Source of the DNA: an uncultured Piscirickettsiaceae bacterium
GTDB taxonomy: Bacteria > Pseudomonadota > Gammaproteobacteria > GCF-002020875
Length of the DNA stretch: 64,000 bases
Reading direction: 5' to 3'
Assembly: GCA_964344435.1 (NCBI GenBank)
Contig: CAYFNH010000001.1
Location: forward strand, 5,303-69,302
Notes under the pieces: model-generated
Seen by the model: the letters and a program-made list of their open reading frames with translations, nothing else
Told to the model about the DNA's origin: nothing
Databases searched by the model: none
In this document: one piece after another, positions 1-64,000 of the stretch
Layout of the letters: each line of letters begins with the position of its first letter
Numbering within the stretch: the first letter of the stretch is position 1
Program-made: the position numbers and the translations under genes

Positions 1-1775
1 TGCGGGTGCTCAATCTTGAACTGCAATACCAGACCGGCATCCTGGGCCCGTTGCGACATCATGTTTTCCACCCCGGAGACCAGCTTTTGAAGATCATAGG
101 GCTGTTCGGAGATGGCAAATTTACCCGACTGCAACTTAGACATATCGAGAATATCGTTAACCAACGCAAGCTGCGCCTCCCCCGCCGACTTGATGGTGCG
201 CACAATCTCCTGCGACTCTCCGTTGAGCTCATCGAGCAGATACTCACTGTTGCCGATGATCGAGGTAAGCGGGGTGCGCAGCTCGTGGCTCATGGTGGCA
301 AAGAAGTTATCCTTCTCCTCCTGGATCTCCTGCTCCTGAATCAACTGAATGCGGTCACTGATATCGACCACCGTGGCCAGCACCCGCTTGACCCCCTCCA
401 TCTCCAGCTCCGAGAGGCCAATCTCCACCGGAACCAGCTCTCCATCCTTGCGCCGTCCATACAGCTCCAGACCACGCCCCATCTGCATGGTACGCTCAAC
501 CACCTTGCGCTGACGATACTGCTGATGCTGACTGCGCTGCGTTTCCGGCACCAGCACCTCAATCGGAACCCCCACCAGTTCACCCTCGCGATATCCGAAC
601 ATACGCTGCAGGGCGCGGTTACAACGCACAATCACGCCATCGCTGTCGACCACCACCATCCCGCTGGGGGCGGCCTCGAATACCTGCAGGATCTCATCGG
701 TCATCTCACTTAGAGACTTCGCCAGCTGGTAGCTCTCCTCATCCAGATCAAGCTCTTCAAAATTCTGTTCTCTCCCCTTTCCGGCCCGCACCCGCTCGGT
801 AAAGGCCTTCAGGTGTGCCACTGGCCGGGTAATATAGCCTGCCATGAACAGTGCCACCCCAAAGGCAACCAGTACGATAACCGCCAACAGCTCCAGCAGC
901 TCGAACATCAGCTTGCGGTAACCAAAATAGAGCTCACTCTGGTCCCCCTTCACCAGCAGCCCCCAGCCGGTCTCCGGGATCAGTGTAGTCACCGCCACCA
1001 CTGGAGCTCCCCGATAGTCGACCACATCCTCATGAAAGCCGCTATCTCCCCGCAGGGCACGGATAATGGGGGCATCATTACGCTGAGCGGGAATGGTTCT
1101 CTGTAGTGCCGCCTGGGGGTCAAAGCGCAGCGGGACCAGAAACTGCGCTGCACCACTCTCGAGCCGCCGTGCCAACAACGTCTCACCGGTTCTTCCCAAA
1201 CCACTGTAGCTGGAGATAATCTTCACCAGCCCCGCTGCCGTATAGCGCATATGCAACATGCCCACCTGATCCTGCTCCAGGTAGAGAGGGCTATAGACAT
1301 GAACCTGCAACCCATGCTCAGAATCCCGCTGTAGCGAGAGGGGGGTAGCGGCCTCTATTCGAACCCCAACCTGCTCTTCACGGGTTGCGGCAATGATCTT
1401 TCCTGCCGGGTCGGCAATGGAGATCTGCTGCGCCTGAGGCAGCGCCAACAGGGCATCCTGAATAATACGACCGATCTTCTCTAGGTGGCGGGGCTCCAGC
1501 TGCTGGTTGTAGTTGCGCAGAGAGAGACGCAACTGGGTGCGGCTGGCAACGGAACGGGTGCTGGCGTTGATGGAACCGAGGTAGTCGGATACCCGTTGCT
1601 GCTGAATCGAGGCCATCGACAACAGGTGATTATAGGCATCCGCCCTTAACTGCTGCTTGAAATGGTTGAGCGCGAGCCAGCTGAAACTGGCAAGCACCAC
1701 CCCTCCAAACAGAATCAGCGCAACAGTAACCCTGATCCGGGTACTCAGGCGCGACTTGAACCACTTTTCGCTCAC
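1..1775 (-). CDS. sensor histidine kinase (2 TM + periplasmic loop, PAS, HisKA; HATPase part lies beyond the window edge; partial)
   Basis: Minus-strand translation from GTG at 1775 (GAGGAG Shine-Dalgarno 7 nt upstream) reads MSEKWFKSRLSTRIRVTVALILFGGVVLASF... A second TM lies near residue 300, followed by a PAS-like block. The H-box is EEKDNFFATMSHELRTPLTSIIGNSEYL. The ORF runs off the left edge, so it is not in the supplied track. The + ORF 6..713 is its antisense shadow. Confidence 0.85.
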   Translation of the reverse strand, partial: MSEKWFKSRLSTRIRVTVALILFGGVVLASFSWLALNHFKQQLRADAYNHLLSMASIQQQRVSDYLGSINASTRSVASRTQLRLSLRNYNQQLEPRHLEKIGRIIQDALLALPQAQQISIADPAGKIIAATREEQVGVRIEAATPLSLQRDSEHGLQVHVYSPLYLEQDQVGMLHMRYTAAGLVKIISSYSGLGRTGETLLARRLESGAAQFLVPLRFDPQAALQRTIPAQRNDAPIIRALRGDSGFHEDVVDYRGAPVVAVTTLIPETGWGLLVKGDQSELYFGYRKLMFELLELLAVIVLVAFGVALFMAGYITRPVAHLKAFTERVRAGKGREQNFEELDLDEESYQLAKSLSEMTDEILQVFEAAPSGMVVVDSDGVIVRCNRALQRMFGYREGELVGVPIEVLVPETQRSQHQQYRQRKVVERTMQMGRGLELYGRRKDGELVPVEIGLSELEMEGVKRVLATVVDISDRIQLIQEQEIQEEKDNFFATMSHELRTPLTSIIGNSEYLLDELNGESQEIVRTIKSAGEAQLALVNDILDMSKLQSGKFAISEQPYDLQKLVSGVENMMSQRAQDAGLVLQFKIEHP

Positions 1776-1825
1776 CTTCGCTCTCCTCTACAGCCTGCTT
1801 GTTTTCAACGAATCAAATCGTATCA

Positions 1826-1942
1826 ATCTTCTCGAAAGTTCATTCATACCACGATTCCAGGTTGGCTGCAGACAAGCGACACAAGGATGCGCTCGAGCGT
1901 AGCTGGAATCGTGGTACGAATGAACTTATGCAACGCTTTATA
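1826..1942. repeat. intergenic inverted-repeat element, subtype 1, copy A (MITE/REP-like)
   Basis: The 24-bp terminal inverted repeats are GTTCATTCATACCACGATTCCAGG (1838-1861) and CTGGAATCGTGGTACGAATGAAC (1903-1925). They flank the core ACAAGCGACACAAGGATGCGCTCGAGCG. The flanks (TCTTCTCGAAAGTTC; CTTATGCAACGCTTTA) are also shared with copy D at 17715-17846. Confidence 0.8.
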
Positions 1943-1946
1943 CCGT

Positions 1947-1981
1947 AAAAAAAAGGCCAGCATCACGGGCTGGCCTTTTTT
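1947..1981 (-). terminator. rho-independent terminator (bidirectional shape) downstream of the fdx-coaD-rsmD operon
   Basis: A8 run, then stem GGCCAGC, loop ATCACGG, stem GCTGGCC, then a T6 run. On the minus strand the hairpin is followed by U8. Confidence 0.75.
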
Positions 1982-2005
1982 CCCAGTTGACGCTGACCCT
2001 TTCTG

Positions 2006-2254
<249 letters not shown>

Positions 2255-2321
2255 TTAAAGTCCCTTTAAAGTCCCTGTGAAAATTTCCTGAAGGAATTCC
2301 CTGCGGATTGTTGAATCCACC

Positions 2322-2816
2322 TCATTGTACACCACGGCCAAATTTCTCTTCCAGCGCCCGCTGCACATTTTTCCGTACGAAGGGGCTGATATCTCCCCCC
2401 AGACGGGCAATCTCCCGCACCATGCTGGAGGAGAGGTAGCCATACTGCTGTGCCGGAGTGACAAACAGGGTCTCGATCTCGGCAGCGAGGTGACGATTCA
2501 TCCCTGCCAGCTGAAACTCGAACTCAAAGTCGGATACTGCACGCAAGCCACGCAAGATGGCATCGGCCTGTTGAGCACGGGCAAACTCCACCAGCAGCCC
2601 CTCAAAAGGGATCACCTCCACCGCAGGTAGCTCGGCCAGTGCCTGCTGTGCCAGCGCTACCCGCTCCACGGTACTGAACAGGGGCTGTTTGCTACTGGAG
2701 TTGCAGGAAGCAACCGCCACCACCACCCGCTCGAACAGTCGCCCACCTCGCTCCACCAGATCGATATGGCCATTGGTAATGGGGTCAAAGGTACCTGGAT
2801 AGACCACGGTGCGCAT
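2322..2816 (-). CDS. coaD: phosphopantetheine adenylyltransferase
   Basis: N-terminus [24 protein letters not shown], the classic CoaD T/HxGH nucleotidyltransferase motif. Length is 164 aa. Confidence 0.92.
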
Positions 2817-2819
2817 GGT

Positions 2820-3437
2820 TCAATGCTCCTGCTTTTGTGCCAGCAGATATCGTACCTGACCAGCGCTCCCACTGCGAGTCACCGCCCAGCCGCTCGGCAG
2901 AAGTGGGGATTCAAGCTGCTGCTCCACCTCGATATAGAGCTGCAGCTGCGGGGAGAGCTCGGCCTGCTCCAGCTGCTCAACCACCCGCTCCAGCAGTCCA
3001 TTGGCAAAGGGGGGATCGAGAAAGATCAACTGGTAACGGGAGAGCACCTGCTGCCGCAAAAAGCGGAAGGCATCGACACACTGTACCTGCCCCCCCTCTG
3101 CCTGTAAGCGCTGCAGGTGGTCACGCAGGGTCGCTGCAGTGCGGCGATCCTGCTCTACAAAGTCGACCCGTGAGGCACCCCGCGACAGCGCCTCCAGCCC
3201 CAACGCACCACTGCCGGCAAACAGATCGAGACAGTTGGCAGCGTGAATGGATGGCTGCAGCCAGTTGAAGAGGGTTTCACGCACCCGGTCCGGGGTGGGG
3301 CGAATGGCCGGGTTATCGGCAAACTGCAGTTGCCGCCCCCGCCACTGACCACCAATGATGCGTAGCTTTCGGGTTCCGCCCCGCCTGCCACGGTTGGTCG
3401 GCTGCCGGGAGCTTGCCGCTCTATTGGCCACCCACAA
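2820..3437 (-). CDS. rsmD: 16S rRNA (guanine966-N2)-methyltransferase
   Basis: RIIGGQWRGRQL...DLFAGSGALGLEALSRGA...LDPPF motifs match RsmD. The annotated start overlaps the upstream gene by 17 nt, so the true start may be internal. Confidence 0.85.
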   Translation of the reverse strand: MWVANRAASSRQPTNRGRRGGTRKLRIIGGQWRGRQLQFADNPAIRPTPDRVRETLFNWLQPSIHAANCLDLFAGSGALGLEALSRGASRVDFVEQDRRTAATLRDHLQRLQAEGGQVQCVDAFRFLRQQVLSRYQLIFLDPPFANGLLERVVEQLEQAELSPQLQLYIEVEQQLESPLLPSGWAVTRSGSAGQVRYLLAQKQEH

Positions 3438-4719
3438 CCACCGTCACCATCTCGGCAGGGCGTACCCGTCGTCGGAAGGCATCCTGAATGGTCGCCACCG
3501 AGGTCAACTCAACCTGACGGTTGAAGTTCTCCAGATAGTCGTTGGGCAGGTTGTAGAAGCCGATCATCCCCAGGTAGTCGACAATCTTGCTGTTGCTGTC
3601 GATTCGCAGCGGGAAGCCGCCGGTAATGTTCTTTTTGGCTGCTATCAGCTCCGCCTCGTCCGGCCCCTGCTCGATAAAGCGGGTGATGGTATCTCGCAAC
3701 ACCTGCAGCGCCTCATCACGACTCTCGTTCTTGGTCTGCAGCCCCGCCTGGAATGGCCCCTCCCCCCGCATCGGTGAGAAGTAGCTGTAGGCGCTGTAGG
3801 CCAGGCCACGCTTTTCGCGTACCTGCTCGGAGATCTGCGATACCAGACCACTTCCACCCAGGATATGGTTGCCGACATAGAGCTCGAAGTAGTCCGGGTC
3901 TCCCCGCTTCAGCACCGGATGGCCCAACAGCAGGTGGCTCTGTACCGAGGGGTAGTCGATCTTCACCATCTCTCCCGGCCGGGCGGTGGTGGCAGAGGGT
4001 AGCGCCGGGGCCGCCTCCCCCGCCGGTAACCGTCCCACCACCTGCTCGGCAATCTCCTCGGCACGGCTGCGGTTGACCGAACCCACAATCGCTACCAGTG
4101 CATTGTTGCCGACATAGTAGCGTGCATGGAACAGCTGCAGGTCATTGCGCTGGAGCGCCTGAACCGTCTCTTCGGTGCCACTGCTGGGCTCTGCATAGGG
4201 GTGGTCACCGTACATGGCCCGGTAGAAGGCGTGGCTGGCAATCGTTCCCGGCTGCTGCTTTTGTGCCTGCAGGGCAACCAACTGGCGGGCTCGCTCGCGC
4301 TCCAGTGCCTGCTGCGGGAAGAAGGGGTGGTGGATCACATCGGACATCACCGCCAGCGCCCGCTCCAGCAACGCAGCCTCGGTGAGACTGCGCAGGGAGA
4401 CAATGGCCATATCACGCAGTGATTCGAAGCCAAGCTGTACGCCCAGGCTGTCGATCTCTTCCGCGATCGCCTCCTCTCCCCGTTTGGCAGCCCCGGTTGC
4501 CAACAGGCCGTTGGTCATGGCGGCAATTCCCCCCTGCTGACCATCCCGGGCACTACCGGCATCGAAGATCACCCGTACATCCACCATCGGCAAGTCGGGG
4601 GTATGGACATAGAGCACCCTGGCCCCGTTGGAGGTCTCCCAGCGCTCGATCTGTGGAGTAGCCAAACTGTTCCAGGAGAGCAGCAGCCCTGCCAGCAAAA
4701 CAATCCATTTAGTATGCAT
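3421..4719 (-). CDS. M16 family peptidase, non-catalytic-type subunit (no HxxEH)
   Basis: A signal peptide (MHTKWIVLLAGLLLSWNSLA) is followed by an M16 fold with no HxxEH zinc motif. It is paired with the adjacent active M16 gene. Confidence 0.75.
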   Translation of the reverse strand: MHTKWIVLLAGLLLSWNSLATPQIERWETSNGARVLYVHTPDLPMVDVRVIFDAGSARDGQQGGIAAMTNGLLATGAAKRGEEAIAEEIDSLGVQLGFESLRDMAIVSLRSLTEAALLERALAVMSDVIHHPFFPQQALERERARQLVALQAQKQQPGTIASHAFYRAMYGDHPYAEPSSGTEETVQALQRNDLQLFHARYYVGNNALVAIVGSVNRSRAEEIAEQVVGRLPAGEAAPALPSATTARPGEMVKIDYPSVQSHLLLGHPVLKRGDPDYFELYVGNHILGGSGLVSQISEQVREKRGLAYSAYSYFSPMRGEGPFQAGLQTKNESRDEALQVLRDTITRFIEQGPDEAELIAAKKNITGGFPLRIDSNSKIVDYLGMIGFYNLPNDYLENFNRQVELTSVATIQDAFRRRVRPAEMVTVVVGGQ

Positions 4720-6073
4720 GGTGCTTCTCCCCGGTTTCAACGGATGCAATCTGCTGGGGCTCCAGCACTGCGGTGGTAAGCCGATCCGGATCGAGATATT
4801 TCTGCGCCACGGCCATCACCTGATCGGCGCTAACCTTGCGGATGTTGTCGGCATAGCGCTCCATCTCCCGCCACTCCAGGCCGATGGTCTCCAGCGTACC
4901 GATCTGCATCGCCTGGTAGAAGACCGAATCCTGCTCGAACACCTTGCCGGCCACCACCTGCGCCTTGACCCGCGCCAGCTCCTGCTCCGTAACCGGTCGC
5001 TTCTTCATCTGAGCAAGCTGCTCCAGCAGTGCCACCTTCACCTTCTCTACCGTCTGCCCCTCTGCCGGTACCCCCTCCAGCAGGAACAGGGTCTGCAACC
5101 GGTCGTAGGGGTCATAACCAACCCCGGCACTGGCCGCAATCTGACTGCCCCGCACCAGATGCTTGTTGATGCGGGCGCTATCCCCGCCATCCAGCACATA
5201 GGCCAATACCTCCAGCGCATAGGGCTCCCATGCGACCTCTGCGGTGGTCACCGTCGGTACCGGGAACCCCATCAACAGATAGGGCACCTCGGCTGGCACC
5301 CGTACCGTCACCGAACGTGGCCCCAGCTGCTTCACCTCACTACGTGGCTTGGGGGGTGCCAACTCGGAGGGTTCGAGCGGGCCGAAGTGCTGTTTCGCCA
5401 ATGCGATCACCTCGGTCGCATCGACATCCCCTGCCACCACCAGAGTGGCATTGTTGGGGGCATACCACATCCGGTACCAGCGTTGCAGATCCTCGATCGA
5501 GTAGTTGCGGATATCATCCATCCAACCGATGATCGGATGGTGATAGGGGCTGGTCTGAAAGGCGGTCGCCATGAACTGCTCGTAGGTGAGAGAAGTGGGC
5601 TTGTCCTCGGTGCGCATGCGCCGCTCCTCGGTCACCACATCACGCTCCTTGAGGAACTCCGCCTCCGGCAGGGTCAGATTACGCATCCGGTCTGCCTCCA
5701 GCTCCAGCGCAATCGGCAGCCGACTCTTCTCCAGGCGCTGAAAATAGGCGGTATAGTCCTGTCCGGTAAAGGCGTTCTCGCGCCCTCCGTTCTCGGCAAT
5801 GATTTTGGAGAAGACATTGGGACCCACTTTTTCGGTCCCCTTGAACATCATGTGCTCCAGCATGTGGGAGATTCCGGTGATTCCATCACTCTCATAGCTC
5901 GCCCCCACCTTGTACCAGACCTGGGAGACCACCACCGGAGCGCGATGATCCTCCTTCACGATCACTTTCATGCCATTATCGAGCATCGCCTCGGTGACCT
6001 CCCCTGCAGTGGCAGCAGCGGCCAAAAACAGTGCGGCCACCAGACCACACCCACGGTTCACTTGTCTATTCAT
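4709..6073 (-). CDS. M16 family zinc peptidase (PqqL-like), catalytic subunit
   Basis: A signal peptide is followed by the inverted zinc motif HMLEHMMFKGT (HxxEH). The gene is divergent from ftsY, as in the Pseudomonas PA0371/PA0372 arrangement. Confidence 0.85.
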   Translation of the reverse strand: MNRQVNRGCGLVAALFLAAAATAGEVTEAMLDNGMKVIVKEDHRAPVVVSQVWYKVGASYESDGITGISHMLEHMMFKGTEKVGPNVFSKIIAENGGRENAFTGQDYTAYFQRLEKSRLPIALELEADRMRNLTLPEAEFLKERDVVTEERRMRTEDKPTSLTYEQFMATAFQTSPYHHPIIGWMDDIRNYSIEDLQRWYRMWYAPNNATLVVAGDVDATEVIALAKQHFGPLEPSELAPPKPRSEVKQLGPRSVTVRVPAEVPYLLMGFPVPTVTTAEVAWEPYALEVLAYVLDGGDSARINKHLVRGSQIAASAGVGYDPYDRLQTLFLLEGVPAEGQTVEKVKVALLEQLAQMKKRPVTEQELARVKAQVVAGKVFEQDSVFYQAMQIGTLETIGLEWREMERYADNIRKVSADQVMAVAQKYLDPDRLTTAVLEPQQIASVETGEKHHAY

Positions 6074-6225
6074 CCTGAATCGGTTTCCTGCTGAAATGAT
6101 GACGGAATTGTAACCGAGAAGACCCGCCCCAACGCGAGAAGTTCCGCTACGCGGCCCCGCTGTTTATTGGGTACACTATCTCCTCTTCGCAAGGCACCAC
6201 AAAGGCACCACACCGGATTACATGC

Positions 6226-7266
6226 ATGTTTGGATTTGGCAAAAAGAGAGAGAACGACCCCCTTCCTGAAAGTGAGGAGGCTGTGGCAGAGGAAACCACA
6301 CCCGAGCCAACCCCCGCAGAGGCGCCGATTGAAGAGGCGACTGAGAAGCCGAAAAAGGGGCTGTTCGGACGCCTGCGCGAACGCCTCAGCCGTACTCGTG
6401 AAAATCTTGGAGACGGACTGGGTGACCTGCTGCTTGGCAAGAAGGAGGTTGACGACACCCTGCTGGAGGAGCTGGAGACCCGGCTGCTGATGGCCGATGT
6501 CGGCATCGAGGCGACCGAGGAGATTCTCGGTCAGCTTCCCAACCGCCTCAAGCGCCGGGAGAGTGGTGATCCAGAGGCGCTGATGAAGGCCCTCAAGGAG
6601 GGGATGCTGGAGCTGCTCACCCCTTGTGAGTCCCCACTGGTGGTGACTGATGAGCAGCCCTATGTCATTTTGATGGTAGGCATCAACGGGGCCGGCAAGA
6701 CCACCACCATCGGCAAATTGGCGAAGCAGTTCCAGAGCCAGGGCAAATCGGTGATGCTGGCAGCAGGCGACACCTTCCGTGCCGCAGCCGTGGAGCAGCT
6801 GCAGGAGTGGGGGCGACGTAACGAGATCATGGTGGTGGCCCAACAGACCGGTGCCGATAGCGCCTCGGTACTCTACGACGCGGTCGAATCGGCCCGGGCC
6901 AAAAGGGCCGACATCCTGATTGCCGACACTGCCGGGCGCCTCCATACCCAATCCAACCTGATGGAGGAGCTGAAGAAAGTAAAGCGGGTGATGCAGAAGC
7001 TGGATGCCGCCATTCCTCATGAGATCATGCTGATACTGGATGCCGGCACCGGGCAGAACGGTGTCCATCAGGCCGAACAGTTTCATCAAACCGTTGGGCT
7101 CAGCGGCATCACCCTGACCAAACTGGATGGCACCGCCAAGGGGGGGGTGATCTTTGCCATCTCCAAACAGCTGGCGCTGCCCATTCGCTTCATCGGTGTG
7201 GGCGAGGGGATCGACGACCTGCGCCCTTTCCGGGCGGAGGAGTTTGTCGAAGCACTGCTCTCGTAA
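6226..7266 (+). CDS. ftsY: signal recognition particle receptor
   Basis: An acidic N-terminal region is followed by an NG domain with GINGAGKTTTIGKLA (G1), DTAGR and TKLDG motifs. Confidence 0.93.
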   Translation: MFGFGKKRENDPLPESEEAVAEETTPEPTPAEAPIEEATEKPKKGLFGRLRERLSRTRENLGDGLGDLLLGKKEVDDTLLEELETRLLMADVGIEATEEILGQLPNRLKRRESGDPEALMKALKEGMLELLTPCESPLVVTDEQPYVILMVGINGAGKTTTIGKLAKQFQSQGKSVMLAAGDTFRAAAVEQLQEWGRRNEIMVVAQQTGADSASVLYDAVESARAKRADILIADTAGRLHTQSNLMEELKKVKRVMQKLDAAIPHEIMLILDAGTGQNGVHQAEQFHQTVGLSGITLTKLDGTAKGGVIFAISKQLALPIRFIGVGEGIDDLRPFRAEEFVEALLS

Positions 7267-7465
7267 CCGGCTACAAAGTACTGCATCAATGAACTTTCAA
7301 CAGGATTGATATCAATGGTTTTAGCAGGTGATTGACTTGCCTGCTTGCGGTACACTTCGCCTCTTTTCATCAGCCTGACCGGAGCTCGAAACCGAGCCGG
7401 AGGCATGAACCTGAGACTCGCAACCCACGCTACGGCAGTGAGAATAGATGAGGGAATCGCAAACA

Positions 7466-8008
7466 ATGGAGCAGTACCACGGAACAACCATCCTCTGCGT
7501 CCGCCGCAACCATCAAGTGGTCATCGGTGGAGATGGCCAGGTATCGATGGGCAATACGGTGATGAAGGGCAATGCACGCAAGATCCGCCGCCTCTACCAT
7601 GACAAGGTAATTGCCGGTTTTGCCGGAGGTACCGCCGATGCCTTCACCCTGATCGAGCGTTTTGAAGGCAAGCTGGAGAAGTACTCCGGCCACATGGTGC
7701 GTTCTGCCGTTGAGCTGGCCAAGGATTGGCGTACCGACCGCATGTTGCGCCGACTGGAGGCGTTGCTGCTGGTGGCCGACGAGAAGGAGACCCTGGTGAT
7801 TACCGGAAACGGTGACGTGATTGAGCCCGAACATGGTGCCGTGGCCATCGGCTCTGGTGGCCACTACGCCCTCTCTGCAGCACGTGCGCTGCTGGAGAAC
7901 AGTGAACTGGAAGCCCGGGAGATTGTGGAGAAGAGCATGGGGATCGCGGCCGATATCTGTGTCTTCACCAACCAGAGCCTGGTGGTTGAATCCCTCGGCG
8001 AAGAGTAA
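7466..8008 (+). CDS. hslV: ATP-dependent protease HslVU, peptidase subunit
   Basis: [27 protein letters not shown]... shows the Thr-1 N-terminal nucleophile context. The start is chosen at the ATG at 7466, with a GAGGGA Shine-Dalgarno upstream, rather than the ORF-track 7448. Confidence 0.9.
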
Positions 8009-8079
8009 GCCCATCGGTCAGTGCCGCCACTACCTTCCAGACAATGATTCACAGCATTTAACAACGGATTGATTTAAAG

Positions 8080-9417
8080 ATGAATGAGTTGACTCCAAGA
8101 GAGATCGTTCACGAACTGGACAAACATATCATTGGTCAGAGCGATGCCAAGCGTGCCGTCGCCATCGCCCTGCGCAACCGCTGGCGCCGGATGCAGGTGA
8201 GCGATGCACTGCGCTACGAGATTACCCCGAAGAATATCCTGATGATCGGTCCGACCGGTGTCGGCAAGACCGAGATTGCGCGCCGCCTGGCGCGCCTGGC
8301 CAACGCCCCCTTCATCAAGGTGGAGGCAACCAAGTTTACTGAAGTCGGCTATGTGGGCAGAGATGTGGAGTCGATCGTGCGCGACCTGGCAGACATTGCC
8401 ATCAAACAACTACGCGAAGAGGCGGTTGAACAGGTCAAGGGACGGGCCGAGGATGCGGCCGAGGAGCGGGTACTGGATGCGCTGCTCCCACCGGTACGTG
8501 GTAGTGGTTTCGACACGGAGTCCGAGCCGCAGGAGGAGTCCTCCACCCGGCAGAAATTCCGCAAGAAACTGCGTGAGGGTGACCTGGATGAGCGTGAGAT
8601 CGAGATCGAGGTGGCCTCCCCCAGTCTGGGAGTGGAGATTATGGGACCTCCGGGCATGGAGGAGATGACCTCACAGCTGCAGAACATATTCCAGAGCATG
8701 GGAGGCAAACCACCCAAACCGAAAAAGATGCGGGTACGGGAGGCCCTCAAGCTGCTGCTGGAGGAGGAGTCTCACAAGATGATCGACGAGGAGGAGATCA
8801 AGTCCCGCGCCATTGAGCGGGTAGAGCAGAATGGAATCGTCTTTCTCGACGAGATCGACAAGGTGGCCCAGCGCAGCGAGGGGCGCAGCGGTGGCGAGGT
8901 CTCACGGGAAGGGGTACAACGTGACCTGCTGCCACTGGTTGAGGGGAGTACCGTCAGTACCAAATATGGCATGATCAAGACCGACCACATCCTCTTTATC
9001 GCCTCGGGCGCCTTCCACCTCTCCAAGCCTTCGGATCTGATTCCGGAGCTGCAGGGCCGGCTGCCGATCCGGGTGGAGCTGGAGGCGCTGAGTGTGGAGG
9101 ACTTCACCAAGATCCTCTCCGAGCCGGATGCCTCGCTTACCGAACAGTACACCGCACTGATGGCTACCGACGGAGTCAACCTGCGCTTCGAGGAGGACGG
9201 CATCCACCGCATTGCCGAGTTCTCCTGGCAGATCAATGAAAACACCGAGAACATCGGAGCCCGCCGCCTGCATACCGTGATGGAGCGACTGCTGGAGGAG
9301 ATCTCCTTTGAAGCGGCCGACCGCAACGGAGAGGAGGTGGTGGTCGATGCAGCCTATGTCGACCGGCATCTCTCCGAGCTGGCAGAGGATGAAGACCTGA
9401 GCCGCTATATCCTGTAA
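8080..9417 (+). CDS. hslU: ATP-dependent protease HslVU, ATPase subunit
   Basis: [39 protein letters not shown]; Walker [16 protein letters not shown]. Length is 445 aa. Confidence 0.95.
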
Positions 9418-9429
9418 TATGAGTCGTCT

Positions 9430-9542
9430 CAAAAACAGTGGCAGTCTTGATCTGCAACCGTTTGTGGGCAGGGATGCCCACAGCCGAGCGACACAAGGAT
9501 GTGCTTGATCGGGTTGCAGGCAGGCGCTGCCACTGCTTTTGG
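9430..9542. repeat. intergenic inverted-repeat element, subtype 2, copy B
   Basis: The TIRs are AAAAACAGTGGCAGTCTTGATCTGCAACC and GGTTGCAGGCAGGCGCTGCCACTGCTTTT. There is an internal hairpin GTGGGCAGGGATGCCCAC and the core GAGCGACACAAGGATGTGCTTGATCGG. The copy is near-identical in architecture to copy C at 15027-15140. Confidence 0.8.
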
Positions 9543-9607
9543 AAGCATTGACATTCAGATGAAGCACGCATCAAATTGAGGAGCCTGTTTTCAAGGAGCT
9601 GTAACCC

Positions 9608-9997
9608 ATGAGCGAAAAGCGAAGCCTGACCCCAACCGAGATCCGCTATGACAAAACTGCACGGACTCTCACCCTGAATTACGAAAATGGCAACTGCTGG
9701 CAATACAGTGCAGAGTTCCTGCGAGTCTACTCCCCCTCTGCCGAGGTGCGTGGCCATGCGCCCGGCGAAGAGATTCTACAGGTGGGCAAGGAGGATGTGG
9801 CCATCGAGAAGATTGACCCGGTTGGCAACTATGCCATCTCCATCAAGTTTGATGACGGCCATGATACCGGCATCTACTCCTGGGAATGGCTCTACACCCT
9901 GGGTGAGAAGCATGACGATTACTGGCAGGAGTATCTCAACCGGCTTGAGGCGGAAGGAATCGAGCGCATGACCACCTCGGAGCGCCTTGCAACCTGA
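9608..9997 (+). CDS. DUF971 family protein (gamma-butyrobetaine hydroxylase N-terminal-like)
   Basis: The 129-aa product carries ...FDDGHDTGIYSWEWLYTLG, the hallmark of DUF971. Confidence 0.7.
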   Translation: MSEKRSLTPTEIRYDKTARTLTLNYENGNCWQYSAEFLRVYSPSAEVRGHAPGEEILQVGKEDVAIEKIDPVGNYAISIKFDDGHDTGIYSWEWLYTLGEKHDDYWQEYLNRLEAEGIERMTTSERLAT

Positions 9998-10037
9998 TAG
10001 AACCTGAAGAGGATCACCTGGCGTCGGGCGAGGATTA

Positions 10038-12250
10038 ATGCGTAAAATCGAGTGGAACGAGGGCATGAGTGTCGGTATCAGCGCCATCGACAACGACCAC
10101 CGCCGTCTGCTGGAGACCATCAACGAGTGGAGACCATCAACGAGATCAACACCGCCATCACCGAGGGCAAGACCGGCGAGCTGATTGAGCCCATCTTCCA
10201 GCGCCTGGAGCAGTACGTGGTTGAACACTTCAGTGCCGAAGAGGTGCTGATGGAGCAGTGCAACTACCGTGGGCTGGAGCGGCACAAGCTGCAACACCAG
10301 AAATTTTTCGAGAAGATCCCCCAGTTGCGCAACAAACTGCTCACCGCCAACAGCATGGAGGTGGCGATGGAGGTGAGCCTGTTTCTCTCCAGCTGGTTGA
10401 TGAACCATGTCATCATGGAGGATATCTCCTACGCGCAGCCAGCCAGTGCTGCCGGCCTCTCGGATCACTCGGAACAGAGTGAGCAGCCACTACAAGGGCT
10501 ACTCAACTGGGCCATATCCGCAATACCTCTGCGACGACGCATCCACCTTGGTGCCCTGGTGCCCATTACCGGCCTGCTGTTACTGATCAGCACTACCCTG
10601 TTCGACCACTATCAGGAGAGCAGCCGTATCCAACAGCTGCTGGGGCTGTCAAATCTGGCTGCCGATATCAACCTTGTCAGCCACCGCCTGCAGGCCGAAC
10701 GCGGCCTCTCTACCGCCTTTATCAGCTCTGGATATCAGCACTTCGAGAGCGCCCTGCAAGAGCAGCGATCCAAAACCAACCGGGCCACCACACGTTACCT
10801 TGGCAGTGTTCAGCAGCTCTCCCCCCAACTCTCCTCAGAACTGCTGCAAATGCAGCAAACCGCCCGCAAGCGAATTGCTCAGCTGTCCCAACAACGTATC
10901 CAGACCGACCAGCAGCGCCACACCATAGCGGCCATGCAGAGCTACTATACCGATACCATCCACGCCCTGCTGGCCATCTACCATGCGATGACCGGGCTGA
11001 CACAGGATCAACAGCTCAGTGGCCATATCCAGAGCATCTCGGCCCTGGTTCAGATGAAAGAGGCCAATGGCCTGAAACGAGCGCAGGGCACTGCCATCCT
11101 GCAGGGAGAGCTCTCCCCCACTGTCGGGCTTCAACTGCTTTCGAAACTGATCGGTGAGCACACCGCCTACCAGCGTATTTTCAGTAACAGCGCCGACCGG
11201 CAACAGCAGCAGCGCTGGCTGGCACTCTCCTCCAGCAGCCCCCATGTGGATGCAAAGGCGGCTGAACAGGTGCTACTGCGTTACCTCAGCGAAAATACCT
11301 CACAGCAGCCATTTGCGGCCGACCACTGGTTCGCACTGATGTCAGAACGAATGGATCAGACCGAGAGCTTCATTGAGCAGGTACTGCACGATATCGAACT
11401 CCGCGCCAGGCAGCTGGCGGATGAGAGCCGCCAGCAGCTTCTCCTCTCAACCCTGTTATGGCTATTGCTGCTACTGTTCACCTCCGTGCTCTCCTGGCTA
11501 CTCAGCCGCAGCGTGATCGAGCCCATCCACCATCTGACCGAAGGCATGGAGCTGCTGTCCCAGGGGGATCGGGGTACACGCTTCTGTCAGCTCTTTGCCA
11601 GGGATGAACTGCGCAAACTCTATGCGGTCTACGAGAGTAGTCGGCGCAATCTGCTCAAGTCCGATATCTCCATCAATATGCAACTGCTGAAACAGGAATT
11701 TACCTATGACCTGAGTGAACGCCAGCGCGATGCGTATGCCGAACTGGCCTCGACCGATTCACTGACCGGGGCCATCAACCGGCGCAAGTTTCTGGAGCTG
11801 GCCGAGAGAGAGTTGCTACGTGCCCGTCGCCAGCAAACCATCCTCTGCTGCCTGATGCTCGATATCGACCATTTCAAGCGGGTCAATGACGAGTATGGTC
11901 ACGACGTGGGGGACAAGGTACTACAGTCCTTTTTTCAGACCTGTTACCGCACGGTACGGGAGTGTGATCTTGTAGCCCGGATTGGTGGGGAAGAGTTTGT
12001 GGTACTGCTCACCAACAGTGACCGCACCAGCGCCCTCTCACTGGCTGAGCGCATTCGCAGTGAGGTGGAGCGGCTACAAATTGCAGTGAGTGCACAGGAG
12101 GAGATTACCATTACCGTCAGCATCGGCCTCTGCTGCCAGTTGATCACCTCCCAGAACATCGAAATGCTGATCAAGGAGGCCGACAATGCGCTCTATGCCG
12201 CCAAGCATCAGGGGCGCAACCGGGTTGTGGTCTGCAGCACAACAGAGTAA
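10038..12250 (+). pseudogene. hemerythrin-NIT-TM/HAMP-GGDEF diguanylate cyclase, frame-disrupted by a 17-bp tandem duplication
   Basis: The ATG at 10038 encodes MRKIEWNEGMSVGISAIDNDHRRLLETINE (bacteriohemerythrin N-terminus) in frame 0. TGGAGACCATCAACGAG at 10111-10127 is repeated exactly at 10128-10144, shifting into the frame of ORF 10052..12250. That ORF continues the hemerythrin fold (INTAITEGK...HFSAEE...HKLQHQKFF...WLMNHVIMEDISY). It goes on with a NIT-like domain (LQAERGLSTAFISSG), a TM segment and a GGDEF domain with RECD I-site and GGEEF. Confidence 0.6.
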
Positions 12251-12258
12251 GTTGGCCA

Positions 12259-14997
12259 TCAATCCGCTGCCGTCAAATGCCTCTGTAACACCCTCCGCAG
12301 CTGCTTCTCTTCAACCGGCTTGCTCAACACCCCATCACAACCCGCCGCTACCATCTCCTCTTCGGTACCCTTCATCACATCGGCGGTCAGGGCATAGATC
12401 GGCCGGCTGAACCCCGTCTTACGCAGGGCCGTGGTCGCCTCCACCCCACTCATCACCGGCATCTGCTTGTCCATCAGCACCAGATCCACCTCCTCGGCCA
12501 ACCCCTTGTCGACCCCCTCCCGGCCATTATCGGCCACCACCACCTCGGCCCCGAGTCGCTTGATCATCTCGGCAACCAGCAGCTGGATCATCTGCGTATC
12601 CTCCACCACCAGCACGGTCCCACGCAGCTGGATCCGCTCCTCCGCATTTCGCTCTGCCTCTTCGTCGATTCGCTGTTCACTGGGGCGGAACGGCAGCTTC
12701 ACCGTAAAGTGGCTGCCAACCCCCTCCGCACTCTCAACCGCAATATCACCGCCCATCATCTCCACCAGATTCCATGAGATATTGAGCCCGAGACCGGTGC
12801 CTCCAAACTTGCGGGTGATCGAACTGTCGGCCTGCTCAAAGGGTCTGAACAGCCGCTTGACCACCTCAGGTGACATGCCAAACCCGGTATCCTTGACCTC
12901 AAACCAGATCTGCTGGCTGCCACTATCAAGCGATACCATCAAGGTGACCTCGCCCTGCTCGGTGAACTTCACCGCATTGCTCAGTAGATTCATCAGAACC
13001 TGTCCGATCCGCACCGGGTCACCCACCAGTTTGTGACGGGGCTGGAAGGTTTGCACCACCTCAAAGCCAACCCCTGCCTCCTGGGTGCGCAGCGAGAAGA
13101 CATCTTTCAATTCATGTATCAGCGCATCCAGGCTGTACTCCTCATCCACAATCTCGAACTTGCCCGCCTCAATCTTGGAGAGGTCGAGGATGTCATTGAT
13201 GAGGGTGAGTTGGGTACGGCCCGACACGGTGATGGCATGCAACATACCGCTCTCCTTCTCGGTGAGCTTGTCGGTTATCAACCGGTTCAGCATCTCCGAG
13301 TAGCCGATGATCGAGGTCAACGGGGTACGTAGCTCATGACTCATCATCGCCAGGAACTGATCCTTGGCCCGGTTGGCCCGGATCGCATTCTCGGCATCCA
13401 GAATCTCGCGCAGGTCACTCAACACCACCACTTCGGCCGCACCTTGTCGCGTACACTGCAGCTGCGTGCGTGCGATGCGTACCGGAATTTTCTCCCCCTC
13501 TGTAGAGCAGAGCTGCCCCTGCTCATCAAACAGCTCATCGATATGTTTGCCAAACAGGGCCCGCTGCCCCATCCCGGTGAGCGTAACCGCCTTGGGGTTG
13601 CTGCGCAGAATTCTCTGCTCCTCGTTTAGCACCAACAGCCCCTGCTCCATCACCTCGATAATGAGGTCGGTCTCCTGCTTGCTGCGCTCGAGCTCTCTGG
13701 ACTGCTGTTCCAGCATCTCCTTGCGCTCGTTGACCTCCTCACTATAGACCTGGAATGCAGAGGCGAGACTGTTGACCTCAAGCACCCGGCTGATGGGGTG
13801 GTTATTGATATCGTCCCGCACCACCGAATCCCGCAGCCGCTCGATCGGGCTCGACAACAACCTGGCCCGGCGGTAGGTGAGCAGCACCACAAACAGGAAG
13901 AGGACAACGGATGCCAGCACAATCTGGCGCTTCAGCGCCTCCACCGGCTGCATCATCTCTTCCCGATCCTGCTTCACCACCATACCCCAGCCCAGTGCCG
14001 GGAGCCAGCGCCAGAGCGCATAGGCCTCTCTGCAGCTCGACTCCAGCACCCATCCATCGCCATCCTTCTGCCCCAGTGCCCGTGTCATCGGAAACTGCAT
14101 CGGTGATTGCTCCCGCAGGGCGATACAGTCCGCATCGGGCTGTCTGCGCTCCATCTCGCGGAAGTGGTTGAGGAAGGTTAGACCGCGCCTGACCTTGTCA
14201 TCGCGCCAGTGCGCCACCAGCACCTCACCGGTCTTCCCCAGGCCACTATAGCTCTCCATCAGGTCACGGAAACGTTGCAGGGGGAATGGGGCTACCAGTA
14301 CTGCCAGAATCTCTTTGCGGTACGGAGAGTAGACCGGCACCCCGATCCACGCCATCGAGCGTTCCGAAATCTCGCTGAAACCGTACCGGGAGACGGCAGC
14401 CTGCCCGGTTTGACGCACCTGCTGGATCATCCGGGCCAGTGGCGAAGGGGTATCCACCATCAGCTCATCCAGCCGCTCACCGTGGCTGATCAGGTAACGA
14501 TCTCCGGTATTGGCCGTCATGAATCGCCCCTGCAGATCAAACAGCAGCAGATCCTTGTTTATCACCAGAGAGAGTTCTCGGCGTATACTACCCAGTTTGG
14601 TCTGGTGATAAATCTGCTGTATCGCCTCAGTGCTATCCATATACACCCAATCATCACCCGTCTGCTGCTGGGGACGACTCTGTATTACACCATGAAGTGC
14701 CGCCCTCAAAGCCCGGCTGTTGGCCACCTGCTGCAGGGCCTGGCGCTCCACTTCATACATCGACTCGATCCGGTTAATGCGGAACTGAGCATGGTATTTC
14801 AGTGAATCCACCACAGTATCCACCACCACTCGCTCGGAGACGAAATAGATCAGCCACCCCAGTGCGGTAACTGCAAACAGTATGGTCAACAATGTGCTAC
14901 GCAGCTGGTGGTAGAGCAGAGGCTGCGGGGTTCCCCGATAGCCCTTGCTCTCAGCGCGTGGCAAACGTTTGCCAAACATGGTGATAGGCTCCCCCAA
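12259..14997 (-). CDS. hybrid sensor histidine kinase (periplasmic sensor, HAMP, PAS, HisKA, HATPase, C-terminal REC)
   Basis: The 912-aa product has two TM segments. H-box FLAMMSHELRTPLTSIIGYSEM; G-boxes DTGFGM and GGTGLGL. The C-terminal receiver reads VLVVEDTQMIQ...LVLMDKQMPVMSG. Confidence 0.88.
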   Translation of the reverse strand: MGEPITMFGKRLPRAESKGYRGTPQPLLYHQLRSTLLTILFAVTALGWLIYFVSERVVVDTVVDSLKYHAQFRINRIESMYEVERQALQQVANSRALRAALHGVIQSRPQQQTGDDWVYMDSTEAIQQIYHQTKLGSIRRELSLVINKDLLLFDLQGRFMTANTGDRYLISHGERLDELMVDTPSPLARMIQQVRQTGQAAVSRYGFSEISERSMAWIGVPVYSPYRKEILAVLVAPFPLQRFRDLMESYSGLGKTGEVLVAHWRDDKVRRGLTFLNHFREMERRQPDADCIALREQSPMQFPMTRALGQKDGDGWVLESSCREAYALWRWLPALGWGMVVKQDREEMMQPVEALKRQIVLASVVLFLFVVLLTYRRARLLSSPIERLRDSVVRDDINNHPISRVLEVNSLASAFQVYSEEVNERKEMLEQQSRELERSKQETDLIIEVMEQGLLVLNEEQRILRSNPKAVTLTGMGQRALFGKHIDELFDEQGQLCSTEGEKIPVRIARTQLQCTRQGAAEVVVLSDLREILDAENAIRANRAKDQFLAMMSHELRTPLTSIIGYSEMLNRLITDKLTEKESGMLHAITVSGRTQLTLINDILDLSKIEAGKFEIVDEEYSLDALIHELKDVFSLRTQEAGVGFEVVQTFQPRHKLVGDPVRIGQVLMNLLSNAVKFTEQGEVTLMVSLDSGSQQIWFEVKDTGFGMSPEVVKRLFRPFEQADSSITRKFGGTGLGLNISWNLVEMMGGDIAVESAEGVGSHFTVKLPFRPSEQRIDEEAERNAEERIQLRGTVLVVEDTQMIQLLVAEMIKRLGAEVVVADNGREGVDKGLAEEVDLVLMDKQMPVMSGVEATTALRKTGFSRPIYALTADVMKGTEEEMVAAGCDGVLSKPVEEKQLRRVLQRHLTAAD

Positions 14998-15026
14998 TGT
15001 TCAAGATTCCCCAATATAAATCGTCT

Positions 15027-15140
15027 TAAAAGTGATGGCAGTCCTGATCTGCGGCCGTCTGTGGGCAAGGAAGCCCACTGTAGAGCGACACAGAGATGTG
15101 CTTGAGCGTGTCGCAGACAGGAGCTGCCATTACTTTTAAA
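15027..15140. repeat. intergenic inverted-repeat element, subtype 2, copy C
   Basis: The TIRs are TTAAAAGTGATGGCAGTCCTGATCTGCGG and CGCAGACAGGAGCTGCCATTACTTTTAAA. There is an internal hairpin GTGGGCAAGGAAGCCCAC and the core GAGCGACACAGAGATGTGCTTGAGCG. It lies between the coaX 3' end and the start of the hybrid kinase. Confidence 0.8.
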
Positions 15141-15319
15141 ACCATTGATACAGGCGTATGAAACCCATTTCCCCGCAGACAGAAACGCTTGACAGGAGCT
15201 CCTCAACTCCCCGTTCTGCTTTGCAGTCAACAGACTACCTGTATACCGATCCCCCCATTATGCCAGTGATGGCTTTACTTGACCATATAGTTCAACAATT
15301 TCAAAAATAGCCGCGACCA

Positions 15320-16042
15320 CTATGGCATGGTTACCAACGCAAGCCCCTGCAGTATCAGATCTTCCACTATCCGAAAAGGCAGCCCCAGCTGTTGCTGCAG
15401 GGCTGCCGCATCCCCACCAGTCAGTATCAGTTCAAATGCCCCCTGCTGCTGCTCGATCTGTTGCAACAGAACCTCGACCACCCCCGGCTCCTCTACCGAC
15501 TGAGACATCAGTGCCTGTGCCGTGGCAGTGCCCAGCAGCTCCCCTCCCACCCGATCACTCTGGCGCAAATGAGGTGCATTTTGTAGCAGTGTCTCCATGG
15601 TGGAGCCAAAACCGGGCAGGATATTGCCCCCTCGATGGTGGCCACTGCGGTCAACATAGTCGATGGTTACTGCAGTACCACAATCGACCAGACAGAAGGC
15701 GGTATGCAGTTGCTCCCACGCCGCGACCATCCCCAGCCAGCGATCGATGCCCAGCTGCTGTGGTTGCCGATATCCGTTGTGCAGCCCCCTGCAAACCACC
15801 CCTGTCTTCACCTCCTCAGCCTCCATGCCCCATACCTCGACCAACCAGCACTGGAGCTGCTGGAAGCGGCGCTCACCGGCGCTGTTGCTGAGGAATATAT
15901 GCTGTGGAGCGGGACGGTTATGCCACTGCTGCACGACGCTTTGCGCTGCCGCCCACGCCACTGCACCCCGCTCAACCAGCTTCTGCTGGTGCTGCCAACC
16001 CCACTTAATACGGCTGTTGCCGGAGTCGATCAGCAGATTCAA
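15320..16042 (-). CDS. coaX: type III pantothenate kinase
   Basis: NLLIDSGNSRIKWG is the N-terminal ASKHA motif. The start is taken at the TTG at 16042, immediately after the birA stop. The upstream ATGs would overlap birA. Confidence 0.8.
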   Translation of the reverse strand: MNLLIDSGNSRIKWGWQHQQKLVERGAVAWAAAQSVVQQWHNRPAPQHIFLSNSAGERRFQQLQCWLVEVWGMEAEEVKTGVVCRGLHNGYRQPQQLGIDRWLGMVAAWEQLHTAFCLVDCGTAVTIDYVDRSGHHRGGNILPGFGSTMETLLQNAPHLRQSDRVGGELLGTATAQALMSQSVEEPGVVEVLLQQIEQQQGAFELILTGGDAAALQQQLGLPFRIVEDLILQGLALVTMP

Positions 16043-16043
16043 C

Positions 16044-17051
16044 TCATTCTGTCCGGGGAGAAACGGGCCGGGAGGAGAGCCGCAGGGATACATCCCCACT
16101 GAAGTGACTGACAATTTCACCATCTTGTTCTACCCGCAGCGCTCCGTGTGGATCAATCCCGCGGGCAATACCGTGAATGACCTCTCCCTCCTGGTGGATT
16201 GCGACCGGAAGATCCCGCACCCGGTCGAGCCGCTGCCACTCCGAGGAGATTGCATTCAGCCCACGTTGCTCGAACTGCTGTAACAGAGGAATCAGATGGT
16301 TGAGCAGCATGGCCGCCAGCCGGTTGCGCGAAGGCGGTGACTGGAGATGGTGAGCCAGCGCAGTCCAGGGCTGATCGATCCGCTGCTCGACATCGGCCAG
16401 CGCTATATTCAGCCCCACCCCAACCACTACATCGGTAGGCCCTTCACTCTCCCCCTCCAGCTCAATCAGCACCCCGCCCAGTTTCTGATCACGATAGTGC
16501 AGGTCGTTGGGCCATTTCAGTTTTACCCCCTCCAGCCCGATGCTCTCAACCGCCTGTGCCAGGGCAACCCCAACCACCAACCCCAAACCGCTCAAGCTCA
16601 TCAACCCACCCGGGAAGCGCCACAACAGGGAGCAGTACAGGCTTCCGCCAAAGGGAGACAGCCACTGCTTGCCTCTGCGTCCGCGCCCGTCAGACTGATG
16701 CTCTGCCAGCAGCACGGCACCCGAATGGGCGCTGCCATCACGCAGACGGCGCATCAGTTCACTGTTGGTGGAGTCACAACTCCAGAACCGCTCCACCCCA
16801 CTCAGGCTAGTCGCCACCTTCGCATCGAGTTGAGCCTCTATCTCCTGGGGGTTGAGCAGAGTCAGTGCCGATGGCAGCGCATATCCCTGCCGCTGTTGCG
16901 AATGGATCTCGACCCCCAATGCCTGCAGCGCCTTGACCTGTTTCCAGACCGCCGCCCGGCCAATGCCGAGAGCGCTACCCAGTGCGGTACCACTGTGTAG
17001 CGCCCCATCCGCAAGTCGCTGCAGCAGCTGCTGCTGTACCGCAGAGATCAC
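16044..17051 (-). CDS. birA: bifunctional biotin-[acetyl-CoA-carboxylase] ligase / biotin operon repressor
   Basis: An N-terminal HTH is followed by a ligase core with GRGRRGKQW. Length is 335 aa. Confidence 0.9.
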   Translation of the reverse strand: MISAVQQQLLQRLADGALHSGTALGSALGIGRAAVWKQVKALQALGVEIHSQQRQGYALPSALTLLNPQEIEAQLDAKVATSLSGVERFWSCDSTNSELMRRLRDGSAHSGAVLLAEHQSDGRGRRGKQWLSPFGGSLYCSLLWRFPGGLMSLSGLGLVVGVALAQAVESIGLEGVKLKWPNDLHYRDQKLGGVLIELEGESEGPTDVVVGVGLNIALADVEQRIDQPWTALAHHLQSPPSRNRLAAMLLNHLIPLLQQFEQRGLNAISSEWQRLDRVRDLPVAIHQEGEVIHGIARGIDPHGALRVEQDGEIVSHFSGDVSLRLSSRPVSPRTE

Positions 17052-17692
17052 TGTGCCGCAGCCAACTCCTTGGCAACCAGATATTCAATTACCTCGAACA
17101 TCTTTCCAGTACCTCCGGCAGAGCCGGCATCGACCAGATATTTACCAGCCACCACCACTGCCGGCACCCCTTGAATGCCCGACTGACGGGTCATGCGATA
17201 GGCCTGTTTGACCCGGGTTTGCACCCCGAAAGAGCTCCAGGTTTTTTCAACCGTCTCTTTGGGTACCCCCAGCTTCTCAAACAGCGCCTTGATTTCCCGC
17301 TCATCCTTGGCCAGATTGCGGTTTTCATTCAGATGGATACCATTAAACAGGGCCGGATGTGCCTGGTCGAGCACCCCCAACAGCGCTGCGGTATAGAAGG
17401 CCTGTGCGGCAGGAGCCCAGCTGGCACCCAAGATCGCTGGCTGCATCTGGAAGTTGACCCCTGGCGGGTTCTTTTCCAGCCACTCATGCACCACCGGCTC
17501 GAGGTGAAAACAGTGGGGGCAGCCATACCAGAAGTACTCCCGTACCTCGACCTTGCCCGGCTCCTCAACGGTGCGCAACGGATCGTTGATCAGGGTGTAC
17601 TCCACCCCCTCCATAAACTCTTCTGCCACACTGGCCCAGCTCAGCATCAGCCCTGCAATCAATGCAACCGCTGCAATCCATCCTCTCTTCAT
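17048..17692 (-). CDS. dsbA: thiol:disulfide interchange protein DsbA
   Basis: Signal peptide MKRGWIAAVALIAGLMLSWA and the CPHC active site (YFWYGCPHCFHLEP). The start is taken at the internal ATG at 17692. The longer ORF-track start would run into the repeat element. Confidence 0.88.
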   Translation of the reverse strand: MKRGWIAAVALIAGLMLSWASVAEEFMEGVEYTLINDPLRTVEEPGKVEVREYFWYGCPHCFHLEPVVHEWLEKNPPGVNFQMQPAILGASWAPAAQAFYTAALLGVLDQAHPALFNGIHLNENRNLAKDEREIKALFEKLGVPKETVEKTWSSFGVQTRVKQAYRMTRQSGIQGVPAVVVAGKYLVDAGSAGGTGKMFEVIEYLVAKELAAAQ

Positions 17693-17714
17693 ACTTGTAC
17701 TCCCTTCTCTATAA

Positions 17715-17846
17715 GTCTTCTGGAAAGTTCGTTCGTACCGCGATTCCAGGTTGTCTGCAGCCATGGATGGCTGCGGTCAAGCGACACAAGGATGTGCTTG
17801 AGCGTACCTGGAGTCGCGGTACGAACGGACTCATGCAATGCTTTAA
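17715..17846. repeat. intergenic inverted-repeat element, subtype 1, copy D
   Basis: The TIRs are GTTCGTTCGTACCGCGATTCCAGG and CCTGGAGTCGCGGTACGAACGGAC. The core is TCAAGCGACACAAGGATGTGCTTGAGCG. Relative to copy A it carries a 16-bp palindromic insertion CCATGGATGGCTGCGG. Confidence 0.8.
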
Positions 17847-17904
17847 TTCAATTGACTGGTTATGACAACCACCATCCTATCGGGTTCCCCCATGCGCTTC
17901 CACA

Positions 17905-17934
17905 AAAAAGGGCCGCAACAGCGGCCCTTTTTGA
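17905..17934 (-). terminator. rho-independent terminator downstream of the cytochrome c gene
   Basis: AAAAAA, then stem GGGCCGC, loop AACA, stem GCGGCCC, then TTTTT. On the minus strand the hairpin is followed by a U run. Confidence 0.75.
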
Positions 17935-17951
17935 CAGCAGTTCCTGACCAG

Positions 17952-18992
17952 TTACAGACCAGACTGCGACAGCATGTACTCTATCGCCGCCTTCAGCTCT
18001 GCATCCTTCAGAGAGGAGCCACCACGTGGCGCCATCGCGGTACCGGCTACCCCGGCAATCGCACTCTTGACCAACCCATCTACGCTGCCCGCCTTCTGCA
18101 GACGTGGCTCCCAGTTCTCCTTGACGCCGGACTGGGGAGCATTGAGGGCTGGAGCCGCAGGGCCATGACAGGCAAAACAGGCTCCCTGGAACAGGGTGGC
18201 ACCATCGGCCGCACCACCTGTTGCTGCTGGTGCAGCTGCTACCTCGGCAGGCTTCTCTTGTGCTGCCGGAGCCGGGGCTGCCGCCTCTTCTGCAGCAGCA
18301 ACGGGAGCCGCAGGGGCAGTGGCTACCTTGGCTGCTGGCGCCCCCATCGAACCCAGATAGGCGGTAATCGCAGCGATATCGGCATCACTCAGCACCGAAG
18401 CAACATCACGCATCATCTTGTTGGGATCATTCTCCCGGGTACCCTCACGGAATGCATGCAACTGAGCGACGGTATAGCCCTCCAGCTGACCGCTCAGGGC
18501 CGGCCACCGGGCCAGATCATTACCCGCAGCATCCGGACCATGACAGGCCATACAGGCACTGATGCCACGCGCCATATCACCGCCCTGATAGAGCGCCTTG
18601 CCCTGGGCAACCAACGCTGCATCTCCGGCGGATCCCGCCTTGCCGGCAACGGTTGCATAGTAGGCACCGAGGTTGGCCATATCGGCATCACTCAACCCCA
18701 TGGCCTGACCGGTCATCAGTGCATCCTTGCGTGCGCCTGACTTGAAGTCCTGCAGCTGCTTGACCATATAGCCACCATTCTGTCCTGCCAGAGAAGGAAC
18801 CGCCTTGGTCTTTCCCGGATTCATCGGATCCGGAAACGCAGGATTGCCTTCACCATTCATACCGTGGCACGCACCACAGACAGCGGCCTTGGCCTTACCT
18901 GCATTCACATCACCCGCAGCTGCTGCCGCACCAGAGACGGCCAGCGCAACCGCTGCAACCAGAGTGTTTGTCCAATCGACCTTCTTCATCAA
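17952..18992 (-). CDS. triheme c-type cytochrome: diheme cytochrome c4 fused to a C-terminal cytochrome c5-like domain
   Basis: A signal peptide and three CXXCH motifs (CGACHG, CMACHG, CFACHG). The first two domains resemble cytochrome c4. An Ala/Pro-rich linker is followed by a class I monoheme domain. Confidence 0.85.
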   Translation of the reverse strand: MMKKVDWTNTLVAAVALAVSGAAAAAGDVNAGKAKAAVCGACHGMNGEGNPAFPDPMNPGKTKAVPSLAGQNGGYMVKQLQDFKSGARKDALMTGQAMGLSDADMANLGAYYATVAGKAGSAGDAALVAQGKALYQGGDMARGISACMACHGPDAAGNDLARWPALSGQLEGYTVAQLHAFREGTRENDPNKMMRDVASVLSDADIAAITAYLGSMGAPAAKVATAPAAPVAAAEEAAAPAPAAQEKPAEVAAAPAATGGAADGATLFQGACFACHGPAAPALNAPQSGVKENWEPRLQKAGSVDGLVKSAIAGVAGTAMAPRGGSSLKDAELKAAIEYMLSQSGL

Positions 18993-19127
18993 TCTGTTCC
19001 TTATTTCCTATTTGAGTGGCTTCAACCCCACGGCATGCGTGCAGACAAGTATCCGCACAAGTAATAGAAGATTGGCAATTATATTCGTAATTGCTGCAAC
19101 TGCAAGTTGTGGCTCAGCCAGCGCCCC

Positions 19128-19133
19128 CTATAA
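19128..19133 (+). promoter_or_regulatory. candidate -10 box (TATAAT) for engB, unusually close to the start codon
   Basis: TATAAT lies 7 nt upstream of the engB ATG at 19141. Confidence 0.25.
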
Positions 19134-19140
19134 TGGGCGC

Positions 19141-19737
19141 ATGAACCTCAATCAGGCTACCTTTACCACCAGTGCCCCAAAGCTCTCACGCTGTCCCGGG
19201 GAGAGCATTGCCGAGGTCGCCTTTGCGGGCCGCTCCAATGCCGGAAAGTCGAGTGCACTCAACCGCCTAACCGGCATCAAAGGACTCGCCCGTACCAGCA
19301 AGACCCCCGGGCGTACCCAACTGATCAACTACTTTGCACTCGACGAGCGGCACTACCTGGTTGATCTTCCCGGATATGGTTTTGCCAAGGTACCCACTCG
19401 GGTTCGACAGGAGTGGGAGAAAAATCTGGGGGACTATCTGCAACGCAGAGAGGCCCTCAAGGGGCTGATCATCCTGATGGATATCCGTCATCCGATGACC
19501 GAAAACGACCGTCAGATGGTGGCCTGGAGCCACCACATCGAGCTACCGATTCACATTCTGCTAACCAAGGCGGACAAGCTGAAACGGGGGGCGGCGATGG
19601 CAGCCCTGCACAAGGTGGAGAAGATCGTGCGGGAGGAGTTCCCCGGAATCACCGTGCAGATTTTCTCTTCCACCAAGGGGATCGGTCTGGAGCAGGCTCG
19701 CCGGCAGGTAATTGGCTGGCTATATGCAACCTACTGA
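19141..19737 (+). CDS. engB: ribosome biogenesis GTP-binding protein YihA/EngB
   Basis: MNLNQATFTTSAPKLSRCPGESIAEVAFAGRSNAGKSSALN (G1), DLPGYG, TKADK. The ORF-track start at 18805 is an upstream in-frame extension. Confidence 0.88.
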   Translation: MNLNQATFTTSAPKLSRCPGESIAEVAFAGRSNAGKSSALNRLTGIKGLARTSKTPGRTQLINYFALDERHYLVDLPGYGFAKVPTRVRQEWEKNLGDYLQRREALKGLIILMDIRHPMTENDRQMVAWSHHIELPIHILLTKADKLKRGAAMAALHKVEKIVREEFPGITVQIFSSTKGIGLEQARRQVIGWLYATY

Positions 19738-19750
19738 AGCATAAAAAGAA

Positions 19751-19790
19751 AAACCCCGTTCAGGCAAGGGAGGAGTTCCTGAACGGGGTG
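19751..19790 (-). terminator. rho-independent terminator of polA
   Basis: Stem AACCCCGTTCAGG, 13-nt loop, stem CCTGAACGGGGT. On the minus strand the hairpin is followed by TTTTTCTTTTTAT. Confidence 0.7.
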
Positions 19791-19860
19791 GCTGTATCAA
19801 TTACAACAGTACAGTTACCCGTTAAGACACCTTGAACGGGGAAAAGTTCACTGATTTTTT

Positions 19861-22563
19861 CTAATGGGCATCATTCCAGTTGCTGCCACTGCCCACATCG
19901 ACAATCAGCGGCACGTCCAGTAGCGCTGCCGTCTCCATCTCTCCTTTCACCAGTGCAATCAACGGCTCCAGATCCTCTTCCGCCACCTCAAACACCAACT
20001 CATCGTGCACCTGCATGATCATCATGGCATCAAGACCACTGGCCACCAGCTCCCGATCCACCGCAATCATCGCCCGTTTGATGATATCGGCAGCGGTACC
20101 CTGCATCGGGGCATTGATGGCGGTGCGTTCGGCATATTGACGGCGCTGACCATTGCGTGAGTTGATCTCCGGCAGATAGAGTCGTCGACCAAACAGGGTC
20201 TCGACGTAGCCCTGCTGGCGTGCCAGCGCCTGGGTCTGCTCCATGTACTGCTTCACCCCGGGATAGCGCTCAAAATAGAGATCCACATAACTCTGCGCCA
20301 CGTTGCGGGTGGTGTTGAGCTGTTTCGCCAGCCCAAAGGCGGACATGCCGTAAATCAGCCCGAAATTGATCGCCTTGGCGCTGCGGCGCTGCTCGGTGGT
20401 CACCTCGGCGGGCTCCAGCGCAAACACCTCCGCTGCAGTGGCGCGATGAACATCTTCCCCGCTGTGAAACGCCGCCAGCAGCCCACTATCCCCCGAAAGG
20501 TGGGCCATGATACGCAGCTCGATCTGTGAGTAGTCTGCCGCCATCAGCAACTTGCCCGGATCGGCGATAAAGGCCTGACGGATACGTCGTCCCTCCTCAC
20601 TGCGGATCGGGATATTCTGCAGATTGGGGTCGGAGGAGGAGAGCCGCCCGGTAACTGCCACCGCCTGATGGTAGGAGGTGTGGATGCGCCCACTGCGTGG
20701 ATTGATCTCCAGCGGCAGCTTGTCGGTATAGGTGGACTTGAGCTTGCTCATGCTGCGGTGCTGGAGAATCAATTCCGGCAGACGATAGTCCTGTGCCAGC
20801 TCCTGCAGCACCGGCTCCGCAGTTGATGGCTGCCCCTTGGGGGTCTTCTTCAGCACCGGCAATTCGAGTTTGCCGTAGAGCATCTCCTGAATCTGTTTGG
20901 GTGAGGAGAGATTGAACGGATCACCCGCCTCGGCAAAGGCCTCCTTTTCGATCGCCTCCATCTTGACCGCCAGCTCCTGACTCTGCTGCTGCAGCATCGC
21001 CACATCGACCTTTACCCCATTGCGCTCGATTCGTCCCAACACCTCCAGCAGTGGCATCTCCACATCACGAAACAGCTGTTCACGCTCCGACTCCTCCAGC
21101 AGACGGGGCCACAGGGTTTGGTGCAGCCTCAGCGTCACCTCGGCATCTTCGGCGGCATAGGGGGCCGCCTGTGCGATCGGTACCTGATCAAAGCGCAGCT
21201 GTTTCTTGCCCTTGCCTGCCACCTCCTCGTAGCGGATGTTCTTGTGGCCGAGATACTTCAGGGCCAGCGAGTCCATATCGTGGTGGGTGGCACTGCTGTC
21301 GATCACATAGGATTCCAGCATGGTGTCATAGGCAATGCCCTGCAGGGTGATGCCGTGGTTGGCAAAGATGGTGGCGTCATACTTGATGTTCTGCCCCACC
21401 TTCTTCGGGGTGGAATCCTCCAGCAGTGGGCGCAGATGCTCCAGTGCCGCCTCCCGGTTGAGCTGTGGTGCTGCCTCCAGGTCAGTATGGGCCAGCGGCA
21501 GATAGGCCGCCTTGCCGGCATGAACCGCAAACGAGACCCCCACCAGCTCCGCCTCCATCGCCCGCAGGCTGGTGGTCTCGGTATCAATCGCATATTGATC
21601 CGCTGCAGCCATCGCATCGATCCACTCATCAAGTTGATCCTGGGTAAAAATGGTCTCTACCTCGAGTGCCTGCAACGCATCGGCGGCACTCTCCTCCGAC
21701 TCGGAGGCCTCCCCCAACAGCTCGGAGAGCCAACGCTTGAACTCCATCTGCTGGTAGAGCTGCTGCAATCTTTGCCAGTCTGGCTCGGTGGGCTGCAACC
21801 CGCCAACCTTCTGCTCCAACTCGACATCACAGCGGATGGTGACCAGCTCCTGTGACAGCGGCAGCTGTTCCAGGGTGTTGCGCAAATGCTCCCCCACCTT
21901 GCCCCCCACCTCATCGGCACGGGCGATAACCTGCTCCAGAGAGCCGAATTTCTGCAGCCACTTCACCGCGGTCTTCGGCCCCACCTTGGGGACACCGGGG
22001 ACATTGTCCGAGGTATCTCCCACCAGCGCCAGATAGTCGATGATCTGCTCCGGCTTGACCCCAAACTTCTCCACCACCCCCTCCGGTCCCATCACCGTGT
22101 TGTTCATGGTGTTGATCAACGTCACCTGCTGGTTGACCAGCTGTGCCATATCCTTGTCGCCGGTAGAGATCAATACCGGAATCCCCGCCGCAGTCGCCTG
22201 TGTCGCCAAGGTACCGATCACATCATCCGCCTCCACCCCCTCGTGGACGATCATCGGAATCCCCATCGCCTCGATGATCTCATGCAGGGGGGCAATCTGG
22301 CTGCGCAGATCCTCCGGCATCGGCGGGCGGTTGGCCTTGTACTGCGGATAGAGGTCGTTGCGGAAGGTCTTGCCCTTGGCATCAAAGACCATCGCCACCT
22401 GCTCAGGGGCATACTCCTCCAGCAGGCTTTTCAACATATTAACCACCCCGTAGGTCGCTCCGGTGGGTTGCCCACGGGAGTTGGTCAGAGGTGGCATCGC
22501 ATGGAAGGCACGGAACAGATAAGAGGAGCCATCCACCAGGATCAATTGCGGTTTCAGTGTCAT
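19861..22563 (-). CDS. polA: DNA polymerase I
   Basis: The 900-aa product has a 5'-3' exonuclease N-terminus (MTLKPQLILVDGSSYLFRAFHAMPPL), a 3'-5' exonuclease and a polymerase domain. Confidence 0.95.
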   Translation of the reverse strand: MTLKPQLILVDGSSYLFRAFHAMPPLTNSRGQPTGATYGVVNMLKSLLEEYAPEQVAMVFDAKGKTFRNDLYPQYKANRPPMPEDLRSQIAPLHEIIEAMGIPMIVHEGVEADDVIGTLATQATAAGIPVLISTGDKDMAQLVNQQVTLINTMNNTVMGPEGVVEKFGVKPEQIIDYLALVGDTSDNVPGVPKVGPKTAVKWLQKFGSLEQVIARADEVGGKVGEHLRNTLEQLPLSQELVTIRCDVELEQKVGGLQPTEPDWQRLQQLYQQMEFKRWLSELLGEASESEESAADALQALEVETIFTQDQLDEWIDAMAAADQYAIDTETTSLRAMEAELVGVSFAVHAGKAAYLPLAHTDLEAAPQLNREAALEHLRPLLEDSTPKKVGQNIKYDATIFANHGITLQGIAYDTMLESYVIDSSATHHDMDSLALKYLGHKNIRYEEVAGKGKKQLRFDQVPIAQAAPYAAEDAEVTLRLHQTLWPRLLEESEREQLFRDVEMPLLEVLGRIERNGVKVDVAMLQQQSQELAVKMEAIEKEAFAEAGDPFNLSSPKQIQEMLYGKLELPVLKKTPKGQPSTAEPVLQELAQDYRLPELILQHRSMSKLKSTYTDKLPLEINPRSGRIHTSYHQAVAVTGRLSSSDPNLQNIPIRSEEGRRIRQAFIADPGKLLMAADYSQIELRIMAHLSGDSGLLAAFHSGEDVHRATAAEVFALEPAEVTTEQRRSAKAINFGLIYGMSAFGLAKQLNTTRNVAQSYVDLYFERYPGVKQYMEQTQALARQQGYVETLFGRRLYLPEINSRNGQRRQYAERTAINAPMQGTAADIIKRAMIAVDRELVASGLDAMMIMQVHDELVFEVAEEDLEPLIALVKGEMETAALLDVPLIVDVGSGSNWNDAH

Positions 22564-22643
22564 TGTTATTCTGATTGGGGAAGTTTGCGCTGAATTATCG
22601 TATTATCTTATCAGTAAGTGAGAGATATTTCGGAACCGAGACC

Positions 22644-22949
22644 ATGAAACGCACACTACTACCTTTACTGATGTTTACCACCGCCACCCTGGCAGAGCCC
22701 CTCGTAGAGGCCCCCATGCCCCCCGCGATGGTTGCCATTCCGGCCCCCGACCTGCCCGAGAAGCGCTCACTCAGTGAGGAACTCAACCAGGGCAGCACCC
22801 CATCCAGTGCCACAACCCGCAAAGGGGGCTACTCACTCGGCACCCAGGGGGGCCGTGCCTATCTGGAACCACGACAGGATGACCTCCATCCCGACATGTT
22901 GACGCCACAGTGGGAACTGTTTAACTGGAAATCCAGACCCGCCCAATAG
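22644..22949 (+). CDS. small secreted hypothetical protein (the conserved polA-thrB neighbour in pseudomonads)
   Basis: Signal peptide MKRTLLPLLMFTTATLA. The position matches the small ORF between polA and thrB in Pseudomonas. The start is chosen at the internal ATG. Confidence 0.5.
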   Translation: MKRTLLPLLMFTTATLAEPLVEAPMPPAMVAIPAPDLPEKRSLSEELNQGSTPSSATTRKGGYSLGTQGGRAYLEPRQDDLHPDMLTPQWELFNWKSRPAQ

Positions 22950-23885
22950 ATGTCTGTCTACACCACAATCACCGAGGCGGAGCTGACCACCTTCCTCGGC
23001 CACTATGCTGTTGGTGAGCTGGAGTCCTTCAAGGGCATCCTTGCCGGGATCGAGAACACCAACTACTTCGTCACCACCAGCGAGGGGGAGTTTGTACTCA
23101 CTATCTTCGAACAGCTGGTGTGGGAGGAGCTCCCCTACTTTCTCGACATCATGGCCTTTCTGGCGGAGCATGAGGTGCCCAGTGCCCACCCCATTGCCGA
23201 CCGCGAGGGTGACTACCTGCGTCAACTCAAGGAGAAGCCCGCCGCACTGGTGGAGCGCCTCAGTGGCAGCAGCGTGGAGACCCCGAGCACAACCCAGTGC
23301 GCCGAGATCGGACAGGCACTGGGGCGAATGCACTCAATGGCCCACAATTTTGATGGCAAACGGGACAATCCCCGCGGGATCGGCTGGTGCCGGGACTCCA
23401 TCACTCAACTCTCAAACCATTTACAGGATGAAGAGCGTAGCTTGCTGCAGCAGGAGCAGGCCTTCCAGGCGACCTCTGCACGAACCACCCTCCCCCAGGG
23501 GGTAATCCATGCCGACCTGTTTCGGGATAATGCACTCTTCGTGGAAGATCACCTCACCGGCATCATCGACTTCTATTACGCCTGCAATGATGCACTGCTC
23601 TACGATGTGGCGGTCACCGTGAATGACTGGTGCAGTGATGAGAAAGGGGCCATCGACCTGCCCCGTTACCAGGCGCTGCTGCAGCACTACCGCTCGCAAC
23701 GCCGCTTTGATCCGGCTGAAACGGAGGCCTGGCCCGCGATGCTGCGGGCTGCCGCCCTCCGTTTCTGGCTTTCACGCCTGCTTGACCTCCACTTCCCGCG
23801 CCCCGGAGAGATCACCCAGACCAAAGACCCGAATGTATTCAGAGATATCCTGCTCTGGCATCGGGCCCACCCTCTCTCACTCTGA
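22950..23885 (+). CDS. thrB: homoserine kinase, APH-type (Pseudomonas-type ThrB)
   Basis: MSVYTTITEAELTTFLGHYAVGELESFKGILAGIENTNYFVTTSEGEFVLTIFEQ matches P. aeruginosa ThrB (MSVFTPLER...GIAEGSENSNFFV...GEFVLTL). It sits next to polA, as in Pseudomonas. Confidence 0.85.
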   Translation: MSVYTTITEAELTTFLGHYAVGELESFKGILAGIENTNYFVTTSEGEFVLTIFEQLVWEELPYFLDIMAFLAEHEVPSAHPIADREGDYLRQLKEKPAALVERLSGSSVETPSTTQCAEIGQALGRMHSMAHNFDGKRDNPRGIGWCRDSITQLSNHLQDEERSLLQQEQAFQATSARTTLPQGVIHADLFRDNALFVEDHLTGIIDFYYACNDALLYDVAVTVNDWCSDEKGAIDLPRYQALLQHYRSQRRFDPAETEAWPAMLRAAALRFWLSRLLDLHFPRPGEITQTKDPNVFRDILLWHRAHPLSL

Positions 23886-24160
23886 TGCGCATCTATATGC
23901 AGACCCCACCCCAGGAGGGGCACCCCCTGCGCTTTTTCCAGATTCAGATTCAGGAGGATCTGATCGATGGTTGGACCCTGGTCCGGGAGTCCGGTACCCA
24001 GGGAAGCCGCAGCAGCACCCTGAAGAAGATCCACTACGAGTGCCGCGAAGATGCCGAGGAGGCCCTGTTTGCACTGCGTGACCAACAGCTCCGCAAAGGG
24101 TTCAAAACCACCTTTGCCACCGGTATGGCACAGGGCTACCCCGGTGAGTTCTCTCCCTGA
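23885..24160 (+). CDS. small WGR-domain protein
   Basis: The 91-aa product reads ...FFQIQIQEDLIDGWTLVRESGTQGSR...LFALRDQQLRKGFK, resembling a WGR domain. It overlaps the thrB stop. Confidence 0.5.
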   Translation: MRIYMQTPPQEGHPLRFFQIQIQEDLIDGWTLVRESGTQGSRSSTLKKIHYECREDAEEALFALRDQQLRKGFKTTFATGMAQGYPGEFSP

Positions 24161-24240
24161 TTGAGCCACATCAATTGACACTCAAGTATTCGCAAGAATA
24201 CAATAGGGCCTCTTCGAAAGTTCGGGTCGGGATCTGAGAT

Positions 24241-25371
24241 ATGAAAAAAACAGTTGTAAATCGTGTAATTGCATCCATTCTATTGCTCTCTGCCAGCGCC
24301 ATGGCTGGTGCCAATGAGCAGGCCAGCGGCGAATTCGTGGTGGCACAGAGTAGCCGGGTAGGGGCCACCGTCTCCCTTGGGGGCAGCGTGATTCCCCACC
24401 TTGAGGTCAATCTGGTTGCCAAGATGCCGGGGGATATTCTCTTCCTCGCCGGTGAAGAGGGCGATCAGTTCAAGAAGGGTGACCGGCTTGCCAGCCAGGA
24501 CATTGATGCGATGATGGCCAAGCGCGCGCAGGCGGAGGCACAACTCGCCAGTGCCGATGCCGGTATCCGCAACGCACAGATGCAACTGCGTAACGAAATT
24601 GAAAACCCCAACGCGCAGCCCAACGCAATGATGGGAGGGGTACCCAGCATGATGACCATGTTCTCCAATCCGATGCGTAATATGAGTGGCCGAGGAGACT
24701 CCAGCACCCAACGCCAGACCAACCTCTACGGTATGAATGTGCAGGTGGAGACCGCCACCAACGCCTACAACCAGGCGGTAGCGGCCATTCGTGAACTCGA
24801 CGAGAACATTGAACAGGCTACTATCATCGCACCCTTTGATGGGGTGATCCTGCGCAAGATGGTTGAGGTGGGGCAGCCTGCACAACCCGGTGTTCCCCTC
24901 TTTCTGTTTGGTGATACCAGCCAGTTGCAGATCCGTGCCGAGGTGCCGGCACGCCTGGTACGTGGCCTCCACAAGGGGATGCAGCTCAGTGCTCGCCTCG
25001 ACCACAATGACCAGATCACCCCGATTACCGTAGAGCGCATTTTTCCAATGGCCGACATGATGGGGCACACCGTAACCGTGAAATTTGACCTCCCGGCAGA
25101 CACCCCGGCTGCACCCGGCATGTATACCGAGGTGATCATTCCCGATGCCGGTGCCGACTACAATGAACTGGTAACCATCCCCCGCACAGCCATCGTCTGG
25201 CGCGGCAGTCTGCCCGCCCTGTTTGTACAGCGGGAGGATGGCACTCTGGAGATGCGTCTGGTTCGTGTCGGTGATACCGCTGACAACGGCTGGGCAAGCG
25301 TCCTTTCCGGGCTGCAATCCGGAGAGCGGGTACTGGCGCATCCGACCTCAACCACCACCTCTACCCGATAA
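24241..25371 (+). CDS. RND efflux periplasmic adaptor (membrane fusion protein) with a Met-rich insertion
   Basis: A signal or lipobox-like N-terminus with an HlyD/AcrA-like biotinyl-lipoyl and beta-barrel layout. The insertion NAMMGGVPSMMTMFSNPMRNMSG is Met-rich. Confidence 0.8.
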   Translation: MKKTVVNRVIASILLLSASAMAGANEQASGEFVVAQSSRVGATVSLGGSVIPHLEVNLVAKMPGDILFLAGEEGDQFKKGDRLASQDIDAMMAKRAQAEAQLASADAGIRNAQMQLRNEIENPNAQPNAMMGGVPSMMTMFSNPMRNMSGRGDSSTQRQTNLYGMNVQVETATNAYNQAVAAIRELDENIEQATIIAPFDGVILRKMVEVGQPAQPGVPLFLFGDTSQLQIRAEVPARLVRGLHKGMQLSARLDHNDQITPITVERIFPMADMMGHTVTVKFDLPADTPAAPGMYTEVIIPDAGADYNELVTIPRTAIVWRGSLPALFVQREDGTLEMRLVRVGDTADNGWASVLSGLQSGERVLAHPTSTTTSTR

Positions 25372-25449
25372 CCCCATCCCCTGCCGCCTCTCCATGAAAG
25401 GCGGCAGTTTGGTTCCCATGCTCCAACCCTCCAAGAACAAGAACCGTTT

Positions 25450-28400
25450 ATGACTGACGAGAACAAGACCGGCGACGCAGAGGAGCGTCCAACAGACTCC
25501 AACCACTCCGCAGATTCCCCCCATTTTCAGGATATTCCGGAACAGGTACTGCAACGAGCCAGCCACGAAGAGGTGGAGCTCGGGTTTGCAGGGCGACTGG
25601 CCGACTCCTTTATCCACTCCCCGCTCTCCCCACTGCTCTTTATTGCGATGATGGCCGTCGGTATCTGGGGGTTGATTGCCACCCCCCGTCAGGAAGATCC
25701 ACAGATCTCGGTACCGATGATCGACATCTTCTTCCCCGCCCCCGGTCTCTCCTCCGGTGAGGTGGCCAACCAGGTGATCGACCCGTTTGAGCGGGTATTG
25801 AGCGAAATCCCCGGTCTGGAACACATCTACTCCGCCAGTGACCGCGAGTACGGCATCATTACCCTGCAATTCGAGGTGGGGGAACCGATGGGCCCCTCCA
25901 TCGTTCAGGCCCACAGCAAGATCCAGTCCAACCTCGATCTGTTACCAAAGGGGATCAAGCCCCCCCAGGTGAAGCCGAAAGAGGTGGATGACGTCCCCTC
26001 GGTCACCCTCACCCTCTGGTCTGACGAAGTGGATGACGAATATCTGCGCACCCTGGGTGTCAGCGTACTGCAACACCTGAAGCAGTTGCCACAGACCGGT
26101 GTGGGCTTTGTCACCGGTGGACGCAGCCGCCAGGTTCGGGTCGAGATTCTGCCGGAGCGTCTGGCTGGTTTCGAGGTGAGCCCAGGACAGATCGTACACG
26201 CCATCCAGACCGCCAATACCGGCCATACGGTTGGCACCGTGGAGCTGAACGACCACTTCTTCTTTGTGGAATCAGGCGGCTTCCTCTCCGAGGTTTCCGA
26301 GATTGAGCAGTTGGTGGTTGGTCAACACCGTGGTGCCCCGGTCTATCTGCGTGATGTTGCCCATGTGGTGGAAGGGCCGCAGGAGACCAAACAGCTGGTC
26401 ACCTTCTCTACCGGGCCCGCCTATACCGGCGAGGCATCGACCAAGAATGCGGCGGCCGTCACCATCGCCCTCGCCAAACAGCGTGGTGCCAATGGGGTCA
26501 CCGTAGTAAACAACATCCTCGATGAGGTGGAGAACAACCTCAAGGGGTATCTGATCCCCGACAATGTCCATGTCGAGGTGACCCGCAACTACGGGGAAAG
26601 CGCCAACACCAAGGTCAACGACCTGCTCTTCAAGCTGTTTGTAGCAACCGGCGCGGTTACCTTTCTGGTCTGGCTCAGCCTCGGCATCAAGCCCTCCATC
26701 GTGGTACTGCTGACCATTCCGGTAGTACTGGTCGGTACCGTCTTCGTCTCCATGCTGATGGGCTACACCATCGACCGCGTGAGCCTGTTTGCCCTGATCT
26801 TCTCCATCGGCTTCCTGGTCGATAACGCCATTGTGATCGTCGAGAATATCTATCGCCGCTGGCTGATGGCAGGGTCGATGGATACCCGCACGGCCGTGGA
26901 TGCAGTACGTGAGGTGGGCAATCCCACCGTACTCGCCACCTATACGGTGATTGCGGCACTGGTGCCGATGGGTTTTGTCTCCGGCATGATGGGCCCCTAT
27001 ATGGAGCCGATTCCGGCGCTCGGTTCGGTAGCGATGCTGCTGTCGCTGTTTGCCGCCCTGATCTTTGCCCCCTGGCTGGCGATGCGCATCGTTCCCAGCA
27101 TGGAGAAACTGCATGCCATGGAGGCCCGTGACGAGAAGATCGATGCCAAGCTCGATGTCTTCTTCCGCAAGATCATCACCACCCTGGTGGAGCAGCCTCT
27201 CAAGGGGTGGAGTTTCCTGTTTGGCCTGATTCTCAGCTTCTTTGCCGCGATGTACCTCTTCTACAACACCGCGGTGCCTGTGAAGATGTTGCCATTCGAT
27301 AACAAGGCCAACTTCAGTGTGGTAATCGATATGCCCGATGGCACTGCACTCCCCACCACCGCCAACTTCACCCGTCGCGTGGCCGAAGAGTTTGCCGACG
27401 TGGAGGAGATTGTCGCTACTCAGCACTATATTGGTGCGGCACAACCCTTCGATTTCAACGGCCTGGTACGCCACTACTACCTACGCCAGTTCGCCTGGCA
27501 GGCAGAAATTGCGGTGCAGCTGACCGACAAGACCACCCGCAAGCGTACCAGCCACCAGATTGCCAGTGAGGTCCGTGCCCGACTGCAACCCATCGCCGAG
27601 GCCGAAGGGGTTGCCATCACCGTGGTGGAGATGCCTCCCGGCCCACCGGTGCTGCAGACCGTAGTGGCAGAGATCCATGGTCCGGATGCCGAGACCCGAC
27701 GTCAGGTGGCCGATGATCTGACCCAGATCTTCCGCGAATCCGGCATCATCTCCGATGTCGACAACCTGATGCGCAGCCCGATGGAGACCTGGCGCTTTGT
27801 GATCAATCGCGAAAAGGCCTCACGTCAGGGAATTTCAGTCGAGACCATCAACCAACACCTGGCCATGGTGATGGGCGAGTTCGAGGCCGCGACCATCTTC
27901 CAGTCACTGATTCTGGAGCCCACCTACATCGTGATGACCATTCCGGTCGAAAAGCGCTCCCACCTCCACCGCCTCGGTGATCTGCCGGTAATGACGATGG
28001 ATCAACGCACCATCCCACTCTCGGAGCTGGGCGAGTTCGTCAAGGTACAGCGTGACCCGATCATCTTCCACAAAGATCTACGCTCGGTTGAGTTTGTGGT
28101 TGGTGACGCCGTGGGCCGCCTGGGTGCACCGATCTACGCCATGCTGGATGTTGAGCGCATTCTGGAGGAGAAGGGCTATGTCACCCCGGATGGGGTCACC
28201 CTGCGTAGCGGTGAGTACACCGGCGCACCGGAGAACGACAAACAGAGCAGCTTCGAGTGGGGCGGAGAGTGGACCGTCACCTACGAGACCTTCCGTGACA
28301 TGGGGATCGCCTTCGGGGTTGCCCTGGTCGGTATCTACATGCTGGTGGTGTGGGCCTTCGGTAATTTCGTGATCCCCGCGATTATCATGTCCCCGATCCC

Positions 28401-28806
28401 GCTGACCCTGCTCGGTATCGTACCGGGACACTGGCTGCTGGGTGCGGAATTTACCGCCACCTCGATGATCGGCTGGATCGCCCTGGCCGGTATCATTGTG
28501 CGTAATTCGATTCTGATGGTGGACTTCACCATGCACTCGTTCCGCACCGGAACTCCATTGCTGGAGGCGGTAATCCTCTCGGCCAAGTCGAGAACCCGTC
28601 CGATCCTGATTACCGCACTGGCGCTGGTACTCGGCTCTGCGGTGATACTGCTGGATCCGATCTTTCAGGGGATGGCGGTTTCACTCCTGTTTGGTGTCTT
28701 CCTCTCCACCCTGCTGACGCTGGTGGTAATCCCGCTTGGCTGTATCAGCGCCGGAGAGAAGGTATTCATGGAGGCACAGGATCTGGAAAAGAATATCGAT
28801 AGCTGA
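25450..28806 (+). CDS. RND family efflux transporter permease (AcrB/CzcA superfamily)
   Basis: The 1118-aa product has 12 TM segments with two large periplasmic loops and a ~60-aa hydrophilic N-terminal extension. The adaptor gene lies immediately upstream. Confidence 0.88.
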   Translation: MTDENKTGDAEERPTDSNHSADSPHFQDIPEQVLQRASHEEVELGFAGRLADSFIHSPLSPLLFIAMMAVGIWGLIATPRQEDPQISVPMIDIFFPAPGLSSGEVANQVIDPFERVLSEIPGLEHIYSASDREYGIITLQFEVGEPMGPSIVQAHSKIQSNLDLLPKGIKPPQVKPKEVDDVPSVTLTLWSDEVDDEYLRTLGVSVLQHLKQLPQTGVGFVTGGRSRQVRVEILPERLAGFEVSPGQIVHAIQTANTGHTVGTVELNDHFFFVESGGFLSEVSEIEQLVVGQHRGAPVYLRDVAHVVEGPQETKQLVTFSTGPAYTGEASTKNAAAVTIALAKQRGANGVTVVNNILDEVENNLKGYLIPDNVHVEVTRNYGESANTKVNDLLFKLFVATGAVTFLVWLSLGIKPSIVVLLTIPVVLVGTVFVSMLMGYTIDRVSLFALIFSIGFLVDNAIVIVENIYRRWLMAGSMDTRTAVDAVREVGNPTVLATYTVIAALVPMGFVSGMMGPYMEPIPALGSVAMLLSLFAALIFAPWLAMRIVPSMEKLHAMEARDEKIDAKLDVFFRKIITTLVEQPLKGWSFLFGLILSFFAAMYLFYNTAVPVKMLPFDNKANFSVVIDMPDGTALPTTANFTRRVAEEFADVEEIVATQHYIGAAQPFDFNGLVRHYYLRQFAWQAEIAVQLTDKTTRKRTSHQIASEVRARLQPIAEAEGVAITVVEMPPGPPVLQTVVAEIHGPDAETRRQVADDLTQIFRESGIISDVDNLMRSPMETWRFVINREKASRQGISVETINQHLAMVMGEFEAATIFQSLILEPTYIVMTIPVEKRSHLHRLGDLPVMTMDQRTIPLSELGEFVKVQRDPIIFHKDLRSVEFVVGDAVGRLGAPIYAMLDVERILEEKGYVTPDGVTLRSGEYTGAPENDKQSSFEWGGEWTVTYETFRDMGIAFGVALVGIYMLVVWAFGNFVIPAIIMSPIPLTLLGIVPGHWLLGAEFTATSMIGWIALAGIIVRNSILMVDFTMHSFRTGTPLLEAVILSAKSRTRPILITALALVLGSAVILLDPIFQGMAVSLLFGVFLSTLLTLVVIPLGCISAGEKVFMEAQDLEKNIDS

Positions 28807-28881
28807 ACAAATCCCCCCTCCACGAGCCTGGAGGGGGGAATCTGAACCCCATCGGGTTCGAGTTGTCGTACACTATCCCCC

Positions 28882-30174
28882 ATGAACGAATCGAAAGCGC
28901 TTCAACCCCTGATCCTGGTGGTGGATGACAACCCCATCAACCTGCGTGTGGTCGGTGGGGAGCTGAAAAACAGCGGCAAGTACCGCATCACCTTTGCCAA
29001 CAGCGGTGCTGCAGCCCTGCAGCAGATCGAGAAACAGAAGCCCGACCTGATTCTACTCGACATCATGATGCCGGAGATGAGTGGCCATGAAGTCTGTACC
29101 CGGCTCAAGGAGAACCATGAGACCCAACACATCCCGGTGATCTTTCTCACCGCGATGGGCGATACCGATGATATCGTCAAGGGGTTCGAGCTTGGTGGCT
29201 CCGACTACATCACCAAGCCCTTCACCCCGACCGTGCTGCTGGCCCGGGTGGATACCCACCTGCAACTCTACCTCTCGCGCAAGCGGGAACAGGAGCTGCT
29301 CTCCAAGGAGCGCATCTACGCCTACCAGAACGGGATGACGCAGATGCGCACCGAGATTCTCCATAATCTGGGCAATGCGATGAGTGGTTTCAGCTCTCGC
29401 ATCATGGAGAAGCAGAAGATGTCACACAGCATTACCGAGATCGGGCATGCGCTGGCTACTACAGTACAGATTCTGGACAACAGCCAGGAGCGGCAGCGGG
29501 TCGAGCAGGTGCTCACCAAGGCTTCGGAGATGCTGACCCAAACCCTGCCGCAGATCATCGACAAGGATGAGCAGAGCCTGAGCGGGATGCACGACTATGT
29601 TCGCACCATTCTCTTCACCCTGAAAAACCTGACCCAGGAGGGGTTCCACTCCACCACCGTGGAGCTGGGCTCTCTATTCGACGATGTCACCACGCTGCTG
29701 CAGAGTGAACTGGATCGGCTGCAGATCCAGTTCCACATCGAGGGGACTCCACCCTACCCTTCCCTGTTTCTCCCCCGAGGTCCGTTCAGCCATGCCATTT
29801 TTGACATCATCAAGAATAGCTGCGAGGCGATTGAGGAGGAGATGAAACAGGGTAAGCTCGCTGCGGGAGAGGGGCAGATCACCGCAACCATACAGCGCGT
29901 CGAGCAACCCCTTCGCTCACAGGGGGAGGCCCACTACACCATTGAGATGGGTGACAATGGTGTCGGAATTCTGCAGGAGAACCTATCCGAGCTGGCCAAG
30001 AAGCAGTTTTCCACCAAACATCAGGGAGTGGGCCTGGGGCTGCACAGTGCCAGTAATTTCATCAACTCCATCCATGGCACCATCGCGTTCAACAGTCCGG
30101 GGCTGCACCAGGGAGCAAGCGTCCGTATCGCTCTGCCAATCGAGCCTGAAGCTCCCACTAACCACCCAGAGTAA
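28882..30174 (+). CDS. response-regulator receiver fused to a histidine-kinase-like (HATPase_c) domain
   Basis: The REC domain has LILVVDDNPINLRV...DLILLDIMMPEMSG...KP. A possible HisKA_2/HWE-like H-box is EILHNLGNAMSG. The G-boxes are DNGVGI and GVGLGL. Confidence 0.75.
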   Translation: MNESKALQPLILVVDDNPINLRVVGGELKNSGKYRITFANSGAAALQQIEKQKPDLILLDIMMPEMSGHEVCTRLKENHETQHIPVIFLTAMGDTDDIVKGFELGGSDYITKPFTPTVLLARVDTHLQLYLSRKREQELLSKERIYAYQNGMTQMRTEILHNLGNAMSGFSSRIMEKQKMSHSITEIGHALATTVQILDNSQERQRVEQVLTKASEMLTQTLPQIIDKDEQSLSGMHDYVRTILFTLKNLTQEGFHSTTVELGSLFDDVTTLLQSELDRLQIQFHIEGTPPYPSLFLPRGPFSHAIFDIIKNSCEAIEEEMKQGKLAAGEGQITATIQRVEQPLRSQGEAHYTIEMGDNGVGILQENLSELAKKQFSTKHQGVGLGLHSASNFINSIHGTIAFNSPGLHQGASVRIALPIEPEAPTNHPE

Positions 30175-33100
30175 CCAGCTGCTCCAGCTTCTCTGCGGCC
30201 TGTTCAAACTGCATCCCGAACACCGCCTCGGTCACTGCCTCGAACTGTGCTCTGACCTCATCCCCCTGCGTTGCCAGCAACTGCTCCAGCAGATCCTCTG
30301 CGGCAAAGTCATGGTTGTGGAGGGCCTCCATCAATTGGTGATAGAGCGCCTGCTCCGCCGCATCCTCAAGACACAAAGCGCCTTCAGCTGCCGCTGTTTG
30401 TGGAGCGGCTGCGACAACCCCCAGCTCCTCGGCCACTTTTCGAGTCTGCTGCTGTAGGCGCCCACAGGCTGCCTCCACCTGATCAAACAGCGTCTCCTCA
30501 ACCTCATCCTCCCCCTTGAGCTGTTCGGAGAGGTCTTCAGACAGGGCAAAGAGCTCCTCTGCAGCCAGATTACCGCTGGCCCCCTTGAGGTTGTGAATCA
30601 GTGACTGCGCCTGATCACGCTCCCCCTGCTGATAACACTGCTTTGCCTCCTGCACGTCGGTAACCGACTGTTGATTGAGGCGATCGAGTAGCTGAAACAG
30701 CCCTTTCCGGTCTTGCTGCATGCGCGCCAGCGCCTTCTCCAGATTCAGAATCGCCAATGGCTGCTCTGCATCAGTCTGCTTCTGACCGTCTTCTGCTCCA
30801 CCACTGGCGGGTACTACCGGCCTGGCATCTTCCTGCGACAAACCACACCAACGGGCCACCGTGGTGAAAAGCTTCTCGGTATCGATCGGCTTGGCGAGAT
30901 GATCATCCATCCCGGCCTGCAGACAGACCTCACGATCCTCATTGCGTGCATTGGCGGTCATTGCGATCACCGGTACACTGCTCCACTCTGCATTCTCTCG
31001 AATCTTCTGCGTTGCCTGCACCCCGTCCATCACCGGCATCTGCATATCCATCAACACGGCATCGATATTGGTGCCATAACGCTCCATCCACTCCAGCGCC
31101 TCGCCACCATGGTTGGCCAGCATCACCATCGCACCAGCCCCCTCCAGCATCTTGCAGGCTACCTCCTGGTTGATCTCATTATCCTCCACCAGCAGCAGTT
31201 TGAGCCCGTCCAGCCGTATTTCGGAACCAAGCACATCCCGGTGGCCGCTACCCTCGGATGGCTGAATAAAGCGGATCAGGGTATCGAACAGGTTCGATGG
31301 GGTGATCGGTTTGGTCAACAGGGCATCAACAAAGTTGGCCTCTGCCTTGTGCTCGGTCAACAACTGCTGGCCATAGGCGGTCTCCATGATAATCACCGGT
31401 GGGTGCTGATTGCCCTGCTTGATCTGCATCGATGCCGCCAACCCATCGATACCCGGCAGGCGCCAATCCATCAGGATGAAGTCAAACGGCTCGCCCACCT
31501 CGTCCATCTTCAGCGCCAGACTCACTGCACGCTCACCATCATAGGCCAGCATGGTCTGGCAACCAAAGCTGGAGAGAATGTGGTCAAGCACCCGTACCGC
31601 CTCCTGACTATCATCCACAATCAGTATCCGCAGCTTCTCGAACGAGGCGCTGTCATAGGCACGATAGTCGATCTCCCGGTCGCTCAATGCAAACGGCAAC
31701 TCGACAATAAACTCGGTGCCCTCTCCCAACTGACTCTCCACCCGCAGGGTACCGCTCATCAGCTGAATGAGCTGCTGCACGATGGTCAACCCCAGCCCGG
31801 TTCCCCCATAGCGGCGGGTGATCGAGTTGTCCGCCTGCTCAAAGGGTTGGAAAACCTTGTCCACCGCCTCCTCACTCATCCCCACACCGGTATCCTTCAC
31901 CCGAAAGATCAACTGTGGCGCCTGCTCCGTCCCCGGCACCAGCCGCACACTGAGGGTAATCAGCCCGCGATCGGTAAACTTGATCGCATTGCTCATCAGG
32001 TTGGAGAGGATCTGGTTGAGACGCAGGCTATCCCCCACCAGATTCACCGGCACATTGTCACTGCGTTCGACCAGTAGTTCGATATCCTTGTCCTTGGCCA
32101 TTACCGAGCTGACATTGACCAGATTATCGATCACCGCCTCCAGCTGAAATGGTACCTGCTCTATCCCCAGCTTCCCTGCCTGAATCTTGGAGTAGTCGAG
32201 AATGTCATTGATGATCCCGAGCAGCGAGTTGGCTGCGGCATCGATCTTCTTGAGCTGAATCCGGTGTCTGGAGGCGAGCTCATCCTCCTGCAACAGCAGA
32301 TAGACCAGACCGGTAATCGCATTCATCGGGGTACGAATCTCGTGGCTCATATTGGCCAGAAACTCATCCTTCGCCTTGCTCGCCTGTATCAACTCATGGG
32401 TGCGGATCGCCACCTCCTTTTCCAGCGCCTGATTACGCTCGATCAAGATACGGTTGATCTGCTCATTGAACAGTGAGGCAACCAGACCAAGACCAATAAT
32501 CAGTAGTGCGATCAAGGTGATCTCTACACCGATATCGAGATTGTGCAGTTCAACATTGAACAGTCCGGTGGAGACACCGCAAACACCGCCGCTGTAGAAC
32601 TCGGCTGCCGCCATCCCGGTGTAGTGCATTCCGGCTACAGCAACCCCCATCACCATCGCCACCAGCAGGCGGGGGATAAAGGCACGTCTCACCTTGATCA
32701 TCGGCACATAGTAGAGCAGCAGCAGTGCCACCAGAGAGACGCTCACCGCAATCACCACCGACAAGATCCACAGACCCGGGGTGTAACGCAGCATCGCTGG
32801 TGCCAACAGGGCCGCCATTCCGGTGTAGTGCATGGTGGCAACACCAGCTCCCATCAACAACGCCCCGGCAACTACCCGTCCCCAGCGCAGCTCCTTGAAG
32901 CGGATCTGGCGCAGCGCCAATGCCGAAACCGAGACAGCGGCCACGAAGGAGAACAGGGTCATCCCCAAGTCATAATGGATCTCTACAGGAATAGAGAAGG
33001 CGAGCATGGCCACAAAGTGCATCACGAAGATGCCTCCCCCCAGGGTCACCGAGGCCCCCATCCACCAGTAGCGGGCAGAGTCGCGCTGCTGCTGGTAACC

Positions 33101-33262
33101 ATTGCGCATGTGGGTGATTAGGCTCAGGGTGGTGTAGGCGGCAAATACCGCAACCAGATAGGAGAGCAACACCAGCAGCGGATCATAACTGGCCTGCAGC
33201 AGTTCACCACCAACCCGCTCCAGCAGAAAATATCCCTGCATCAACTCATGGAAAGCCGTCAT
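30158..33262 (-). CDS. MHYT-domain hybrid sensor histidine kinase (MHYT 7TM, HisKA, HATPase, REC, REC, HPt)
   Basis: The N-terminal membrane domain carries three motifs: MHFVAML, MHYTGMAALL and MHYTGMAAAEF. H-box FLANMSHEIRTPMNAITG; G-boxes DTGVGM and GGTGLGL. Two receivers (FILMDWRLPGIDG; VLMDMQMPVMDG) and a C-terminal HPt (HNLKGASGNLAA). Confidence 0.88.
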   Translation of the reverse strand: MTAFHELMQGYFLLERVGGELLQASYDPLLVLLSYLVAVFAAYTTLSLITHMRNGYQQQRDSARYWWMGASVTLGGGIFVMHFVAMLAFSIPVEIHYDLGMTLFSFVAAVSVSALALRQIRFKELRWGRVVAGALLMGAGVATMHYTGMAALLAPAMLRYTPGLWILSVVIAVSVSLVALLLLYYVPMIKVRRAFIPRLLVAMVMGVAVAGMHYTGMAAAEFYSGGVCGVSTGLFNVELHNLDIGVEITLIALLIIGLGLVASLFNEQINRILIERNQALEKEVAIRTHELIQASKAKDEFLANMSHEIRTPMNAITGLVYLLLQEDELASRHRIQLKKIDAAANSLLGIINDILDYSKIQAGKLGIEQVPFQLEAVIDNLVNVSSVMAKDKDIELLVERSDNVPVNLVGDSLRLNQILSNLMSNAIKFTDRGLITLSVRLVPGTEQAPQLIFRVKDTGVGMSEEAVDKVFQPFEQADNSITRRYGGTGLGLTIVQQLIQLMSGTLRVESQLGEGTEFIVELPFALSDREIDYRAYDSASFEKLRILIVDDSQEAVRVLDHILSSFGCQTMLAYDGERAVSLALKMDEVGEPFDFILMDWRLPGIDGLAASMQIKQGNQHPPVIIMETAYGQQLLTEHKAEANFVDALLTKPITPSNLFDTLIRFIQPSEGSGHRDVLGSEIRLDGLKLLLVEDNEINQEVACKMLEGAGAMVMLANHGGEALEWMERYGTNIDAVLMDMQMPVMDGVQATQKIRENAEWSSVPVIAMTANARNEDREVCLQAGMDDHLAKPIDTEKLFTTVARWCGLSQEDARPVVPASGGAEDGQKQTDAEQPLAILNLEKALARMQQDRKGLFQLLDRLNQQSVTDVQEAKQCYQQGERDQAQSLIHNLKGASGNLAAEELFALSEDLSEQLKGEDEVEETLFDQVEAACGRLQQQTRKVAEELGVVAAAPQTAAAEGALCLEDAAEQALYHQLMEALHNHDFAAEDLLEQLLATQGDEVRAQFEAVTEAVFGMQFEQAAEKLEQLVTLGG

Positions 33263-33446
33263 GATCCATTTACCCCAGCGTATGATTTATAAAATGAGTG
33301 CCATTATGCACAATAACCCTCTACGCTTCATGCCCAATGTTCTCCATGATACTGAGCATGATTGCCCCCAAAAGGGCCCTGACATATACTATGCGGCCCT
33401 TTTTTGAACGGATGAACAGCTCCCTTCACGGAATAGTCAACGAATC

Positions 33447-39355
<5,909 letters not shown>

Positions 39356-39398
39356 TTACTTCCACACCCCTCGAACCCGTTCCTGCTAGAATCTTCCC

Positions 39399-40179
39399 AT
39401 GGATATCGCCTCACTGATTGGTGTCATCTCCGGGCTGGGAATGGTGTTCGGGGCGATTGTCTACGAAGGCAATCTCGACCAGTTCGTCAGTGGACCGGGT
39501 CTGATGATTGTATTTGGCGGTACCATCTCCGCAACCCTGCTCAACTTCCAGCTCAAGGATGTGATTATCGGCATGCGCGCTGTTCACCGGGTATTCACCT
39601 CCAGTCGGGAAAATCCCAATGATGTGCTGTCGCAGATGCTGATTCTGAGCCGTACCGCCCAGGTCAAGGGACCAACCGCACTGGAGAAGCTGATCCAGAA
39701 AGAGGACTCCTGGTTTCAGCGCAAGGCGATTGAGCTCACTGCTGACAACTCGGATGAGTCGGTGATCCGCTCTGCACTACGTTCCGAAATCAGTTCGGTA
39801 AAGCTGCGCAACATGATCACCGAGGATATCTTTCGCAAGATGGCCACCTATGCCCCCCGCCTTCGGCATGATTGGAACCCTGATCGGTCTGATCCAGATG
39901 CTGGCCGCAATGGATGACCCCTCCCAGGTGGGGCCGGCGATGGCAACCGCCCTGACCACCACCTTTTATGGCTCACTGCTCTCCACGGTACTGTTCAACC
40001 CGATTGCCGGGAAGCTGCGCGCCAAGACCATTGAGTCGATCACCAACCTCGAGATCATCTACCTCACTGCGGTCAGCATCAAGCACGGAGAGCACCCGAT
40101 CGCCCTCTACGAACAGGCAGTGGCACTGATCCCATTGGGCCAGCGCCGCCCCTTCGAGATGCCCGAGGTGGGTGCGTAG
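39399..40179 (+). pseudogene. MotA/PomA-family stator protein, split by a +1 frameshift in a C6 homopolymer
   Basis: ORF 39399..39917 (MDIASLIGVISGLGMVFGAIV...KMATYAP) and ORF 39850..40179 (PAFGMIGTLIGLIQMLAAMDDPSQVGPAMATALTTTFYG...) are the N- and C-halves of one MotA/PomA-like protein. Removing one C from CCCCCC at 39853-39858 restores ...ATYAPAFGMIGTLIG.... Confidence 0.65.
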
Positions 40180-40191
40180 CACTGCTACAAC

Positions 40192-40998
40192 ATGGCGGAC
40201 AAGAACACGAGCAGCTCGCTACTCACTCCCCAACAGGACGAGCACGACGACCTGCTCTCCATCCTGACCGCCGAGGAGGGGGATCAGGAGAGTGCAGCCG
40301 GCAGCTGGATTCTCACCTATTCAGACTTGATCACGGTACTGCTGGTACTGTTCGTGATGCTGCAGACCCTCTCTGACTTCAATCTGAAAAAGTTCAATGC
40401 CCTCTTCTACGGCCACTTTGCCACGCCGGAGAAGCTTGCACGGCGTGTCGAGGTTCCGATGATGGAGTCGGTGGCGCTGGATGATTATAAAAATTACAAG
40501 AGTGATACGGTCTACACCAGTTTCACCCGTTTTCGGGATGAACAGCGTGAGGTAGCCGAGTTGCACAAGAAGATCCTGCTAGGGATCAAGGAGAACCAAC
40601 TCAAATACTATGTTACCGCCGAAATCGACCCGGATCGAACCCATGTCATGATCCGCATCCGCAGTGGTCTGCTGTTCAAATCGGGCTCTGCAGCGCTCTC
40701 CACGGGCGCCTACGATATCATCAACCGCATCATCAAGGTGATGCAGCCCCATACCGAATACAGTATCAATATCCGCGGACATACCGACAATATTCCAATC
40801 CAGACCCGGCAATTCCCCTCCAACTGGGAGCTCTCCTCAATCCGCGCCACCAATCTGTTGCGTTACATGCTGGAGCGTGGGGTCGATCCGATGCGACTGA
40901 CCGCCACCGGATACGGGGACCTGCTTCCAGTCGCCAGCAATGACAACAAACTCGACCGGGCCAAGAACCGTCGAGTCGAGTTCCTGTTGAAGAAATAA
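40192..40998 (+). CDS. MotB/PomB-family stator protein (OmpA-like peptidoglycan-binding C-terminal domain)
   Basis: SWILTYSDLITVLLVLFVML carries the conserved Asp (channel plug/TM region). The C-terminal OmpA-like domain reads GHTDNIP...RRVEF. Confidence 0.8.
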   Translation: MADKNTSSSLLTPQQDEHDDLLSILTAEEGDQESAAGSWILTYSDLITVLLVLFVMLQTLSDFNLKKFNALFYGHFATPEKLARRVEVPMMESVALDDYKNYKSDTVYTSFTRFRDEQREVAELHKKILLGIKENQLKYYVTAEIDPDRTHVMIRIRSGLLFKSGSAALSTGAYDIINRIIKVMQPHTEYSINIRGHTDNIPIQTRQFPSNWELSSIRATNLLRYMLERGVDPMRLTATGYGDLLPVASNDNKLDRAKNRRVEFLLKK

Positions 40999-41023
40999 CG
41001 CTTGCCCCCTACCATAACAGGGT

Positions 41024-41575
41024 ATGAAGTTTGTTGTACCACTGTTGCTCCTCCTCGCTCTACCCTTCTCCCACGTATCCGCCAATACGCTGGGCGAGGC
41101 GCTGGCAGCGGTCAAGTCCCTGCAGGATCTGGATCAGGCCAGCCATGTCGTTGCACGCTTCAGTGATACTCTGGAAGAGTGGGAGCAGGCCATTGTCTAC
41201 ACCTCACTGGGGTGGAAGCTCAACGCTGAGGAACGCTACAGGCAGGCCGAGAAGGCGTTCCGCAGAGGGCGCAAGCTCAGCGGAAAGCACTACGAGGTGA
41301 TCGGCATCGCCATTGCCCAGTTCAACCAGAAAAAATACAAGCGCTCCCTGAAGACCATTCAGAGCATGCTGAAACGGGACGAGAAGCACCCGGTTCCCAA
41401 GTCCTACAAGGAGTCTGCCAACTATATTCTGGGTATCAACTATCAGGAGCTCAACAAGCTCCGTCTCGCCTGCATCCACTGGGATCGCGCCTATCGCCTC
41501 ACGATTCGCAAGAGTGATCTCGACTCCCACGGCATGAAGTCATACAAACTGATTCAGCAGCACTGCAAATCGTAG
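41024..41575 (+). CDS. secreted hypothetical protein, helical-repeat (TPR/Sel1-like?)
   Basis: Signal peptide MKFVVPLLLLLALPFSHVSA and a Lys-rich helical protein of 183 aa. It lies directly downstream of the motAB-like pair. Confidence 0.5.
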   Translation: MKFVVPLLLLLALPFSHVSANTLGEALAAVKSLQDLDQASHVVARFSDTLEEWEQAIVYTSLGWKLNAEERYRQAEKAFRRGRKLSGKHYEVIGIAIAQFNQKKYKRSLKTIQSMLKRDEKHPVPKSYKESANYILGINYQELNKLRLACIHWDRAYRLTIRKSDLDSHGMKSYKLIQQHCKS

Positions 41576-41589
41576 TGGCGCAACTGGGC

Positions 41590-41913
41590 TCAGCGCGAAC
41601 TCTCGCGGATCGCCTTGAGATGATCTTTCATCTGTTTGCTGTTATCTTCATCGTAGATTGCATCCAGCAAGTTCTGCTTTGGATCCACCTTTTTGCCGGT
41701 AAGCTTACCCTGCCCCGGTTTTCCCTCGCCTTGGGATCTTCCTTCAGAGGTAACCTCCACAGTGGTCTCCAGTTGTGCCGGGGATTCCTCAGCGGATTGT
41801 GAAGTTTTTGGCTCCGGAGCAACTGCCACCTTGAGAAGATAGAGTCCCAAAAACAGCAGCAGGGAAACCCCCAGCGCAATGAGCAGCCCCTTCATCTCTC
41901 GAACGATTCTCAT
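41590..41913 (-). CDS. small membrane-anchored hypothetical protein
   Basis: A single N-terminal TM segment (LLIALGVSLLLFLGLYLL) is followed by a low-complexity hydrophilic tail. It converges on the 41024 gene. Confidence 0.4.
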   Translation of the reverse strand: MRIVREMKGLLIALGVSLLLFLGLYLLKVAVAPEPKTSQSAEESPAQLETTVEVTSEGRSQGEGKPGQGKLTGKKVDPKQNLLDAIYDEDNSKQMKDHLKAIRESSR

Positions 41914-42020
41914 CGAAGTTCTCCACCGTACCTGCTTGTTATCTCAAAATACTGTAGCACAAAAACCGGAAAAACCCAGAGTAACTACTCACCTCGTTTC
42001 ACCGGGCAAGCATCAATGAC

Positions 42021-42068
42021 TTCAAAAGTATTGGCACTCCTGATCTTGATCAATCCGGGATCGGAGTG
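42021..42068. repeat. truncated copy (one end only) of the subtype-2 repeat element, overlapping the purK 3' end
   Basis: AAAAGTATTGGCACTCCTGATCTTGATC resembles the copy C end AAAAGTGATGGCAGTCCTGATCTGCGGCC. It forms a hairpin, CACTCCTGATC...GATCGGAGTG, and no core is present. Confidence 0.5.
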
Positions 42069-43093
42069 TTGGAACAGTAGGTAACGTGCCCCACTTTTCT
42101 ACCTGCACGGGGGGCCTTGTTATAGTCGTGCAGATGGGCACTCGGATTGGAGAGTACCTGTGAGGCTTCAGGCACACCGCCGATAAAGTTGACCATCCGG
42201 GCATACCCAACCGCTGCGGTTCCTCCCAGGGGCAGACCAGCAATGGCCCGCAGATGGTTTTCGAACTGGCTGCTCTCTGCCCCCTCAATACTCCAGTGGC
42301 CGGAGTTGTGTACCCGGGGGGCCATCTCGTTGACCAGCAATCCAGCATCGGTATCGAACAGCTCCAACGCCATCACCCCAACATAGTCGAGCCTCTCCAG
42401 AAGCCGTTTGGCCAGCGCCTCTGCCAGCGGCTGCCTGGGGTCGTTGGGCAGACTCTTCGCGGTATCGAGAATCCCTTCGTGGTGGTGATTCTCGGAGAGT
42501 GGGTAGTAACGAATCTCACCACTACGGCTACGTACGCTGATAATGGAGATCTCGCGCTGAAAGTTGGCAAATCCCTCCAGGATCAGCGGCACACCACCAA
42601 GCTGCTGCCATGCACTGGCCAGGTCGGCCTCGGTGTGCAACAGCTGCTGCCCCTTGCCATCATAGCCGAGGGTGCGGGTCTTGAGGATTGCAGGCAAACC
42701 AATGCTCTCTACCGCCTGCTGCAGCTCTTCCAGGCTGTCCACCGCCGCGAACGGGACGGTCGCAATCTCCAGCTCGTTACACAGGCTCTTTTCATGGATT
42801 CGATCACGTGCAGTGGCCAGCGCCTGTTGTGAAGGAAACACATCGACCTGTTGAGACAGAGTGGCAATGGCAGTGGCCGGTACATTCTCGAATTCGTAGG
42901 TGACCACGTCAGCCTTCGCGGCCATTTCCCGTAACAGGGCCTCATCATCATAGTCCCCCTGGAGGTGCTCACCCAACGGGGCTGCACAGGCATCTACGGC
43001 AGGATCAAGAAAAATGAAGCGCATCCCCAGCGGGATACCGGCCAGTGCCATCATCCTCGCCAGTTGCCCACCACCCACGATGCCGATGACCAT
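42050..43093 (-). CDS. purK: N5-carboxyaminoimidazole ribonucleotide synthase
   Basis: MVIGIVGGGQLARMMALAG... ATP-grasp fold, next to purE. Confidence 0.92.
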   Translation of the reverse strand: MVIGIVGGGQLARMMALAGIPLGMRFIFLDPAVDACAAPLGEHLQGDYDDEALLREMAAKADVVTYEFENVPATAIATLSQQVDVFPSQQALATARDRIHEKSLCNELEIATVPFAAVDSLEELQQAVESIGLPAILKTRTLGYDGKGQQLLHTEADLASAWQQLGGVPLILEGFANFQREISIISVRSRSGEIRYYPLSENHHHEGILDTAKSLPNDPRQPLAEALAKRLLERLDYVGVMALELFDTDAGLLVNEMAPRVHNSGHWSIEGAESSQFENHLRAIAGLPLGGTAAVGYARMVNFIGGVPEASQVLSNPSAHLHDYNKAPRAGRKVGHVTYCSNTPIPD

Positions 43094-43095
43094 TA

Positions 43096-43626
43096 CTACC
43101 CCCCTGCCTGCTCTCTTGTCTGCTCTCTTGGATCCGGGTTAGCAAGAACCGTTTCGGTCTGTTTTCTACGAAATTGATCCAGTGCCTGTCGCACGCTTTC
43201 ATCATGGTTACCGACAATGCTGGCCGCCAGCAGTGCCGCATTGATGGCTCCGGCACGACCGATCGCCAGGGTACCGACCGGAATGCCTGCCGGCATCTGC
43301 ACGATGGAGAGCAGAGAGTCCATACCATTCAACGCCTTTGACTGCACCGGAATGCCCAGCACCGGTACGGCGGTCTTTGCGGCCACCATACCAGGCAGGT
43401 GGGCTGCCCCTCCGGCACCGGCGATGATCACCTCCAGCCCGCGCTCGGCTGCACTCTCTGCATAGGAGAAAAGTTTATCCGGGGTACGATGGGCAGAGAC
43501 CACCTCTACCTCATGCGCCACCCCCAGGCTCTCCAGAGTATCGGCGGCATGTTGCATGGTCTCCCAATCGGAAGTGGAGCCCATGATGACCCCCACTTTT
43601 GCCGGGCCTTTGCTTGCTGTATTCAT
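43096..43626 (-). CDS. purE: N5-carboxyaminoimidazole ribonucleotide mutase
   Basis: [43 protein letters not shown] is the classic PurE sequence. Confidence 0.95.
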
Positions 43627-43672
43627 TTGCTTTACCTCGGGATTCGGGTATGGCTATCGCCAAAACTCCGCT

Positions 43673-46312
43673 TTACGTCTTTCTGGTGGAAGACTTTTTC
43701 CTGGCTGCCTTTTTCTTTACAGCCTTCTTCTTGACTGCCCTCTTTTTCGGGGCGGCCTTCTTTCTGGCTGCTGCCGTGGCAGCCCGCTTCTCGGCGGCAC
43801 GAATGGCTGCGGCACCATTGGCCGAGATCAGTCGAATTGACTTGCCTGCATTCTCCAACGCCTCAACGATCTCCAGCGCCTTCGCCTCCTTGCCCTCTTT
43901 CACCTTGAGGGTGGCATTGGGTGGCCCCTCCACTTCACGCAAAAGGGTAAAACCTCCTCCATGAAACTGCTTGGAGAGGCGCTTGCGCTCCTTCTCACTG
44001 GCATCAAGCAACTCCTGACACTGCTCCAGTGTCAAGGTGGCGGGATCGGTATCGGCAGGCGGCTTGACGTTCTTGAAACCGTTGGTAATAAATGGGCCCC
44101 AACGCCCATCCAGCACCTGAATCGGTGAGCCCTCGAACAGGCGAATCTCCTTCTCCTGATCACTCGCCTTCTTCTGCTCGACAAATTCGATTGCCCGCTC
44201 CAGCTCGATGGTGTGCGGATCTTCCGGTTCAATCGATACATTCTGTGCCAGCAAATCGATCCCCTTGACCGGGTTGGCCTCCAGGTGATCACGCACCAGC
44301 TCATCGACAAAACCGGCATAGGGGCCAAAACGGCCGGTATTGACCATCACGGCCTCTCCATCCGGCGTGCTTCCCAGCTGACGCGGCAACTCGAACAGAG
44401 GCAGCACCTCTTCCAGGGTCACCGTATCCTTGCGCTGGTCGGGGCGCAGTCCGGCAAACAGTGGCTTCTCTTCATCGTCACGGGTACCGATCTGGGCATA
44501 GGAGCCGAAGCGGCCAATCTTGACACTGACCGGCCGCCCCGTTTTGGGATCGACACCAAGATGACGAGTCTGGGAGGCCTCCTCACGGGAGATATCCGCC
44601 GCCCCCTCTACATCCTTGTGGAACGGCTCATAGAAGCGCTCCAGCATGTCACGCCACTCCAGCTTGCCCAACGCAATCTCGTCGAACTCTCCCTCCACCC
44701 GGGCGGTGAAGTTGTAATCAATAATCTCGGAGAAGTATTTGACCAGGAAGTCGGTCACCACCCCGGCAATATCCTGCGGAATCAGCTTGCCCTTGTCGGA
44801 ACCGGTCATCTCCACCCGGTCTTCCCGCTCGATGGCCTGCCCCTGCAGGGCAAGAATGCGGATGGTACGCTCGCGCCCCTCCTGTTCACCCCGGCTCACA
44901 TAGCCACGATTCTGGATGGTGGAAATAGTGGGTGCATAGGTGGATGGGCGCCCAATCCCCAACTCTTCGAGCTTCTTCACCAGACTCGCCTCGGTATAGC
45001 GGGCGGGGGGGCGGGTAAAGGACTCCTGCGCACGCATCTCGGCAAGATCCAGCGTCTCTCCCTCGCTGATATTGGGCAGACGCCTGGCATCCTCCTTGCC
45101 CCGATCCTGATAGACCTTGAGAAACCCCTCAAAGGTGAGAATCTCACCCTTTGCCACCAACGGCTCCTCTACCGTGGAGATGTCGATGGTGGCGGTGGTA
45201 CGCTCGAAACGGGCATCGGACATTTGTGATGCAATGGTGCGTTGCCAGATCAACTCATACAGGCGCTGCTCGTTTTTCTCTCCTGTGGTAGTGGGCTTGC
45301 CGAGGTCGGTGGGGCGAATCGCCTCATGGGCCTCCTGGGCACCGGCCGACTTGGTCTTGTAGTGGCGCTGGTGTGCATATTCACTACCATACCTTGACTG
45401 GATCACCTCTTCGGCCTGCGCATGGGCAAGCTCGGAGAGGTTGACCGAATCAGTACGCATATAGGTGATCTTGCCCGCCTCGTACAGGCGCTGAGCCACC
45501 ACCATGGTCTGTCGTACCGAGAAGCCAAGACGCTGTGAGGCCTCCTGCTGCAGGGTTGAAGTGGTGAATGGTGGCCGCGGGGAGCGGCTGGCCGGCCGCT
45601 TCTCAATCTTGCGAATGGTGTAGTCGGCCCCCTGAACCCGCCTGAGGAAATCCTCGGCATCCTCTATCCCCTGACGATCCTTCGCCAGTTTGGCCTCGAA
45701 CCGGGCTCCCTCCCGGTTGGTGAGCTGCGCGCTCACCTTGAAGGAGGAGACCGCCTCGAAGTTTTCTATCTCACGCTCGCGCTCCACCACCAGGCGCACC
45801 GCCACCGACTGAACCCGCCCTGCCGAGAGACCGGTCTGAATCTTTTTCCACAACACGGGCGAGAGCTCAAATCCGACCAGTCGATCCAGAATACGACGGG
45901 CCTGCTGTCCATTCACCAGATCGCGGTTGATGGCACGGGGGCTCTCGATTGCCGCCAGAATGGCCGGCTTGGTAATCTCGTGAAAGACAATGCGCTGACT
46001 ATTGGTTTGATCCAGCCCCAGCACCTGCTCCAGATGCCAGGCGATGGCCTCTCCTTCGCGGTCCTCGTCCGATGCGAGCCAGACCATCTCGGCCTTTTTG
46101 CTGGCACGCTTGAGCTCATTGATCACCTTGGTCTTGTCTTCACTCACCTCATAGGTGGGCTCGAAGTTGTTTTCGATATCGACCGCCATCCCCTTGCCGG
46201 GCAGATCACGCACATGACCATAACTCGACATCACCGAGAACTCGGCACCGAGAAACTTCTCAATGGTCTTGGCCTTGGCCGGGGACTCTACAATAACCAG
46301 ATTCTTACTCAC
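43673..46312 (-). CDS. topA: DNA topoisomerase I, with a C-terminal Lys/Ala-rich basic tail
   Basis: MSKNLVIVESPAKAKTIEKFLG (GTG start at 46312, AAGG Shine-Dalgarno), Toprim and Top1A domains. The C-terminus reads ...AARKKAAPKKRAVKKKAVKKKAARKK. Confidence 0.92.
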   Translation of the reverse strand: MSKNLVIVESPAKAKTIEKFLGAEFSVMSSYGHVRDLPGKGMAVDIENNFEPTYEVSEDKTKVINELKRASKKAEMVWLASDEDREGEAIAWHLEQVLGLDQTNSQRIVFHEITKPAILAAIESPRAINRDLVNGQQARRILDRLVGFELSPVLWKKIQTGLSAGRVQSVAVRLVVEREREIENFEAVSSFKVSAQLTNREGARFEAKLAKDRQGIEDAEDFLRRVQGADYTIRKIEKRPASRSPRPPFTTSTLQQEASQRLGFSVRQTMVVAQRLYEAGKITYMRTDSVNLSELAHAQAEEVIQSRYGSEYAHQRHYKTKSAGAQEAHEAIRPTDLGKPTTTGEKNEQRLYELIWQRTIASQMSDARFERTTATIDISTVEEPLVAKGEILTFEGFLKVYQDRGKEDARRLPNISEGETLDLAEMRAQESFTRPPARYTEASLVKKLEELGIGRPSTYAPTISTIQNRGYVSRGEQEGRERTIRILALQGQAIEREDRVEMTGSDKGKLIPQDIAGVVTDFLVKYFSEIIDYNFTARVEGEFDEIALGKLEWRDMLERFYEPFHKDVEGAADISREEASQTRHLGVDPKTGRPVSVKIGRFGSYAQIGTRDDEEKPLFAGLRPDQRKDTVTLEEVLPLFELPRQLGSTPDGEAVMVNTGRFGPYAGFVDELVRDHLEANPVKGIDLLAQNVSIEPEDPHTIELERAIEFVEQKKASDQEKEIRLFEGSPIQVLDGRWGPFITNGFKNVKPPADTDPATLTLEQCQELLDASEKERKRLSKQFHGGGFTLLREVEGPPNATLKVKEGKEAKALEIVEALENAGKSIRLISANGAAAIRAAEKRAATAAARKKAAPKKRAVKKKAVKKKAARKKSSTRKT

Positions 46313-46345
46313 GGCTACAACCTTGTATCGACACAACTCAATCCA

Positions 46346-46807
46346 TCAGTGGATCGAATCGGGAAGTCCTTCATAAACGTAATCTTCCATCCAGGCGTAG
46401 GAGGATTCGGCTCCAGGCTGATTGAAAAGCACCATCAACACCACCCACTTGAGCTGCTCGAGATCAAAATCCTCCCCCTGCAGCGCCATCACCCGGTCAA
46501 TAACCGCCTCACGGGCCTCACCATTAAGGATGCCGGCCTGCTCCAGATAGAGCAATAACCCCTGCCCCTCAATATCGATCATCTCTGTTTCGGTGCTGGT
46601 GTAGATACGGAATGGGCGCTGTACGGGGCTGCTCTGAACCTCACCCTTGAGACCGGAGAGCCCCTCCAGCCAGTTGAAGGCACGATCGATCTGCTGTTCG
46701 GTAAACCCGGCGCGCAGCAGCTCCTCCTGCAGTTGTGCAGGGGCCGTGGGCCTGTCCACCTGGTCATGGACATAGTTCTCAAACAGATACATCAGTACAT
46801 CGAGCAT
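46346..46807 (-). CDS. smg: Smg protein (DUF494)
   Basis: MLDVLMYLFENYVHDQVD... It lies between dprA and topA, as in enterobacteria. Confidence 0.85.
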   Translation of the reverse strand: MLDVLMYLFENYVHDQVDRPTAPAQLQEELLRAGFTEQQIDRAFNWLEGLSGLKGEVQSSPVQRPFRIYTSTETEMIDIEGQGLLLYLEQAGILNGEAREAVIDRVMALQGEDFDLEQLKWVVLMVLFNQPGAESSYAWMEDYVYEGLPDSIH

Positions 46808-46846
46808 AAATAATTATCGGTAGCCCCGTTATCGATCAAAACAGAC

Positions 46847-47986
46847 TCAAACCTTGCGCTGAACCCGTCCTCCAGGGAGTGAAACCAGCGCACCCTCAAT
46901 TTCAAGGCGCATAATCATCGAGGAAACTGCCTCTGCCGTCAATCCGGAAAGTGCCACCAATTGATCAATAAGGATCGCCTCATAGCCCATCTGCTCCAAC
47001 AAGAGGGCCTCCGGCGACCCCTCATCCGCCACCAATACACCACTAACCGACTGATCTGAATCCTCTTCCACCAGAGAGAGCTGCTCTTTCAGCAGGGTAA
47101 TCATGCCACCAAGCTCCTCGACGATATCCTCCGTGGTCTCCACCAGTTTTGCCCCCTGGCGAATCAGTTGATGGTTGCCTCGCGCCAACGGATTGTGGAT
47201 GGAGCCGGGAATGGCAAATACCTCACGCCCCTGCTCCATCGCCAGGCGCGCGGTAATCAGTGAGCCACTCTTCTTAGCCGCCTGTACCACCAGTGTGCCC
47301 AGCGCCAGCCCACTGATAATGCGATTGCGCCGGGGAAAATGGGCCGGGTGCGGCTCGGTGCCAATCGGGAACTCCGATACCATCGCCCCCGACTCCACGA
47401 TCTGGTGGGCCAGCTCCCGGTTTCTGGCCGGATAGACCCGATCCAGCCCGGTACCGGTCACCGCAATGGTGGCTCCCGTCTCCAGCGCCCCCCGGTGTGA
47501 CTCGGTATCCACCCCCAGCGCCAGTCCACTGGTCACCGTCATACCGGCTCGCGCCAGACGGCGGGCAAAGTCGCGGGCATTTTCACGCCCCTGTGGATCG
47601 GGATTGCGGCTGCCTACCATCGCCAACTGCGGAAACGAGAGCCGATCCACATCCCCACGCACATAGAGCAGAGGGGGAGGATCACTGATCTCTCTCAACA
47701 ACGGGGGATAGTGCTCATCCTCCAGCGTCACTATATGGGCCCGATCCTCCTCCAGCCAACGCAGATCACGCTCGATGGTCGCCATCCAGTGCGACTCCCC
47801 CTGTTGCAGAAACTCGAGCGCCTGCGGCTTGAGCAGGCCACTCTGACGCAGGGTGGCCAAACTGCTACGGACAACCTCGACGGCGGAGCCAAACTGCTGC
47901 AGCAACTTGCCACAGGTGAGCGCCCCCACCGAGGGGGTATGCCGCAATATCAGCCAGGCATCGATCTTATCCATTGCTTTGCTCAC
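46847..47986 (-). CDS. dprA: DNA processing protein A (Smf)
   Basis: A Rossmann-like DprA core (GSRNPDPQGRENARDFARRLARAGMTVTSGLALGVD). The gene is divergent from def. Confidence 0.9.
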   Translation of the reverse strand: MSKAMDKIDAWLILRHTPSVGALTCGKLLQQFGSAVEVVRSSLATLRQSGLLKPQALEFLQQGESHWMATIERDLRWLEEDRAHIVTLEDEHYPPLLREISDPPPLLYVRGDVDRLSFPQLAMVGSRNPDPQGRENARDFARRLARAGMTVTSGLALGVDTESHRGALETGATIAVTGTGLDRVYPARNRELAHQIVESGAMVSEFPIGTEPHPAHFPRRNRIISGLALGTLVVQAAKKSGSLITARLAMEQGREVFAIPGSIHNPLARGNHQLIRQGAKLVETTEDIVEELGGMITLLKEQLSLVEEDSDQSVSGVLVADEGSPEALLLEQMGYEAILIDQLVALSGLTAEAVSSMIMRLEIEGALVSLPGGRVQRKV

Positions 47987-48062
47987 ATTTCATCCGGATT
48001 AAGATACCATTGTCCATGAAAAAAATTCCAACAGGAATGAAGGTACTGATAGATAAAATATT

Positions 48063-48566
48063 ATGGCGTTACTGGAAATTTTGAAACATCCCGACCCCCG
48101 GCTGCGCAACAAGAGTGTTGCCGTCAACGAAGTGAATGACGAGGTACGCAGCGTTGTCGACAACATGTTGGAGACCATGTACGCCGCACCCGGCATCGGC
48201 CTGGCCTCGATTCAGGTCAACGAGCCACGCAGTATTGTGGTGATCGATGTCTCCGAGGAGAAGGATCAGCCGCTATGTCTGATCAACCCGAAAATCACCT
48301 GGAGTAGCGGTGAAGATGAGTATGAGGAGGGGTGTCTCTCGGTTCCCGGTATCTTCGAGACGGTCACCCGGGCCGAGCAGGTGACGGTGGAGGCACTGGA
48401 TCGCCAGGGAACCCCCTTTGAGTTGCAGGCCGAAGGGCTGTTGGCAATCTGCATCCAGCACGAACTGGAACATCTGCAGGGCAAGCTCTTCGTTGACAAG
48501 CTGACCCGCCTCAAACAACAGCGCATCCGCAAGAAGCTGGAAAAGCAGGCAAAGGAGACCATGTGA
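48063..48566 (+). CDS. def: peptide deformylase
   Basis: [17 protein letters not shown] and HELEHLQG motifs. Confidence 0.95.
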
Positions 48567-49510
48567 AAATCATCTTTGCAGGCACGCCTGACTTTTCCGT
48601 AGCGGCCCTGAACGCACTGCTCGAATCCGAGCATGAGGTCATTGCGGTCTATACCCAGCCGGACCGACCTGCCGGTCGAGGCCGTAAACTGAAGGCGAGC
48701 CCGGTCAAACAGCGTGCCCTGGAGGCCGAGATCCCGGTTTATCAGCCACTCACGCTGAAGGAGCACGAGACCCAACAGCAACTGCAGGATCTCAACGCCG
48801 ATCTGATGGTGGTGGTCGCCTACGGCCTGATCCTTCCCAAGGCAGTCCTGGAGGCACCTCGCCACGGCTGCCTCAACATTCACGCCTCGTTGCTACCACG
48901 CTGGCGTGGGGCTGCCCCGATCCAGCGCGCGATACATGCCGGGGATGCGGAGAGTGGTGTTACCATCATGCAGATGGACGAGGGGCTGGATACCGGCGAC
49001 ATGCTCTACAAGATCAGCACCCCGATTAGCTCCGCAGACAATGCCCAGACCCTGCACGACCGGCTTGCCTCTCTGGGGGCTGAGGCCCTGCTGGAGACGA
49101 TTGATCAGATCAGTACCAGCAACGTTAACGCGGAACCACAAAATGAGGCCTCGGTGACCTACGCCGAAAAGCTCAACAAGGCAGAGGCTACCATCAACTG
49201 GGAGCAGCCCGCTCTCACTCTGCTCCACCAGATTAACGCCTTCAACCCCTGGCCCGTGGCCCAGAGCGAATGGGCAGGGGAGGTGGTACGTATCCGCCGT
49301 GCCGCGCTCTGCAACCAGACCACCGGGCAGGAGGCGACCCCGGGCCAGAGTGTCGCGGTAACGGCCGAGGGGATCGATATCGCCACCGGTGAGGGGGTAC
49401 TGCGCATTCTGGAGCTGCAGCTACCCGGCAAGCGTTCGATGGCGGTGGCTGACTTTCTCAATGCACGCCCTCAGCTCAAACAGAGCGGTATCCGCTTCAC
49501 CCCCTGCTGA
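48563..49510 (+). CDS. fmt: methionyl-tRNA formyltransferase
   Basis: [40 protein letters not shown]... with [15 protein letters not shown]. Confidence 0.95.
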
Positions 49511-50820
49511 TGAGCAGTCAATGGACGCCACGGGCCGCTGCCGCCAAGGCCGTAGCCGGTGTATTGGGGCAACACCGCTCCCTTTCCGCCACACTGCCAC
49601 AGGCGACCCATACACTGGAGCCGGCAGATCGTGCGCTGGCCCAGGAGATCAGCTACGGCGTTTTGCGCCACTTCCACGAACTGGAGGGGTATACCCGGAT
49701 ACTGCTTGACAAGCCATTCAAGCGCGGAGATGCAGACCTCCAGGCCCTGCTTCTGGGGGGGCTCTACCAGCTGCTCTATATGCGTATGCCAGACCATGCC
49801 GCCCTGGCGGAGACTGTAGAGGCGGTCAACCGGCTGAAAAAGGGGTGGGCAAAAGGGGTGATCAACGCTGTCCTGCGCCGCTTTCAGCGTGAGGCTGAAC
49901 AGCTTACCCAGGCCCCCAAGAAGCGCCTGGAGGAGAAGAACAACCACCCCGACTGGATGGTGCAGCGGCTGCGAGACGACTGGCCCGACCAGTGGCGCAC
50001 GGTGCTGGAGCAGAATCAGTTACGGCCACCAATGACGCTGCGGGTCAATCTGCAACGGACTACGCGTGAGGCCTATCTACAACAGCTGCAACAACAGGGC
50101 ATTGAGGCCAGCCCCTCTCCCACTACGGCAACTGCGATTACCCTGAACAAGGGGGTTGCGATCAACCAGCTGCCCGGCTTTGAGCAAGGAATGGTCTCGG
50201 TTCAGGATGAGGCCCCCCAACAGAGCGCCACACTACTCGACCCCCAGGCAGGAGAGCGGATTCTCGATGCCTGTGCCGCCCCCGGAGGCAAAAGCACCCA
50301 TCTACTCGAGCTGCAGCCCGAACTGGCCGAGCTGGTCGCGCTGGATCATGACCCGGAGCGGCTGCAGCGGGTAGAGGAGAATCTGCAGCGTGCCGGGATG
50401 CAGGCCACCCTGATCCCGGGAGATGCCGCACAGCGGCAGTGGTGGGATGGCACGCTGTTTGATCGCATCCTGCTGGATGCCCCCTGTAGTGCAAGTGGGG
50501 TGATCCGCCGCAATCCCGATATCAAGCTATTGCGACGCAAAGGGGATATCTCCAAACTGGCGGCTACCCAGTCTGCTATTCTAGACAACTGCTGGGGCCT
50601 ACTGAAACCGGGGGGAAGACTACTCTATGCAACCTGTTCCATCTTTTCCGAAGAGAATGAGAGGCCGGTTCAGCACTTTCTGCAGACCCATGCAGATGCC
50701 GAGGCGCTACCCATCGAACTTGCACAGGGGATCGCCAGCGGTGTCGGGGTACAGATTTTGCCGGGAGCCGGGGGGATGGATGGCTTCTACTACGCCCTGC
50801 TACAGAAACGGAAGCCTTGA
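49510..50820 (+). CDS. rsmB: 16S rRNA (cytosine967-C5)-methyltransferase
   Basis: An NusB-like N-terminus and a SAM-MTase with DACAAPGGKS...LDAPCSASGVIRRNPD. Confidence 0.92.
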   Translation: MSSQWTPRAAAAKAVAGVLGQHRSLSATLPQATHTLEPADRALAQEISYGVLRHFHELEGYTRILLDKPFKRGDADLQALLLGGLYQLLYMRMPDHAALAETVEAVNRLKKGWAKGVINAVLRRFQREAEQLTQAPKKRLEEKNNHPDWMVQRLRDDWPDQWRTVLEQNQLRPPMTLRVNLQRTTREAYLQQLQQQGIEASPSPTTATAITLNKGVAINQLPGFEQGMVSVQDEAPQQSATLLDPQAGERILDACAAPGGKSTHLLELQPELAELVALDHDPERLQRVEENLQRAGMQATLIPGDAAQRQWWDGTLFDRILLDAPCSASGVIRRNPDIKLLRRKGDISKLAATQSAILDNCWGLLKPGGRLLYATCSIFSEENERPVQHFLQTHADAEALPIELAQGIASGVGVQILPGAGGMDGFYYALLQKRKP

Positions 50821-51395
50821 ACCTGATGGGTAGAGAGGTTGCCACATGGCTACTGCTGGCGCTGCTTGCAGGGCCAGCGTCTGCCGACATCACTATCACC
50901 CAACCGGAGCTTTATGAGAGTGAGAGCCGTATCTGGGTGAATGCCCAGTTCCGTTACCAGCTGGATGAGGCGGTCATCAACGCGATGAAAAATGGCATTC
51001 CCCTGGTATTCCATGCCGAGTACCGCATCGAGGAGGTGAAACCATTCTGGCAGGAGAACCCCATTATCCACCAGAGCGAGCACCGCTTCATCCTCAGTTA
51101 CCGGGAGTTCACCAACCGCTACTACCTGATCAGTCTGCAGAACAAGACTCACGGTACCTACGATACCCTGGCCGCCGCACTGGAACGGATGGAGAAACGC
51201 CATACTGCGCTGGATATCGCCCAGGATCTGCTCAAACCCGGCCAAACCTATCGTGCCAGGATCCGCGCCTCTCTGGATGGTTCCGCCCTTCCCGGTCTGA
51301 TTCGCCCCTATCTCTACACCCCCTATCTATGGCCGGAGTGGAAGCTGGACAGCGGCTGGCACAACCTGCCGATCACACCACGGAAAGCGTCCTGA
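50817..51395 (+). CDS. DUF4390 domain protein (the conserved rsmB-ntrY linker gene)
   Basis: A signal peptide. Its position between rsmB and ntrY is as in beta-proteobacteria and xanthomonads. Confidence 0.65.
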   Translation: MNLMGREVATWLLLALLAGPASADITITQPELYESESRIWVNAQFRYQLDEAVINAMKNGIPLVFHAEYRIEEVKPFWQENPIIHQSEHRFILSYREFTNRYYLISLQNKTHGTYDTLAAALERMEKRHTALDIAQDLLKPGQTYRARIRASLDGSALPGLIRPYLYTPYLWPEWKLDSGWHNLPITPRKAS

Positions 51396-51398
51396 GGC

Positions 51399-53606
51399 AT
51401 GGCTCTGCAGCATCTCCTCCGACACCCCTTGAGTCTGCTGACCACGATCGCTGGCAGCATCAGCACCCTGGCCGCCTTTACCCTGCTGGCGATTGCAATC
51501 AACAACCCGGACCGAATCGGACAGCTCTTTCCCTATATTGTGGTCACCAGCACCATCGGCCTCACCATCCTCTTCTCCACCATCTCACTCAGCCTCTACC
51601 AGCTGGCCAGAAAGTTCTTCGCCGGTGAGTCCGGGGCCCGCCTGCATGCCCGCTTTGTCGGTATCTTTGTCTCTCTGGCACTGATCCCGATCCTGATCCT
51701 CTCCCTCTTCACCACACAGATTCTGGAGCAGCAGGACCGTGGTGAAGAGGAGATCCAACATGCACTGGAGGGGTCACGCGAGCTCTACAAGACCGCTCTC
51801 AACGAGAAGAAGAAACGCATCATCGAGAACCTCTATCAGTTGGGGCAGGGTCTCACCGGAGCCCCCCGCAGTATGGTCGACCTGCTGCTGGAGGAGGCCC
51901 GCGAAGAGAGCAAGGCGATGGAGCTGATCCTGTATGACATCAACGGCAAGCAGATCGGTTTCAGCAGCCTGCTCTCGGAACCGGAACTGGTACCCACACC
52001 ACTCGACAGCCTGATCGTCAATCAGGTTACAAAAGGGCTCGACTACCACAAGATTCAGGGCCACGAAGAGCTGGATCAGATCCTCCATGTGGTAATCCCT
52101 CTCCACAACCTGCGTTCAGACAGTGGCGAGAGCCGCATTCTCTCCTCTCTCTACACCATCCCCAAACAGCTGGAACTGGGACAACAGAAGATCAATGATG
52201 CGGTGATGCGCAACAAGAAGCGGCTCTATCTCGAGGATCAACGCAATACGGTACACAACATCGCCTTTGTGCTGTTGCTGTTGCTCTCCCTGCTCAGTGC
52301 ACTCTGGTTTGCATTCTATTCCACCCGCAGGCTGATTGCCCCGATCCACCAGCTGGCCAAGGGGACCAAGTCGGTAGCAGCAGGAATCTATAACCAGCCG
52401 GTCTCCAACCCCAGCCATGATGATCTCGGCTTTCTGGTGCAGTCCTTCAATGACATGATGCTCAACCTCGACCACACCCACAAAAACCTGCAGCAGAGCC
52501 AGGATCTGATCGAGCACCACAATACTCGCCTTGAGGGAATTCTCTCCCACCTCTCCTCCGGGGTCATGGTGCTGGATCCGCAACGCCGTCTGGAACGCGC
52601 CAACACCATGGCCTGCACCATTCTCGACAGCAAGATTACACCGACCCCGGGTACCCCGATCGGGGTGGTGGCCCAGAGCCATCCACTGATCACCCCCCTG
52701 GTCAATACCATACGCAGCCATATCCAGCAGAGCCATCATGAGTGGAACGACTCCCTCACCCTTACCACCTCCAAAGGGGTACGTCACCTCTTCTGTCGTG
52801 GCACCTCGCTGCTGGAACATGGGGTACTGGAGGGCTATGTCGTGGTATTTGATGACGTTACCGAGCTGGTCTCGGCACAGAAGAATGCCGCCTGGAGTGA
52901 GGTGGCCCGCAGGCTGGCGCACGAGATCAAGAACCCACTCACCCCGATCCAGCTTTCGGCAGACCGCCTGCGCCACCGCTATCTGGGCAAGATGGATGCC
53001 GAGGAGGGCAAGGTGCTGGATCGCGCCACCCACACCATCATCCAGCAGGTCGACACCCTCAAGCGCATGGTACAGGCCTTCTCCGACTATGCCAGAGCCC
53101 CAAAGATGCAACTGGCGGTACTCCAGCCCACCCCGCTGCTGGAAGAGGTGATCGAACTCTACCGGGCACAACACCCGGATCATATCCAACTGGAGATCCA
53201 TGGAGAACTGCAGGAGATCGAGGCCGATGCCGACCGGCTGCGTCAGATACTCAACAACCTGATCAAAAACGGGCTGGAGTCATGCGGAGATGGGCAGGTT
53301 GCCCATGTTGTGGTCAGTGCCAGAAATGAGGGGGGCGCCCTGCAGATCAAAATCTGCGATAATGGCAGCGGTATTGACGAGACGCTGAAATCACAGATTT
53401 TCGAGCCTTATGCCACCACCAAGCCGAAGGGAACCGGATTAGGACTGGCCATTGTGAAACGAATCATTGAAGAGCATAACGGTGAAATTGAGCTTGCGGA
53501 CAGTACCACTGGGAGCTGTTTCCGCATTCAACTGCCCAACCGTCACCAGCAGAGCAACCCCGACCAGTTGGAGATGCATCTCAATAGCGGAGAGGAGGCG
53601 GTATGA
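51399..53606 (+). CDS. ntrY: NtrY-type sensor histidine kinase
   Basis: Four N-terminal TM segments, HAMP and PAS, and the H-box AHEIKNPLTPIQLSADRL typical of NtrY. The G-box is GTGLGLAIVKRIIEEHNG. Confidence 0.88.
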   Translation: MALQHLLRHPLSLLTTIAGSISTLAAFTLLAIAINNPDRIGQLFPYIVVTSTIGLTILFSTISLSLYQLARKFFAGESGARLHARFVGIFVSLALIPILILSLFTTQILEQQDRGEEEIQHALEGSRELYKTALNEKKKRIIENLYQLGQGLTGAPRSMVDLLLEEAREESKAMELILYDINGKQIGFSSLLSEPELVPTPLDSLIVNQVTKGLDYHKIQGHEELDQILHVVIPLHNLRSDSGESRILSSLYTIPKQLELGQQKINDAVMRNKKRLYLEDQRNTVHNIAFVLLLLLSLLSALWFAFYSTRRLIAPIHQLAKGTKSVAAGIYNQPVSNPSHDDLGFLVQSFNDMMLNLDHTHKNLQQSQDLIEHHNTRLEGILSHLSSGVMVLDPQRRLERANTMACTILDSKITPTPGTPIGVVAQSHPLITPLVNTIRSHIQQSHHEWNDSLTLTTSKGVRHLFCRGTSLLEHGVLEGYVVVFDDVTELVSAQKNAAWSEVARRLAHEIKNPLTPIQLSADRLRHRYLGKMDAEEGKVLDRATHTIIQQVDTLKRMVQAFSDYARAPKMQLAVLQPTPLLEEVIELYRAQHPDHIQLEIHGELQEIEADADRLRQILNNLIKNGLESCGDGQVAHVVVSARNEGGALQIKICDNGSGIDETLKSQIFEPYATTKPKGTGLGLAIVKRIIEEHNGEIELADSTTGSCFRIQLPNRHQQSNPDQLEMHLNSGEEAV

Positions 53607-55006
53607 AACCCTATATTCTGGTGGTGGATGATGAACCGGAGATCCGCAACACCGTATGCGATATCCTCGAGGACGAGGGGTATGAGGTCGAGACCGCCGA
53701 GGATGGCCAATCCGCACGGCGCAAGCGCCAGAACCGACGTCCCGATCTGATCCTGCTCGACATCTGGATGCCCGATATCGACGGCATCACCCTGCTCAAG
53801 GAGTGGTCCGGAGAAGAGGATGCAGAATCACTGCCCATCATCATGATGTCCGGCCACGGCACTGTGGAGACTGCCGTCGAGGCAACCCGTCTGGGCGCCT
53901 ATGATTTCCTCGAGAAGCCACTCTCGCTGGCCAAGCTGCTGTTGACACTGGGCAATGCCCTCAAGGCCTCCCGCCTGAAGCAGGAGAACCTCTCTCTGCA
54001 GCAGGAGCGACAGACCGCCCTCTCGCTCTCGGAGCCGACCGGAAAAAGTCAGCGTCTGCATGAACTGAAAAACAGTGCCGAGCGGATCGCCCAGCACCCC
54101 ATGGCGATCCTCATTCAGGGCGAGTCCGGTGCCGGCAAGAAGCTGTTTGCACGCTACATTCACCAACACAGTCCCCAACGGGAGGGGCCGTTTGTGGTGG
54201 TCTCCGCCGGCTCGGTCGCCTCGGAAAACACCAACACCGAACTTTTTGGCAGTGAACACGGGGAGCAGATCCACTATGGCCGTCTGGAACAGGCCAACCA
54301 GGGAACCCTGTTTCTGGAGGAGATTGGGGAGATGGCACCCAGCACCCAGTCACGCCTGATGGGGGCACTGGAGGCGGGCAGCTTTCTGCGTGTGGGAGGA
54401 ACGGAGCCAATCCAGCCCCACTTCCGTATCATCGCCTCCACCCAGAAGAATCTGGCCGACGAGGTGAGTGCCGGTAACTTTCGCGAGGATCTCTACTTCC
54501 ACCTTAACGGGGTGCCACTGCACATCCCCCCGCTGCGCGAGCGTCCGGAAGATATTCTCGACCTGCTCAACTACTATGTTGACCACTTCAACCTCCATTT
54601 CAACCTCCCCTATCGCAGCTTCTCCATGGCCGCTCTCAACCTGCTGCGGCAGTACCCCTGGCCCGGCAACGTGCTGGAGCTGAAGAATCTGGTACAGCGC
54701 CTGCTGATCATGGGAGGCGAGGGCGAGATCGAGCAGAGCGAGGTGGCGCCAATGCTTTCGATGCAGATCGGTGCCAACACCACGGATGCCTCCGCCATGA
54801 CTGGCTCTGGTCTCGACCAGGAGCACTTCAATCTTCCACTGAAGGCGGCCCGTGAACGCTTCGAGTATGCCTACTTGATGCATCACCTGCAGGATACCCG
54901 GGGCAATGTCAGCCAGACTGCCGAGCGGGCCGGTGTCGAACGCACCAACCTCTACCGCAAACTGAAAGCACTCAACATCGACCCGAAGAACCTGCCGGAC
55001 TCATAG
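53603..55006 (+). CDS. ntrX: NtrX-type NtrC-family response regulator (REC, AAA+, HTH) lacking the GAFTGA loop
   Basis: REC (ILVVDDEPEIR...DLILLDIWMPDIDG), Walker A GESGAGKKLFARYIH, ESR-type R-finger region and a C-terminal Fis-like HTH. The ELFG...GAFTGA segment reads ELFGSEHGEQIHYGRLEQA. Confidence 0.85.
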   Translation: MKPYILVVDDEPEIRNTVCDILEDEGYEVETAEDGQSARRKRQNRRPDLILLDIWMPDIDGITLLKEWSGEEDAESLPIIMMSGHGTVETAVEATRLGAYDFLEKPLSLAKLLLTLGNALKASRLKQENLSLQQERQTALSLSEPTGKSQRLHELKNSAERIAQHPMAILIQGESGAGKKLFARYIHQHSPQREGPFVVVSAGSVASENTNTELFGSEHGEQIHYGRLEQANQGTLFLEEIGEMAPSTQSRLMGALEAGSFLRVGGTEPIQPHFRIIASTQKNLADEVSAGNFREDLYFHLNGVPLHIPPLRERPEDILDLLNYYVDHFNLHFNLPYRSFSMAALNLLRQYPWPGNVLELKNLVQRLLIMGGEGEIEQSEVAPMLSMQIGANTTDASAMTGSGLDQEHFNLPLKAARERFEYAYLMHHLQDTRGNVSQTAERAGVERTNLYRKLKALNIDPKNLPDS

Positions 55007-55008
55007 CC

Positions 55009-56388
55009 ATGAAGATTATCATTCTCGGTGCCGGCTCGGTCGGCTCTTCGGTCGCTGAAAATCTGGCCCTGGAATCCAATGATGTCACCATGATCGACAC
55101 CGATGCCGAACAGCTCCATGCGCTTCAGGACCGGCTCGATATCCGCACCATCATTGGCCATGCATCCCACCCGGATATTCTGCAGCAGGCGGGCGCCGCC
55201 GAGGCCGACATGCTGCTGGCCGTAACCGACAGTGACGAGGTCAACATGGTGGCCTGTCAGATGGCCGCCACCCTCTTCAACACCCCCAACAAGATCGCCC
55301 GGGTACGGGCACTCGCCTATCTCAACCGCAAGGAGCTGCTGCAGCAGGACCAGGCGATGGTCGATATGTTCATCAGCCCGGAGCAAGTGGTAACCGACTA
55401 CATCCAGAAGCTGCTGCAACGCCCCGGTTCACTACAGGTGCTCGACTTTGCCGATGGCAAGGTGCAGCTGGTCACGGTTCGAGCCTACTACGGCGGACCA
55501 CTGGTGGGGCATGAACTCAAGACCATTCGCGAGCATATGCCCGATATCGACATGCGCTTTGCCGCCATCTTCCGCAAGGGGCGCCCAATCATCCCCAAAC
55601 GGGAGACCATCATCGAAGTCGATGACGAGGTTCACTTCATCAGTGCACGCGAGAATATCGGCCAGGTGATGCGTGAGCTGCGTCGGGCCGATCGCCCCTA
55701 CCGCACCATCATGATTGCCGGTGGCGGTCACATTGGTACCAGTCTGGCGCACGCCATCGAGGCGGATCACGATGTCAAAATCATCGAACGTGACGCCAAA
55801 AATGCCCAACGCCTCTCGGAGCAACTACAGAACACCATCGTGCTGCTGGGCGATGCCGCCAACAAGGAGCTGTTACTGGAGGAGAATATCGAGGATATCG
55901 ATGTCTTCATTGCGGTCACCAGTGATGATGAGGCCAATATTCTCTCCTCCATGCTGGCCAAACGGCTCGGTGCCCACAAGGTGATGACCCTGATCAACAA
56001 CCCCGCCTATGCCAACTTGGTGGAGAGCGACATCATCGATGTTGCCATCTCTCCGCAACAGGTGACCATCAGCTCGCTGCTGGCACGGGTACGCCAGGGA
56101 GATGTGGTGGTGGCCCACTCTCTGCGCCGGGGTGCAGCAGAGGCGACCGAGGCGATTGTTCACGCCGACTCCAAGGTGGTCGGCAAGACCATCGACAAGA
56201 TCAAGATGCCACGAGGCACCTCGATTGGTGCCATCGTGCGCAACGAGGCGGTACTGATCGCCCACCACGACACCGTAATCCGGCCGGATGACCACCTGAT
56301 CCTCTTCCTGATCGACAAGAGTCGTATCCACGAGGTGGAGAAGCTGTTCCAGCCTGCAACCAAGAAATTCTCCCTGTTTTCCAACTAG
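55009..56388 (+). CDS. trkA: Trk potassium uptake system NAD-binding subunit
   Basis: MKIIILGAGSVGSSVAENLA... Two tandem RCK/KTN Rossmann halves (second: IMIAGGGHIGTSLA). Confidence 0.93.
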   Translation: MKIIILGAGSVGSSVAENLALESNDVTMIDTDAEQLHALQDRLDIRTIIGHASHPDILQQAGAAEADMLLAVTDSDEVNMVACQMAATLFNTPNKIARVRALAYLNRKELLQQDQAMVDMFISPEQVVTDYIQKLLQRPGSLQVLDFADGKVQLVTVRAYYGGPLVGHELKTIREHMPDIDMRFAAIFRKGRPIIPKRETIIEVDDEVHFISARENIGQVMRELRRADRPYRTIMIAGGGHIGTSLAHAIEADHDVKIIERDAKNAQRLSEQLQNTIVLLGDAANKELLLEENIEDIDVFIAVTSDDEANILSSMLAKRLGAHKVMTLINNPAYANLVESDIIDVAISPQQVTISSLLARVRQGDVVVAHSLRRGAAEATEAIVHADSKVVGKTIDKIKMPRGTSIGAIVRNEAVLIAHHDTVIRPDDHLILFLIDKSRIHEVEKLFQPATKKFSLFSN

Positions 56389-56390
56389 AG

Positions 56391-57842
56391 ATGCAGCCAC
56401 AGGTTATCCAACGGGTTCTCGGCCTGCTACTGATGATCTTCAGTCTCAGTATGGTGCCTCCGGCCGTGGTCTCGCTGCTCTACCAGGATGGAGCCCTGTT
56501 TCCGTTTCTGCTGTCGATGGCGATCACCTTCATCTCCGGTCTGATCATCTGGCATCCGGTTCGGGCCATACGCAAGGAGCTGCGCATACGGGACGGGTTT
56601 CTGGTCGTGGTGCTGTTCTGGGTGGTGCTTGGAATCTCGGGCGCACTCCCCTTTGCACTCGGAACCACCCCGCACATGAGCGTGGTCGACGCTCTGTTTG
56701 AATCTCTCTCCGGCCTCACCACCACCGGTGCCACCGTAATCACCGGAATTGATCAGCTACCCAAATCCATCCTCTACTACCGCCAGCAGCTGCAGTGGCT
56801 GGGCGGCATGGGGATCATCGTCCTCGCCGTGGCCATTCTGCCAATGCTCGGGATTGGTGGCATGCAGCTCTATCGGGCGGAGACCCCGGGGCCGATCAAG
56901 GACAACAAACTCACTCCCCGCATCACCGAGACCGCCAAGGCGCTCTGGTACATCTACCTGGGGCTGACCCTTCTCTGTGGCCTGGCCTACTGGGCCGCCG
57001 GCATGAGTCCATTCGATGCGCTTTCACACAGTTTTTCGACCGTTGCCATCGGTGGCTTCTCCACCCATGACGCCAGTCTGGGCTGGTTTGACAGCCCCCT
57101 GATCGAGGCCATTGCGATCTTCTTCATGCTGCTCTCCGGTATCAACTTCTCACTCCACTTTGTCGCCTTCAGCCGCCTCACCCTCTCCCCCTATCGCAAG
57201 GATGCGGAGTTGCGCACCTATCTGCTGACCCTGGCAATCTCCGCCGCCGTCACCGTACTGTTCCTGCTCTTTTACGGTACCTTTTCCAACCCTGCAGAAT
57301 CATTGCGTCACGGAGTGTTTCAGGCGGTCTCCATCGCCACCACTACCGGCTTCACCACCACACCCCACTATCTCTGGCCCAGCTTCCTGCCAATATTGCT
57401 ACTCTTCACCAGCTTTATCGGTGGCTGTGCCGGCTCCACGGCCGGGGGGATGAAGGTAATCCGCTTTCTGATGCTGTTTCGCCAGGGGGTTCGCGAGATC
57501 ACCCGCCTGATCCACCCCAATGCCCAGATTCTGGTCAAGATTGGCAACAAACCCCTTCCAGAGAAGGTGATCTCTGCGGTGTGGGGCTTCTTTTCGCTCT
57601 ATGTTGCAAGCTTCAGCATCATGCTGCTACTACTGATGGCAACCGGCCTTGACCAGGTAACCGCGTTCTCGGCACTGGCCGCCTGCATGAACAACCTGGG
57701 GCCGGGGCTGGGAGATGTAGGGGCCCACTATGGTGATATCAATGCCGTTGCCAAGACCATCCTCAGCTTTGCCATGTTGGTGGGGCGACTGGAGGTATTC
57801 AGCATACTGGTGTTATTCTCCCCGGCATTCTGGAAAAGATAA
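56391..57842 (+). CDS. trkH: Trk potassium uptake system membrane subunit
   Basis: The 483-aa polytopic membrane protein lies immediately after trkA. Confidence 0.9.
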   Translation: MQPQVIQRVLGLLLMIFSLSMVPPAVVSLLYQDGALFPFLLSMAITFISGLIIWHPVRAIRKELRIRDGFLVVVLFWVVLGISGALPFALGTTPHMSVVDALFESLSGLTTTGATVITGIDQLPKSILYYRQQLQWLGGMGIIVLAVAILPMLGIGGMQLYRAETPGPIKDNKLTPRITETAKALWYIYLGLTLLCGLAYWAAGMSPFDALSHSFSTVAIGGFSTHDASLGWFDSPLIEAIAIFFMLLSGINFSLHFVAFSRLTLSPYRKDAELRTYLLTLAISAAVTVLFLLFYGTFSNPAESLRHGVFQAVSIATTTGFTTTPHYLWPSFLPILLLFTSFIGGCAGSTAGGMKVIRFLMLFRQGVREITRLIHPNAQILVKIGNKPLPEKVISAVWGFFSLYVASFSIMLLLLMATGLDQVTAFSALAACMNNLGPGLGDVGAHYGDINAVAKTILSFAMLVGRLEVFSILVLFSPAFWKR

Positions 57843-58039
57843 TCCGTATCTGTTCAGCTTACCCCTGAAATCCACCATCTCTACGTTCAAAAATGGTCAT
57901 GTATACGTATACACTCACATTTTTTGCCTTGATATGATGGATTTCAGGGACAATCTGAATCAGATACAAGCCCCCGTGAAGTTACAACAATTCTAGGATA
58001 GATGGCCATGATGAGCACAAACCGGAGTTCAAAGCAATT

Positions 58040-58666
58040 ATGAGTGATGGCACCTTATTTATCATTTCTGCCCCCTCCGGGGCCGGCAAATCGAGCCTGC
58101 TGCATGCAGCGCTGATCGAGAGCCGTGACAACCTGCAGCTCTCGGTCTCTCACACCACCCGTCCCCCACGCCCCGGCGAGGAGGATGGACTGCATTACCA
58201 CTTCACCACTGTCGAGCAATTCGAACAGGAGATCGAGAGCGATCAGTTTCTGGAGTATGCCAAGGTATTTGACAACTACTATGGCACCTCCGCCACCTGG
58301 GTGCGCGAAACCCTGCGCTTTGGCAAGGATGTCATTCTGGAGATCGACTGGCAGGGGGCACGGCTGGTACGCGAAAAGATTCCGGGCTCGGTCTCCATCT
58401 TCATTGCCCCTCCATCTCTGACCACCCTGAGGGAGCGTCTGCACAACCGTGGTCAGGACAGCGATGAGGTGATTGAGCGTCGCCTGCAGGAGGCTGCCAG
58501 CGATATCACTCACTTTGAGGAGTATGACCACCTGATCATCAATGATGAGTTCGACCACGCCAAGGAGGAGCTGAAGGCGATCTTTCTGGCCAAACGTACC
58601 GAACTGGCCATCCAGCGCCACCTTCACCACGACCTGCTGCAACAAATGGTAGCGCAAGCCCGCTGA
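58040..58666 (+). CDS. gmk: guanylate kinase
   Basis: LFIISAPSGAGKSSL P-loop, with ...YYGTS.... Confidence 0.95.
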   Translation: MSDGTLFIISAPSGAGKSSLLHAALIESRDNLQLSVSHTTRPPRPGEEDGLHYHFTTVEQFEQEIESDQFLEYAKVFDNYYGTSATWVRETLRFGKDVILEIDWQGARLVREKIPGSVSIFIAPPSLTTLRERLHNRGQDSDEVIERRLQEAASDITHFEEYDHLIINDEFDHAKEELKAIFLAKRTELAIQRHLHHDLLQQMVAQAR

Positions 58667-58741
58667 ATTCTATAGAATTGTCGCCCTTTTGGGGTTGTCC
58701 GTGGGGCAGCCTGTTTGAGACTGATTTGGAGCTAGTGACTG

Positions 58742-59077
58742 ATGGCACGTATCACCGTTGAAGATTGCCTGGACAAGATCGATAACCGCTTTGACATGAC
58801 CCTGATTGCTGCAGAACGCGCACGTCAGATCGCCATGGGTGCAGAACCACTGGTTGAATTTGATAATGACAAGCCCACCGTGATCGCACTGCGGGAGATC
58901 TCCGAAGGACTGATGAGCCGCGAAGTGCTGGACGAGATTGCTGCCAAGGCCAAGGCCGCTGACCTCGCCATGGCTGCCGAAGCAGAGGCACGACGCAGAA
59001 GTGAAGTCAGAATGGATGATGACGAAGAGGCGGAGGGGAACAAAACCGCCGGTAGCGAGGATGAAGAGGCTGCCTGA
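58742..59077 (+). CDS. rpoZ: RNA polymerase omega subunit (with an extended acidic C-terminal tail)
   Basis: [30 protein letters not shown]... The tail is ...[21 protein letters not shown]. Confidence 0.92.
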
Positions 59078-59098
59078 TAGACTACCGTCCAATCCCCA

Positions 59099-61336
59099 AT
59101 GGCTGCGGTCTTTCTGATCAGTGATCTGCTCCCGCTGCTGGAGCAATATCTTGATCGAGAGCAGGTTCGCAGCATCTACAACGCCTACCTCTACTCGGCA
59201 GAGGCACACAACGGGCAACATCGTAAAACTGGCGAACCCTATATCTACCACCCGATCGAGGTGGCTCGCATTCTTGCCGGGATGCACATCGACCACACCA
59301 CCATCACCGCCGCCATTCTGCATGACGTACTGGAGGATACCGAACACACCAAGCAGGAGCTGAGCGAGCAGTTCGGAGAGGATGTCACCGAACTGGTGGA
59401 TGGTGTCAGCAAGCTGACACGAATCCAGATGGAGAGCCCGCAGCACGCACAGGCGGAAAACTTCCGCAAGATGATGCTGGCCATGACCCGCGATATCCGG
59501 GTCATCCTGATCAAGCTGGCCGACCGCCTCCACAACATGCGCACCCTCTCCGGCATGCCCGCCGAGAAGCGGCGTCGCATCGCCCGCGAAACCCTGGAGA
59601 TCCATGTGCCGATCGCACACCGCCTGGGGATGAGCAAGATTGCCCACGAACTGCGTGAACTGGGCTTCTCCAACCTCTACCCGATGCGTGCACGTATCCT
59701 CAGAGAGGCGGTGCAGCAGGCACGCGGCAACCGCAAGGAGATTCTCGATACCATCGAGGTTGCCATCCGCAGACGATTGCTCGAAACCGAACTCGAGGCC
59801 GAGGTGCAGGGGCGAGAGAAGCACCTCTACAGCCTCTACAAGAAGATGAAGGATCAGCGCCTGCCGTTTCGCGAGATTTACGATGTCTATGCCTTCCGTA
59901 TCATCGTACCGACGGTTGAGGCCTGCTATCAGGCTCTGGGCCTTGTCCACAGTATCTACAAGCCACTGCCGGGTAAGTTCAAGGACTATATCGCCATCCC
60001 CAAGGCCAACGGTTACCAGTCCCTGCACACGATTCTGTTCGGCCCGCATGGGGTACCGGTCGAGATCCAGATCCGTACCCAGGAGATGCACCTGGTCTCC
60101 GAAGAGGGGATTGCGGCACACTGGGACTACAAGCACGACAACCCGGAAAGCAGCAGTGCCGCCAATATCAGCAGTACCGAGAAGCGTGCCCGCCAGTGGC
60201 TGCAGGATCTGCTTGATCTGCAAAAGAACAGTGGCAATTCTCTGGAATTTTTGGAGAGTGTAAAGATCGACCTGTTTCCGGATGAGGTCTACGTCTTCAC
60301 CCCCAAGGGCAAGATCATCGAACTACCACGCGGTGCGACGGTGCTTGATCTGGCCTACCGCATCCATACCGAGATCGGCACCCACGCCACCGCCGCTCGC
60401 ATCAACCGCAAGTCTGCGCCACTCAACACCCAGCTCACCAATGGACAGACCGTGGAGATCATCACCGCAGAGGACAGCTTTCCCCATCCCGGCTGGCTGC
60501 AGTATGTCACCACCGGCAAGGCACGCAGCAATATCCGCAACTACCTGAAGAATCTACAGCAGGAGGAGGCAGCCCAGTTGGGAGAGCGCCTGCTGATGAA
60601 GGCGCTGTCTCGTCGCAACATCTCCAGAAAACGCTTCAAGAAGATGGAGCTGACCCCTTTGCTGGAGCAGCTACAACTGCAGACCATCGAGCAACTCTAT
60701 AATGAGATCGGCATGGGGATCCGCATGGCGGAGCTGGTTGCCGGACTGGTGATTCAGTACGCTATCAAGGGGGGAAGTGTGGAGGAGAATCCCGAAGAGC
60801 CGCTGCAGAAGCGTCGGCGCTGGAACCCGCTATCGATGCTCTCCCCACTGCTCAGGCGTCGCCTGCACCAGCGCCAGCCTGATGGCCGACGTCCACTGAT
60901 GATACGGGGAGCCGAGGGGATGGTGGTTCACTTCTCCAAGTGCTGCCGCCCCATCCCCGGTGACCCCATCATCGGCCACATCAGCTCGGGCAAGGGGTTG
61001 GTGATCCACCGTAGCGACTGCAACAACGGCTCCAACATGCAGAGCAATCCGGAGCAATGGGTCTCGGTGGAGTGGTCGCAAAAGGGGGGGCGCGAGGAGC
61101 TGCCCACCGAGATCAAGGTGGAGGTGGCCAACAAGCGGGGGGTATTGGCTATCATCGCTTCGACCATCTCCGAGATGGACTCCAATATCGACAATGTCGC
61201 CATTGACGATCAGGATGGTCGCACCAACATCATCACCTTTACCCTGCGGGTGAGCGGGCGCAAACATCTCGCCAAGATTATTCGTAACATTCGCAAACTC
61301 AAACCGGTTATCACCATCCAACGGGTCAAGGGGTAA
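59099..61336 (+). CDS. spoT: bifunctional (p)ppGpp synthetase/hydrolase
   Basis: An HD hydrolase motif (HRKTGEPYIYHPIEVARIL...ILHDVLEDT), a synthetase domain, and TGS and ACT domains. It sits in the gmk-rpoZ-spoT-recG context. Confidence 0.92.
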   Translation: MAAVFLISDLLPLLEQYLDREQVRSIYNAYLYSAEAHNGQHRKTGEPYIYHPIEVARILAGMHIDHTTITAAILHDVLEDTEHTKQELSEQFGEDVTELVDGVSKLTRIQMESPQHAQAENFRKMMLAMTRDIRVILIKLADRLHNMRTLSGMPAEKRRRIARETLEIHVPIAHRLGMSKIAHELRELGFSNLYPMRARILREAVQQARGNRKEILDTIEVAIRRRLLETELEAEVQGREKHLYSLYKKMKDQRLPFREIYDVYAFRIIVPTVEACYQALGLVHSIYKPLPGKFKDYIAIPKANGYQSLHTILFGPHGVPVEIQIRTQEMHLVSEEGIAAHWDYKHDNPESSSAANISSTEKRARQWLQDLLDLQKNSGNSLEFLESVKIDLFPDEVYVFTPKGKIIELPRGATVLDLAYRIHTEIGTHATAARINRKSAPLNTQLTNGQTVEIITAEDSFPHPGWLQYVTTGKARSNIRNYLKNLQQEEAAQLGERLLMKALSRRNISRKRFKKMELTPLLEQLQLQTIEQLYNEIGMGIRMAELVAGLVIQYAIKGGSVEENPEEPLQKRRRWNPLSMLSPLLRRRLHQRQPDGRRPLMIRGAEGMVVHFSKCCRPIPGDPIIGHISSGKGLVIHRSDCNNGSNMQSNPEQWVSVEWSQKGGREELPTEIKVEVANKRGVLAIIASTISEMDSNIDNVAIDDQDGRTNIITFTLRVSGRKHLAKIIRNIRKLKPVITIQRVKG

Positions 61337-61340
61337 CCGC

Positions 61341-63386
61341 TTGGCTGCGGTAACCACGCTACGCGGGGTGGGTCCCAAGCTGGCACAACAGCTGGCACGA
61401 CTCAATATCCACCAGGTCTCCGACCTGCTCTTTCACCTCCCACTGCGTTATCAGGATCGCACCACACTCACCCCGATGGCCGCCCTCTGCGTCGGTGAGG
61501 AGCAGCTTACTCAGGGAGTAATTACCGATTGCACGGTTCGCTTCGGCAGGCGTCGCTCCCTGCTTTGTACGCTCGAAGATGGCGCCGAAAGCCTCACCAT
61601 CCGTCTGTTCCATTTCAACAAGGGGCAACAGGCGGCACTGCAGACCGGAGTAACCCTGCGCTGCTTCGGTGAAGTGCGCAGCGGCCCCAATACGCTGGAG
61701 ATGGTACATCCGGAATATCAGCTGATTGACCCCCGTCACCCGCCTCCTCTGGAGCCGGAGCTGACCCCCATCTACCCGACCACCGAAGGGCTGCACCAGA
61801 AGCGACTCCATGCACTGACCACACAGGCTCTCGCAAGGGCTCTGCCAGAGGTTGCAGAGCTGCTGCCGGAATCGCTACGACAGGGGCACCCCTCCCTGCA
61901 GCAGGCGCTGCAGCAGCTGCATCGTCCCTCGACCACCTCCTCCCCGCTGCAACAACAGGCGTTTCGCGAACGCATTGCACTGGAGGAGCTGCTGGCACAC
62001 CATCTGTCGATGCAGACTCTCCGCAGTGAGCAGCGTAGAGAGCACGCACTCCCACTGAAGGTGGATGAACAGCGACTTGAGCAGTTTATCAAACAGCTTC
62101 CCTTCCCCCTGACCCATGCCCAGCAACGGGTAATCGACGAGATTCACCACGACCTGCAACAACCGTGGCCAATGCAGCGGCTACTACAGGGTGATGTAGG
62201 GTCCGGCAAGACGGTGGTTGCTGCCTATGCTGCTCTGCTCTGCCTCGCATCCGGCCATCAGTGCGCCTTGATGGCCCCCACCGAACTACTCGCCCAACAA
62301 CACCACCAGACCCTGCAGAAACTGCTGCAACCCCTCTCCATCGAGGTTGGCCTGCTGACCGGCGCACTCTCCCGCAGTGAACAGAGTCGCTGCAATGAGT
62401 CACTGCAACAAGGTACGCTCTCGCTGGTTGTCGGCACCCATGCCCTGTTTCAGAAAGGGGTAAGCTTTCACTCTCTGGCCTTTGTCATCATCGATGAACA
62501 ACATCGCTTCGGGGTATCCCAGCGCCAGGCACTACAACAGAAGGGGGAGACTCAATCCATCACCCCCCATCAACTGATCATGACGGCCACCCCGATCCCA
62601 CGTACCCTGGCAATGACCTTCTACGCAGATCTGGACAGCAGCGTGATTGATGAGCTGCCGCCGGGCCGTACCCCGGTTCAGACCGTCACCATCCCCGAGA
62701 GCCGGAGAGTGGAGGTGATCGAGCGGGTGCACCACAACTGCAAGGCAGGGCATCAGGCCTACTGGGTCTGCCCACTGATTGAAGAATCCGAGCAGCTCCA
62801 GTGTCAGGCCGCCACCGAACATGCCGAGGCCTTGCGCAGTCAACTGCCTGAACTGAATATTGGTCTGGTGCATGGTCGCCTCTCCAGCAGCGAAAAGGCA
62901 GAGGAGATGGCACGCTTTCAACGTGGCGAAAGCCAGATCCTGGTCGCCACTACCGTGATCGAGGTGGGGGTCGACGTACCCAATGCCAGCTTGATGATCA
63001 TCGAAAATGCAGAGCGCCTCGGGCTGGCACAGCTCCATCAGCTGCGTGGGCGGGTCGGCCGGGGCAGTGCATCGAGCAGCTGTGTGCTACTGTATCAGTC
63101 TCCTCTGAGCCGGGTCGCAAAGGAGCGTCTGCAGACCCTCCGCCACAGCAACGATGGCTTCGAGATTGCCCGCAAAGACCTGGAGATGCGTGGTCCCGGC
63201 GAGCTGCTGGGCAAACGCCAGACCGGGATACCACAACTGCGCATTGCCGATCTCAGCCGGGATCAGCTGCTGATCCCACAGATCGAGCAGATTGCCCCCA
63301 CCCTGATCGAGAATCACCCCGAGCTGGTAGGGCAGTTGATTGAGCGCTGGATTCCACACGCTGAGCAGTTTCGCTCAATCGGGTAG
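61341..63386 (+). CDS. recG: ATP-dependent DNA helicase RecG
   Basis: A wedge domain, Walker A GDVGSGKT and the DEQHRFG box. The TTG start is 5 nt after the spoT stop. Confidence 0.9.
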   Translation: MAAVTTLRGVGPKLAQQLARLNIHQVSDLLFHLPLRYQDRTTLTPMAALCVGEEQLTQGVITDCTVRFGRRRSLLCTLEDGAESLTIRLFHFNKGQQAALQTGVTLRCFGEVRSGPNTLEMVHPEYQLIDPRHPPPLEPELTPIYPTTEGLHQKRLHALTTQALARALPEVAELLPESLRQGHPSLQQALQQLHRPSTTSSPLQQQAFRERIALEELLAHHLSMQTLRSEQRREHALPLKVDEQRLEQFIKQLPFPLTHAQQRVIDEIHHDLQQPWPMQRLLQGDVGSGKTVVAAYAALLCLASGHQCALMAPTELLAQQHHQTLQKLLQPLSIEVGLLTGALSRSEQSRCNESLQQGTLSLVVGTHALFQKGVSFHSLAFVIIDEQHRFGVSQRQALQQKGETQSITPHQLIMTATPIPRTLAMTFYADLDSSVIDELPPGRTPVQTVTIPESRRVEVIERVHHNCKAGHQAYWVCPLIEESEQLQCQAATEHAEALRSQLPELNIGLVHGRLSSSEKAEEMARFQRGESQILVATTVIEVGVDVPNASLMIIENAERLGLAQLHQLRGRVGRGSASSSCVLLYQSPLSRVAKERLQTLRHSNDGFEIARKDLEMRGPGELLGKRQTGIPQLRIADLSRDQLLIPQIEQIAPTLIENHPELVGQLIERWIPHAEQFRSIG

Positions 63387-63558
63387 CTGTTGGCAGGCTG
63401 TGAATATAAGGAATCCCTGACTCTACTGCGGCACGTAGCTTGTATGCCAACCACTGCCTGTATTGATTTCTGATAAGATGCAGACATACTCCTGAGCAGG
63501 TACCCCCAACTTCAGGCCCTCCCACTTCCAAGATGTTCATTGACTGAGTAGATAGAGA

Positions 63559-64000
63559 ATGGATTTTGCATCACTTGCAGGAATGATTGCCGGGTTCACC
63601 ATGGTGTTCCTGTCGATCGTCCTGGGAGGCTCCTCCGAGGACTACGTCAACCTGCAGGGTGTCATGGTGGTGGTGGGCGGCACCCTCTCCGCAACCCTGC
63701 TCAACTTCCGCTTCCATGATGTGAAGATGGCACTTCACTCCATTGCCCGGGTCTTTACCTCTGAACAGGAGAGACCGCTGGATACCCTGGTTGAGGTAAT
63801 GAAAATCAACACCATTGTGCGCAAACAGGGAAAGCTGGCACTGGATGAGTATCTGCAGATGGCCGATACCAAGAAGAACCGGATCATGAAAAAGGCGGTT
63901 CAGCTCTCACTCGACAACATTTCCCATAACGATATGGTGACCGCACTGCGTACCGAGATCGACAACGTCAAGGTTCGTGACACCATCAACCAGGAGGTGT
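63559..64000 (+). CDS. second MotA/PomA-family stator paralog (partial, runs off window end)
   Basis: ATG at 63559: MDFASLAGMIAGFTMVFLSIVLGGSSEDYVNLQGVMVVVGGTLSATLLNFRFHDVKMALHSIARVFTSEQE... It shares roughly 40% identity with the 39399 product, so they are paralogs. It is not in the ORF track because it has no stop codon within the window. Confidence 0.75.
   Translation, partial: MDFASLAGMIAGFTMVFLSIVLGGSSEDYVNLQGVMVVVGGTLSATLLNFRFHDVKMALHSIARVFTSEQERPLDTLVEVMKINTIVRKQGKLALDEYLQMADTKKNRIMKKAVQLSLDNISHNDMVTALRTEIDNVKVRDTINQEV

What the first reader, a model, noticed from the sequence alone, without database searches (positions are those of the whole stretch)
10038..12250. Hemerythrin-NIT-GGDEF diguanylate cyclase interrupted by an exact 17-bp tandem duplication
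The gene encodes an N-terminal bacteriohemerythrin, an O2/NO-binding di-iron domain. This is followed by a NIT-like domain with the ELQxERG-type motif (putative nitrate/nitrite sensing), a TM helix and linker, and a GGDEF domain with intact RxxD I-site and GGEEF. A hemerythrin-NIT-GGDEF combination would be an input-rich c-di-GMP synthase. TGGAGACCATCAACGAG at 10111-10127 is duplicated in tandem at 10128-10144. That is +17 nt, which separates the first 30 codons of the hemerythrin helix A from the rest of the protein. The junction LLETINE | INTAI is seamless when one copy is deleted. A 17-bp perfect duplication is not a typical base-calling error. It could be a genuine slipped-strand or inactivating mutation, or an assembly artefact.
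Basis: seen in the sequence. Interest (0 to 1): 0.6.

Follow-up and report, generated by a model that had tools for sequence, protein, structure and literature searches.

The report
Real frameshift in a c-di-GMP sensor gene
A membrane-bound signalling enzyme gene (iron-based oxygen/redox sensor plus nitrate-type sensor plus c-di-GMP synthase) in an uncultured marine gammaproteobacterium is broken by a genuine 17-base tandem duplication seen in many independent sequencing runs, which is an ordinary recent gene-inactivating mutation and not an assembly error.

Summary
TGGAGACCATCAACGAG occurs twice in exact tandem at 10111-10127 and 10128-10144, where about 6e-6 such repeats are expected by chance. 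Removing one copy restores a 731-aa ORF (10038-12250). Its layout is bacteriohemerythrin, TM1, periplasmic NIT, TM2, HAMP-like linker, then GGDEF with GGEEF and an RxxD I-site.

The duplication is not an assembly artefact. Eight contigs from seven separate runs (two accession series) and two assembly sources are 100% identical to the window and all carry both copies. The intact 731-aa product is absent from a collection of about 15 billion proteins.

Homologues show a single copy. These include a 56%-identical protein from a sister MAG and 61 members of the same Hr-NIT family. The first iron ligand (H21) is invariant in that family.

The native reading frame now ends after 48 codons. The remaining 707 codons start at a GTG created by the repeat junction and lack H21.

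No conserved residue has decayed on either side, so the mutation looks recent. The most likely reading is a young, population-fixed loss-of-function allele, or at best an oxygen-blind truncated enzyme.

The domain architecture is uncharacterised but already present in databases, for example RefSeq WP_305472594.1. A second reproducible frameshift, in motA, lies in the same window. Interest is low.

The parts
10030..10034 (+). Shine-Dalgarno-like GAGGA, 3 nt upstream of the native ATG
   Evidence: Read directly from the sequence. Best anti-SD duplex -7.1 kcal/mol.
10038..10184 (+). Native start followed by the frameshifted 48-codon ORF. The first 30 codons encode the true hemerythrin N-terminus, including iron ligand H21. 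The next 18 codons are out of frame, followed by a stop.
   Evidence: ORF list. The first 30 residues align without gaps to six homologues.
10111..10127 (+). Copy 1 of the 17-bp unit TGGAGACCATCAACGAG. It contains GGAG at 10112-10115.
10128..10144 (+). Copy 2 of the 17-bp unit. This is the inserted material relative to homologues.
   Evidence: The DNA alignment shows a 17-column gap in both homologues.
10127..12250 (+). 707-codon ORF starting at a GTG formed by the repeat junction (the last G of copy 1 plus the TG of copy 2). It encodes hemerythrin lacking residues 1-24, then TM1-NIT-TM2-HAMP-like-GGDEF.
   Evidence: It equals protein P0001, which gene finders called on 18 public contigs. Frame and SD-like signal checked.
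10047..10438 (+). Bacteriohemerythrin domain, residues 4-128 of the repaired protein, interrupted by the duplication. The H-HxxxE-HxxxH-HxxxxD ligands are H21, H58, E62, H77, H81, H118 and D123.
   Evidence: NCBIfam NF033749 and TIGR02481. Pfam PF01814. DcrH-Hr PDB 2AVK, E=2.6e-16. Ligand positions.
10541..10606 (+). Predicted transmembrane helix 1 (residues 163-184).
   Evidence: Kyte-Doolittle 19-residue window mean 2.06.
10679..11395 (+). NIT domain (residues 209-447), predicted to be periplasmic. It carries the LQAERG and KExxGxxRAxG motifs.
   Evidence: Pfam PF08376, 124 bits. NasR PDB 4AKK, E=1.1e-9.
11432..11518 (+). Predicted transmembrane helix 2 (within residues 460-488).
   Evidence: Hydropathy window mean 2.32.
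11498..11653 (+). HAMP-like linker (residues 482-533).
   Evidence: Pfam PF00672, 19.8 bits, below the cut-off of 25. The homologue P0002 passes with 32.8 bits, and 33 of 61 family members match.
11747..12223 (+). GGDEF diguanylate cyclase domain (residues 565-723). The I-site RECD is at 11957-11968 and the GGEEF active-site motif at 11984-11998.
   Evidence: Pfam PF00990, 164 bits. TIGR00254, 182.6 bits. Motifs.

Best explanation
The duplication is a genuine, recent 17-bp tandem duplication. It is fixed, or nearly fixed, in a clonal population of an uncultured marine gammaproteobacterium.

It frameshifts a gene of the hemerythrin-TM-NIT-TM-HAMP-GGDEF family after codon 30. The full-length enzyme would, by inference from its domains, combine two inputs to control c-di-GMP synthesis. 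One is a cytoplasmic di-iron O2/redox sensor. The other is a periplasmic nitrate/nitrite-type sensor. That full-length enzyme can no longer be made.

Ribosomes starting at the native ATG stop after 48 codons. The remaining 707 codons can be translated only from an internal, junction-created GTG that lies inside the upstream ORF. That product would lack the N-terminal loop and the first iron ligand (H21) of hemerythrin.

The most likely state is therefore a young loss-of-function allele, that is, a pseudogene in the making.

Shown: the duplication, its reproducibility across read sets, the single-copy ancestral state, the domain content, and the loss of H21 from the long ORF.

Inferred: the lack or loss of protein function, the sensing roles of the domains, and how recent the event is.
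For: 1. Eight contigs from runs ERR2281798, 800, 801, 803, 804, 805 and SRR22722180 all carry both copies and are 100% identical to the window over 4.3-8.1 kb. They come from per-run Logan assemblies and an ENA MEGAHIT k127 assembly. Any assembly with k larger than 17 needs reads that span the junction.
2. The exact 731-aa single-copy product is absent from a collection of about 15 billion proteins. The cluster of the 707-aa product has a single member sequence.
3. Homologues have no insertion here. The DNA of two of them shows a 17-nt gap exactly opposite one copy. Six proteins align without gaps. The H21-to-H58 spacing is 37 residues in 59 of 61 family members, as in the repaired protein.
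4. H21, H58, E62, H81, H118 and D123 are invariant in the 61 sequences, and H77 is at least 90% conserved. H21 is encoded only in the orphaned 48-codon ORF.
5. Every family-invariant residue is still intact on both sides of the break. The SD and ATG are also intact. This argues for a recent event.
6. The surrounding genes are intact housekeeping genes, so this is not a generally poor assembly.
7. A second frameshift, in motA, is reproducible in the same way. Genuine disrupting mutations are therefore carried by this lineage.
Against: - No read-level data could be inspected, so a minority single-copy allele cannot be excluded.
- The 2.1-kb downstream ORF is completely intact. It has a possible start (GTG 10127) with GGAG about 11 nt upstream. 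A truncated and still active cyclase is therefore possible.
- The independence of the runs is only inferred from their accession numbers. Six of the seven belong to one project.
- No expression data are available.
Confidence: 0.65

Rival explanations
1. Neo-start truncation. The duplication removes the hemerythrin input but the gene stays functional. Translation from the junction-created GTG at 10127 yields a 707-aa TM-NIT-TM-HAMP-GGDEF enzyme with a crippled hemerythrin stub. This enzyme would be an oxygen/redox-blind cyclase, either NIT-only regulated or deregulated, and possibly selected for.
For: - The GTG exists only because of the junction. It is in frame with all 707 downstream codons and is preceded by GGAG about 11 nt upstream (best anti-SD duplex -6.4 kcal/mol, spacing 10).
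- Gene finders chose it as the start on 18 contigs.
- The downstream ORF has no further lesion.
- Domain modules in this family are exchangeable. P0007 lacks NIT, and other members carry MCP or HK outputs.
Against: - The GTG lies inside an ORF that is translated from a stronger SD/ATG, so elongating ribosomes should occlude it.
- A four-helix bundle lacking a third of helix A and one Fe2 ligand is likely to misfold ahead of TM1.
- The intactness of the ORF is equally explained by a recent event.
- There are no expression data.
Confidence: 0.25
2. Reversible on/off switch. The two 17-bp copies act as a contingency repeat, and gain or loss of one copy by replication slippage toggles the gene.
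For: Perfect tandem repeats can be lost by RecA-independent slippage (general knowledge). Two other perfect 11-bp tandem duplications lie in intergenic DNA of the window, so short duplications recur here more often than chance would give.
Against: - All 8 contigs inspected have exactly two copies.
- The single-copy product is nowhere in the collection, and neither allele was found in JGI metagenomes.
- Known contingency loci use many copies of 1-7-nt units, not two copies of 17 nt.
- None of the 61 homologues shows length variation at this point.
Confidence: 0.05
3. Assembly or sequencing artefact. The organism has one copy and the gene is intact.
For: Short tandem duplications can arise in library preparation or amplification. 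Six of the seven runs come from one project and may share material.
Against: - The same junction was recovered in seven separately assembled runs, by two pipelines (k=127 MEGAHIT and Logan) and from two accession series.
- A repeat shorter than k cannot be created by graph traversal without junction-spanning reads.
- The intact product was never called.
Confidence: 0.03
4. Recoding or footprint. Either programmed ribosomal frameshifting reads through the duplication, or the repeat is a target-site duplication left by an excised mobile element.
For: Nothing specific. A 17-nt insertion could formally be bypassed by a +1 shift. An exact duplication without microhomology resembles a target-site duplication.
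Against: - There is no homopolymer or slippery heptamer at the site, and no inverted repeats or structure nearby.
- Homologues have no shift.
- Read-through would add 6 residues to helix A, whereas the spacing is fixed at 37 in 59 of 61 homologues.
- No element remnant is present, and a 17-bp target-site duplication is atypical for bacterial IS elements (general knowledge).
Confidence: 0.02

Closest known systems
Vibrio cholerae Bhr-DGC (VC1216, UniProt Q9KSP0; Schaller et al. 2012, as reviewed in PMC9388753)
   Same: Both have an N-terminal bacteriohemerythrin fused to a C-terminal GGDEF cyclase. In Bhr-DGC the diferrous form is about 10-fold more active than the diferric form. That is the best model for how the hemerythrin input of the intact protein would work.
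   Different: Bhr-DGC has only the hemerythrin and GGDEF domains. It has no NIT domain, and from the domain figure described and general knowledge it has no transmembrane helices or HAMP. The gene studied here is frameshifted, and its long ORF lacks the first iron ligand. No direct sequence comparison with Q9KSP0 was possible with these tools.
Desulfovibrio vulgaris DcrH (hemerythrin-containing chemoreceptor; PDB 2AVK/2AWC)
   Same: DcrH holds the closest solved hemerythrin domain (E=2.6e-16). It also has two transmembrane helices, a periplasmic region, a HAMP domain and a cytoplasmic hemerythrin.
   Different: In DcrH the hemerythrin is C-terminal and the output is an MCP signalling domain. 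Its periplasmic region is not NIT.
Klebsiella oxytoca NasR (NIT-ANTAR nitrate/nitrite-responsive antiterminator; PDB 4AKK)
   Same: The NIT domain is homologous over about 255 residues (E=1.1e-9). It includes the HxLQxERGxS motif. It also keeps the Arg of the QERALG motif, which has been proposed to line the nitrate pocket.
   Different: NasR is a soluble cytoplasmic protein with an RNA-binding output. In the protein studied here the Glu preceding that Arg is Lys (LKRAQG), and the ligand is untested.
Uncharacterised Hr-NIT-GGDEF proteins in databases, e.g. WP_305472594.1 'bacteriohemerythrin' of Psychrobium sp. 1_MG-2023 (738 aa) and PKF57547.1 of an Alteromonadales bacterium
   Same: These have the same full-length architecture and similar length, with 37% identity over the sensor half. 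Of the 61 aligned family members, 52 carry a GGDEF output.
   Different: Those genes are intact. They have only automatic annotation. No study of the architecture was found in the searchable literature.
Ordinary frameshift pseudogenes caused by short tandem duplication or homopolymer slippage
   Same: A single indel whose length is not a multiple of three breaks an otherwise conserved ORF. The same window holds a second case, in motA, with a run of six C.
   Different: The junction happens to create an in-frame GTG preceded by GGAG. This leaves open some expression of a truncated product.

Membership tests
Bacteriohemerythrin domain (PF01814 / NF033749) | HMM score above the curated cut-off | tested here: met
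   On the repaired protein: PF01814 43.7 bits against 25.3, NF033749 117 bits against 84, TIGR02481 115 bits against 51.75.
Bacteriohemerythrin domain (PF01814 / NF033749) | Complete H-HxxxE-HxxxH-HxxxxD set of seven iron ligands within one polypeptide | tested here: not met
   All seven ligands (H21, H58, E62, H77, H81, H118, D123) are encoded. H21, however, lies in the 48-codon ORF and the other six lie in the 707-codon ORF.
Bacteriohemerythrin domain (PF01814 / NF033749) | Binds a di-iron centre and reacts with O2 or changes redox state | not testable with these tools
   This needs purified protein and spectroscopy.
NIT domain (PF08376) | HMM score above the cut-off and homology to the NasR NIT structure | tested here: met
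   124 bits against 24.9, covering profile positions 3-238 of 239. 4AKK E=1.1e-9. Q213, E215 and R216 of the LQxERG motif are invariant in the 61 family members.
NIT domain (PF08376) | Binds nitrate or nitrite | not testable with these tools
   Binding is established only for NasR-type proteins. It has not been tested for any Hr-NIT protein.
HAMP linker (PF00672) | HMM score above the cut-off, positioned directly after TM2 | tested here: inconclusive
   19.8 bits against a cut-off of 25 at residues 482-533, directly after the second hydrophobic helix. The homologue P0002 scores 32.8 bits, and 33 of 61 members match at E<=1e-3.
GGDEF diguanylate cyclase (PF00990 / TIGR00254) | Full-length domain match with a GG[DE]EF active-site motif | tested here: met
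   164 bits over profile positions 1-161 of 161. GGEEF at residues 644-648.
GGDEF diguanylate cyclase (PF00990 / TIGR00254) | RxxD inhibitory site five residues upstream of GGEEF | tested here: met
   RECD at 635-638, followed by LVARI and then GGEEF.
GGDEF diguanylate cyclase (PF00990 / TIGR00254) | Synthesises c-di-GMP from GTP | not testable with these tools
   This needs an enzyme assay or an in vivo reporter.
Hr-TM-NIT-TM sensor family (defined here from database hits) | Co-linear full-length alignment, with hemerythrin and NIT both detected | tested here: met
   64 hits at E<=1e-30. 61 were aligned, and all 61 have both domains.
Frameshift pseudogene / disrupted gene | Reading frame broken relative to intact homologues by an indel whose length is not a multiple of three | tested here: met
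   A +17 nt insertion relative to two homologous DNAs and 61 proteins.
Frameshift pseudogene / disrupted gene | The lesion is real in the DNA and not an assembly error | tested here: met
   Seven runs, two assembly pipelines, 100% identical contigs. Raw reads were not inspected.
Frameshift pseudogene / disrupted gene | No functional product is made | not testable with these tools
   This needs proteomics or expression of the allele.
Phase-variable contingency locus | Repeat copy number varies between samples or cells | tested here: not met
   Two copies in all 8 contigs. The single-copy product is absent from the collection. Minority alleles within samples could not be examined.
Programmed ribosomal frameshift | A slippery site and the shift conserved in homologues | tested here: not met
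   There is no slippery run at 10100-10190, and all homologues are in one frame.

The most novel reading that the evidence does not exclude
The duplication is a rewiring event and not a dead end. By frameshifting the native start and creating GGAG-N11-GTG at the junction, it converts a dual-input cyclase into one that has lost its oxygen/redox input. The original enzyme would be gated by di-iron O2/redox sensing and by periplasmic nitrate-type sensing. The perfect 17-bp repeat would allow occasional reversion, giving a heritable toggle between O2-gated and O2-blind c-di-GMP synthesis. Together with the reproducible motA frameshift 30 kb away, this could mark adaptation of a clonal lineage to a fixed, non-motile niche.
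Probability: 0.1. Interest if true: 0.5.

Novelty: new member of a known kind. Interest (0 to 1): 0.22.

Why it matters
For annotation, this locus should be labelled as a frameshifted Hr-NIT-GGDEF gene. It should not be labelled as the 707-aa 'complete' protein that gene finders now report, nor dismissed as an assembly error.

For biology, the single allele matters little, because disrupted accessory signalling genes are common.

The wider point is the family behind it. At least 61 sequence clusters combine a cytoplasmic di-iron hemerythrin with a periplasmic NIT domain. Most drive c-di-GMP synthesis, and some drive chemotaxis or kinase outputs. None appears to have been studied. An intact member would be a reasonable candidate for testing whether bacteria integrate oxygen/redox and nitrate/nitrite signals in one receptor. 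Candidates are P0002 from the sister MAG or the Psychrobium protein WP_305472594.1.

Tried and rejected
- Source genome: a peptide-pattern scan of GTDB representative genomes found only distant GGDEF, hemerythrin or NIT proteins. Neither the source species nor an orthologue turned up.
- Either allele in JGI metagenomes: a gapped DNA pattern matching one or two copies gave 0 hits.
- Sample origin: literature searches for PRJEB17505 and for the run and analysis accessions gave 0 papers. The habitat is unknown.
- Organism: placement rests only on PolA similarity. This was 88% to two unnamed MAGs, 72% to a Thiotrichales MAG, and 67-68% to the Solemya pervernicosa gill symbiont, Thiohalobacter and Sulfurivermis.
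- Syntenic orthologue: genus-level relatives have different genes between coaX and the hslU side. The 56% homologue P0002 sits at another locus. No orthologous single-copy site could therefore be shown, only homologous ones.
- RNA elements: Rfam at gathering thresholds found nothing in the window.
- Promoter and terminator scan of 9300-12500: no promoter-like site, and terminator-like sites at chance level. The gene lies 40 nt after the DUF971 gene and may be co-transcribed with it.
- Origin of the duplication: there are no inverted repeats, no microhomology at the borders, and no other copy of the unit in the window. The nearby 21-nt quasi-repeat (10134-10175) has the wrong period to explain a 17-nt gain.
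- Considered and rejected as the main explanation: assembly artefact, programmed frameshifting, transposon footprint, classical phase variation (see the rival explanations).
- Structure prediction was not run. It would not discriminate between the hypotheses.
Full report
**Observation.** The 17-mer TGGAGACCATCAACGAG occupies window 10111-10127 and is repeated exactly at 10128-10144. The base before the array is C and the base after it is A. Neither extends the repeat, so there are exactly 2.0 copies, with no ambiguity of register and no microhomology at the borders. By chance about 6e-6 such events are expected in 64 kb of this composition. Sixty first-order Markov simulations never produced a perfect tandem duplication longer than 11 bp. 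With both copies present, the ATG at 10038 opens a 48-codon ORF ending at 10184. The rest of the gene runs in another frame to the stop at 12250. Removing one copy gives a 731-codon ORF whose junction reads LLETINE|INTAI.

**What the gene encodes.** HMM searches on the repaired protein gave the following:
- Pfam Hemerythrin, residues 13-123, 43.7 bits.
- Pfam NIT, residues 209-447, 124 bits.
- Pfam GGDEF, residues 565-723, 164 bits.
- A sub-threshold HAMP match, residues 482-533, 19.8 bits against a cut-off of 25.
- NCBIfam bacteriohemerythrin, 117 bits against a cut-off of 84.

The hemerythrin part is most similar to the solved DcrH hemerythrin domain (2AVK, E=2.6e-16). The NIT part is most similar to NasR (4AKK, E=1.1e-9).

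Two strongly hydrophobic stretches, residues 163-184 and 460-488, flank NIT. The inferred topology is cytoplasmic hemerythrin, TM1, periplasmic NIT, TM2, HAMP-like linker and cytoplasmic GGDEF.

The cyclase has GGEEF at residues 644-648, with an RxxD site (RECD) five residues upstream. The hemerythrin signature H-HxxxE-HxxxH-HxxxxD (reviewed in PMC9388753) maps to H21, H58, E62, H77, H81, H118 and D123.

**Is the duplication real?** A search with the repaired protein returned a 707-aa protein, P0001, that is 100% identical and begins METINEINT…. This is the product gene finders call from a GTG at 10127. That product is recorded on 18 public contigs.

Eight of these contigs were retrieved. One is an ENA MEGAHIT (k127) contig from ERR2281804. 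The other seven are per-run Logan contigs from ERR2281798, 800, 801, 803, 804, 805 and SRR22722180. All eight contain both copies and are 100% identical to the window over 4.3-8.1 kb.

A 17-bp repeat is shorter than the k-mer of either assembly pipeline (k127 in the ENA contig names; 31 for Logan, from general knowledge). It therefore cannot be generated by graph traversal without reads that span the junction. Conversely, the exact single-copy 731-aa product is absent from the collection of about 15 billion proteins, and the cluster of P0001 has one member. A gapped DNA pattern that would match either allele found nothing in JGI metagenomes.

An assembly artefact is therefore very unlikely. 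What remains untested is whether a minority of single-copy reads exists within samples.

**Ancestral state.** The closest intact homologue is P0002 (730 aa, 56% identity). It comes from a sister MAG (GCA_964344805.1) in the same project, whose PolA is 88% identical to the window's. Its DNA and that of a 42% homologue align to the window with a single 17-column gap exactly opposite one copy.

A HMMER search of 1.84 billion representatives with the sensor half (window 10127-11560) gave 64 hits at E<=1e-30. In 61 aligned full-length members, every one has both hemerythrin and NIT. Of these, 52 have GGDEF, 7 have an MCP signalling domain, 2 have a histidine kinase and 1 also has EAL.

H21, H58, E62, H81, H118 and D123 are invariant in these members, and H77 is at least 90% conserved. 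The H21-to-H58 spacing is 37 residues in 59 of 61, exactly as in the repaired protein. The single-copy sequence is thus the family norm, and there is no room for a six-residue insert in helix A.

**Consequences.**
- Native ATG. It has a GAGGA three nucleotides upstream, so it should still be used. It now yields a 48-residue peptide made of 30 true residues, including H21, followed by 18 out-of-frame residues.
- The remaining 707 codons. They are intact. The junction itself creates a GTG (the last G of copy 1 plus the TG of copy 2) in their frame, with the GGAG of copy 1 about 11 nt upstream.
- Any product from that GTG. It would lack the N-terminal loop, part of helix A and H21. By established hemerythrin chemistry (my own knowledge, consistent), H21 is one of the two histidines on the O2-binding iron.
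- Position of the GTG. It lies inside an ORF translated from a better start, so I expect weak initiation from it.

In V. cholerae Bhr-DGC the redox state of the di-iron site changes cyclase activity about 10-fold. Losing the site would at least uncouple the enzyme from that input.

All family-invariant residues on both sides of the break are still intact. This points to a recent event and does not tell a young pseudogene from a still-used truncated gene.

I give about 0.65 to loss of function, 0.25 to a functional truncated enzyme, 0.05 to a reversible switch, and a few per cent to an artefact or other readings.

**Context.** The window is ordinary core chromosome. It contains coaD, rsmD, two M16 peptidases, ftsY, hslVU and a DUF971 gene, then this gene. 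A convergent hybrid histidine kinase ends 8 nt after its stop. After that come coaX, birA, dsbA, engB, polA, an RND efflux system, gltBD, motAB, purEK, topA, dprA, def-fmt-rsmB, trkAH, gmk, spoT and recG.

By PolA similarity the organism is an uncultured gammaproteobacterium. Identities are 72% to a Thiotrichales MAG and 67-68% to the Solemya pervernicosa gill symbiont, Thiohalobacter and Sulfurivermis. The habitat could not be established.

In two genus-level relatives the stretch beyond coaX holds different signalling genes. This cyclase therefore belongs to a flexible complement of sensors, where gene loss is common.

**Comparison with what is known.**
- Hemerythrin-GGDEF fusions are known and one has been characterised (Bhr-DGC).
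- A hemerythrin on a two-TM HAMP receptor is known (DcrH).
- NIT is a nitrate/nitrite sensor in NasR and was predicted as such in many receptors.
- The combined Hr-NIT architecture is present in databases under generic names, for example WP_305472594.1 'bacteriohemerythrin' from Psychrobium.
- I found no paper on it in the searchable library.

The finding is therefore a mutated member of a catalogued but unstudied family. It is not a new kind of system.

**Verdict.** What is there is a real, recent, apparently fixed frameshift. This is a good annotation catch with low intrinsic novelty.

Interest is 0.22. The most novel reading not excluded is a duplication-created neo-start that gives an O2-blind cyclase and is possibly reversible. 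I give it a probability of about 0.1.

Noticed in passing
window 39399-40179 (C-run at 39853-39858): motA is split by a frameshift. ORF 39399-39917 (172 aa, MotA_N) ends …FRKMATYAP and then runs out of frame. ORF 39850-40179 (109 aa, MotA_ExbB) continues …PAFGMIGTLIGLIQML. A run of six C is present where five would give one 259-aa MotA. The truncated 172-aa product is called on 18 contigs, including Logan runs ERR2281799, 803, 804, 805, 806 and SRR22722180. The repaired MotA is absent from the protein collection. motB downstream is intact.
   Followed up: partly
window 2255-2276 and 6191-6212: Two further perfect tandem duplications of 11 bp, TTAAAGTCCCT x2 and AAGGCACCACA x2. Both lie in intergenic gaps, the first downstream of coaD and the second in the gap between the M16 peptidase gene and ftsY. 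Including the 17-bp case, 3 perfect duplications of at least 10 bp are seen against 0.17 expected. Short tandem duplication may be a recurrent mutation type in this lineage.
   Followed up: partly
window 8089-8098 (inside hslU): All seven Logan contigs that carry the locus begin at window position 8089 or 8098, whichever run they come from. This suggests a constant branch point in the assembly graphs. It may come from k-mers of the conserved hslU 5' end that are shared with the co-occurring sister species.
   Followed up: no
L019 4125-6317; L030 2069-2494; L029 and L030 beyond coaX: The sister MAG GCA_964344805.1 (PolA 88% identical) carries its intact Hr-NIT-HAMP-GGDEF gene (P0002) at a different locus, between an M3 peptidase and a rhodanese. 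It also has a stand-alone 141-aa hemerythrin next to a hybrid kinase. The region beyond coaX differs among the three relatives.
   Followed up: partly
alignment A3 (proteins P0133-P0230): The Hr-TM-NIT-TM sensor module is coupled to several outputs. Of the 61 members, 52 have GGDEF, 7 an MCP signalling domain, 2 a histidine kinase with receiver, 3 extra PAS domains and 1 GGDEF-EAL. This suggests a portable dual-sensor cassette that appears to be unstudied.
   Followed up: partly
window 12259-14997 (-) and 30158-33262 (-): Two large hybrid histidine kinases lie near the gene. One is convergent with the cyclase gene, with only 8 nt between the two stop codons. The other has N-terminal MHYT repeats, a predicted membrane gas/redox sensor, and two receiver domains. 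The window is rich in signal-transduction genes.
   Followed up: no
window 17952-18992 (-): The 346-aa ORF on the minus strand between dsbA and engB corresponds in position to a di-haem cytochrome c gene in both relatives. The overlapping plus-strand ORF 17862-18740 that I scanned has no family match and is probably spurious.
   Followed up: no

Follow-up and report, generated by a model that had tools for sequence, protein, structure and literature searches.

Four adjacent genes in a 64,000-nucleotide stretch of DNA from an uncultured Piscirickettsiaceae bacterium (hereafter the window) raise the question whether an RND efflux pump and a phosphorelay encoded side by side form one copper- or redox-linked unit, as originally predicted. 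The evidence discussed below makes it probable that the locus consists of two independent two-gene modules, a pump (24241-28806) and a phosphorelay (28882-33262), which are adjacent only in this genome. The open reading frames lie where the original prediction had placed them: the adaptor (24241-25371, 376 aa), the RND permease (25450-28806, 1118 aa) and a REC-kinase fusion (28882-30174, 430 aa) on the plus strand, followed on the minus strand by a convergent MHYT hybrid kinase (30158-33262, 1034 aa), the 3' ends of the two signalling genes overlapping by 17 nt (30158-30174, from the ORF coordinates). As each of the four proteins has many homologs, these are real genes and not chance open reading frames. 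The proposed domain architecture holds, with Pfam agreeing on nearly all calls, and both peptides that had been quoted were recovered, NAMMGGVPSMMTMFSNPMRNMSG as adaptor residues 128-150 and EILHNLGNAMSG as the REC-kinase segment that includes H161.

Comparison of the gene neighbourhood across relatives separates the two modules. In a relative with an 81% identical adaptor (L012), the order polA-APH-orf-adaptor-RND...gltBD is retained and the 620-bp interval between RND and gltB holds no kinase remnant, while in another (L098/L099; adaptor 86%, RND 91% identical) a hemerythrin gene fills this slot; there, about 20 kb separate the pump from the REC-kinase/MHYT-kinase pair on one 67-kb scaffold, to which both L099 and L001 refer. 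At two further loci (L013, L014) the adaptor-RND pair stands alone among unrelated neighbours. The pump genes always occur as a bare pair with no adjoining regulator or outer-membrane factor, and their lineage is kept in uncultured and sulfur-oxidising marine Gammaproteobacteria, symbionts included. The convergent signalling pair also occurs in L001, where the genes are 7 nt apart, and in L010/L011, with a 3'-end overlap of 11 nt in L010; farther REC-kinase orthologs adjoin a HAMP kinase (L002-L005), a multi-kinase cluster (L009) or a 927-aa hybrid kinase (L102-L104). The REC-kinase adjoins a histidine kinase in seven lineages, an MHYT kinase in three and an RND pump only here; no adaptor or RND match was found within 6 kb at 37 further loci of this kinase type, and MHYT hybrid kinases at 37-40% identity do not adjoin a REC-kinase. 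This directly observed synteny speaks against the four genes being one unit, as the pump synteny persists without the signalling pair in relatives whose adaptors are 81-86% identical, and at the same time the tail-to-tail pairing in two other lineages (L001, L010/L011) supports the suggestion that the REC-kinase could plausibly work with the MHYT kinase.

Co-transcription of the RND and REC-kinase genes in this genome is possible, as the gap between them spans 76 nt, contains no promoter-like site in a scan for the sigma-70 consensus and carries a hairpin without a T-tract on the plus strand. This GC-rich hairpin with an 11-bp stem (28812..28839, not assigned to a strand) is located directly 3' of the permease stop codon and is followed by a second small hairpin (86-nt hairpin region, -33.8 kcal/mol, z = -2.75); since no T-run follows it on the plus strand, read-through into the REC-kinase gene may occur. 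Positioned 37 nt upstream of the adaptor start, a sigma-70-like promoter candidate (TTGACA-18-TACAAT, 24175..24204, plus strand) matches the consensus at 11 of 12 positions, although this is a pattern match only and such sites are as many in the region as expected from shuffled sequences. Compared with the L099/L001 relative, moreover, PolA, GltB, the RND permease and the adaptor are 86-91% identical, whereas identity drops to 50% and 61% for the two kinases, which suggests that the kinase pair was acquired separately at this site. Together, gap, negative scan, hairpin and divergence would fit a recent regulatory capture restricted to this lineage, with the REC-kinase of the inserted pair read through from the pump promoter, so that pump and relay levels would co-vary without any ancestral function in common. 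Such a capture is nevertheless quite improbable, as a stable hairpin immediately follows the RND stop codon and the negative promoter scan covered the sigma-70 consensus only.

By its sequence, the permease is best placed as a deep-branching RND lineage, nearest to multidrug-type (HAE1) models. It matches Pfam ACR_tran with 441 bits and the multidrug-type model NF033617 with 409.6 bits, far under the cut-off of the latter, and reaches 195.8 bits against the CusA/CzcA model TIGR00914 (cut-off 701), so that it passes no curated NCBIfam subfamily cut-off; its best PDB sequence matches are MdtB (200 bits), TriC (191) and MexK (160). The N-terminal extension noticed earlier was found again as about 45 acidic, low-complexity residues, the length of which differs between orthologs. 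The proton relay (TM4 D458-N459 and E465, TM10 R1018, TM11 R1048 and T1055) is unlike that of both CusA and CzcA: a single TM4 Asp is common to the permease (D458) and CusA (D405), but Arg and Ile replace CusA E939 and K984. With an identity of only 20-23% to all reference pumps, which makes the mapping of periplasmic residues approximate, the CusA triad M573, M623 and M672 aligns to V625, Q684 and V721, and orthologs likewise carry V, Q and V (or A).

The E. coli copper/silver exporter CusCFBA also combines an RND permease with a periplasmic adaptor containing Met-rich sequence; in contrast to it, the adaptor here lacks the CusB-type N-terminal Met site (YDPM...SPFMDMDL, with CusB M49/M64/M66), and CusF, CusC and CusRS are missing. 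No cop or cus gene was found among the scanned window genes, which include all ORFs of at least 400 aa. The originally proposed copper pump is thus not supported by its sequence features, as the permease bears no CusA/CzcA signature, neither Met triad nor matching relay, and scores 196 versus 410 bits on the respective models. That the four genes constitute one copper/redox unit, in which the MHYT kinase would sense copper or redox state and regulate an RND exporter of Cu(I)/Ag(I) via the REC-kinase, is very improbable. While their contiguity, the lack of a clear terminator or promoter in the RND/REC-kinase gap, the Met-rich adaptor segment and the copper dependence of the MHYT domain (PMC11347149) would favour such a unit, the adjacency is lost even in relatives with an 81-91% identical pump, the signalling pair occurs without a pump in L001 and L010 and with a nearby pump at none of the 37 further loci, and the RND permease is devoid of the CusA and CzcA signatures and the adaptor of the CusB Met site. 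Furthermore, copper in CoxC is the gas-sensing cofactor and not the signal, and the locus encodes no DNA-binding output protein for pump regulation.

The periplasmic adaptor, or membrane-fusion protein, has a signal peptide without a lipobox cysteine and matches HlyD_3 and HlyD_D23 of Pfam as well as TIGR01730 RND_mfp (148 bits; cut-off 94.9). Fold matches of its AF2 model (pLDDT 79) are TMexC, AcrA, ZneB, MexA and MacA (E 1e-20 to 1e-16), and the best PDB sequence matches include TriA/B and MexJ. Its Met-rich segment belongs to a Gly/Pro/Met-rich loop of 30 residues (123-152, PNAQPNAMMGGVPSMMTMFSNPMRNMSGRG; 24607..24696, plus strand) at the tip of the alpha-helical hairpin, between helices 89-121 and 154-192, with residues 127-148 modelled at low confidence. 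A lineage-specific insertion that is absent from orthologs, as considered in the original prediction, is ruled out by the conservation of this loop at constant length in 28 orthologs, the most distant of them 46% identical, with P123, Q126, G133, P135, F141, P144, R146 and G150 invariant, while single Met residues are exchanged. The Met count varies from 0 to 7 among these orthologs; the replacement by Leu, Phe, Ile or Val suggests a hydrophobic role, and the Met/Phe/Leu-rich Gly-Pro loop would most likely provide a flexible hydrophobic contact surface. In AcrA-type pumps the hairpin-tip position faces the outer-membrane channel.

Alternatively, the adaptor-RND pair on its own, independent of the kinases, could be a new type of exporter for Cu(I)/Ag(I) or reduced sulfur species with the Met residues of the tip loop as ligands. 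The conserved loop, in which about 80-93% of the orthologs have Met at positions 130, 137 and 140 and MxM and MxxM spacings occur, the concentration of the family in sulfur-oxidising Gammaproteobacteria and symbionts, and the position of the permease outside every curated subfamily are compatible with this explanation. We regard it as decidedly unlikely, though, as every loop Met is exchanged in some ortholog, one of them being without any (NTILGGAPSLFGVFSDPARSLLG), the observed exchanges fit a hydrophobic role, neither a Met triad nor an acidic metal site aligns in the permease, none of five contexts links the pair to metal-related genes, and the loop sits at the membrane-distal end of the adaptor, far from the point of metal handover from CusB to CusA. 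Rather than a metal cation, the pump would most likely export an organic or amphiphilic substrate. In line with the original prediction, no outer-membrane factor gene was detected near the pump among the scanned window ORFs, including all of at least 400 aa, and we infer that a channel encoded elsewhere would be used. MdtABC, MexJK and TriABC likewise rely on a remote outer-membrane channel. These systems, MdtABC of E. coli and TriABC-OpmH and MexJK of P. aeruginosa, are the best PDB matches and also lack an outer-membrane factor gene in the operon, but are only about 22% identical, possess a TM4 D-D pair instead of D-N and a TM10 Lys instead of Arg, and have no counterpart of the conserved 30-residue hairpin-tip loop.

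The REC-kinase (28882-30174, plus strand) is recognized by Pfam, its AF2 model and the ortholog alignment as a receiver-controlled histidine kinase of the Rec-alphaS-DHp-CA type. Pfam identifies Response_reg (105 bits) and HATPase_c (41.6 bits), while the HisKA models do not match; the receiver Asp is D60, and H161 (codon 29362-29364), which lies in an LHNxGN box, is the putative phospho-acceptor. Both residues and the ATP-binding motifs (N312, D358-N-G, G-L-G-L-H-S-A) are invariant in nine orthologs, and orthologs of 40-52% identity keep H161, N312, D358-x-G-x-G and G-L-G. The model combines a continuous helix 116-197 bearing H161 and a helix 201-253 with an alpha/beta CA domain, and Foldseek ranks LvrB first among its matches (8vc9, E 2e-21), which further supports the proposed role as relay partner. 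Based on residue conservation and a model with pLDDT 75, the protein is likely an active kinase at H161. It might instead be inactive, a phosphate sink, a phosphatase-type modulator or a pseudo-kinase scaffold for the hybrid kinase, in accordance with the failure of the HisKA models, the atypical H-box and the lack of a nearby cognate regulator gene in any of the contexts; this is unlikely, as invariant catalytic residues are unexpected for a degenerate kinase, the fold is that of LvrB, an active kinase, and LvrC, the target of LvrB, is also encoded outside the Lvr genes and was found by phosphotransfer profiling.

The MHYT hybrid sensor kinase has, according to Pfam, the order MHYT-HisKA-HATPase-REC-REC-HPt, all encoded on the minus strand: the membrane sensor (32477-33205; Pfam MHYT 133.7 bits in four stretches), HisKA with H307 (32174-32374), HATPase_c (31688-32035), REC1 with D599 (31277-31633), REC2 with D739 (30857-31195) and HPt with H890 (30449-30691), the latter just above threshold (Hpt 25.9 bits, cut-off 24.6), so that the early assignment of MHYT and HPt is borne out. 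Of the three MHYT motifs reported initially, all three repeats exist, but only two read literally MHYT (MHFV81, MHYT144, MHYT212). Across 14 orthologs, with identities as low as 31%, M81-H82, M144-H145-Y146 and M212-H213-Y214 never vary, nor do the relay residues H307, D599, D739 and H890. Three N-terminal MH(Y/F)(T/V) repeats are shared with Afipia carboxidovorans CoxC and P. aeruginosa MucR and NbdA; in those sensors the output is LytTR DNA-binding or GGDEF-EAL, here a hybrid histidine kinase. The CoxC MHYT domain senses CO in a copper-dependent manner, earlier work on MHYT proteins had dealt only with GGDEF-EAL outputs, and no MHYT histidine kinase had then been studied (PMC11347149).

The closest parallel to the signalling module is the Leptospira LvrA/LvrB(/LvrC) system, in which the gene of a hybrid sensor kinase also lies beside that of a Rec-DHp-CA regulator-plus-kinase and the downstream regulator gene is located elsewhere (PMC13269768, PMC5863495). 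Although the model of the 430-aa protein resembles LvrB more than any other structure matched, phmmer finds no sequence similarity between the DHp-CA part and LvrB, which indicates a shared architecture without orthology; the MHYT kinase scores 175 bits, sub-threshold, with the NCBIfam LvrA model. The upstream kinase here differs by its MHYT membrane sensor, two receivers and HPt, the genes are convergent whereas the Lvr genes are co-directional, and the host is a marine gammaproteobacterium rather than pathogenic Leptospira. In LvrB, phosphorylation of the receiver activates its own autokinase within the LvrA, LvrB, LvrC mechanism (PMC13269768). In the proposed relay, the membrane MHYT domain would sense a diatomic gas or redox signal and control autophosphorylation of H307, from where the phosphoryl group would pass to D739 and/or D599, to H890 of HPt and on to D60 of the Rec-DHp-CA protein encoded alongside, which would turn on its H161 autokinase to phosphorylate a regulator encoded elsewhere. 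A pathway from MHYT sensor through HPt and a receiver-controlled kinase to an unlinked regulator is likely in this bacterium.

Comparison of gene neighbourhoods suggests that the region previously read as one copper/redox module consists of two modules, an RND pump and a pair of signalling kinases. The four genes encode an adaptor (24241-25371, + strand, 376 aa), an RND permease (25450-28806, + strand, 1118 aa), a receiver fused to kinase domains, in the following REC-kinase (28882-30174, + strand, 430 aa), and an MHYT hybrid sensor kinase (30158-33262, - strand, 1034 aa). The original prediction had placed these reading frames exactly, the peptides quoted in it are found in the translations and its domain calls agree with Pfam for all four proteins. 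The adaptor is of the HlyD type, the permease belongs to ACR_tran (441 bits), the 430-aa protein carries Response_reg and HATPase_c without a recognized HisKA, and the 1034-aa protein combines MHYT (PF03707, 133.7 bits vs. a cut-off of 21), HisKA, HATPase_c, two receivers and an Hpt domain barely over its cut-off (25.9 bits); as all its Pfam domains exceed their cut-offs, it is a hybrid kinase with HPt. The convergence of the two signalling genes with a 17-nt overlap is seen in the coordinates. The region is flanked by housekeeping genes, with polA and an APH-type kinase gene upstream and gltB and gltD downstream, and the remaining scanned genes of the 64-kb window are of this kind as well. 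The window matches a metagenome contig of ENA/NCBI (PRJEB17505), with Gammaproteobacteria MAGs as its nearest named relatives. In agreement with the proposed lack of a nearby outer-membrane factor gene, neither such a gene nor a cop or cus gene was found among the scanned window genes, which include every ORF of at least 400 aa, and Rfam gave no match at gathering thresholds over the window.

That the four genes form a unit is not borne out by related genomes, as the pump-kinase adjacency is not conserved. When the genomic neighbourhoods of REC-kinase homologs and of adaptor homologs are compared, the RND pump adjoins the kinases in one of about seven REC-kinase lineages, and the kinases adjoin the pump in one of five pump contexts. 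REC-kinase orthologs, at 40-52% identity, constitute a small family. In locus L001, the REC-kinase (50% identical) is convergent with a 1029-aa MHYT-HisKA-HATPase-REC-REC-Hpt kinase, and radical-SAM, Memo and AMMECR1 genes, but no pump, are located upstream. In L010/L011 (52%) the gene is preceded by parC and overlaps by 11 nt with a convergent ORF, the product of which shares 48% identity with the window's MHYT kinase at the HPt end. The homologs of L002-L005 (41-42%) are preceded by one gene for a HAMP histidine kinase and two for periplasmic binding proteins, and beside the homolog of L009 receiver and PAS kinases are clustered. A metagenome scan seeded on kinase-specific motifs recovered 37 loci, none of which (0/37) had an adaptor or RND match within 6 kb of the kinase; where the metagenome loci are receiver-bearing (L102-L104, L113, L115/L116), hybrid kinases adjoin there too. 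Locus L001 also encodes, beside its MHYT kinase, a divergent stand-alone 133-aa receiver (14470-14871), for which no homolog exists in the window apart from matches to the receivers of both kinases; within 7 kb there follow the genes for a PAS hybrid kinase with HPt and for napDBA (17978-21263).

The pump, in turn, is found without the kinases. In L012, a locus with an adaptor 81% identical to the window's, the gene order is polA-APH-small ORF-adaptor-RND-gltB-gltD, with a distance of only 620 bp between RND and gltB in which blastn and tblastn detected a remnant of neither kinase. In L098 and L099 (adaptor 86%, RND 91% identical), the RND-gltB slot is occupied by a gene for a 115-aa hemerythrin, and the more distant adaptor-RND pairs L013 and L014 stand alone amid unrelated genes. 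L099 and L001 are one 67,153-bp scaffold, so that a single organism has both the pump and the kinase pair, at a distance of about 20 kb. The RND-gltB spacer is thus a variable slot among close relatives, which holds the two kinases in the window (28807-33374), solely a 44-aa ORF in L012 (11227-11848) and the hemerythrin gene in L098 (14640-14987). Neither repeats nor mobile-element genes mark the boundaries of the slot; around the 4.6-kb kinase segment no meaningful terminal direct or inverted repeats were detected, the sole notable repeat being internal to the MHYT coding region. While PolA, GltB, RND and adaptor are 86-91% identical between the window and the L001/L099 organism, the two kinases are only 50% and 61% identical (window 28882-33262 vs. 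L001 10001-14360), so that the window's pair is not simply a relocated ortholog; the low identity suggests that the signalling genes were either acquired separately or have diverged very rapidly. Upstream of the adaptor, a small ORF of 86-91 aa without Pfam match is called after the APH-type kinase gene in the window (23885-24160), in L012 (6280-6540) and in L098 (9642-9902), in each case at the corresponding position; in L098 an additional DUF302 gene precedes it.

With respect to transcription, a TTGACA-18-TACAAT sequence pattern is located upstream of the adaptor gene (24175-24204) and a GC-rich 11-bp hairpin, without a T-tract on the + strand, just after the RND stop codon (28812-28839). 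A sigma-70-like site was not found in the 76-nt gap between RND and REC-kinase genes. Co-transcription of the REC-kinase with the pump is possible in the window's genome; it would be lineage-specific.

The proposed Cu(I)/Ag(I) specificity of the pump is not supported on the side of the permease, which lacks CusA/CzcA signatures, as well as on the side of the adaptor, which lacks the CusB Met site. Against TIGR00914, the model of the metal-type (HME) pumps CusA/CzcA, the permease scores 195.8 bits and is below the cut-off of 701.45. Models of the multidrug type (HAE1) rank first, yet all NCBIfam scores are far under the curated cut-offs (TIGR00915, 242.8 vs. 940; NF033617, 409.6 vs. 1250; NF000282, 283.7 vs. 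1250). Among PDB sequences, the permease is matched best by MdtB (200 bits), TriC (191) and MexK (160); ZneA reaches 119, and CusA is absent from the best 60. The window protein and three to four orthologs were further aligned with E. coli CusA, MdtB, MdtC and AcrB, to each of which the permease is 20-23% identical. The residues of the CusA-like periplasmic Met triad, M573, M623 and M672, correspond to V625, Q684 and V721, and to V, Q and V or A, but no Met, in the orthologs, whereby the mapping of periplasmic residues is approximate because of the ~22% identity.

The transmembrane proton relay also deviates from those of CusA and CzcA. TM4 of the permease reads S452, V-D458-N459 and E465 (D407-D408 in AcrB, D405-A406 in CusA), and TM10 carries R1018 at the position of AcrB K940 and CusA E939. 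The CusA relay (A399/D405/E412 with E939/K984) is not matched, the position of K984 being I1052. The CzcA motif of TM4 is D-x5-D-x6-E; taken as a pattern outside the alignment, it has no counterpart, as there is no Asp six residues ahead of D458. R971 and T978 in TM11 of AcrB, on the other hand, are retained as R1048 and T1055. In all five family members examined, D458, R1048 and T1055 are kept at the AcrB relay positions, with N459 in place of the second Asp and R1018 in place of the Lys. The codons of these sites are found at 26821-26826 (D458-N459) and 28501-28503 (R1018) of the window. The Asp-Asn/Arg relay, as read from the alignment, would be atypical for HAE1 pumps. NCBIfam scores, PDB ranking and signature residues, on which the classification is based, indicate that the permease is not an HME pump; it probably belongs to a lineage that branches deeply, closest to HAE1, and has an unusual Asp-Asn/Arg relay.

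The adaptor belongs to the RND_mfp family (TIGR01730, 148 bits vs. a cut-off of 94.9) and scores below the cut-off of TIGR00999 (108 vs. 319 bits). TriA/B and MexJ are its best PDB sequence matches, and its AF2 model (pLDDT 79), which shows the four-domain fold of such adaptors, matches TMexC, AcrA, ZneB, MexA and MacA at E-values of 1e-20 to 1e-16 in Foldseek. Foldseek was rejected as a discriminator of metal and drug adaptors, as ZneB and AcrA/MexA score alike and CusB somewhat lower. The N-terminal three-Met Cu(I) site of CusB (M49, M64 and M66 in YDPM...SPFMDMDL) has no counterpart in the adaptor, the mature N-terminus of which leads directly to the first beta-strand, and in BLASTP only residues 194-366 align with CusB (24% identity, E 0.005).

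The Met-rich stretch, on which the metal reading was partly based, is nevertheless a genuine element of the family. In 28 orthologs with identities as low as 46%, which derive from Thiotrichales, Ca. Thioglobus, Chromatiales and sulfur-oxidizing symbionts, residues 123-152 are fixed in length, with P123, Q126, G133, P135, F141, P144, R146 and G150 invariant, which makes the segment a family signature. The alternative of a lineage-specific low-complexity insertion absent from orthologs, which had been named as refuting the original prediction, is excluded by this conservation. In the AF2 model, residues 127-148 constitute a low-confidence loop between helices 89-121 and 154-192, so that the segment is predicted to cap the alpha-hairpin, the tip end of which faces the outer-membrane channel in AcrA-type adaptors. 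Its Met content varies from zero, in the ortholog P0164, to seven; positions 130, 137 and 140 are mostly Met, although certain orthologs carry Ile, Leu, Val or Thr there. In our interpretation, the loop provides a flexible contact surface of hydrophobic character; that it serves as a ligand of soft metals is considered quite improbable.

The signalling module appears to have retained the hallmarks of a functional relay. The three MHYT motifs described for the sensor exist as three repeats at residues 81, 144 and 212, of which MHYT144 and MHYT212 are literal, while the first reads MHFV81. Fourteen orthologs, down to 31% identity, invariantly possess M81-H82, M144-H145-Y146 and M212-H213-Y214 of the sensor, H307, N421/N425, D457-x-G-x-G and G487-G491 of the kinase (N, G1 and G2 boxes), and D599 and K651 of the first receiver, D739, T769 and K791 of the second and H890 of HPt, and the relay therefore appears intact. 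MHYT repeats 2 and 3 are matched in the gene by a 54-nt direct repeat (32607-32660 and 32811-32864; 81% identical, 204 nt apart), so that the DNA still shows the sensor's internal duplication. The architecture is widespread (Pseudorhodoferax, Roseateles, Magnetococcales, Nitrospina and others). Two distant MHYT hybrid kinases (L100 and L101, 37-40% identity) have no REC-kinase neighbour, which limits the pairing to a closer clade. These two loci, from one Pseudorhodoferax and one JGI metagenome contig, share another neighbourhood (L100 4386-11092; L101 4379-11911), with a CobQ/CbiA-type amidotransferase upstream and an alpha/beta hydrolase and DUF3182 downstream. In CoxC, the MHYT domain acts as a CO sensor which requires copper, while the MHYT proteins studied before had GGDEF-EAL outputs only (PMC11347149), findings that go beyond the prediction for MHYT cited originally.

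The suggestion that the REC-kinase is the relay partner of the MHYT kinase is well supported by synteny and structure. Its orthologs share without exception D15, D16, D60 and K112 in the receiver and the kinase motifs H161-N162-x-G164-N165, N312, D358-N-G-x-G and G-L-H-S-A. The AF2 model (pLDDT 75) shows the receiver, an ATP-binding domain of the alpha/beta type and, between them, a continuous helix (116-197) that carries H161 and has helix 201-253 as its partner. The best six Foldseek matches in the PDB are chains of Leptospira LvrB (8vc9, E 2e-21 to 1e-19), with ZraS, HK853 and other kinase cores ranked below. The REC-kinase thus displays the features of the LvrB-like class, a receiver, the continuous helix, a DHp hairpin with conserved His and a CA domain, but without a Pfam HisKA match. 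LvrB is absent from the 13 PDB kinases listed by phmmer (E up to 1) for residues 135-430; the two proteins have a common architecture without detectable DHp-CA sequence similarity, which is not orthology, and the link to LvrB is predicted from structure only. LvrB is activated by the hybrid kinase LvrA, with receiver phosphorylation freeing the catalytic domains, and phosphorylates the distant partner LvrC (PMC13269768).

A profile search of genome contigs with the full REC-kinase alignment was discarded, as receiver-domain patterns were chosen and only generic receiver proteins with full-length identities of no more than 33%, no orthologs, were retrieved, most of them cyanobacterial REC-HisKA-HATPase proteins. 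The LHNxGN-type H-box with CA domain is also found, in metagenome loci L106-L138, following numerous different N-terminal regions, the proteins being 440-1157 aa long and having a weak or no match to the receiver probe; this variety indicates that the H-box marks a broader, poorly annotated kinase subfamily, missed by Pfam HisKA in the window's member.

Elsewhere in the window, a Hemerythrin-NIT-GGDEF protein (10052-12250), a candidate nitrate/nitrite or O2/NO-linked diguanylate cyclase, is encoded tail-to-tail with a 912-aa hybrid kinase (12259-14997), the first ~540 residues of which are without Pfam family. In a motA-like gene (39399-40179), the coding sequence falls into two overlapping frames: one of 172 aa (39399-39917) contains a MotA_N domain, and the other, of 109 aa (39850-40179), begins with conserved PAFGMIGTLIGL; an intact motB (40192-40998) follows. 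The split looks like a frameshift and could reflect a pseudogene or an assembly error; it is called as well in L006, where the same sequence was assembled independently.

The main value of the analysis is corrective, as adjacency and a Met-rich stretch hinted at a copper module, where comparative genomics gives two unrelated modules. The pump represents a conserved, uncharacterized RND lineage of sulfur-oxidizing marine Gammaproteobacteria and symbionts. In its adaptors, the place of the canonical hairpin tip is taken by the conserved Met-rich Gly/Pro loop, which could provide a new contact to the outer-membrane channel or the outer membrane; alternatively, the loop could bind soft metals or reduced sulfur species, in a pump lineage that is confined to sulfur oxidizers and has an unusual Asp-Asn/Arg relay. 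On the signalling side, the conserved gene order points to a specific Rec-DHp-CA protein as the partner of an MHYT histidine kinase, a class for which no biochemical study is reported in PMC11347149 (2024), and tests of phosphotransfer and of gas and copper dependence are thereby straightforward to design. The two readings, the loop as a new contact or ligand site and the MHYT kinase as the first with an assignable downstream partner, are considered rather unlikely. If the latter is true, this would be the first MHYT (copper-dependent gas-sensing) histidine kinase with an assignable partner, the convergent REC-kinase, and MHYT, HPt and the Rec-controlled kinase would constitute a cascade for O2, NO or CO in uncultured marine Gammaproteobacteria.

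Follow-up and report, generated by a model that had tools for sequence, protein, structure and literature searches.

Between gltD and purK, the window (by which we mean the whole 64-kb stretch of DNA that was analyzed) carries a gene pair that we read, with a probability of roughly 60%, as a PomAB-type stator operon whose motA gene was lately inactivated by a frameshift; motA is a probable recent pseudogene. The sequence-only reading had described an orphan stator pair outside any flagellar cluster, with motA broken by a +1 shift in a run of six C residues. Both the position and the break were confirmed: the coordinates (Table 1) and a Pfam scan of the 64 kb agree on the former, and for the latter the exact run and the repaired 259-aa open reading frame were checked.

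Table 1. Features of the stator locus and its flanks in the 64-kb window.
Feature	Position	Strand	Remarks
gltB	33447..37946		Flank of the stator locus
gltD	37949..39355		Flank of the stator locus
CCTG(A/C)TAG(G/A)AT motif, extended -10-like	39379..39398	+	Ends 6-7 nt 5' of the motA ATG
motA/pomA-like stator A-subunit gene, disrupted	39399..40179	+	Codons 1-153 in frame 0, the rest in frame +1
Frame-0 open reading frame, 172 aa	39399..39917	+	MotA TM1, TM2 and cytoplasmic domain, plus a 19-aa out-of-frame tail
Frame +1 open reading frame	39850..40179	+	TM3, TM4 and C-terminus; stop at 40177-40179
C6 homopolymer, +1 frameshift site, one inserted base	39853..39858	+	G on either flank
motB/pomB-like stator B-subunit gene, intact, 268 aa	40192..40998	+	Pfam MotB_plug and OmpA above cut-offs
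Gene for secreted TPR-like protein, 183 aa	41024..41575	+	25 nt 3' of motB, same direction
Gene for single-TM protein, 107 aa	41590..41913	-	Convergent with motAB-TPR; final gene of the purE-purK strand
purK	42050..43093	-	Flank; purE and topA also flanking

The Pfam scan covered all main open reading frames of the window and returned no flagellar or chemotaxis domains, and no genes for the flagellar rotor (FliG/FliM/FliN) or for flagellar export lie within the 64 kb. An Rfam scan of the window gave no RNA elements, a sigma-70 consensus scan of positions 39000-42300 gave no promoters, and terminator-like matches were barely above shuffle expectation. An extended -10-like motif upstream of motA was recognized by eye in the window (cCTGCTAGAATcttcccATG) and in the relatives L009 (CCTGATAGGATaccagcATG) and L021 (CCTGATAGGATagaagccATG), with spacers around it that are otherwise unlike; in L021 the motif lies 3' of a GC-rich inverted repeat that comes after gltD. 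This motif could possibly be motA's own promoter. The absence of a Shine-Dalgarno sequence at motA was dropped as a sign of decay, since about half of the genes in the window lack such a sequence by a crude substring match.

Removal of one C from the C6 run gives the 259-aa MotA reading MATYAPAFGMIGTLIGL, and this repaired protein was used to assign the family. A phmmer search of the PDB matched flagellar stator A subunits only: PomA of Vibrio alginolyticus, which aligns with residues 1-236 (E 1.5e-42), Paenibacillus MotA1 (7e-41), and further MotA proteins of Aquifex, Clostridium, Bacillus and Campylobacter. Pfam assigned the domains MotA_ExbB and MotA_N. The best NCBIfam models were PomA, MotP, an unnamed flagellar motor protein model (PRK09109) and MotA, with MotC also among the best matches; all equivalog cut-offs were missed (PomA 194.7 vs 341, MotP 169.6 vs 394 and PRK09109 153.4 vs 237 bits). 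The AF2 model (pLDDT 83.6) has a TM score of 0.79-0.81 to PomA (8brd), and its TMq is 0.79-0.82 to PomA/MotA structures as against 0.3-0.5 to TolQ/ExbB. Four short helices are predicted between TM2 and TM3 (residues 52-67, 73-90, 92-98 and 105-115), collinear with the PomA cytoplasmic domain. Pfam and the model together indicate an A subunit with the four-TM MotA/PomA fold and, as predicted, the expanded cytoplasmic domain of at least four helices that forms the torque-generating interface. A translatable, intact A-subunit reading frame is missing, so that the locus is a disrupted member of the family.

The B subunit has all the parts expected of a stator protein, namely a TM Asp, a plug with linker and an OmpA-like peptidoglycan-binding domain. 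The Asp45 residue lies within the TM segment ILTYSDLITVLLVLFVML, Pfam found MotB_plug (43.4 bits, cut-off 24) and OmpA (65.1 bits, cut-off 27.2), and the peptidoglycan-binding motifs GHTD...NWELS..RA...NRRVEF are kept, which bears out what the sequence-only reading had said of the TM Asp and the OmpA-like domain. The best PDB match, over residues 31-265, was the flagellar MotB of C. sporogenes (E 4e-31). The best NCBIfam models were MotD, MotB and MotS, again with the cut-offs missed (MotD 163.6 vs 283). A search of the genome collection contigs with MotB found no relative, its single match being an irrelevant OmpA of Acidobacteriota.

Because every NCBIfam equivalog cut-off was missed, the pair is not an orthologue of any named stator. 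The flagellar ion transporter (FIT) class and its TGI4 subgroup were defined by Puente-Lelievre et al. (2025, PMC12505986), and according to these authors the plug, the OmpA-like domain and the four cytoplasmic helices occur in flagellar stators only. Judged by its sequence and predicted fold, the present pair is a PomA-like member of this flagellar stator class (FIT/TGI4). The role of the pair had been left open between gliding, Tol-like systems and Zorya; the sequence and fold matches instead place it, at the family level, essentially with flagellar MotA.

The synteny of the pair is conserved. The order gltB-gltD-motA-motB was found in all four relatives whose contig extends upstream (L009, L010, L013 and L021), and in these same four MotA is intact, with 256-259 aa. 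In all members of the clade and subfamily examined, the pair sits outside flagellar clusters, and the loci of relatives make stand-alone placement the rule across the whole subfamily. A stand-alone position is normal for stator genes, as in Vibrio pomAB, and common in flagellated bacteria. The "orphan" location was therefore correctly described, although it is no oddity, since the whole subfamily is placed likewise.

With respect to ion selectivity, the residues T158, T185 and T186 of PomA correspond to T160, T187 and T188 of the repaired protein, and are invariant or nearly so in the clade. Thr at these three positions marks Na+ stators, whereas in H+ stators positions 158 and 185 are Ala (Hu et al. 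2023, PMC10374538). The A subunit has the Na+-type Thr residues, and judging from this triad the stator is probably Na+-coupled. The charged rotor residues (R88, E96 and D114 in PomA; R90 and E98 in E. coli MotA) are kept only in part. In the window and in relatives at least 75% identical, R88, which has been reported as indispensable in PomA, is replaced by Gln88, and the nearby Lys90 might substitute for the missing arginine. The narrow clade also lacks the equivalent of PomA R232, and it conserves E96 and D116 of the (-) face. R88 is retained in the wider subfamily, where the residue at the position of PomA E96 varies: mostly S/A/G/Q, with Glu/Asp in about a fifth.

Two small genes follow motB. 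The 183-aa protein begins with a signal-peptide-like segment (MKFVVPLLLLLALPFSHVSA, followed by N) and has weak, sub-threshold generic TPR matches in Pfam and no Sel1 match. Its AF2 model consists of nine helices at low confidence (pLDDT 66), with generic TPR fold matches only; of the two options, Sel1 and TPR, that the sequence-only reading had raised for the protein at 41024, this favours TPR. A search of 1.84 billion representatives gave no more than two relatives of full length. Orthologues lie directly 3' of motB in L020 and L021 and 9 kb off in L009, and there is none at the L010 and L013 loci. The TPR gene is thus a neighbour of the pair in the closest relatives; elsewhere it is detached or absent. 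We class the protein, from its sequence, as a generic, lineage-restricted TPR protein, whose gene is possibly the third of the operon. The 107-aa protein has one N-terminal hydrophobic helix and no significant Pfam or NCBIfam match. Its orthologues adjoin purK or purE in L021 and L010, with the C-terminus MKDHL.(I/M)RES(S/T)R kept; its gene travels with purEK and is probably outside the stator unit. The suggestion that these proteins are accessory components of the MotX/MotY type is not supported: the 183-aa protein has no Sel1 match, only generic TPR folds and a tiny family, it is separable from motB and follows it in the closest genomes only, and the 107-aa gene is syntenic with purEK.

The gltBD-linked clade might also be a non-flagellar, Na+-driven rotary unit that acts on another partner, with the TPR protein (or PilZ in distant relatives) as an accessory, in which case the loss of motA would be uninformative on swimming. 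We consider this unlikely. Every member examined sits outside flagellar clusters, but flagellated bacteria commonly have stator operons that stand alone. The residues of the rotor interface depart from the canonical ones (Gln88 in the narrow clade, a variable position 96 in the wider subfamily), but E96 and D116 of the (-) face are retained in the narrow clade. The TPR gene is found 3' of motB in the three closest genomes, but its product is separable from motB in L009 and absent in L010 and L013. A PilZ gene lies 3' of motB in Desulfospira, a distant member, and this, like the missed equivalog cut-offs, would suit another partner, whereas in a 77% identical relative motB is adjoined by cheB and cheR, and the FIT-specific traits (plug, OmpA-like domain and four cytoplasmic helices; PMC12505986) are all present. 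A more specific form, namely that the clade is a rotary unit anchored to peptidoglycan that works without a flagellum and arose from within the flagellar stator class, would rest on the Na+-type channel signature, the change of R88 to Gln and the secreted TPR protein after motB in the closest members, and we regard it as decidedly unlikely; if true, the organism of the window would have just lost that unit.

The frameshift itself is real and specific to the lineage. The codons at the site are TAT GCC CCC CGC CTT in the window and TAT/TAC GCC CCC GCC TTC/TTT in the relatives L020, L021, L013 and L018, that is, a C5 run in frame with near-identical flanking codons. In the relatives, whose MotA proteins are 53-86% identical, the motA orthologues are single in-frame reading frames with C5, and since they carry C5 in frame, we read the extra C as a lineage-specific slippage insertion and not as conserved recoding. 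Programmed frameshifting was rejected on the same grounds, and also because neither a Shine-Dalgarno-like stimulator nor a stop or rare codon in the A site was seen. The break falls at the boundary between the cytoplasmic domain/loop and TM3. In all assemblies the frame-0 half is annotated as a gene of 172 aa; the frame +1 part encodes 109 aa from the ATG at 39850, or 103 aa from the ATG at 39868 as called by the pipelines, and holds the invariant motif PAFGMIGTLIGL together with T160, T187 and T188 (repaired numbering). All other genes of the window look full-length and none is split. In relative-rate tests, unique changes numbered 17 vs 9 for MotA, a difference short of significance (p about 0.1), and 15 vs 16 for MotB. 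L004, at first sight a second strain with 98% identity, was discarded as such: its 50 mismatches all fall within 320 bp of gltD at the contig end, which is chimeric, and its motAB is identical, which leaves no strain diversity for a dN/dS test.

There is a small chance that the gene still works, either by a +1 slip on CCC-C with re-pairing of the peptidyl-tRNA-Pro or by assembly of separately made halves, and that C6 marks a down-tuned stator and not a null. CCC-C is an intrinsically +1-shifty P-site context, and a slip at GCC CCC C would yield YAPAFGM, the ancestral protein sequence; against this, no stimulator was seen (no Shine-Dalgarno-like sequence upstream, and CGC follows in the A site, neither a stop nor a rare codon), the shift site is not conserved in the relatives, and unstimulated +1 slippage typically amounts to about a percent or less. 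The break lies exactly between the cytoplasmic domain and TM3, and translation from the new-frame ATG at 39850 could yield TM3-TM4 as a fragment of its own; we know of no precedent for a split MotA. A working gene would also be consistent with the intact motB and TPR genes, with a MotB rate that is not accelerated, and with the fixation of the C6 allele in all samples.

It is very unlikely that motA is really intact and that the extra C arose as an error of sequencing or assembly or belongs to a minority allele. Homopolymers are classic sites of indel errors, but a six-base run is short for a systematic short-read error, and C6 was found in all seven contigs of this organism, from six runs (ERR2281801/04/05 and SRR22722180/83/85) of two projects and from two assembly pipelines, MEGAHIT (ENA) and Logan. 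The motA-motB sequence is 100% identical across the seven contigs, which represent one clone and may go back to related samples or read sets, so that the two projects are possibly not biologically independent. The intact 259-aa allele is missing from a collection of 15 billion proteins, in which both fragments are on record from 9-10 contigs, and no gene of the window other than motA is split. Motility genes of Campylobacter and Helicobacter are known to be switched on and off through homopolymers, and a single-base change of this kind is in principle reversible, but it is highly improbable that the run is a phase-variable contingency tract switching the stator on and off, given that high switching rates need tracts of about 8 or more, above C5/C6, that all 7 contigs from 6 runs have the same tract length, that C6 is nothing special among the 54 runs of at least six bases in the 64 kb, and that the relatives just carry Ala-Pro-Ala codons. 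Among the three causes that had been offered for C6, sequencing error and phase variation thus lose ground, and a pseudogene is the probable one.

According to the preferred reading, a recently inactivated PomAB-type operon, motA and motB, probably with the small periplasmic TPR gene, would have been vertically inherited directly 3' of gltBD in an uncultured gammaproteobacterial lineage. In the intact relatives the encoded proteins would form an ion-driven rotary unit of the PomA5-PomB2 type. Ions, probably Na+, would flow past the TM Asp of the B subunit through a channel gated by the plug, the OmpA-like domain would hold the unit to peptidoglycan, and the A subunit would push with its four-helix cytoplasmic domain on a rotor, most likely that of the flagellum through FliG. 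Replication slippage would then have added one C to the ancestral C5 in the Ala152-Pro153 codons, with loss of frame at the loop/TM3 boundary. As this organism encodes no full-length A subunit, its stator most likely does not work. The lesion is probably of recent date, because no other was seen, motB and the TPR gene have stayed intact, and there is no significant rate acceleration.

Taken alone, the locus matters little, adding one frameshift-inactivated copy to the very large and well-known PomAB/MotAB family and showing that an "orphan" location is nothing unusual for stator genes. Its minor value is that of a dated snapshot of motility-gene loss; since no damage is visible apart from one fixed homopolymer insertion, a recent switch of the organism to a non-motile or stator-redundant lifestyle is suggested. 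The broader subfamily, with its stand-alone loci, Na+-type signature, non-canonical rotor contacts and, in some members, PilZ/TPR links, merits a look by those who classify stator diversity, although the window offers no direct handle on that diversity.

The closest known system is PomA/PomB, the Na+ polar flagellar stator of V. alginolyticus (PDB 8BRD, 8BRI and 8ZYV). The A subunits align collinearly over their full length with 34-35% identity and a two-residue indel only, and share the four TM helices and the four-helix cytoplasmic domain (TM about 0.8 for the predicted fold), as well as T158/T185/T186, the prolines P151 and P199, E96 and D114. The TM Asp, the plug and the OmpA-like domain are common to both B subunits, and both operons stand alone. 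In contrast, R88, K89 and R232 of PomA are not kept (here Q88, V89 and I234), the A gene carries the frameshift, neither a MotX nor a MotY gene was found, and the B subunit is shorter (268 vs 315 aa) and, taken in full length, more like Firmicute MotB than PomB. Auxiliary stator sets (Pseudomonas MotCD, Bacillus MotPS, and Shewanella MotAB vs PomAB) are likewise two-gene operons away from flagellar genes, and the MotP, MotD and PRK09109 models are among the best matches here, although the equivalog cut-offs were missed. MotCD is controlled by c-di-GMP through FlgZ, and the PilZ gene beside motB in the distant member may recall, by analogy, this type of control.

The non-flagellar 5:2 motors TolQR, ExbBD, AglRQS and ZorAB share the MotA_ExbB Pfam superfamily and the B-subunit TM Asp, and ZorB also has an OmpA-like domain; the plug and the expanded cytoplasmic domain, both present here, are absent from these systems (PMC12505986). 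The TolQ/ExbB-type A subunit has a condensed cytoplasmic domain and a kinked TM3, and its B partner lacks plug and OmpA-like domain. An assignment to TolQR/ExbBD/AglRQS was rejected on a TolQ score of 13.1 bits (cut-off 221), Foldseek E values >0.02 with TMq 0.3-0.5, and the presence of plug and OmpA-like domain. Zorya was rejected as well: PADLOC gave no A-subunit match, ZorB matched via the shared MotB/OmpA domain only, and the neighbours are gltD, the TPR gene and purK, with no ZorC or ZorD among them, whereas Zorya has a long-tailed ZorA with ZorC/ZorD or ZorE beside it. Finally, spontaneous frameshift mutants of motA and homopolymer-inactivated motility genes are known, for example from C. 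jejuni (motA indels) and H. pylori (the fliP C-tract). As in those cases, a single-base indel in a short homopolymer kills a motility gene while the rest of the operon is intact; the tract in the window, however, is too short for classical phase variation, and its allele is fixed in an environmental population and is not a laboratory variant.

The motA-like gene, broken by an extra C in a run of exactly six C as the sequence-only reading had noticed, consists of two ORFs that overlap at this run. The features discussed here are collected in the table below. Deleting one C yields a 259-aa protein (hereafter the repaired MotA), the length given in that reading, with the sequence RKMATYAPAFGMIGTLIGLIQML. 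Across the shift site a trans-frame product would read MATYAPAFGMIGT, and the frame-0 tail MATYAPRLRHDWNPDR. There are two ATG codons in the +1 frame at this site; the first is also found in the related contigs L009, L013, L016, L017, L018 and L020, because it is formed by TAT GCC. In principle TM3-TM4 could be made as a separate polypeptide, of 109 aa or of 103 aa; the shorter form is the one called by public pipelines.

Features of the motA-motB locus and of related loci (coordinates in the window unless a contig is named)
Feature	Position	Strand	Remarks
motA, frame-0 ORF	39399 (ATG) to 39917	+	172 aa
motA, +1-frame ORF	39850 to stop 40177-40179	+	
C6 run, frame overlap site	39853-39858	+	exactly six C
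ATG codons, +1 frame	39850-39852; 39868-39870		
motB-like gene	40192..40998	+	268 aa; Pfam MotB_plug and OmpA above cut-offs
183-aa ORF	41024..41575	+	signal-peptide-like N-terminus, weak TPR matches
107-aa ORF	41590..41913	-	convergent; one hydrophobic helix
107-aa orthologues	L021 5925-6248; L010 11743-12075		
Shift-site DNA, L020 (86%)			TAT GCC CCC GCC TTC GGC ATG
Shift-site DNA, L021 (79%)			TAC GCC CCC GCC TTC GGC ATG
Shift-site DNA, L013 and L018			TAT GCC CCC GCC TTT GGC/GGG ATG
Conserved upstream motif	39379-39398; L009 6916-6935; L021 2960-2980		
Repeats replacing motA start	L020 1-69		
che/kinase block	L009 8514-16945		
PilZ genes	L017 11476-11862; L016 6322-6702		
505-aa MotB	L018 4073-5590; L019 4016-5533		
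732-aa hemerythrin-NIT-GGDEF protein	10052-12250		

An exact match to MotB was found in 20 contigs, seven of which were examined; these come from six runs (ERR2281801/04/05 and SRR22722180/83/85), two projects and two assembly pipelines. All seven carry two gene calls for motA, with the DNA ATGCCCCCCG at this place, and over motA-motB none of them differs from the window (100% identity). The repaired 259-aa sequence has no exact match among about 15 billion proteins, and the 172-aa and 103-aa fragments are recorded in the same collection from 9-10 contigs. No other split gene is apparent in the window. At the assembly level the extra C is a genuine feature, fixed in this clone; the homopolymer sequencing error that had been considered before is unlikely, given the presence of C6 in all these runs and pipelines and the absence of the intact protein from the collection. 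It is important to mention that the Logan contig ERR2281805_57868 has 50 mismatches at positions 3-325 (window 38560-38881), all within 320 bp of gltD at the contig end, and is identical elsewhere. This end could pass for strain variation, but it is chimeric and joins two related organisms, so the mismatches do not indicate a second strain.

The homologues of the repaired MotA number in the thousands, and the closest are metagenomic proteins of 256-259 aa with 61-86% identity. The relatives carry C5 in frame at the shift site, and the window site equals that of L020 and L021 plus one C, the synonymous TAC of L021 aside. The lesion thus arose within this lineage, by slippage that added one base to an ancestral C5 run, and is not a conserved recoding site. 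The suggestion of a phase-variable tract fares no better, because the 64 kb contain 54 homopolymers of 6 or more bases, among which the C6 tract is unremarkable; it is also too short for classical phase variation.

The reading frame shifts precisely where the cytoplasmic domain gives way to TM3. The predicted frame-0 product comprises TM1, TM2 and the cytoplasmic domain followed by a 19-residue nonsense tail, and TM3 and TM4, with the channel-lining residues, would remain unmade unless translation restarts or ribosomes shift. No damage was seen beyond this lesion, motB and the TPR gene being intact. In relative-rate tests against the closest relative, MotA has 17 vs 9 unique changes (p about 0.1) and MotB 15 vs 16, so that neither is significantly accelerated. 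The most economical reading is a recent loss-of-function mutation that is now fixed. Some function might persist if tRNA-Pro slipped spontaneously by +1 on CCC-C, which would restore the ancestral MotA sequence exactly, or if the two MotA halves were translated separately and then assembled; both are minority possibilities for which the sequence shows no supporting signals.

Upstream of motA, a sequence CCTG(A/C)TAG(G/A)AT is conserved and ends 6-7 nt before the ATG, in spacers that have otherwise diverged. It resembles an extended -10 element (TGnTAGRAT); with transcription starting on the AUG or immediately beside it, as this position would imply, the motA mRNA could have little or no leader. 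In L021 this motif lies downstream of a GC-rich inverted repeat, itself 3' of gltD. L020, the closest relative, begins with 23-nt tandem-like repeats, GTTCACG(T/A)T(A/G)AA(C/T)CAGAAT(G/C)GGT, in place of roughly the first 22 codons of motA. Either a repeat or mobile element could have disrupted the 5' end independently, or the contig end could be chimeric. motA has no Shine-Dalgarno sequence, but this is uninformative as a sign of decay, since roughly half of the window genes also lack one by a crude match.

Both downstream ORFs, a secreted helical 183-aa protein and a convergent single-TM protein, are as described in the sequence-only reading. Orthologues of the 183-aa protein lie directly 3' of motB in L020 (68% identity) and L021 (52%), and in the closest genomes this gene and motAB may share a transcript. 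In L009 the orthologue (41%) is 9 kb off, past a cheBR-kinase insertion, and at the L010 and L013 loci there is none. A HMMER scan of 1.84 billion representatives returned two full-length relatives, the remainder being generic TPR-repeat similarity, and the AF2 model is all-helical, of low confidence (pLDDT 66), and matches generic or designed TPR proteins only. The orthologues of the 107-aa protein share a conserved C-terminal MKDHL.(I/M)RES(S/T)R, and in this lineage the gene is in each case the last one on the purE/purK strand, at its 3' end; it belongs with the purE/purK side of the locus. This protein has a low-complexity middle and no family assignment. Neither gene bears out the suggested MotX/MotY-like accessories: the 183-aa protein is a generic TPR protein limited to near relatives and missing at L010 and L013, and the 107-aa gene sits with purE/purK.

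The stator pair is indeed located between gltD (preceded by gltB) and purK, which is followed by purE, topA, smg, dprA, def and fmt, and no flagellar or chemotaxis domain was found across the 64 kb. Housekeeping and signalling genes make up the remainder, among them coaD, rsmD, two M16 peptidases, ftsY, hslVU, a NIT-GGDEF protein, hybrid kinases, coaX, birA, dsbA, cytochrome c, polA, an RND pump, ntrYX-like genes, trkAH, gmk, spoT and recG; a Rfam scan found no RNA family in the window. The NIT-GGDEF protein (732 aa) is encoded 27 kb away from the stator pair; besides its NIT (nitrate/nitrite-sensing) domain and GGDEF diguanylate cyclase it has a hemerythrin domain at the N-terminus, and it is a possible O2/NOx-responsive source of c-di-GMP. 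In flagellated bacteria it is usual for stator operons to stand alone (e.g. Vibrio pomAB), so the "orphan" placement carries little weight. The order gltB-gltD-motA-motB is kept in L009 (77% MotA identity), L021 (79%), L013 (63%) and L010 (61%), with MotA intact in all four. In the more distant L016 (a Methylococcales MAG), L017 (Desulfospira joergensenii) and the MAG contigs L018/L019, the motAB pairs also stand alone, at unrelated positions.

The L009 block between motB and the TPR orthologue, where the window has just 25 nt, contains cheB, cheR, a 1379-aa HAMP-GAF hybrid histidine kinase, a 148-aa ORF and a second hybrid kinase. A PilZ gene overlaps the end of motB in L017, and L016 has one 3.3 kb upstream of motA; these genes hint that the stand-alone stator subfamily is under c-di-GMP control. 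In L018 and L019 (a 53% relative, same metagenome project) MotB has 505 aa, about twice the usual length, and is followed by a CHASE2-guanylate cyclase, a MtxA-like protein, a 1229-aa TPR protein and an Apyc1-like phosphodiesterase.

The role of the pair, previously left open, was narrowed to a PomAB-type stator. A phmmer search of all PDB sequences with the repaired MotA matched flagellar stator A subunits only: V. alginolyticus PomA (E 1.5e-42, residues 1-236, a single two-residue gap), Paenibacillus MotA1, and MotA of Aquifex, Clostridium, Bacillus and Campylobacter. The top NCBIfam models were PomA, MotP, the unnamed flagellar motor protein PRK09109 and MotA, all below their equivalog cut-offs. 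In the AlphaFold2 model (40 homologues, pLDDT 83.6) TM2 and TM3 are separated by four short helices, and Foldseek against the PDB gave TM-scores of 0.77-0.82 to PomA/MotA (≥245 columns), falling sharply to 0.3-0.5 (E above 0.02) for TolQ/ExbB; with a TolQ NCBIfam score of 13 bits, the latter identity was rejected. A Zorya identity was likewise rejected, as ZorA was found neither by PADLOC in the pair nor, like GldL, among the Foldseek PDB matches, and the similarity of MotB to ZorB is at the domain level only. The 268-aa MotB keeps its transmembrane Asp (D45, in the sole TM helix) and OmpA-like domain, as had been noted. Its residues 31-265 align with flagellar MotB of C. sporogenes and B. subtilis (E about 1e-31 to 1e-29), and its top NCBIfam models, also below cut-offs, were MotD, MotB and MotS.

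Hu et al. 2023 (PMC10374538) describe three threonines, PomA T158, T185 and T186, that every Na+-driven stator retains. All three have counterparts in the repaired MotA (T160, T187 and T188), which makes Na+ coupling the better guess. The same study reports that motility depends on PomA R88, E96 and D114, which are indispensable. In the window MotA and its relatives of at least 75% identity, position 88 is Gln, with a Lys two residues on, and E96 and D116 are retained; in the wider subfamily (~50% identity) Arg88 is kept and position 96 is variable, being S/A/G/Q in most sequences and Glu/Asp in about a fifth. The equivalent of PomA R232 is likewise unconserved. Gln88, the variable position 96 and the unconserved R232 suggest a non-canonical rotor-contact surface. 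Such a surface would fit co-variation in FliG, or a stator that is weak or auxiliary, and gives slight scope for a non-flagellar partner. That the pair descends from the flagellar stator class but is itself non-flagellar, with the TPR protein as partner, is an unlikely reading.

The "flagellar ion transporter" (FIT) class, subgroup TGI4, is defined by traits absent from its non-flagellar relatives, namely a square-fold TM domain, a cytoplasmic domain of at least four helices, a plug and linker, and an OmpA-like domain (Puente-Lelievre et al. 2025, PMC12505986). With the four-helix MotA/PomA TM fold as a proxy for the square-fold domain, sequence and model comparisons probably place the stator pair in this class and subgroup. 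The locus would be a frameshift-inactivated, lineage-conserved stator operon of the PomAB type, a damaged member of a well-known kind.
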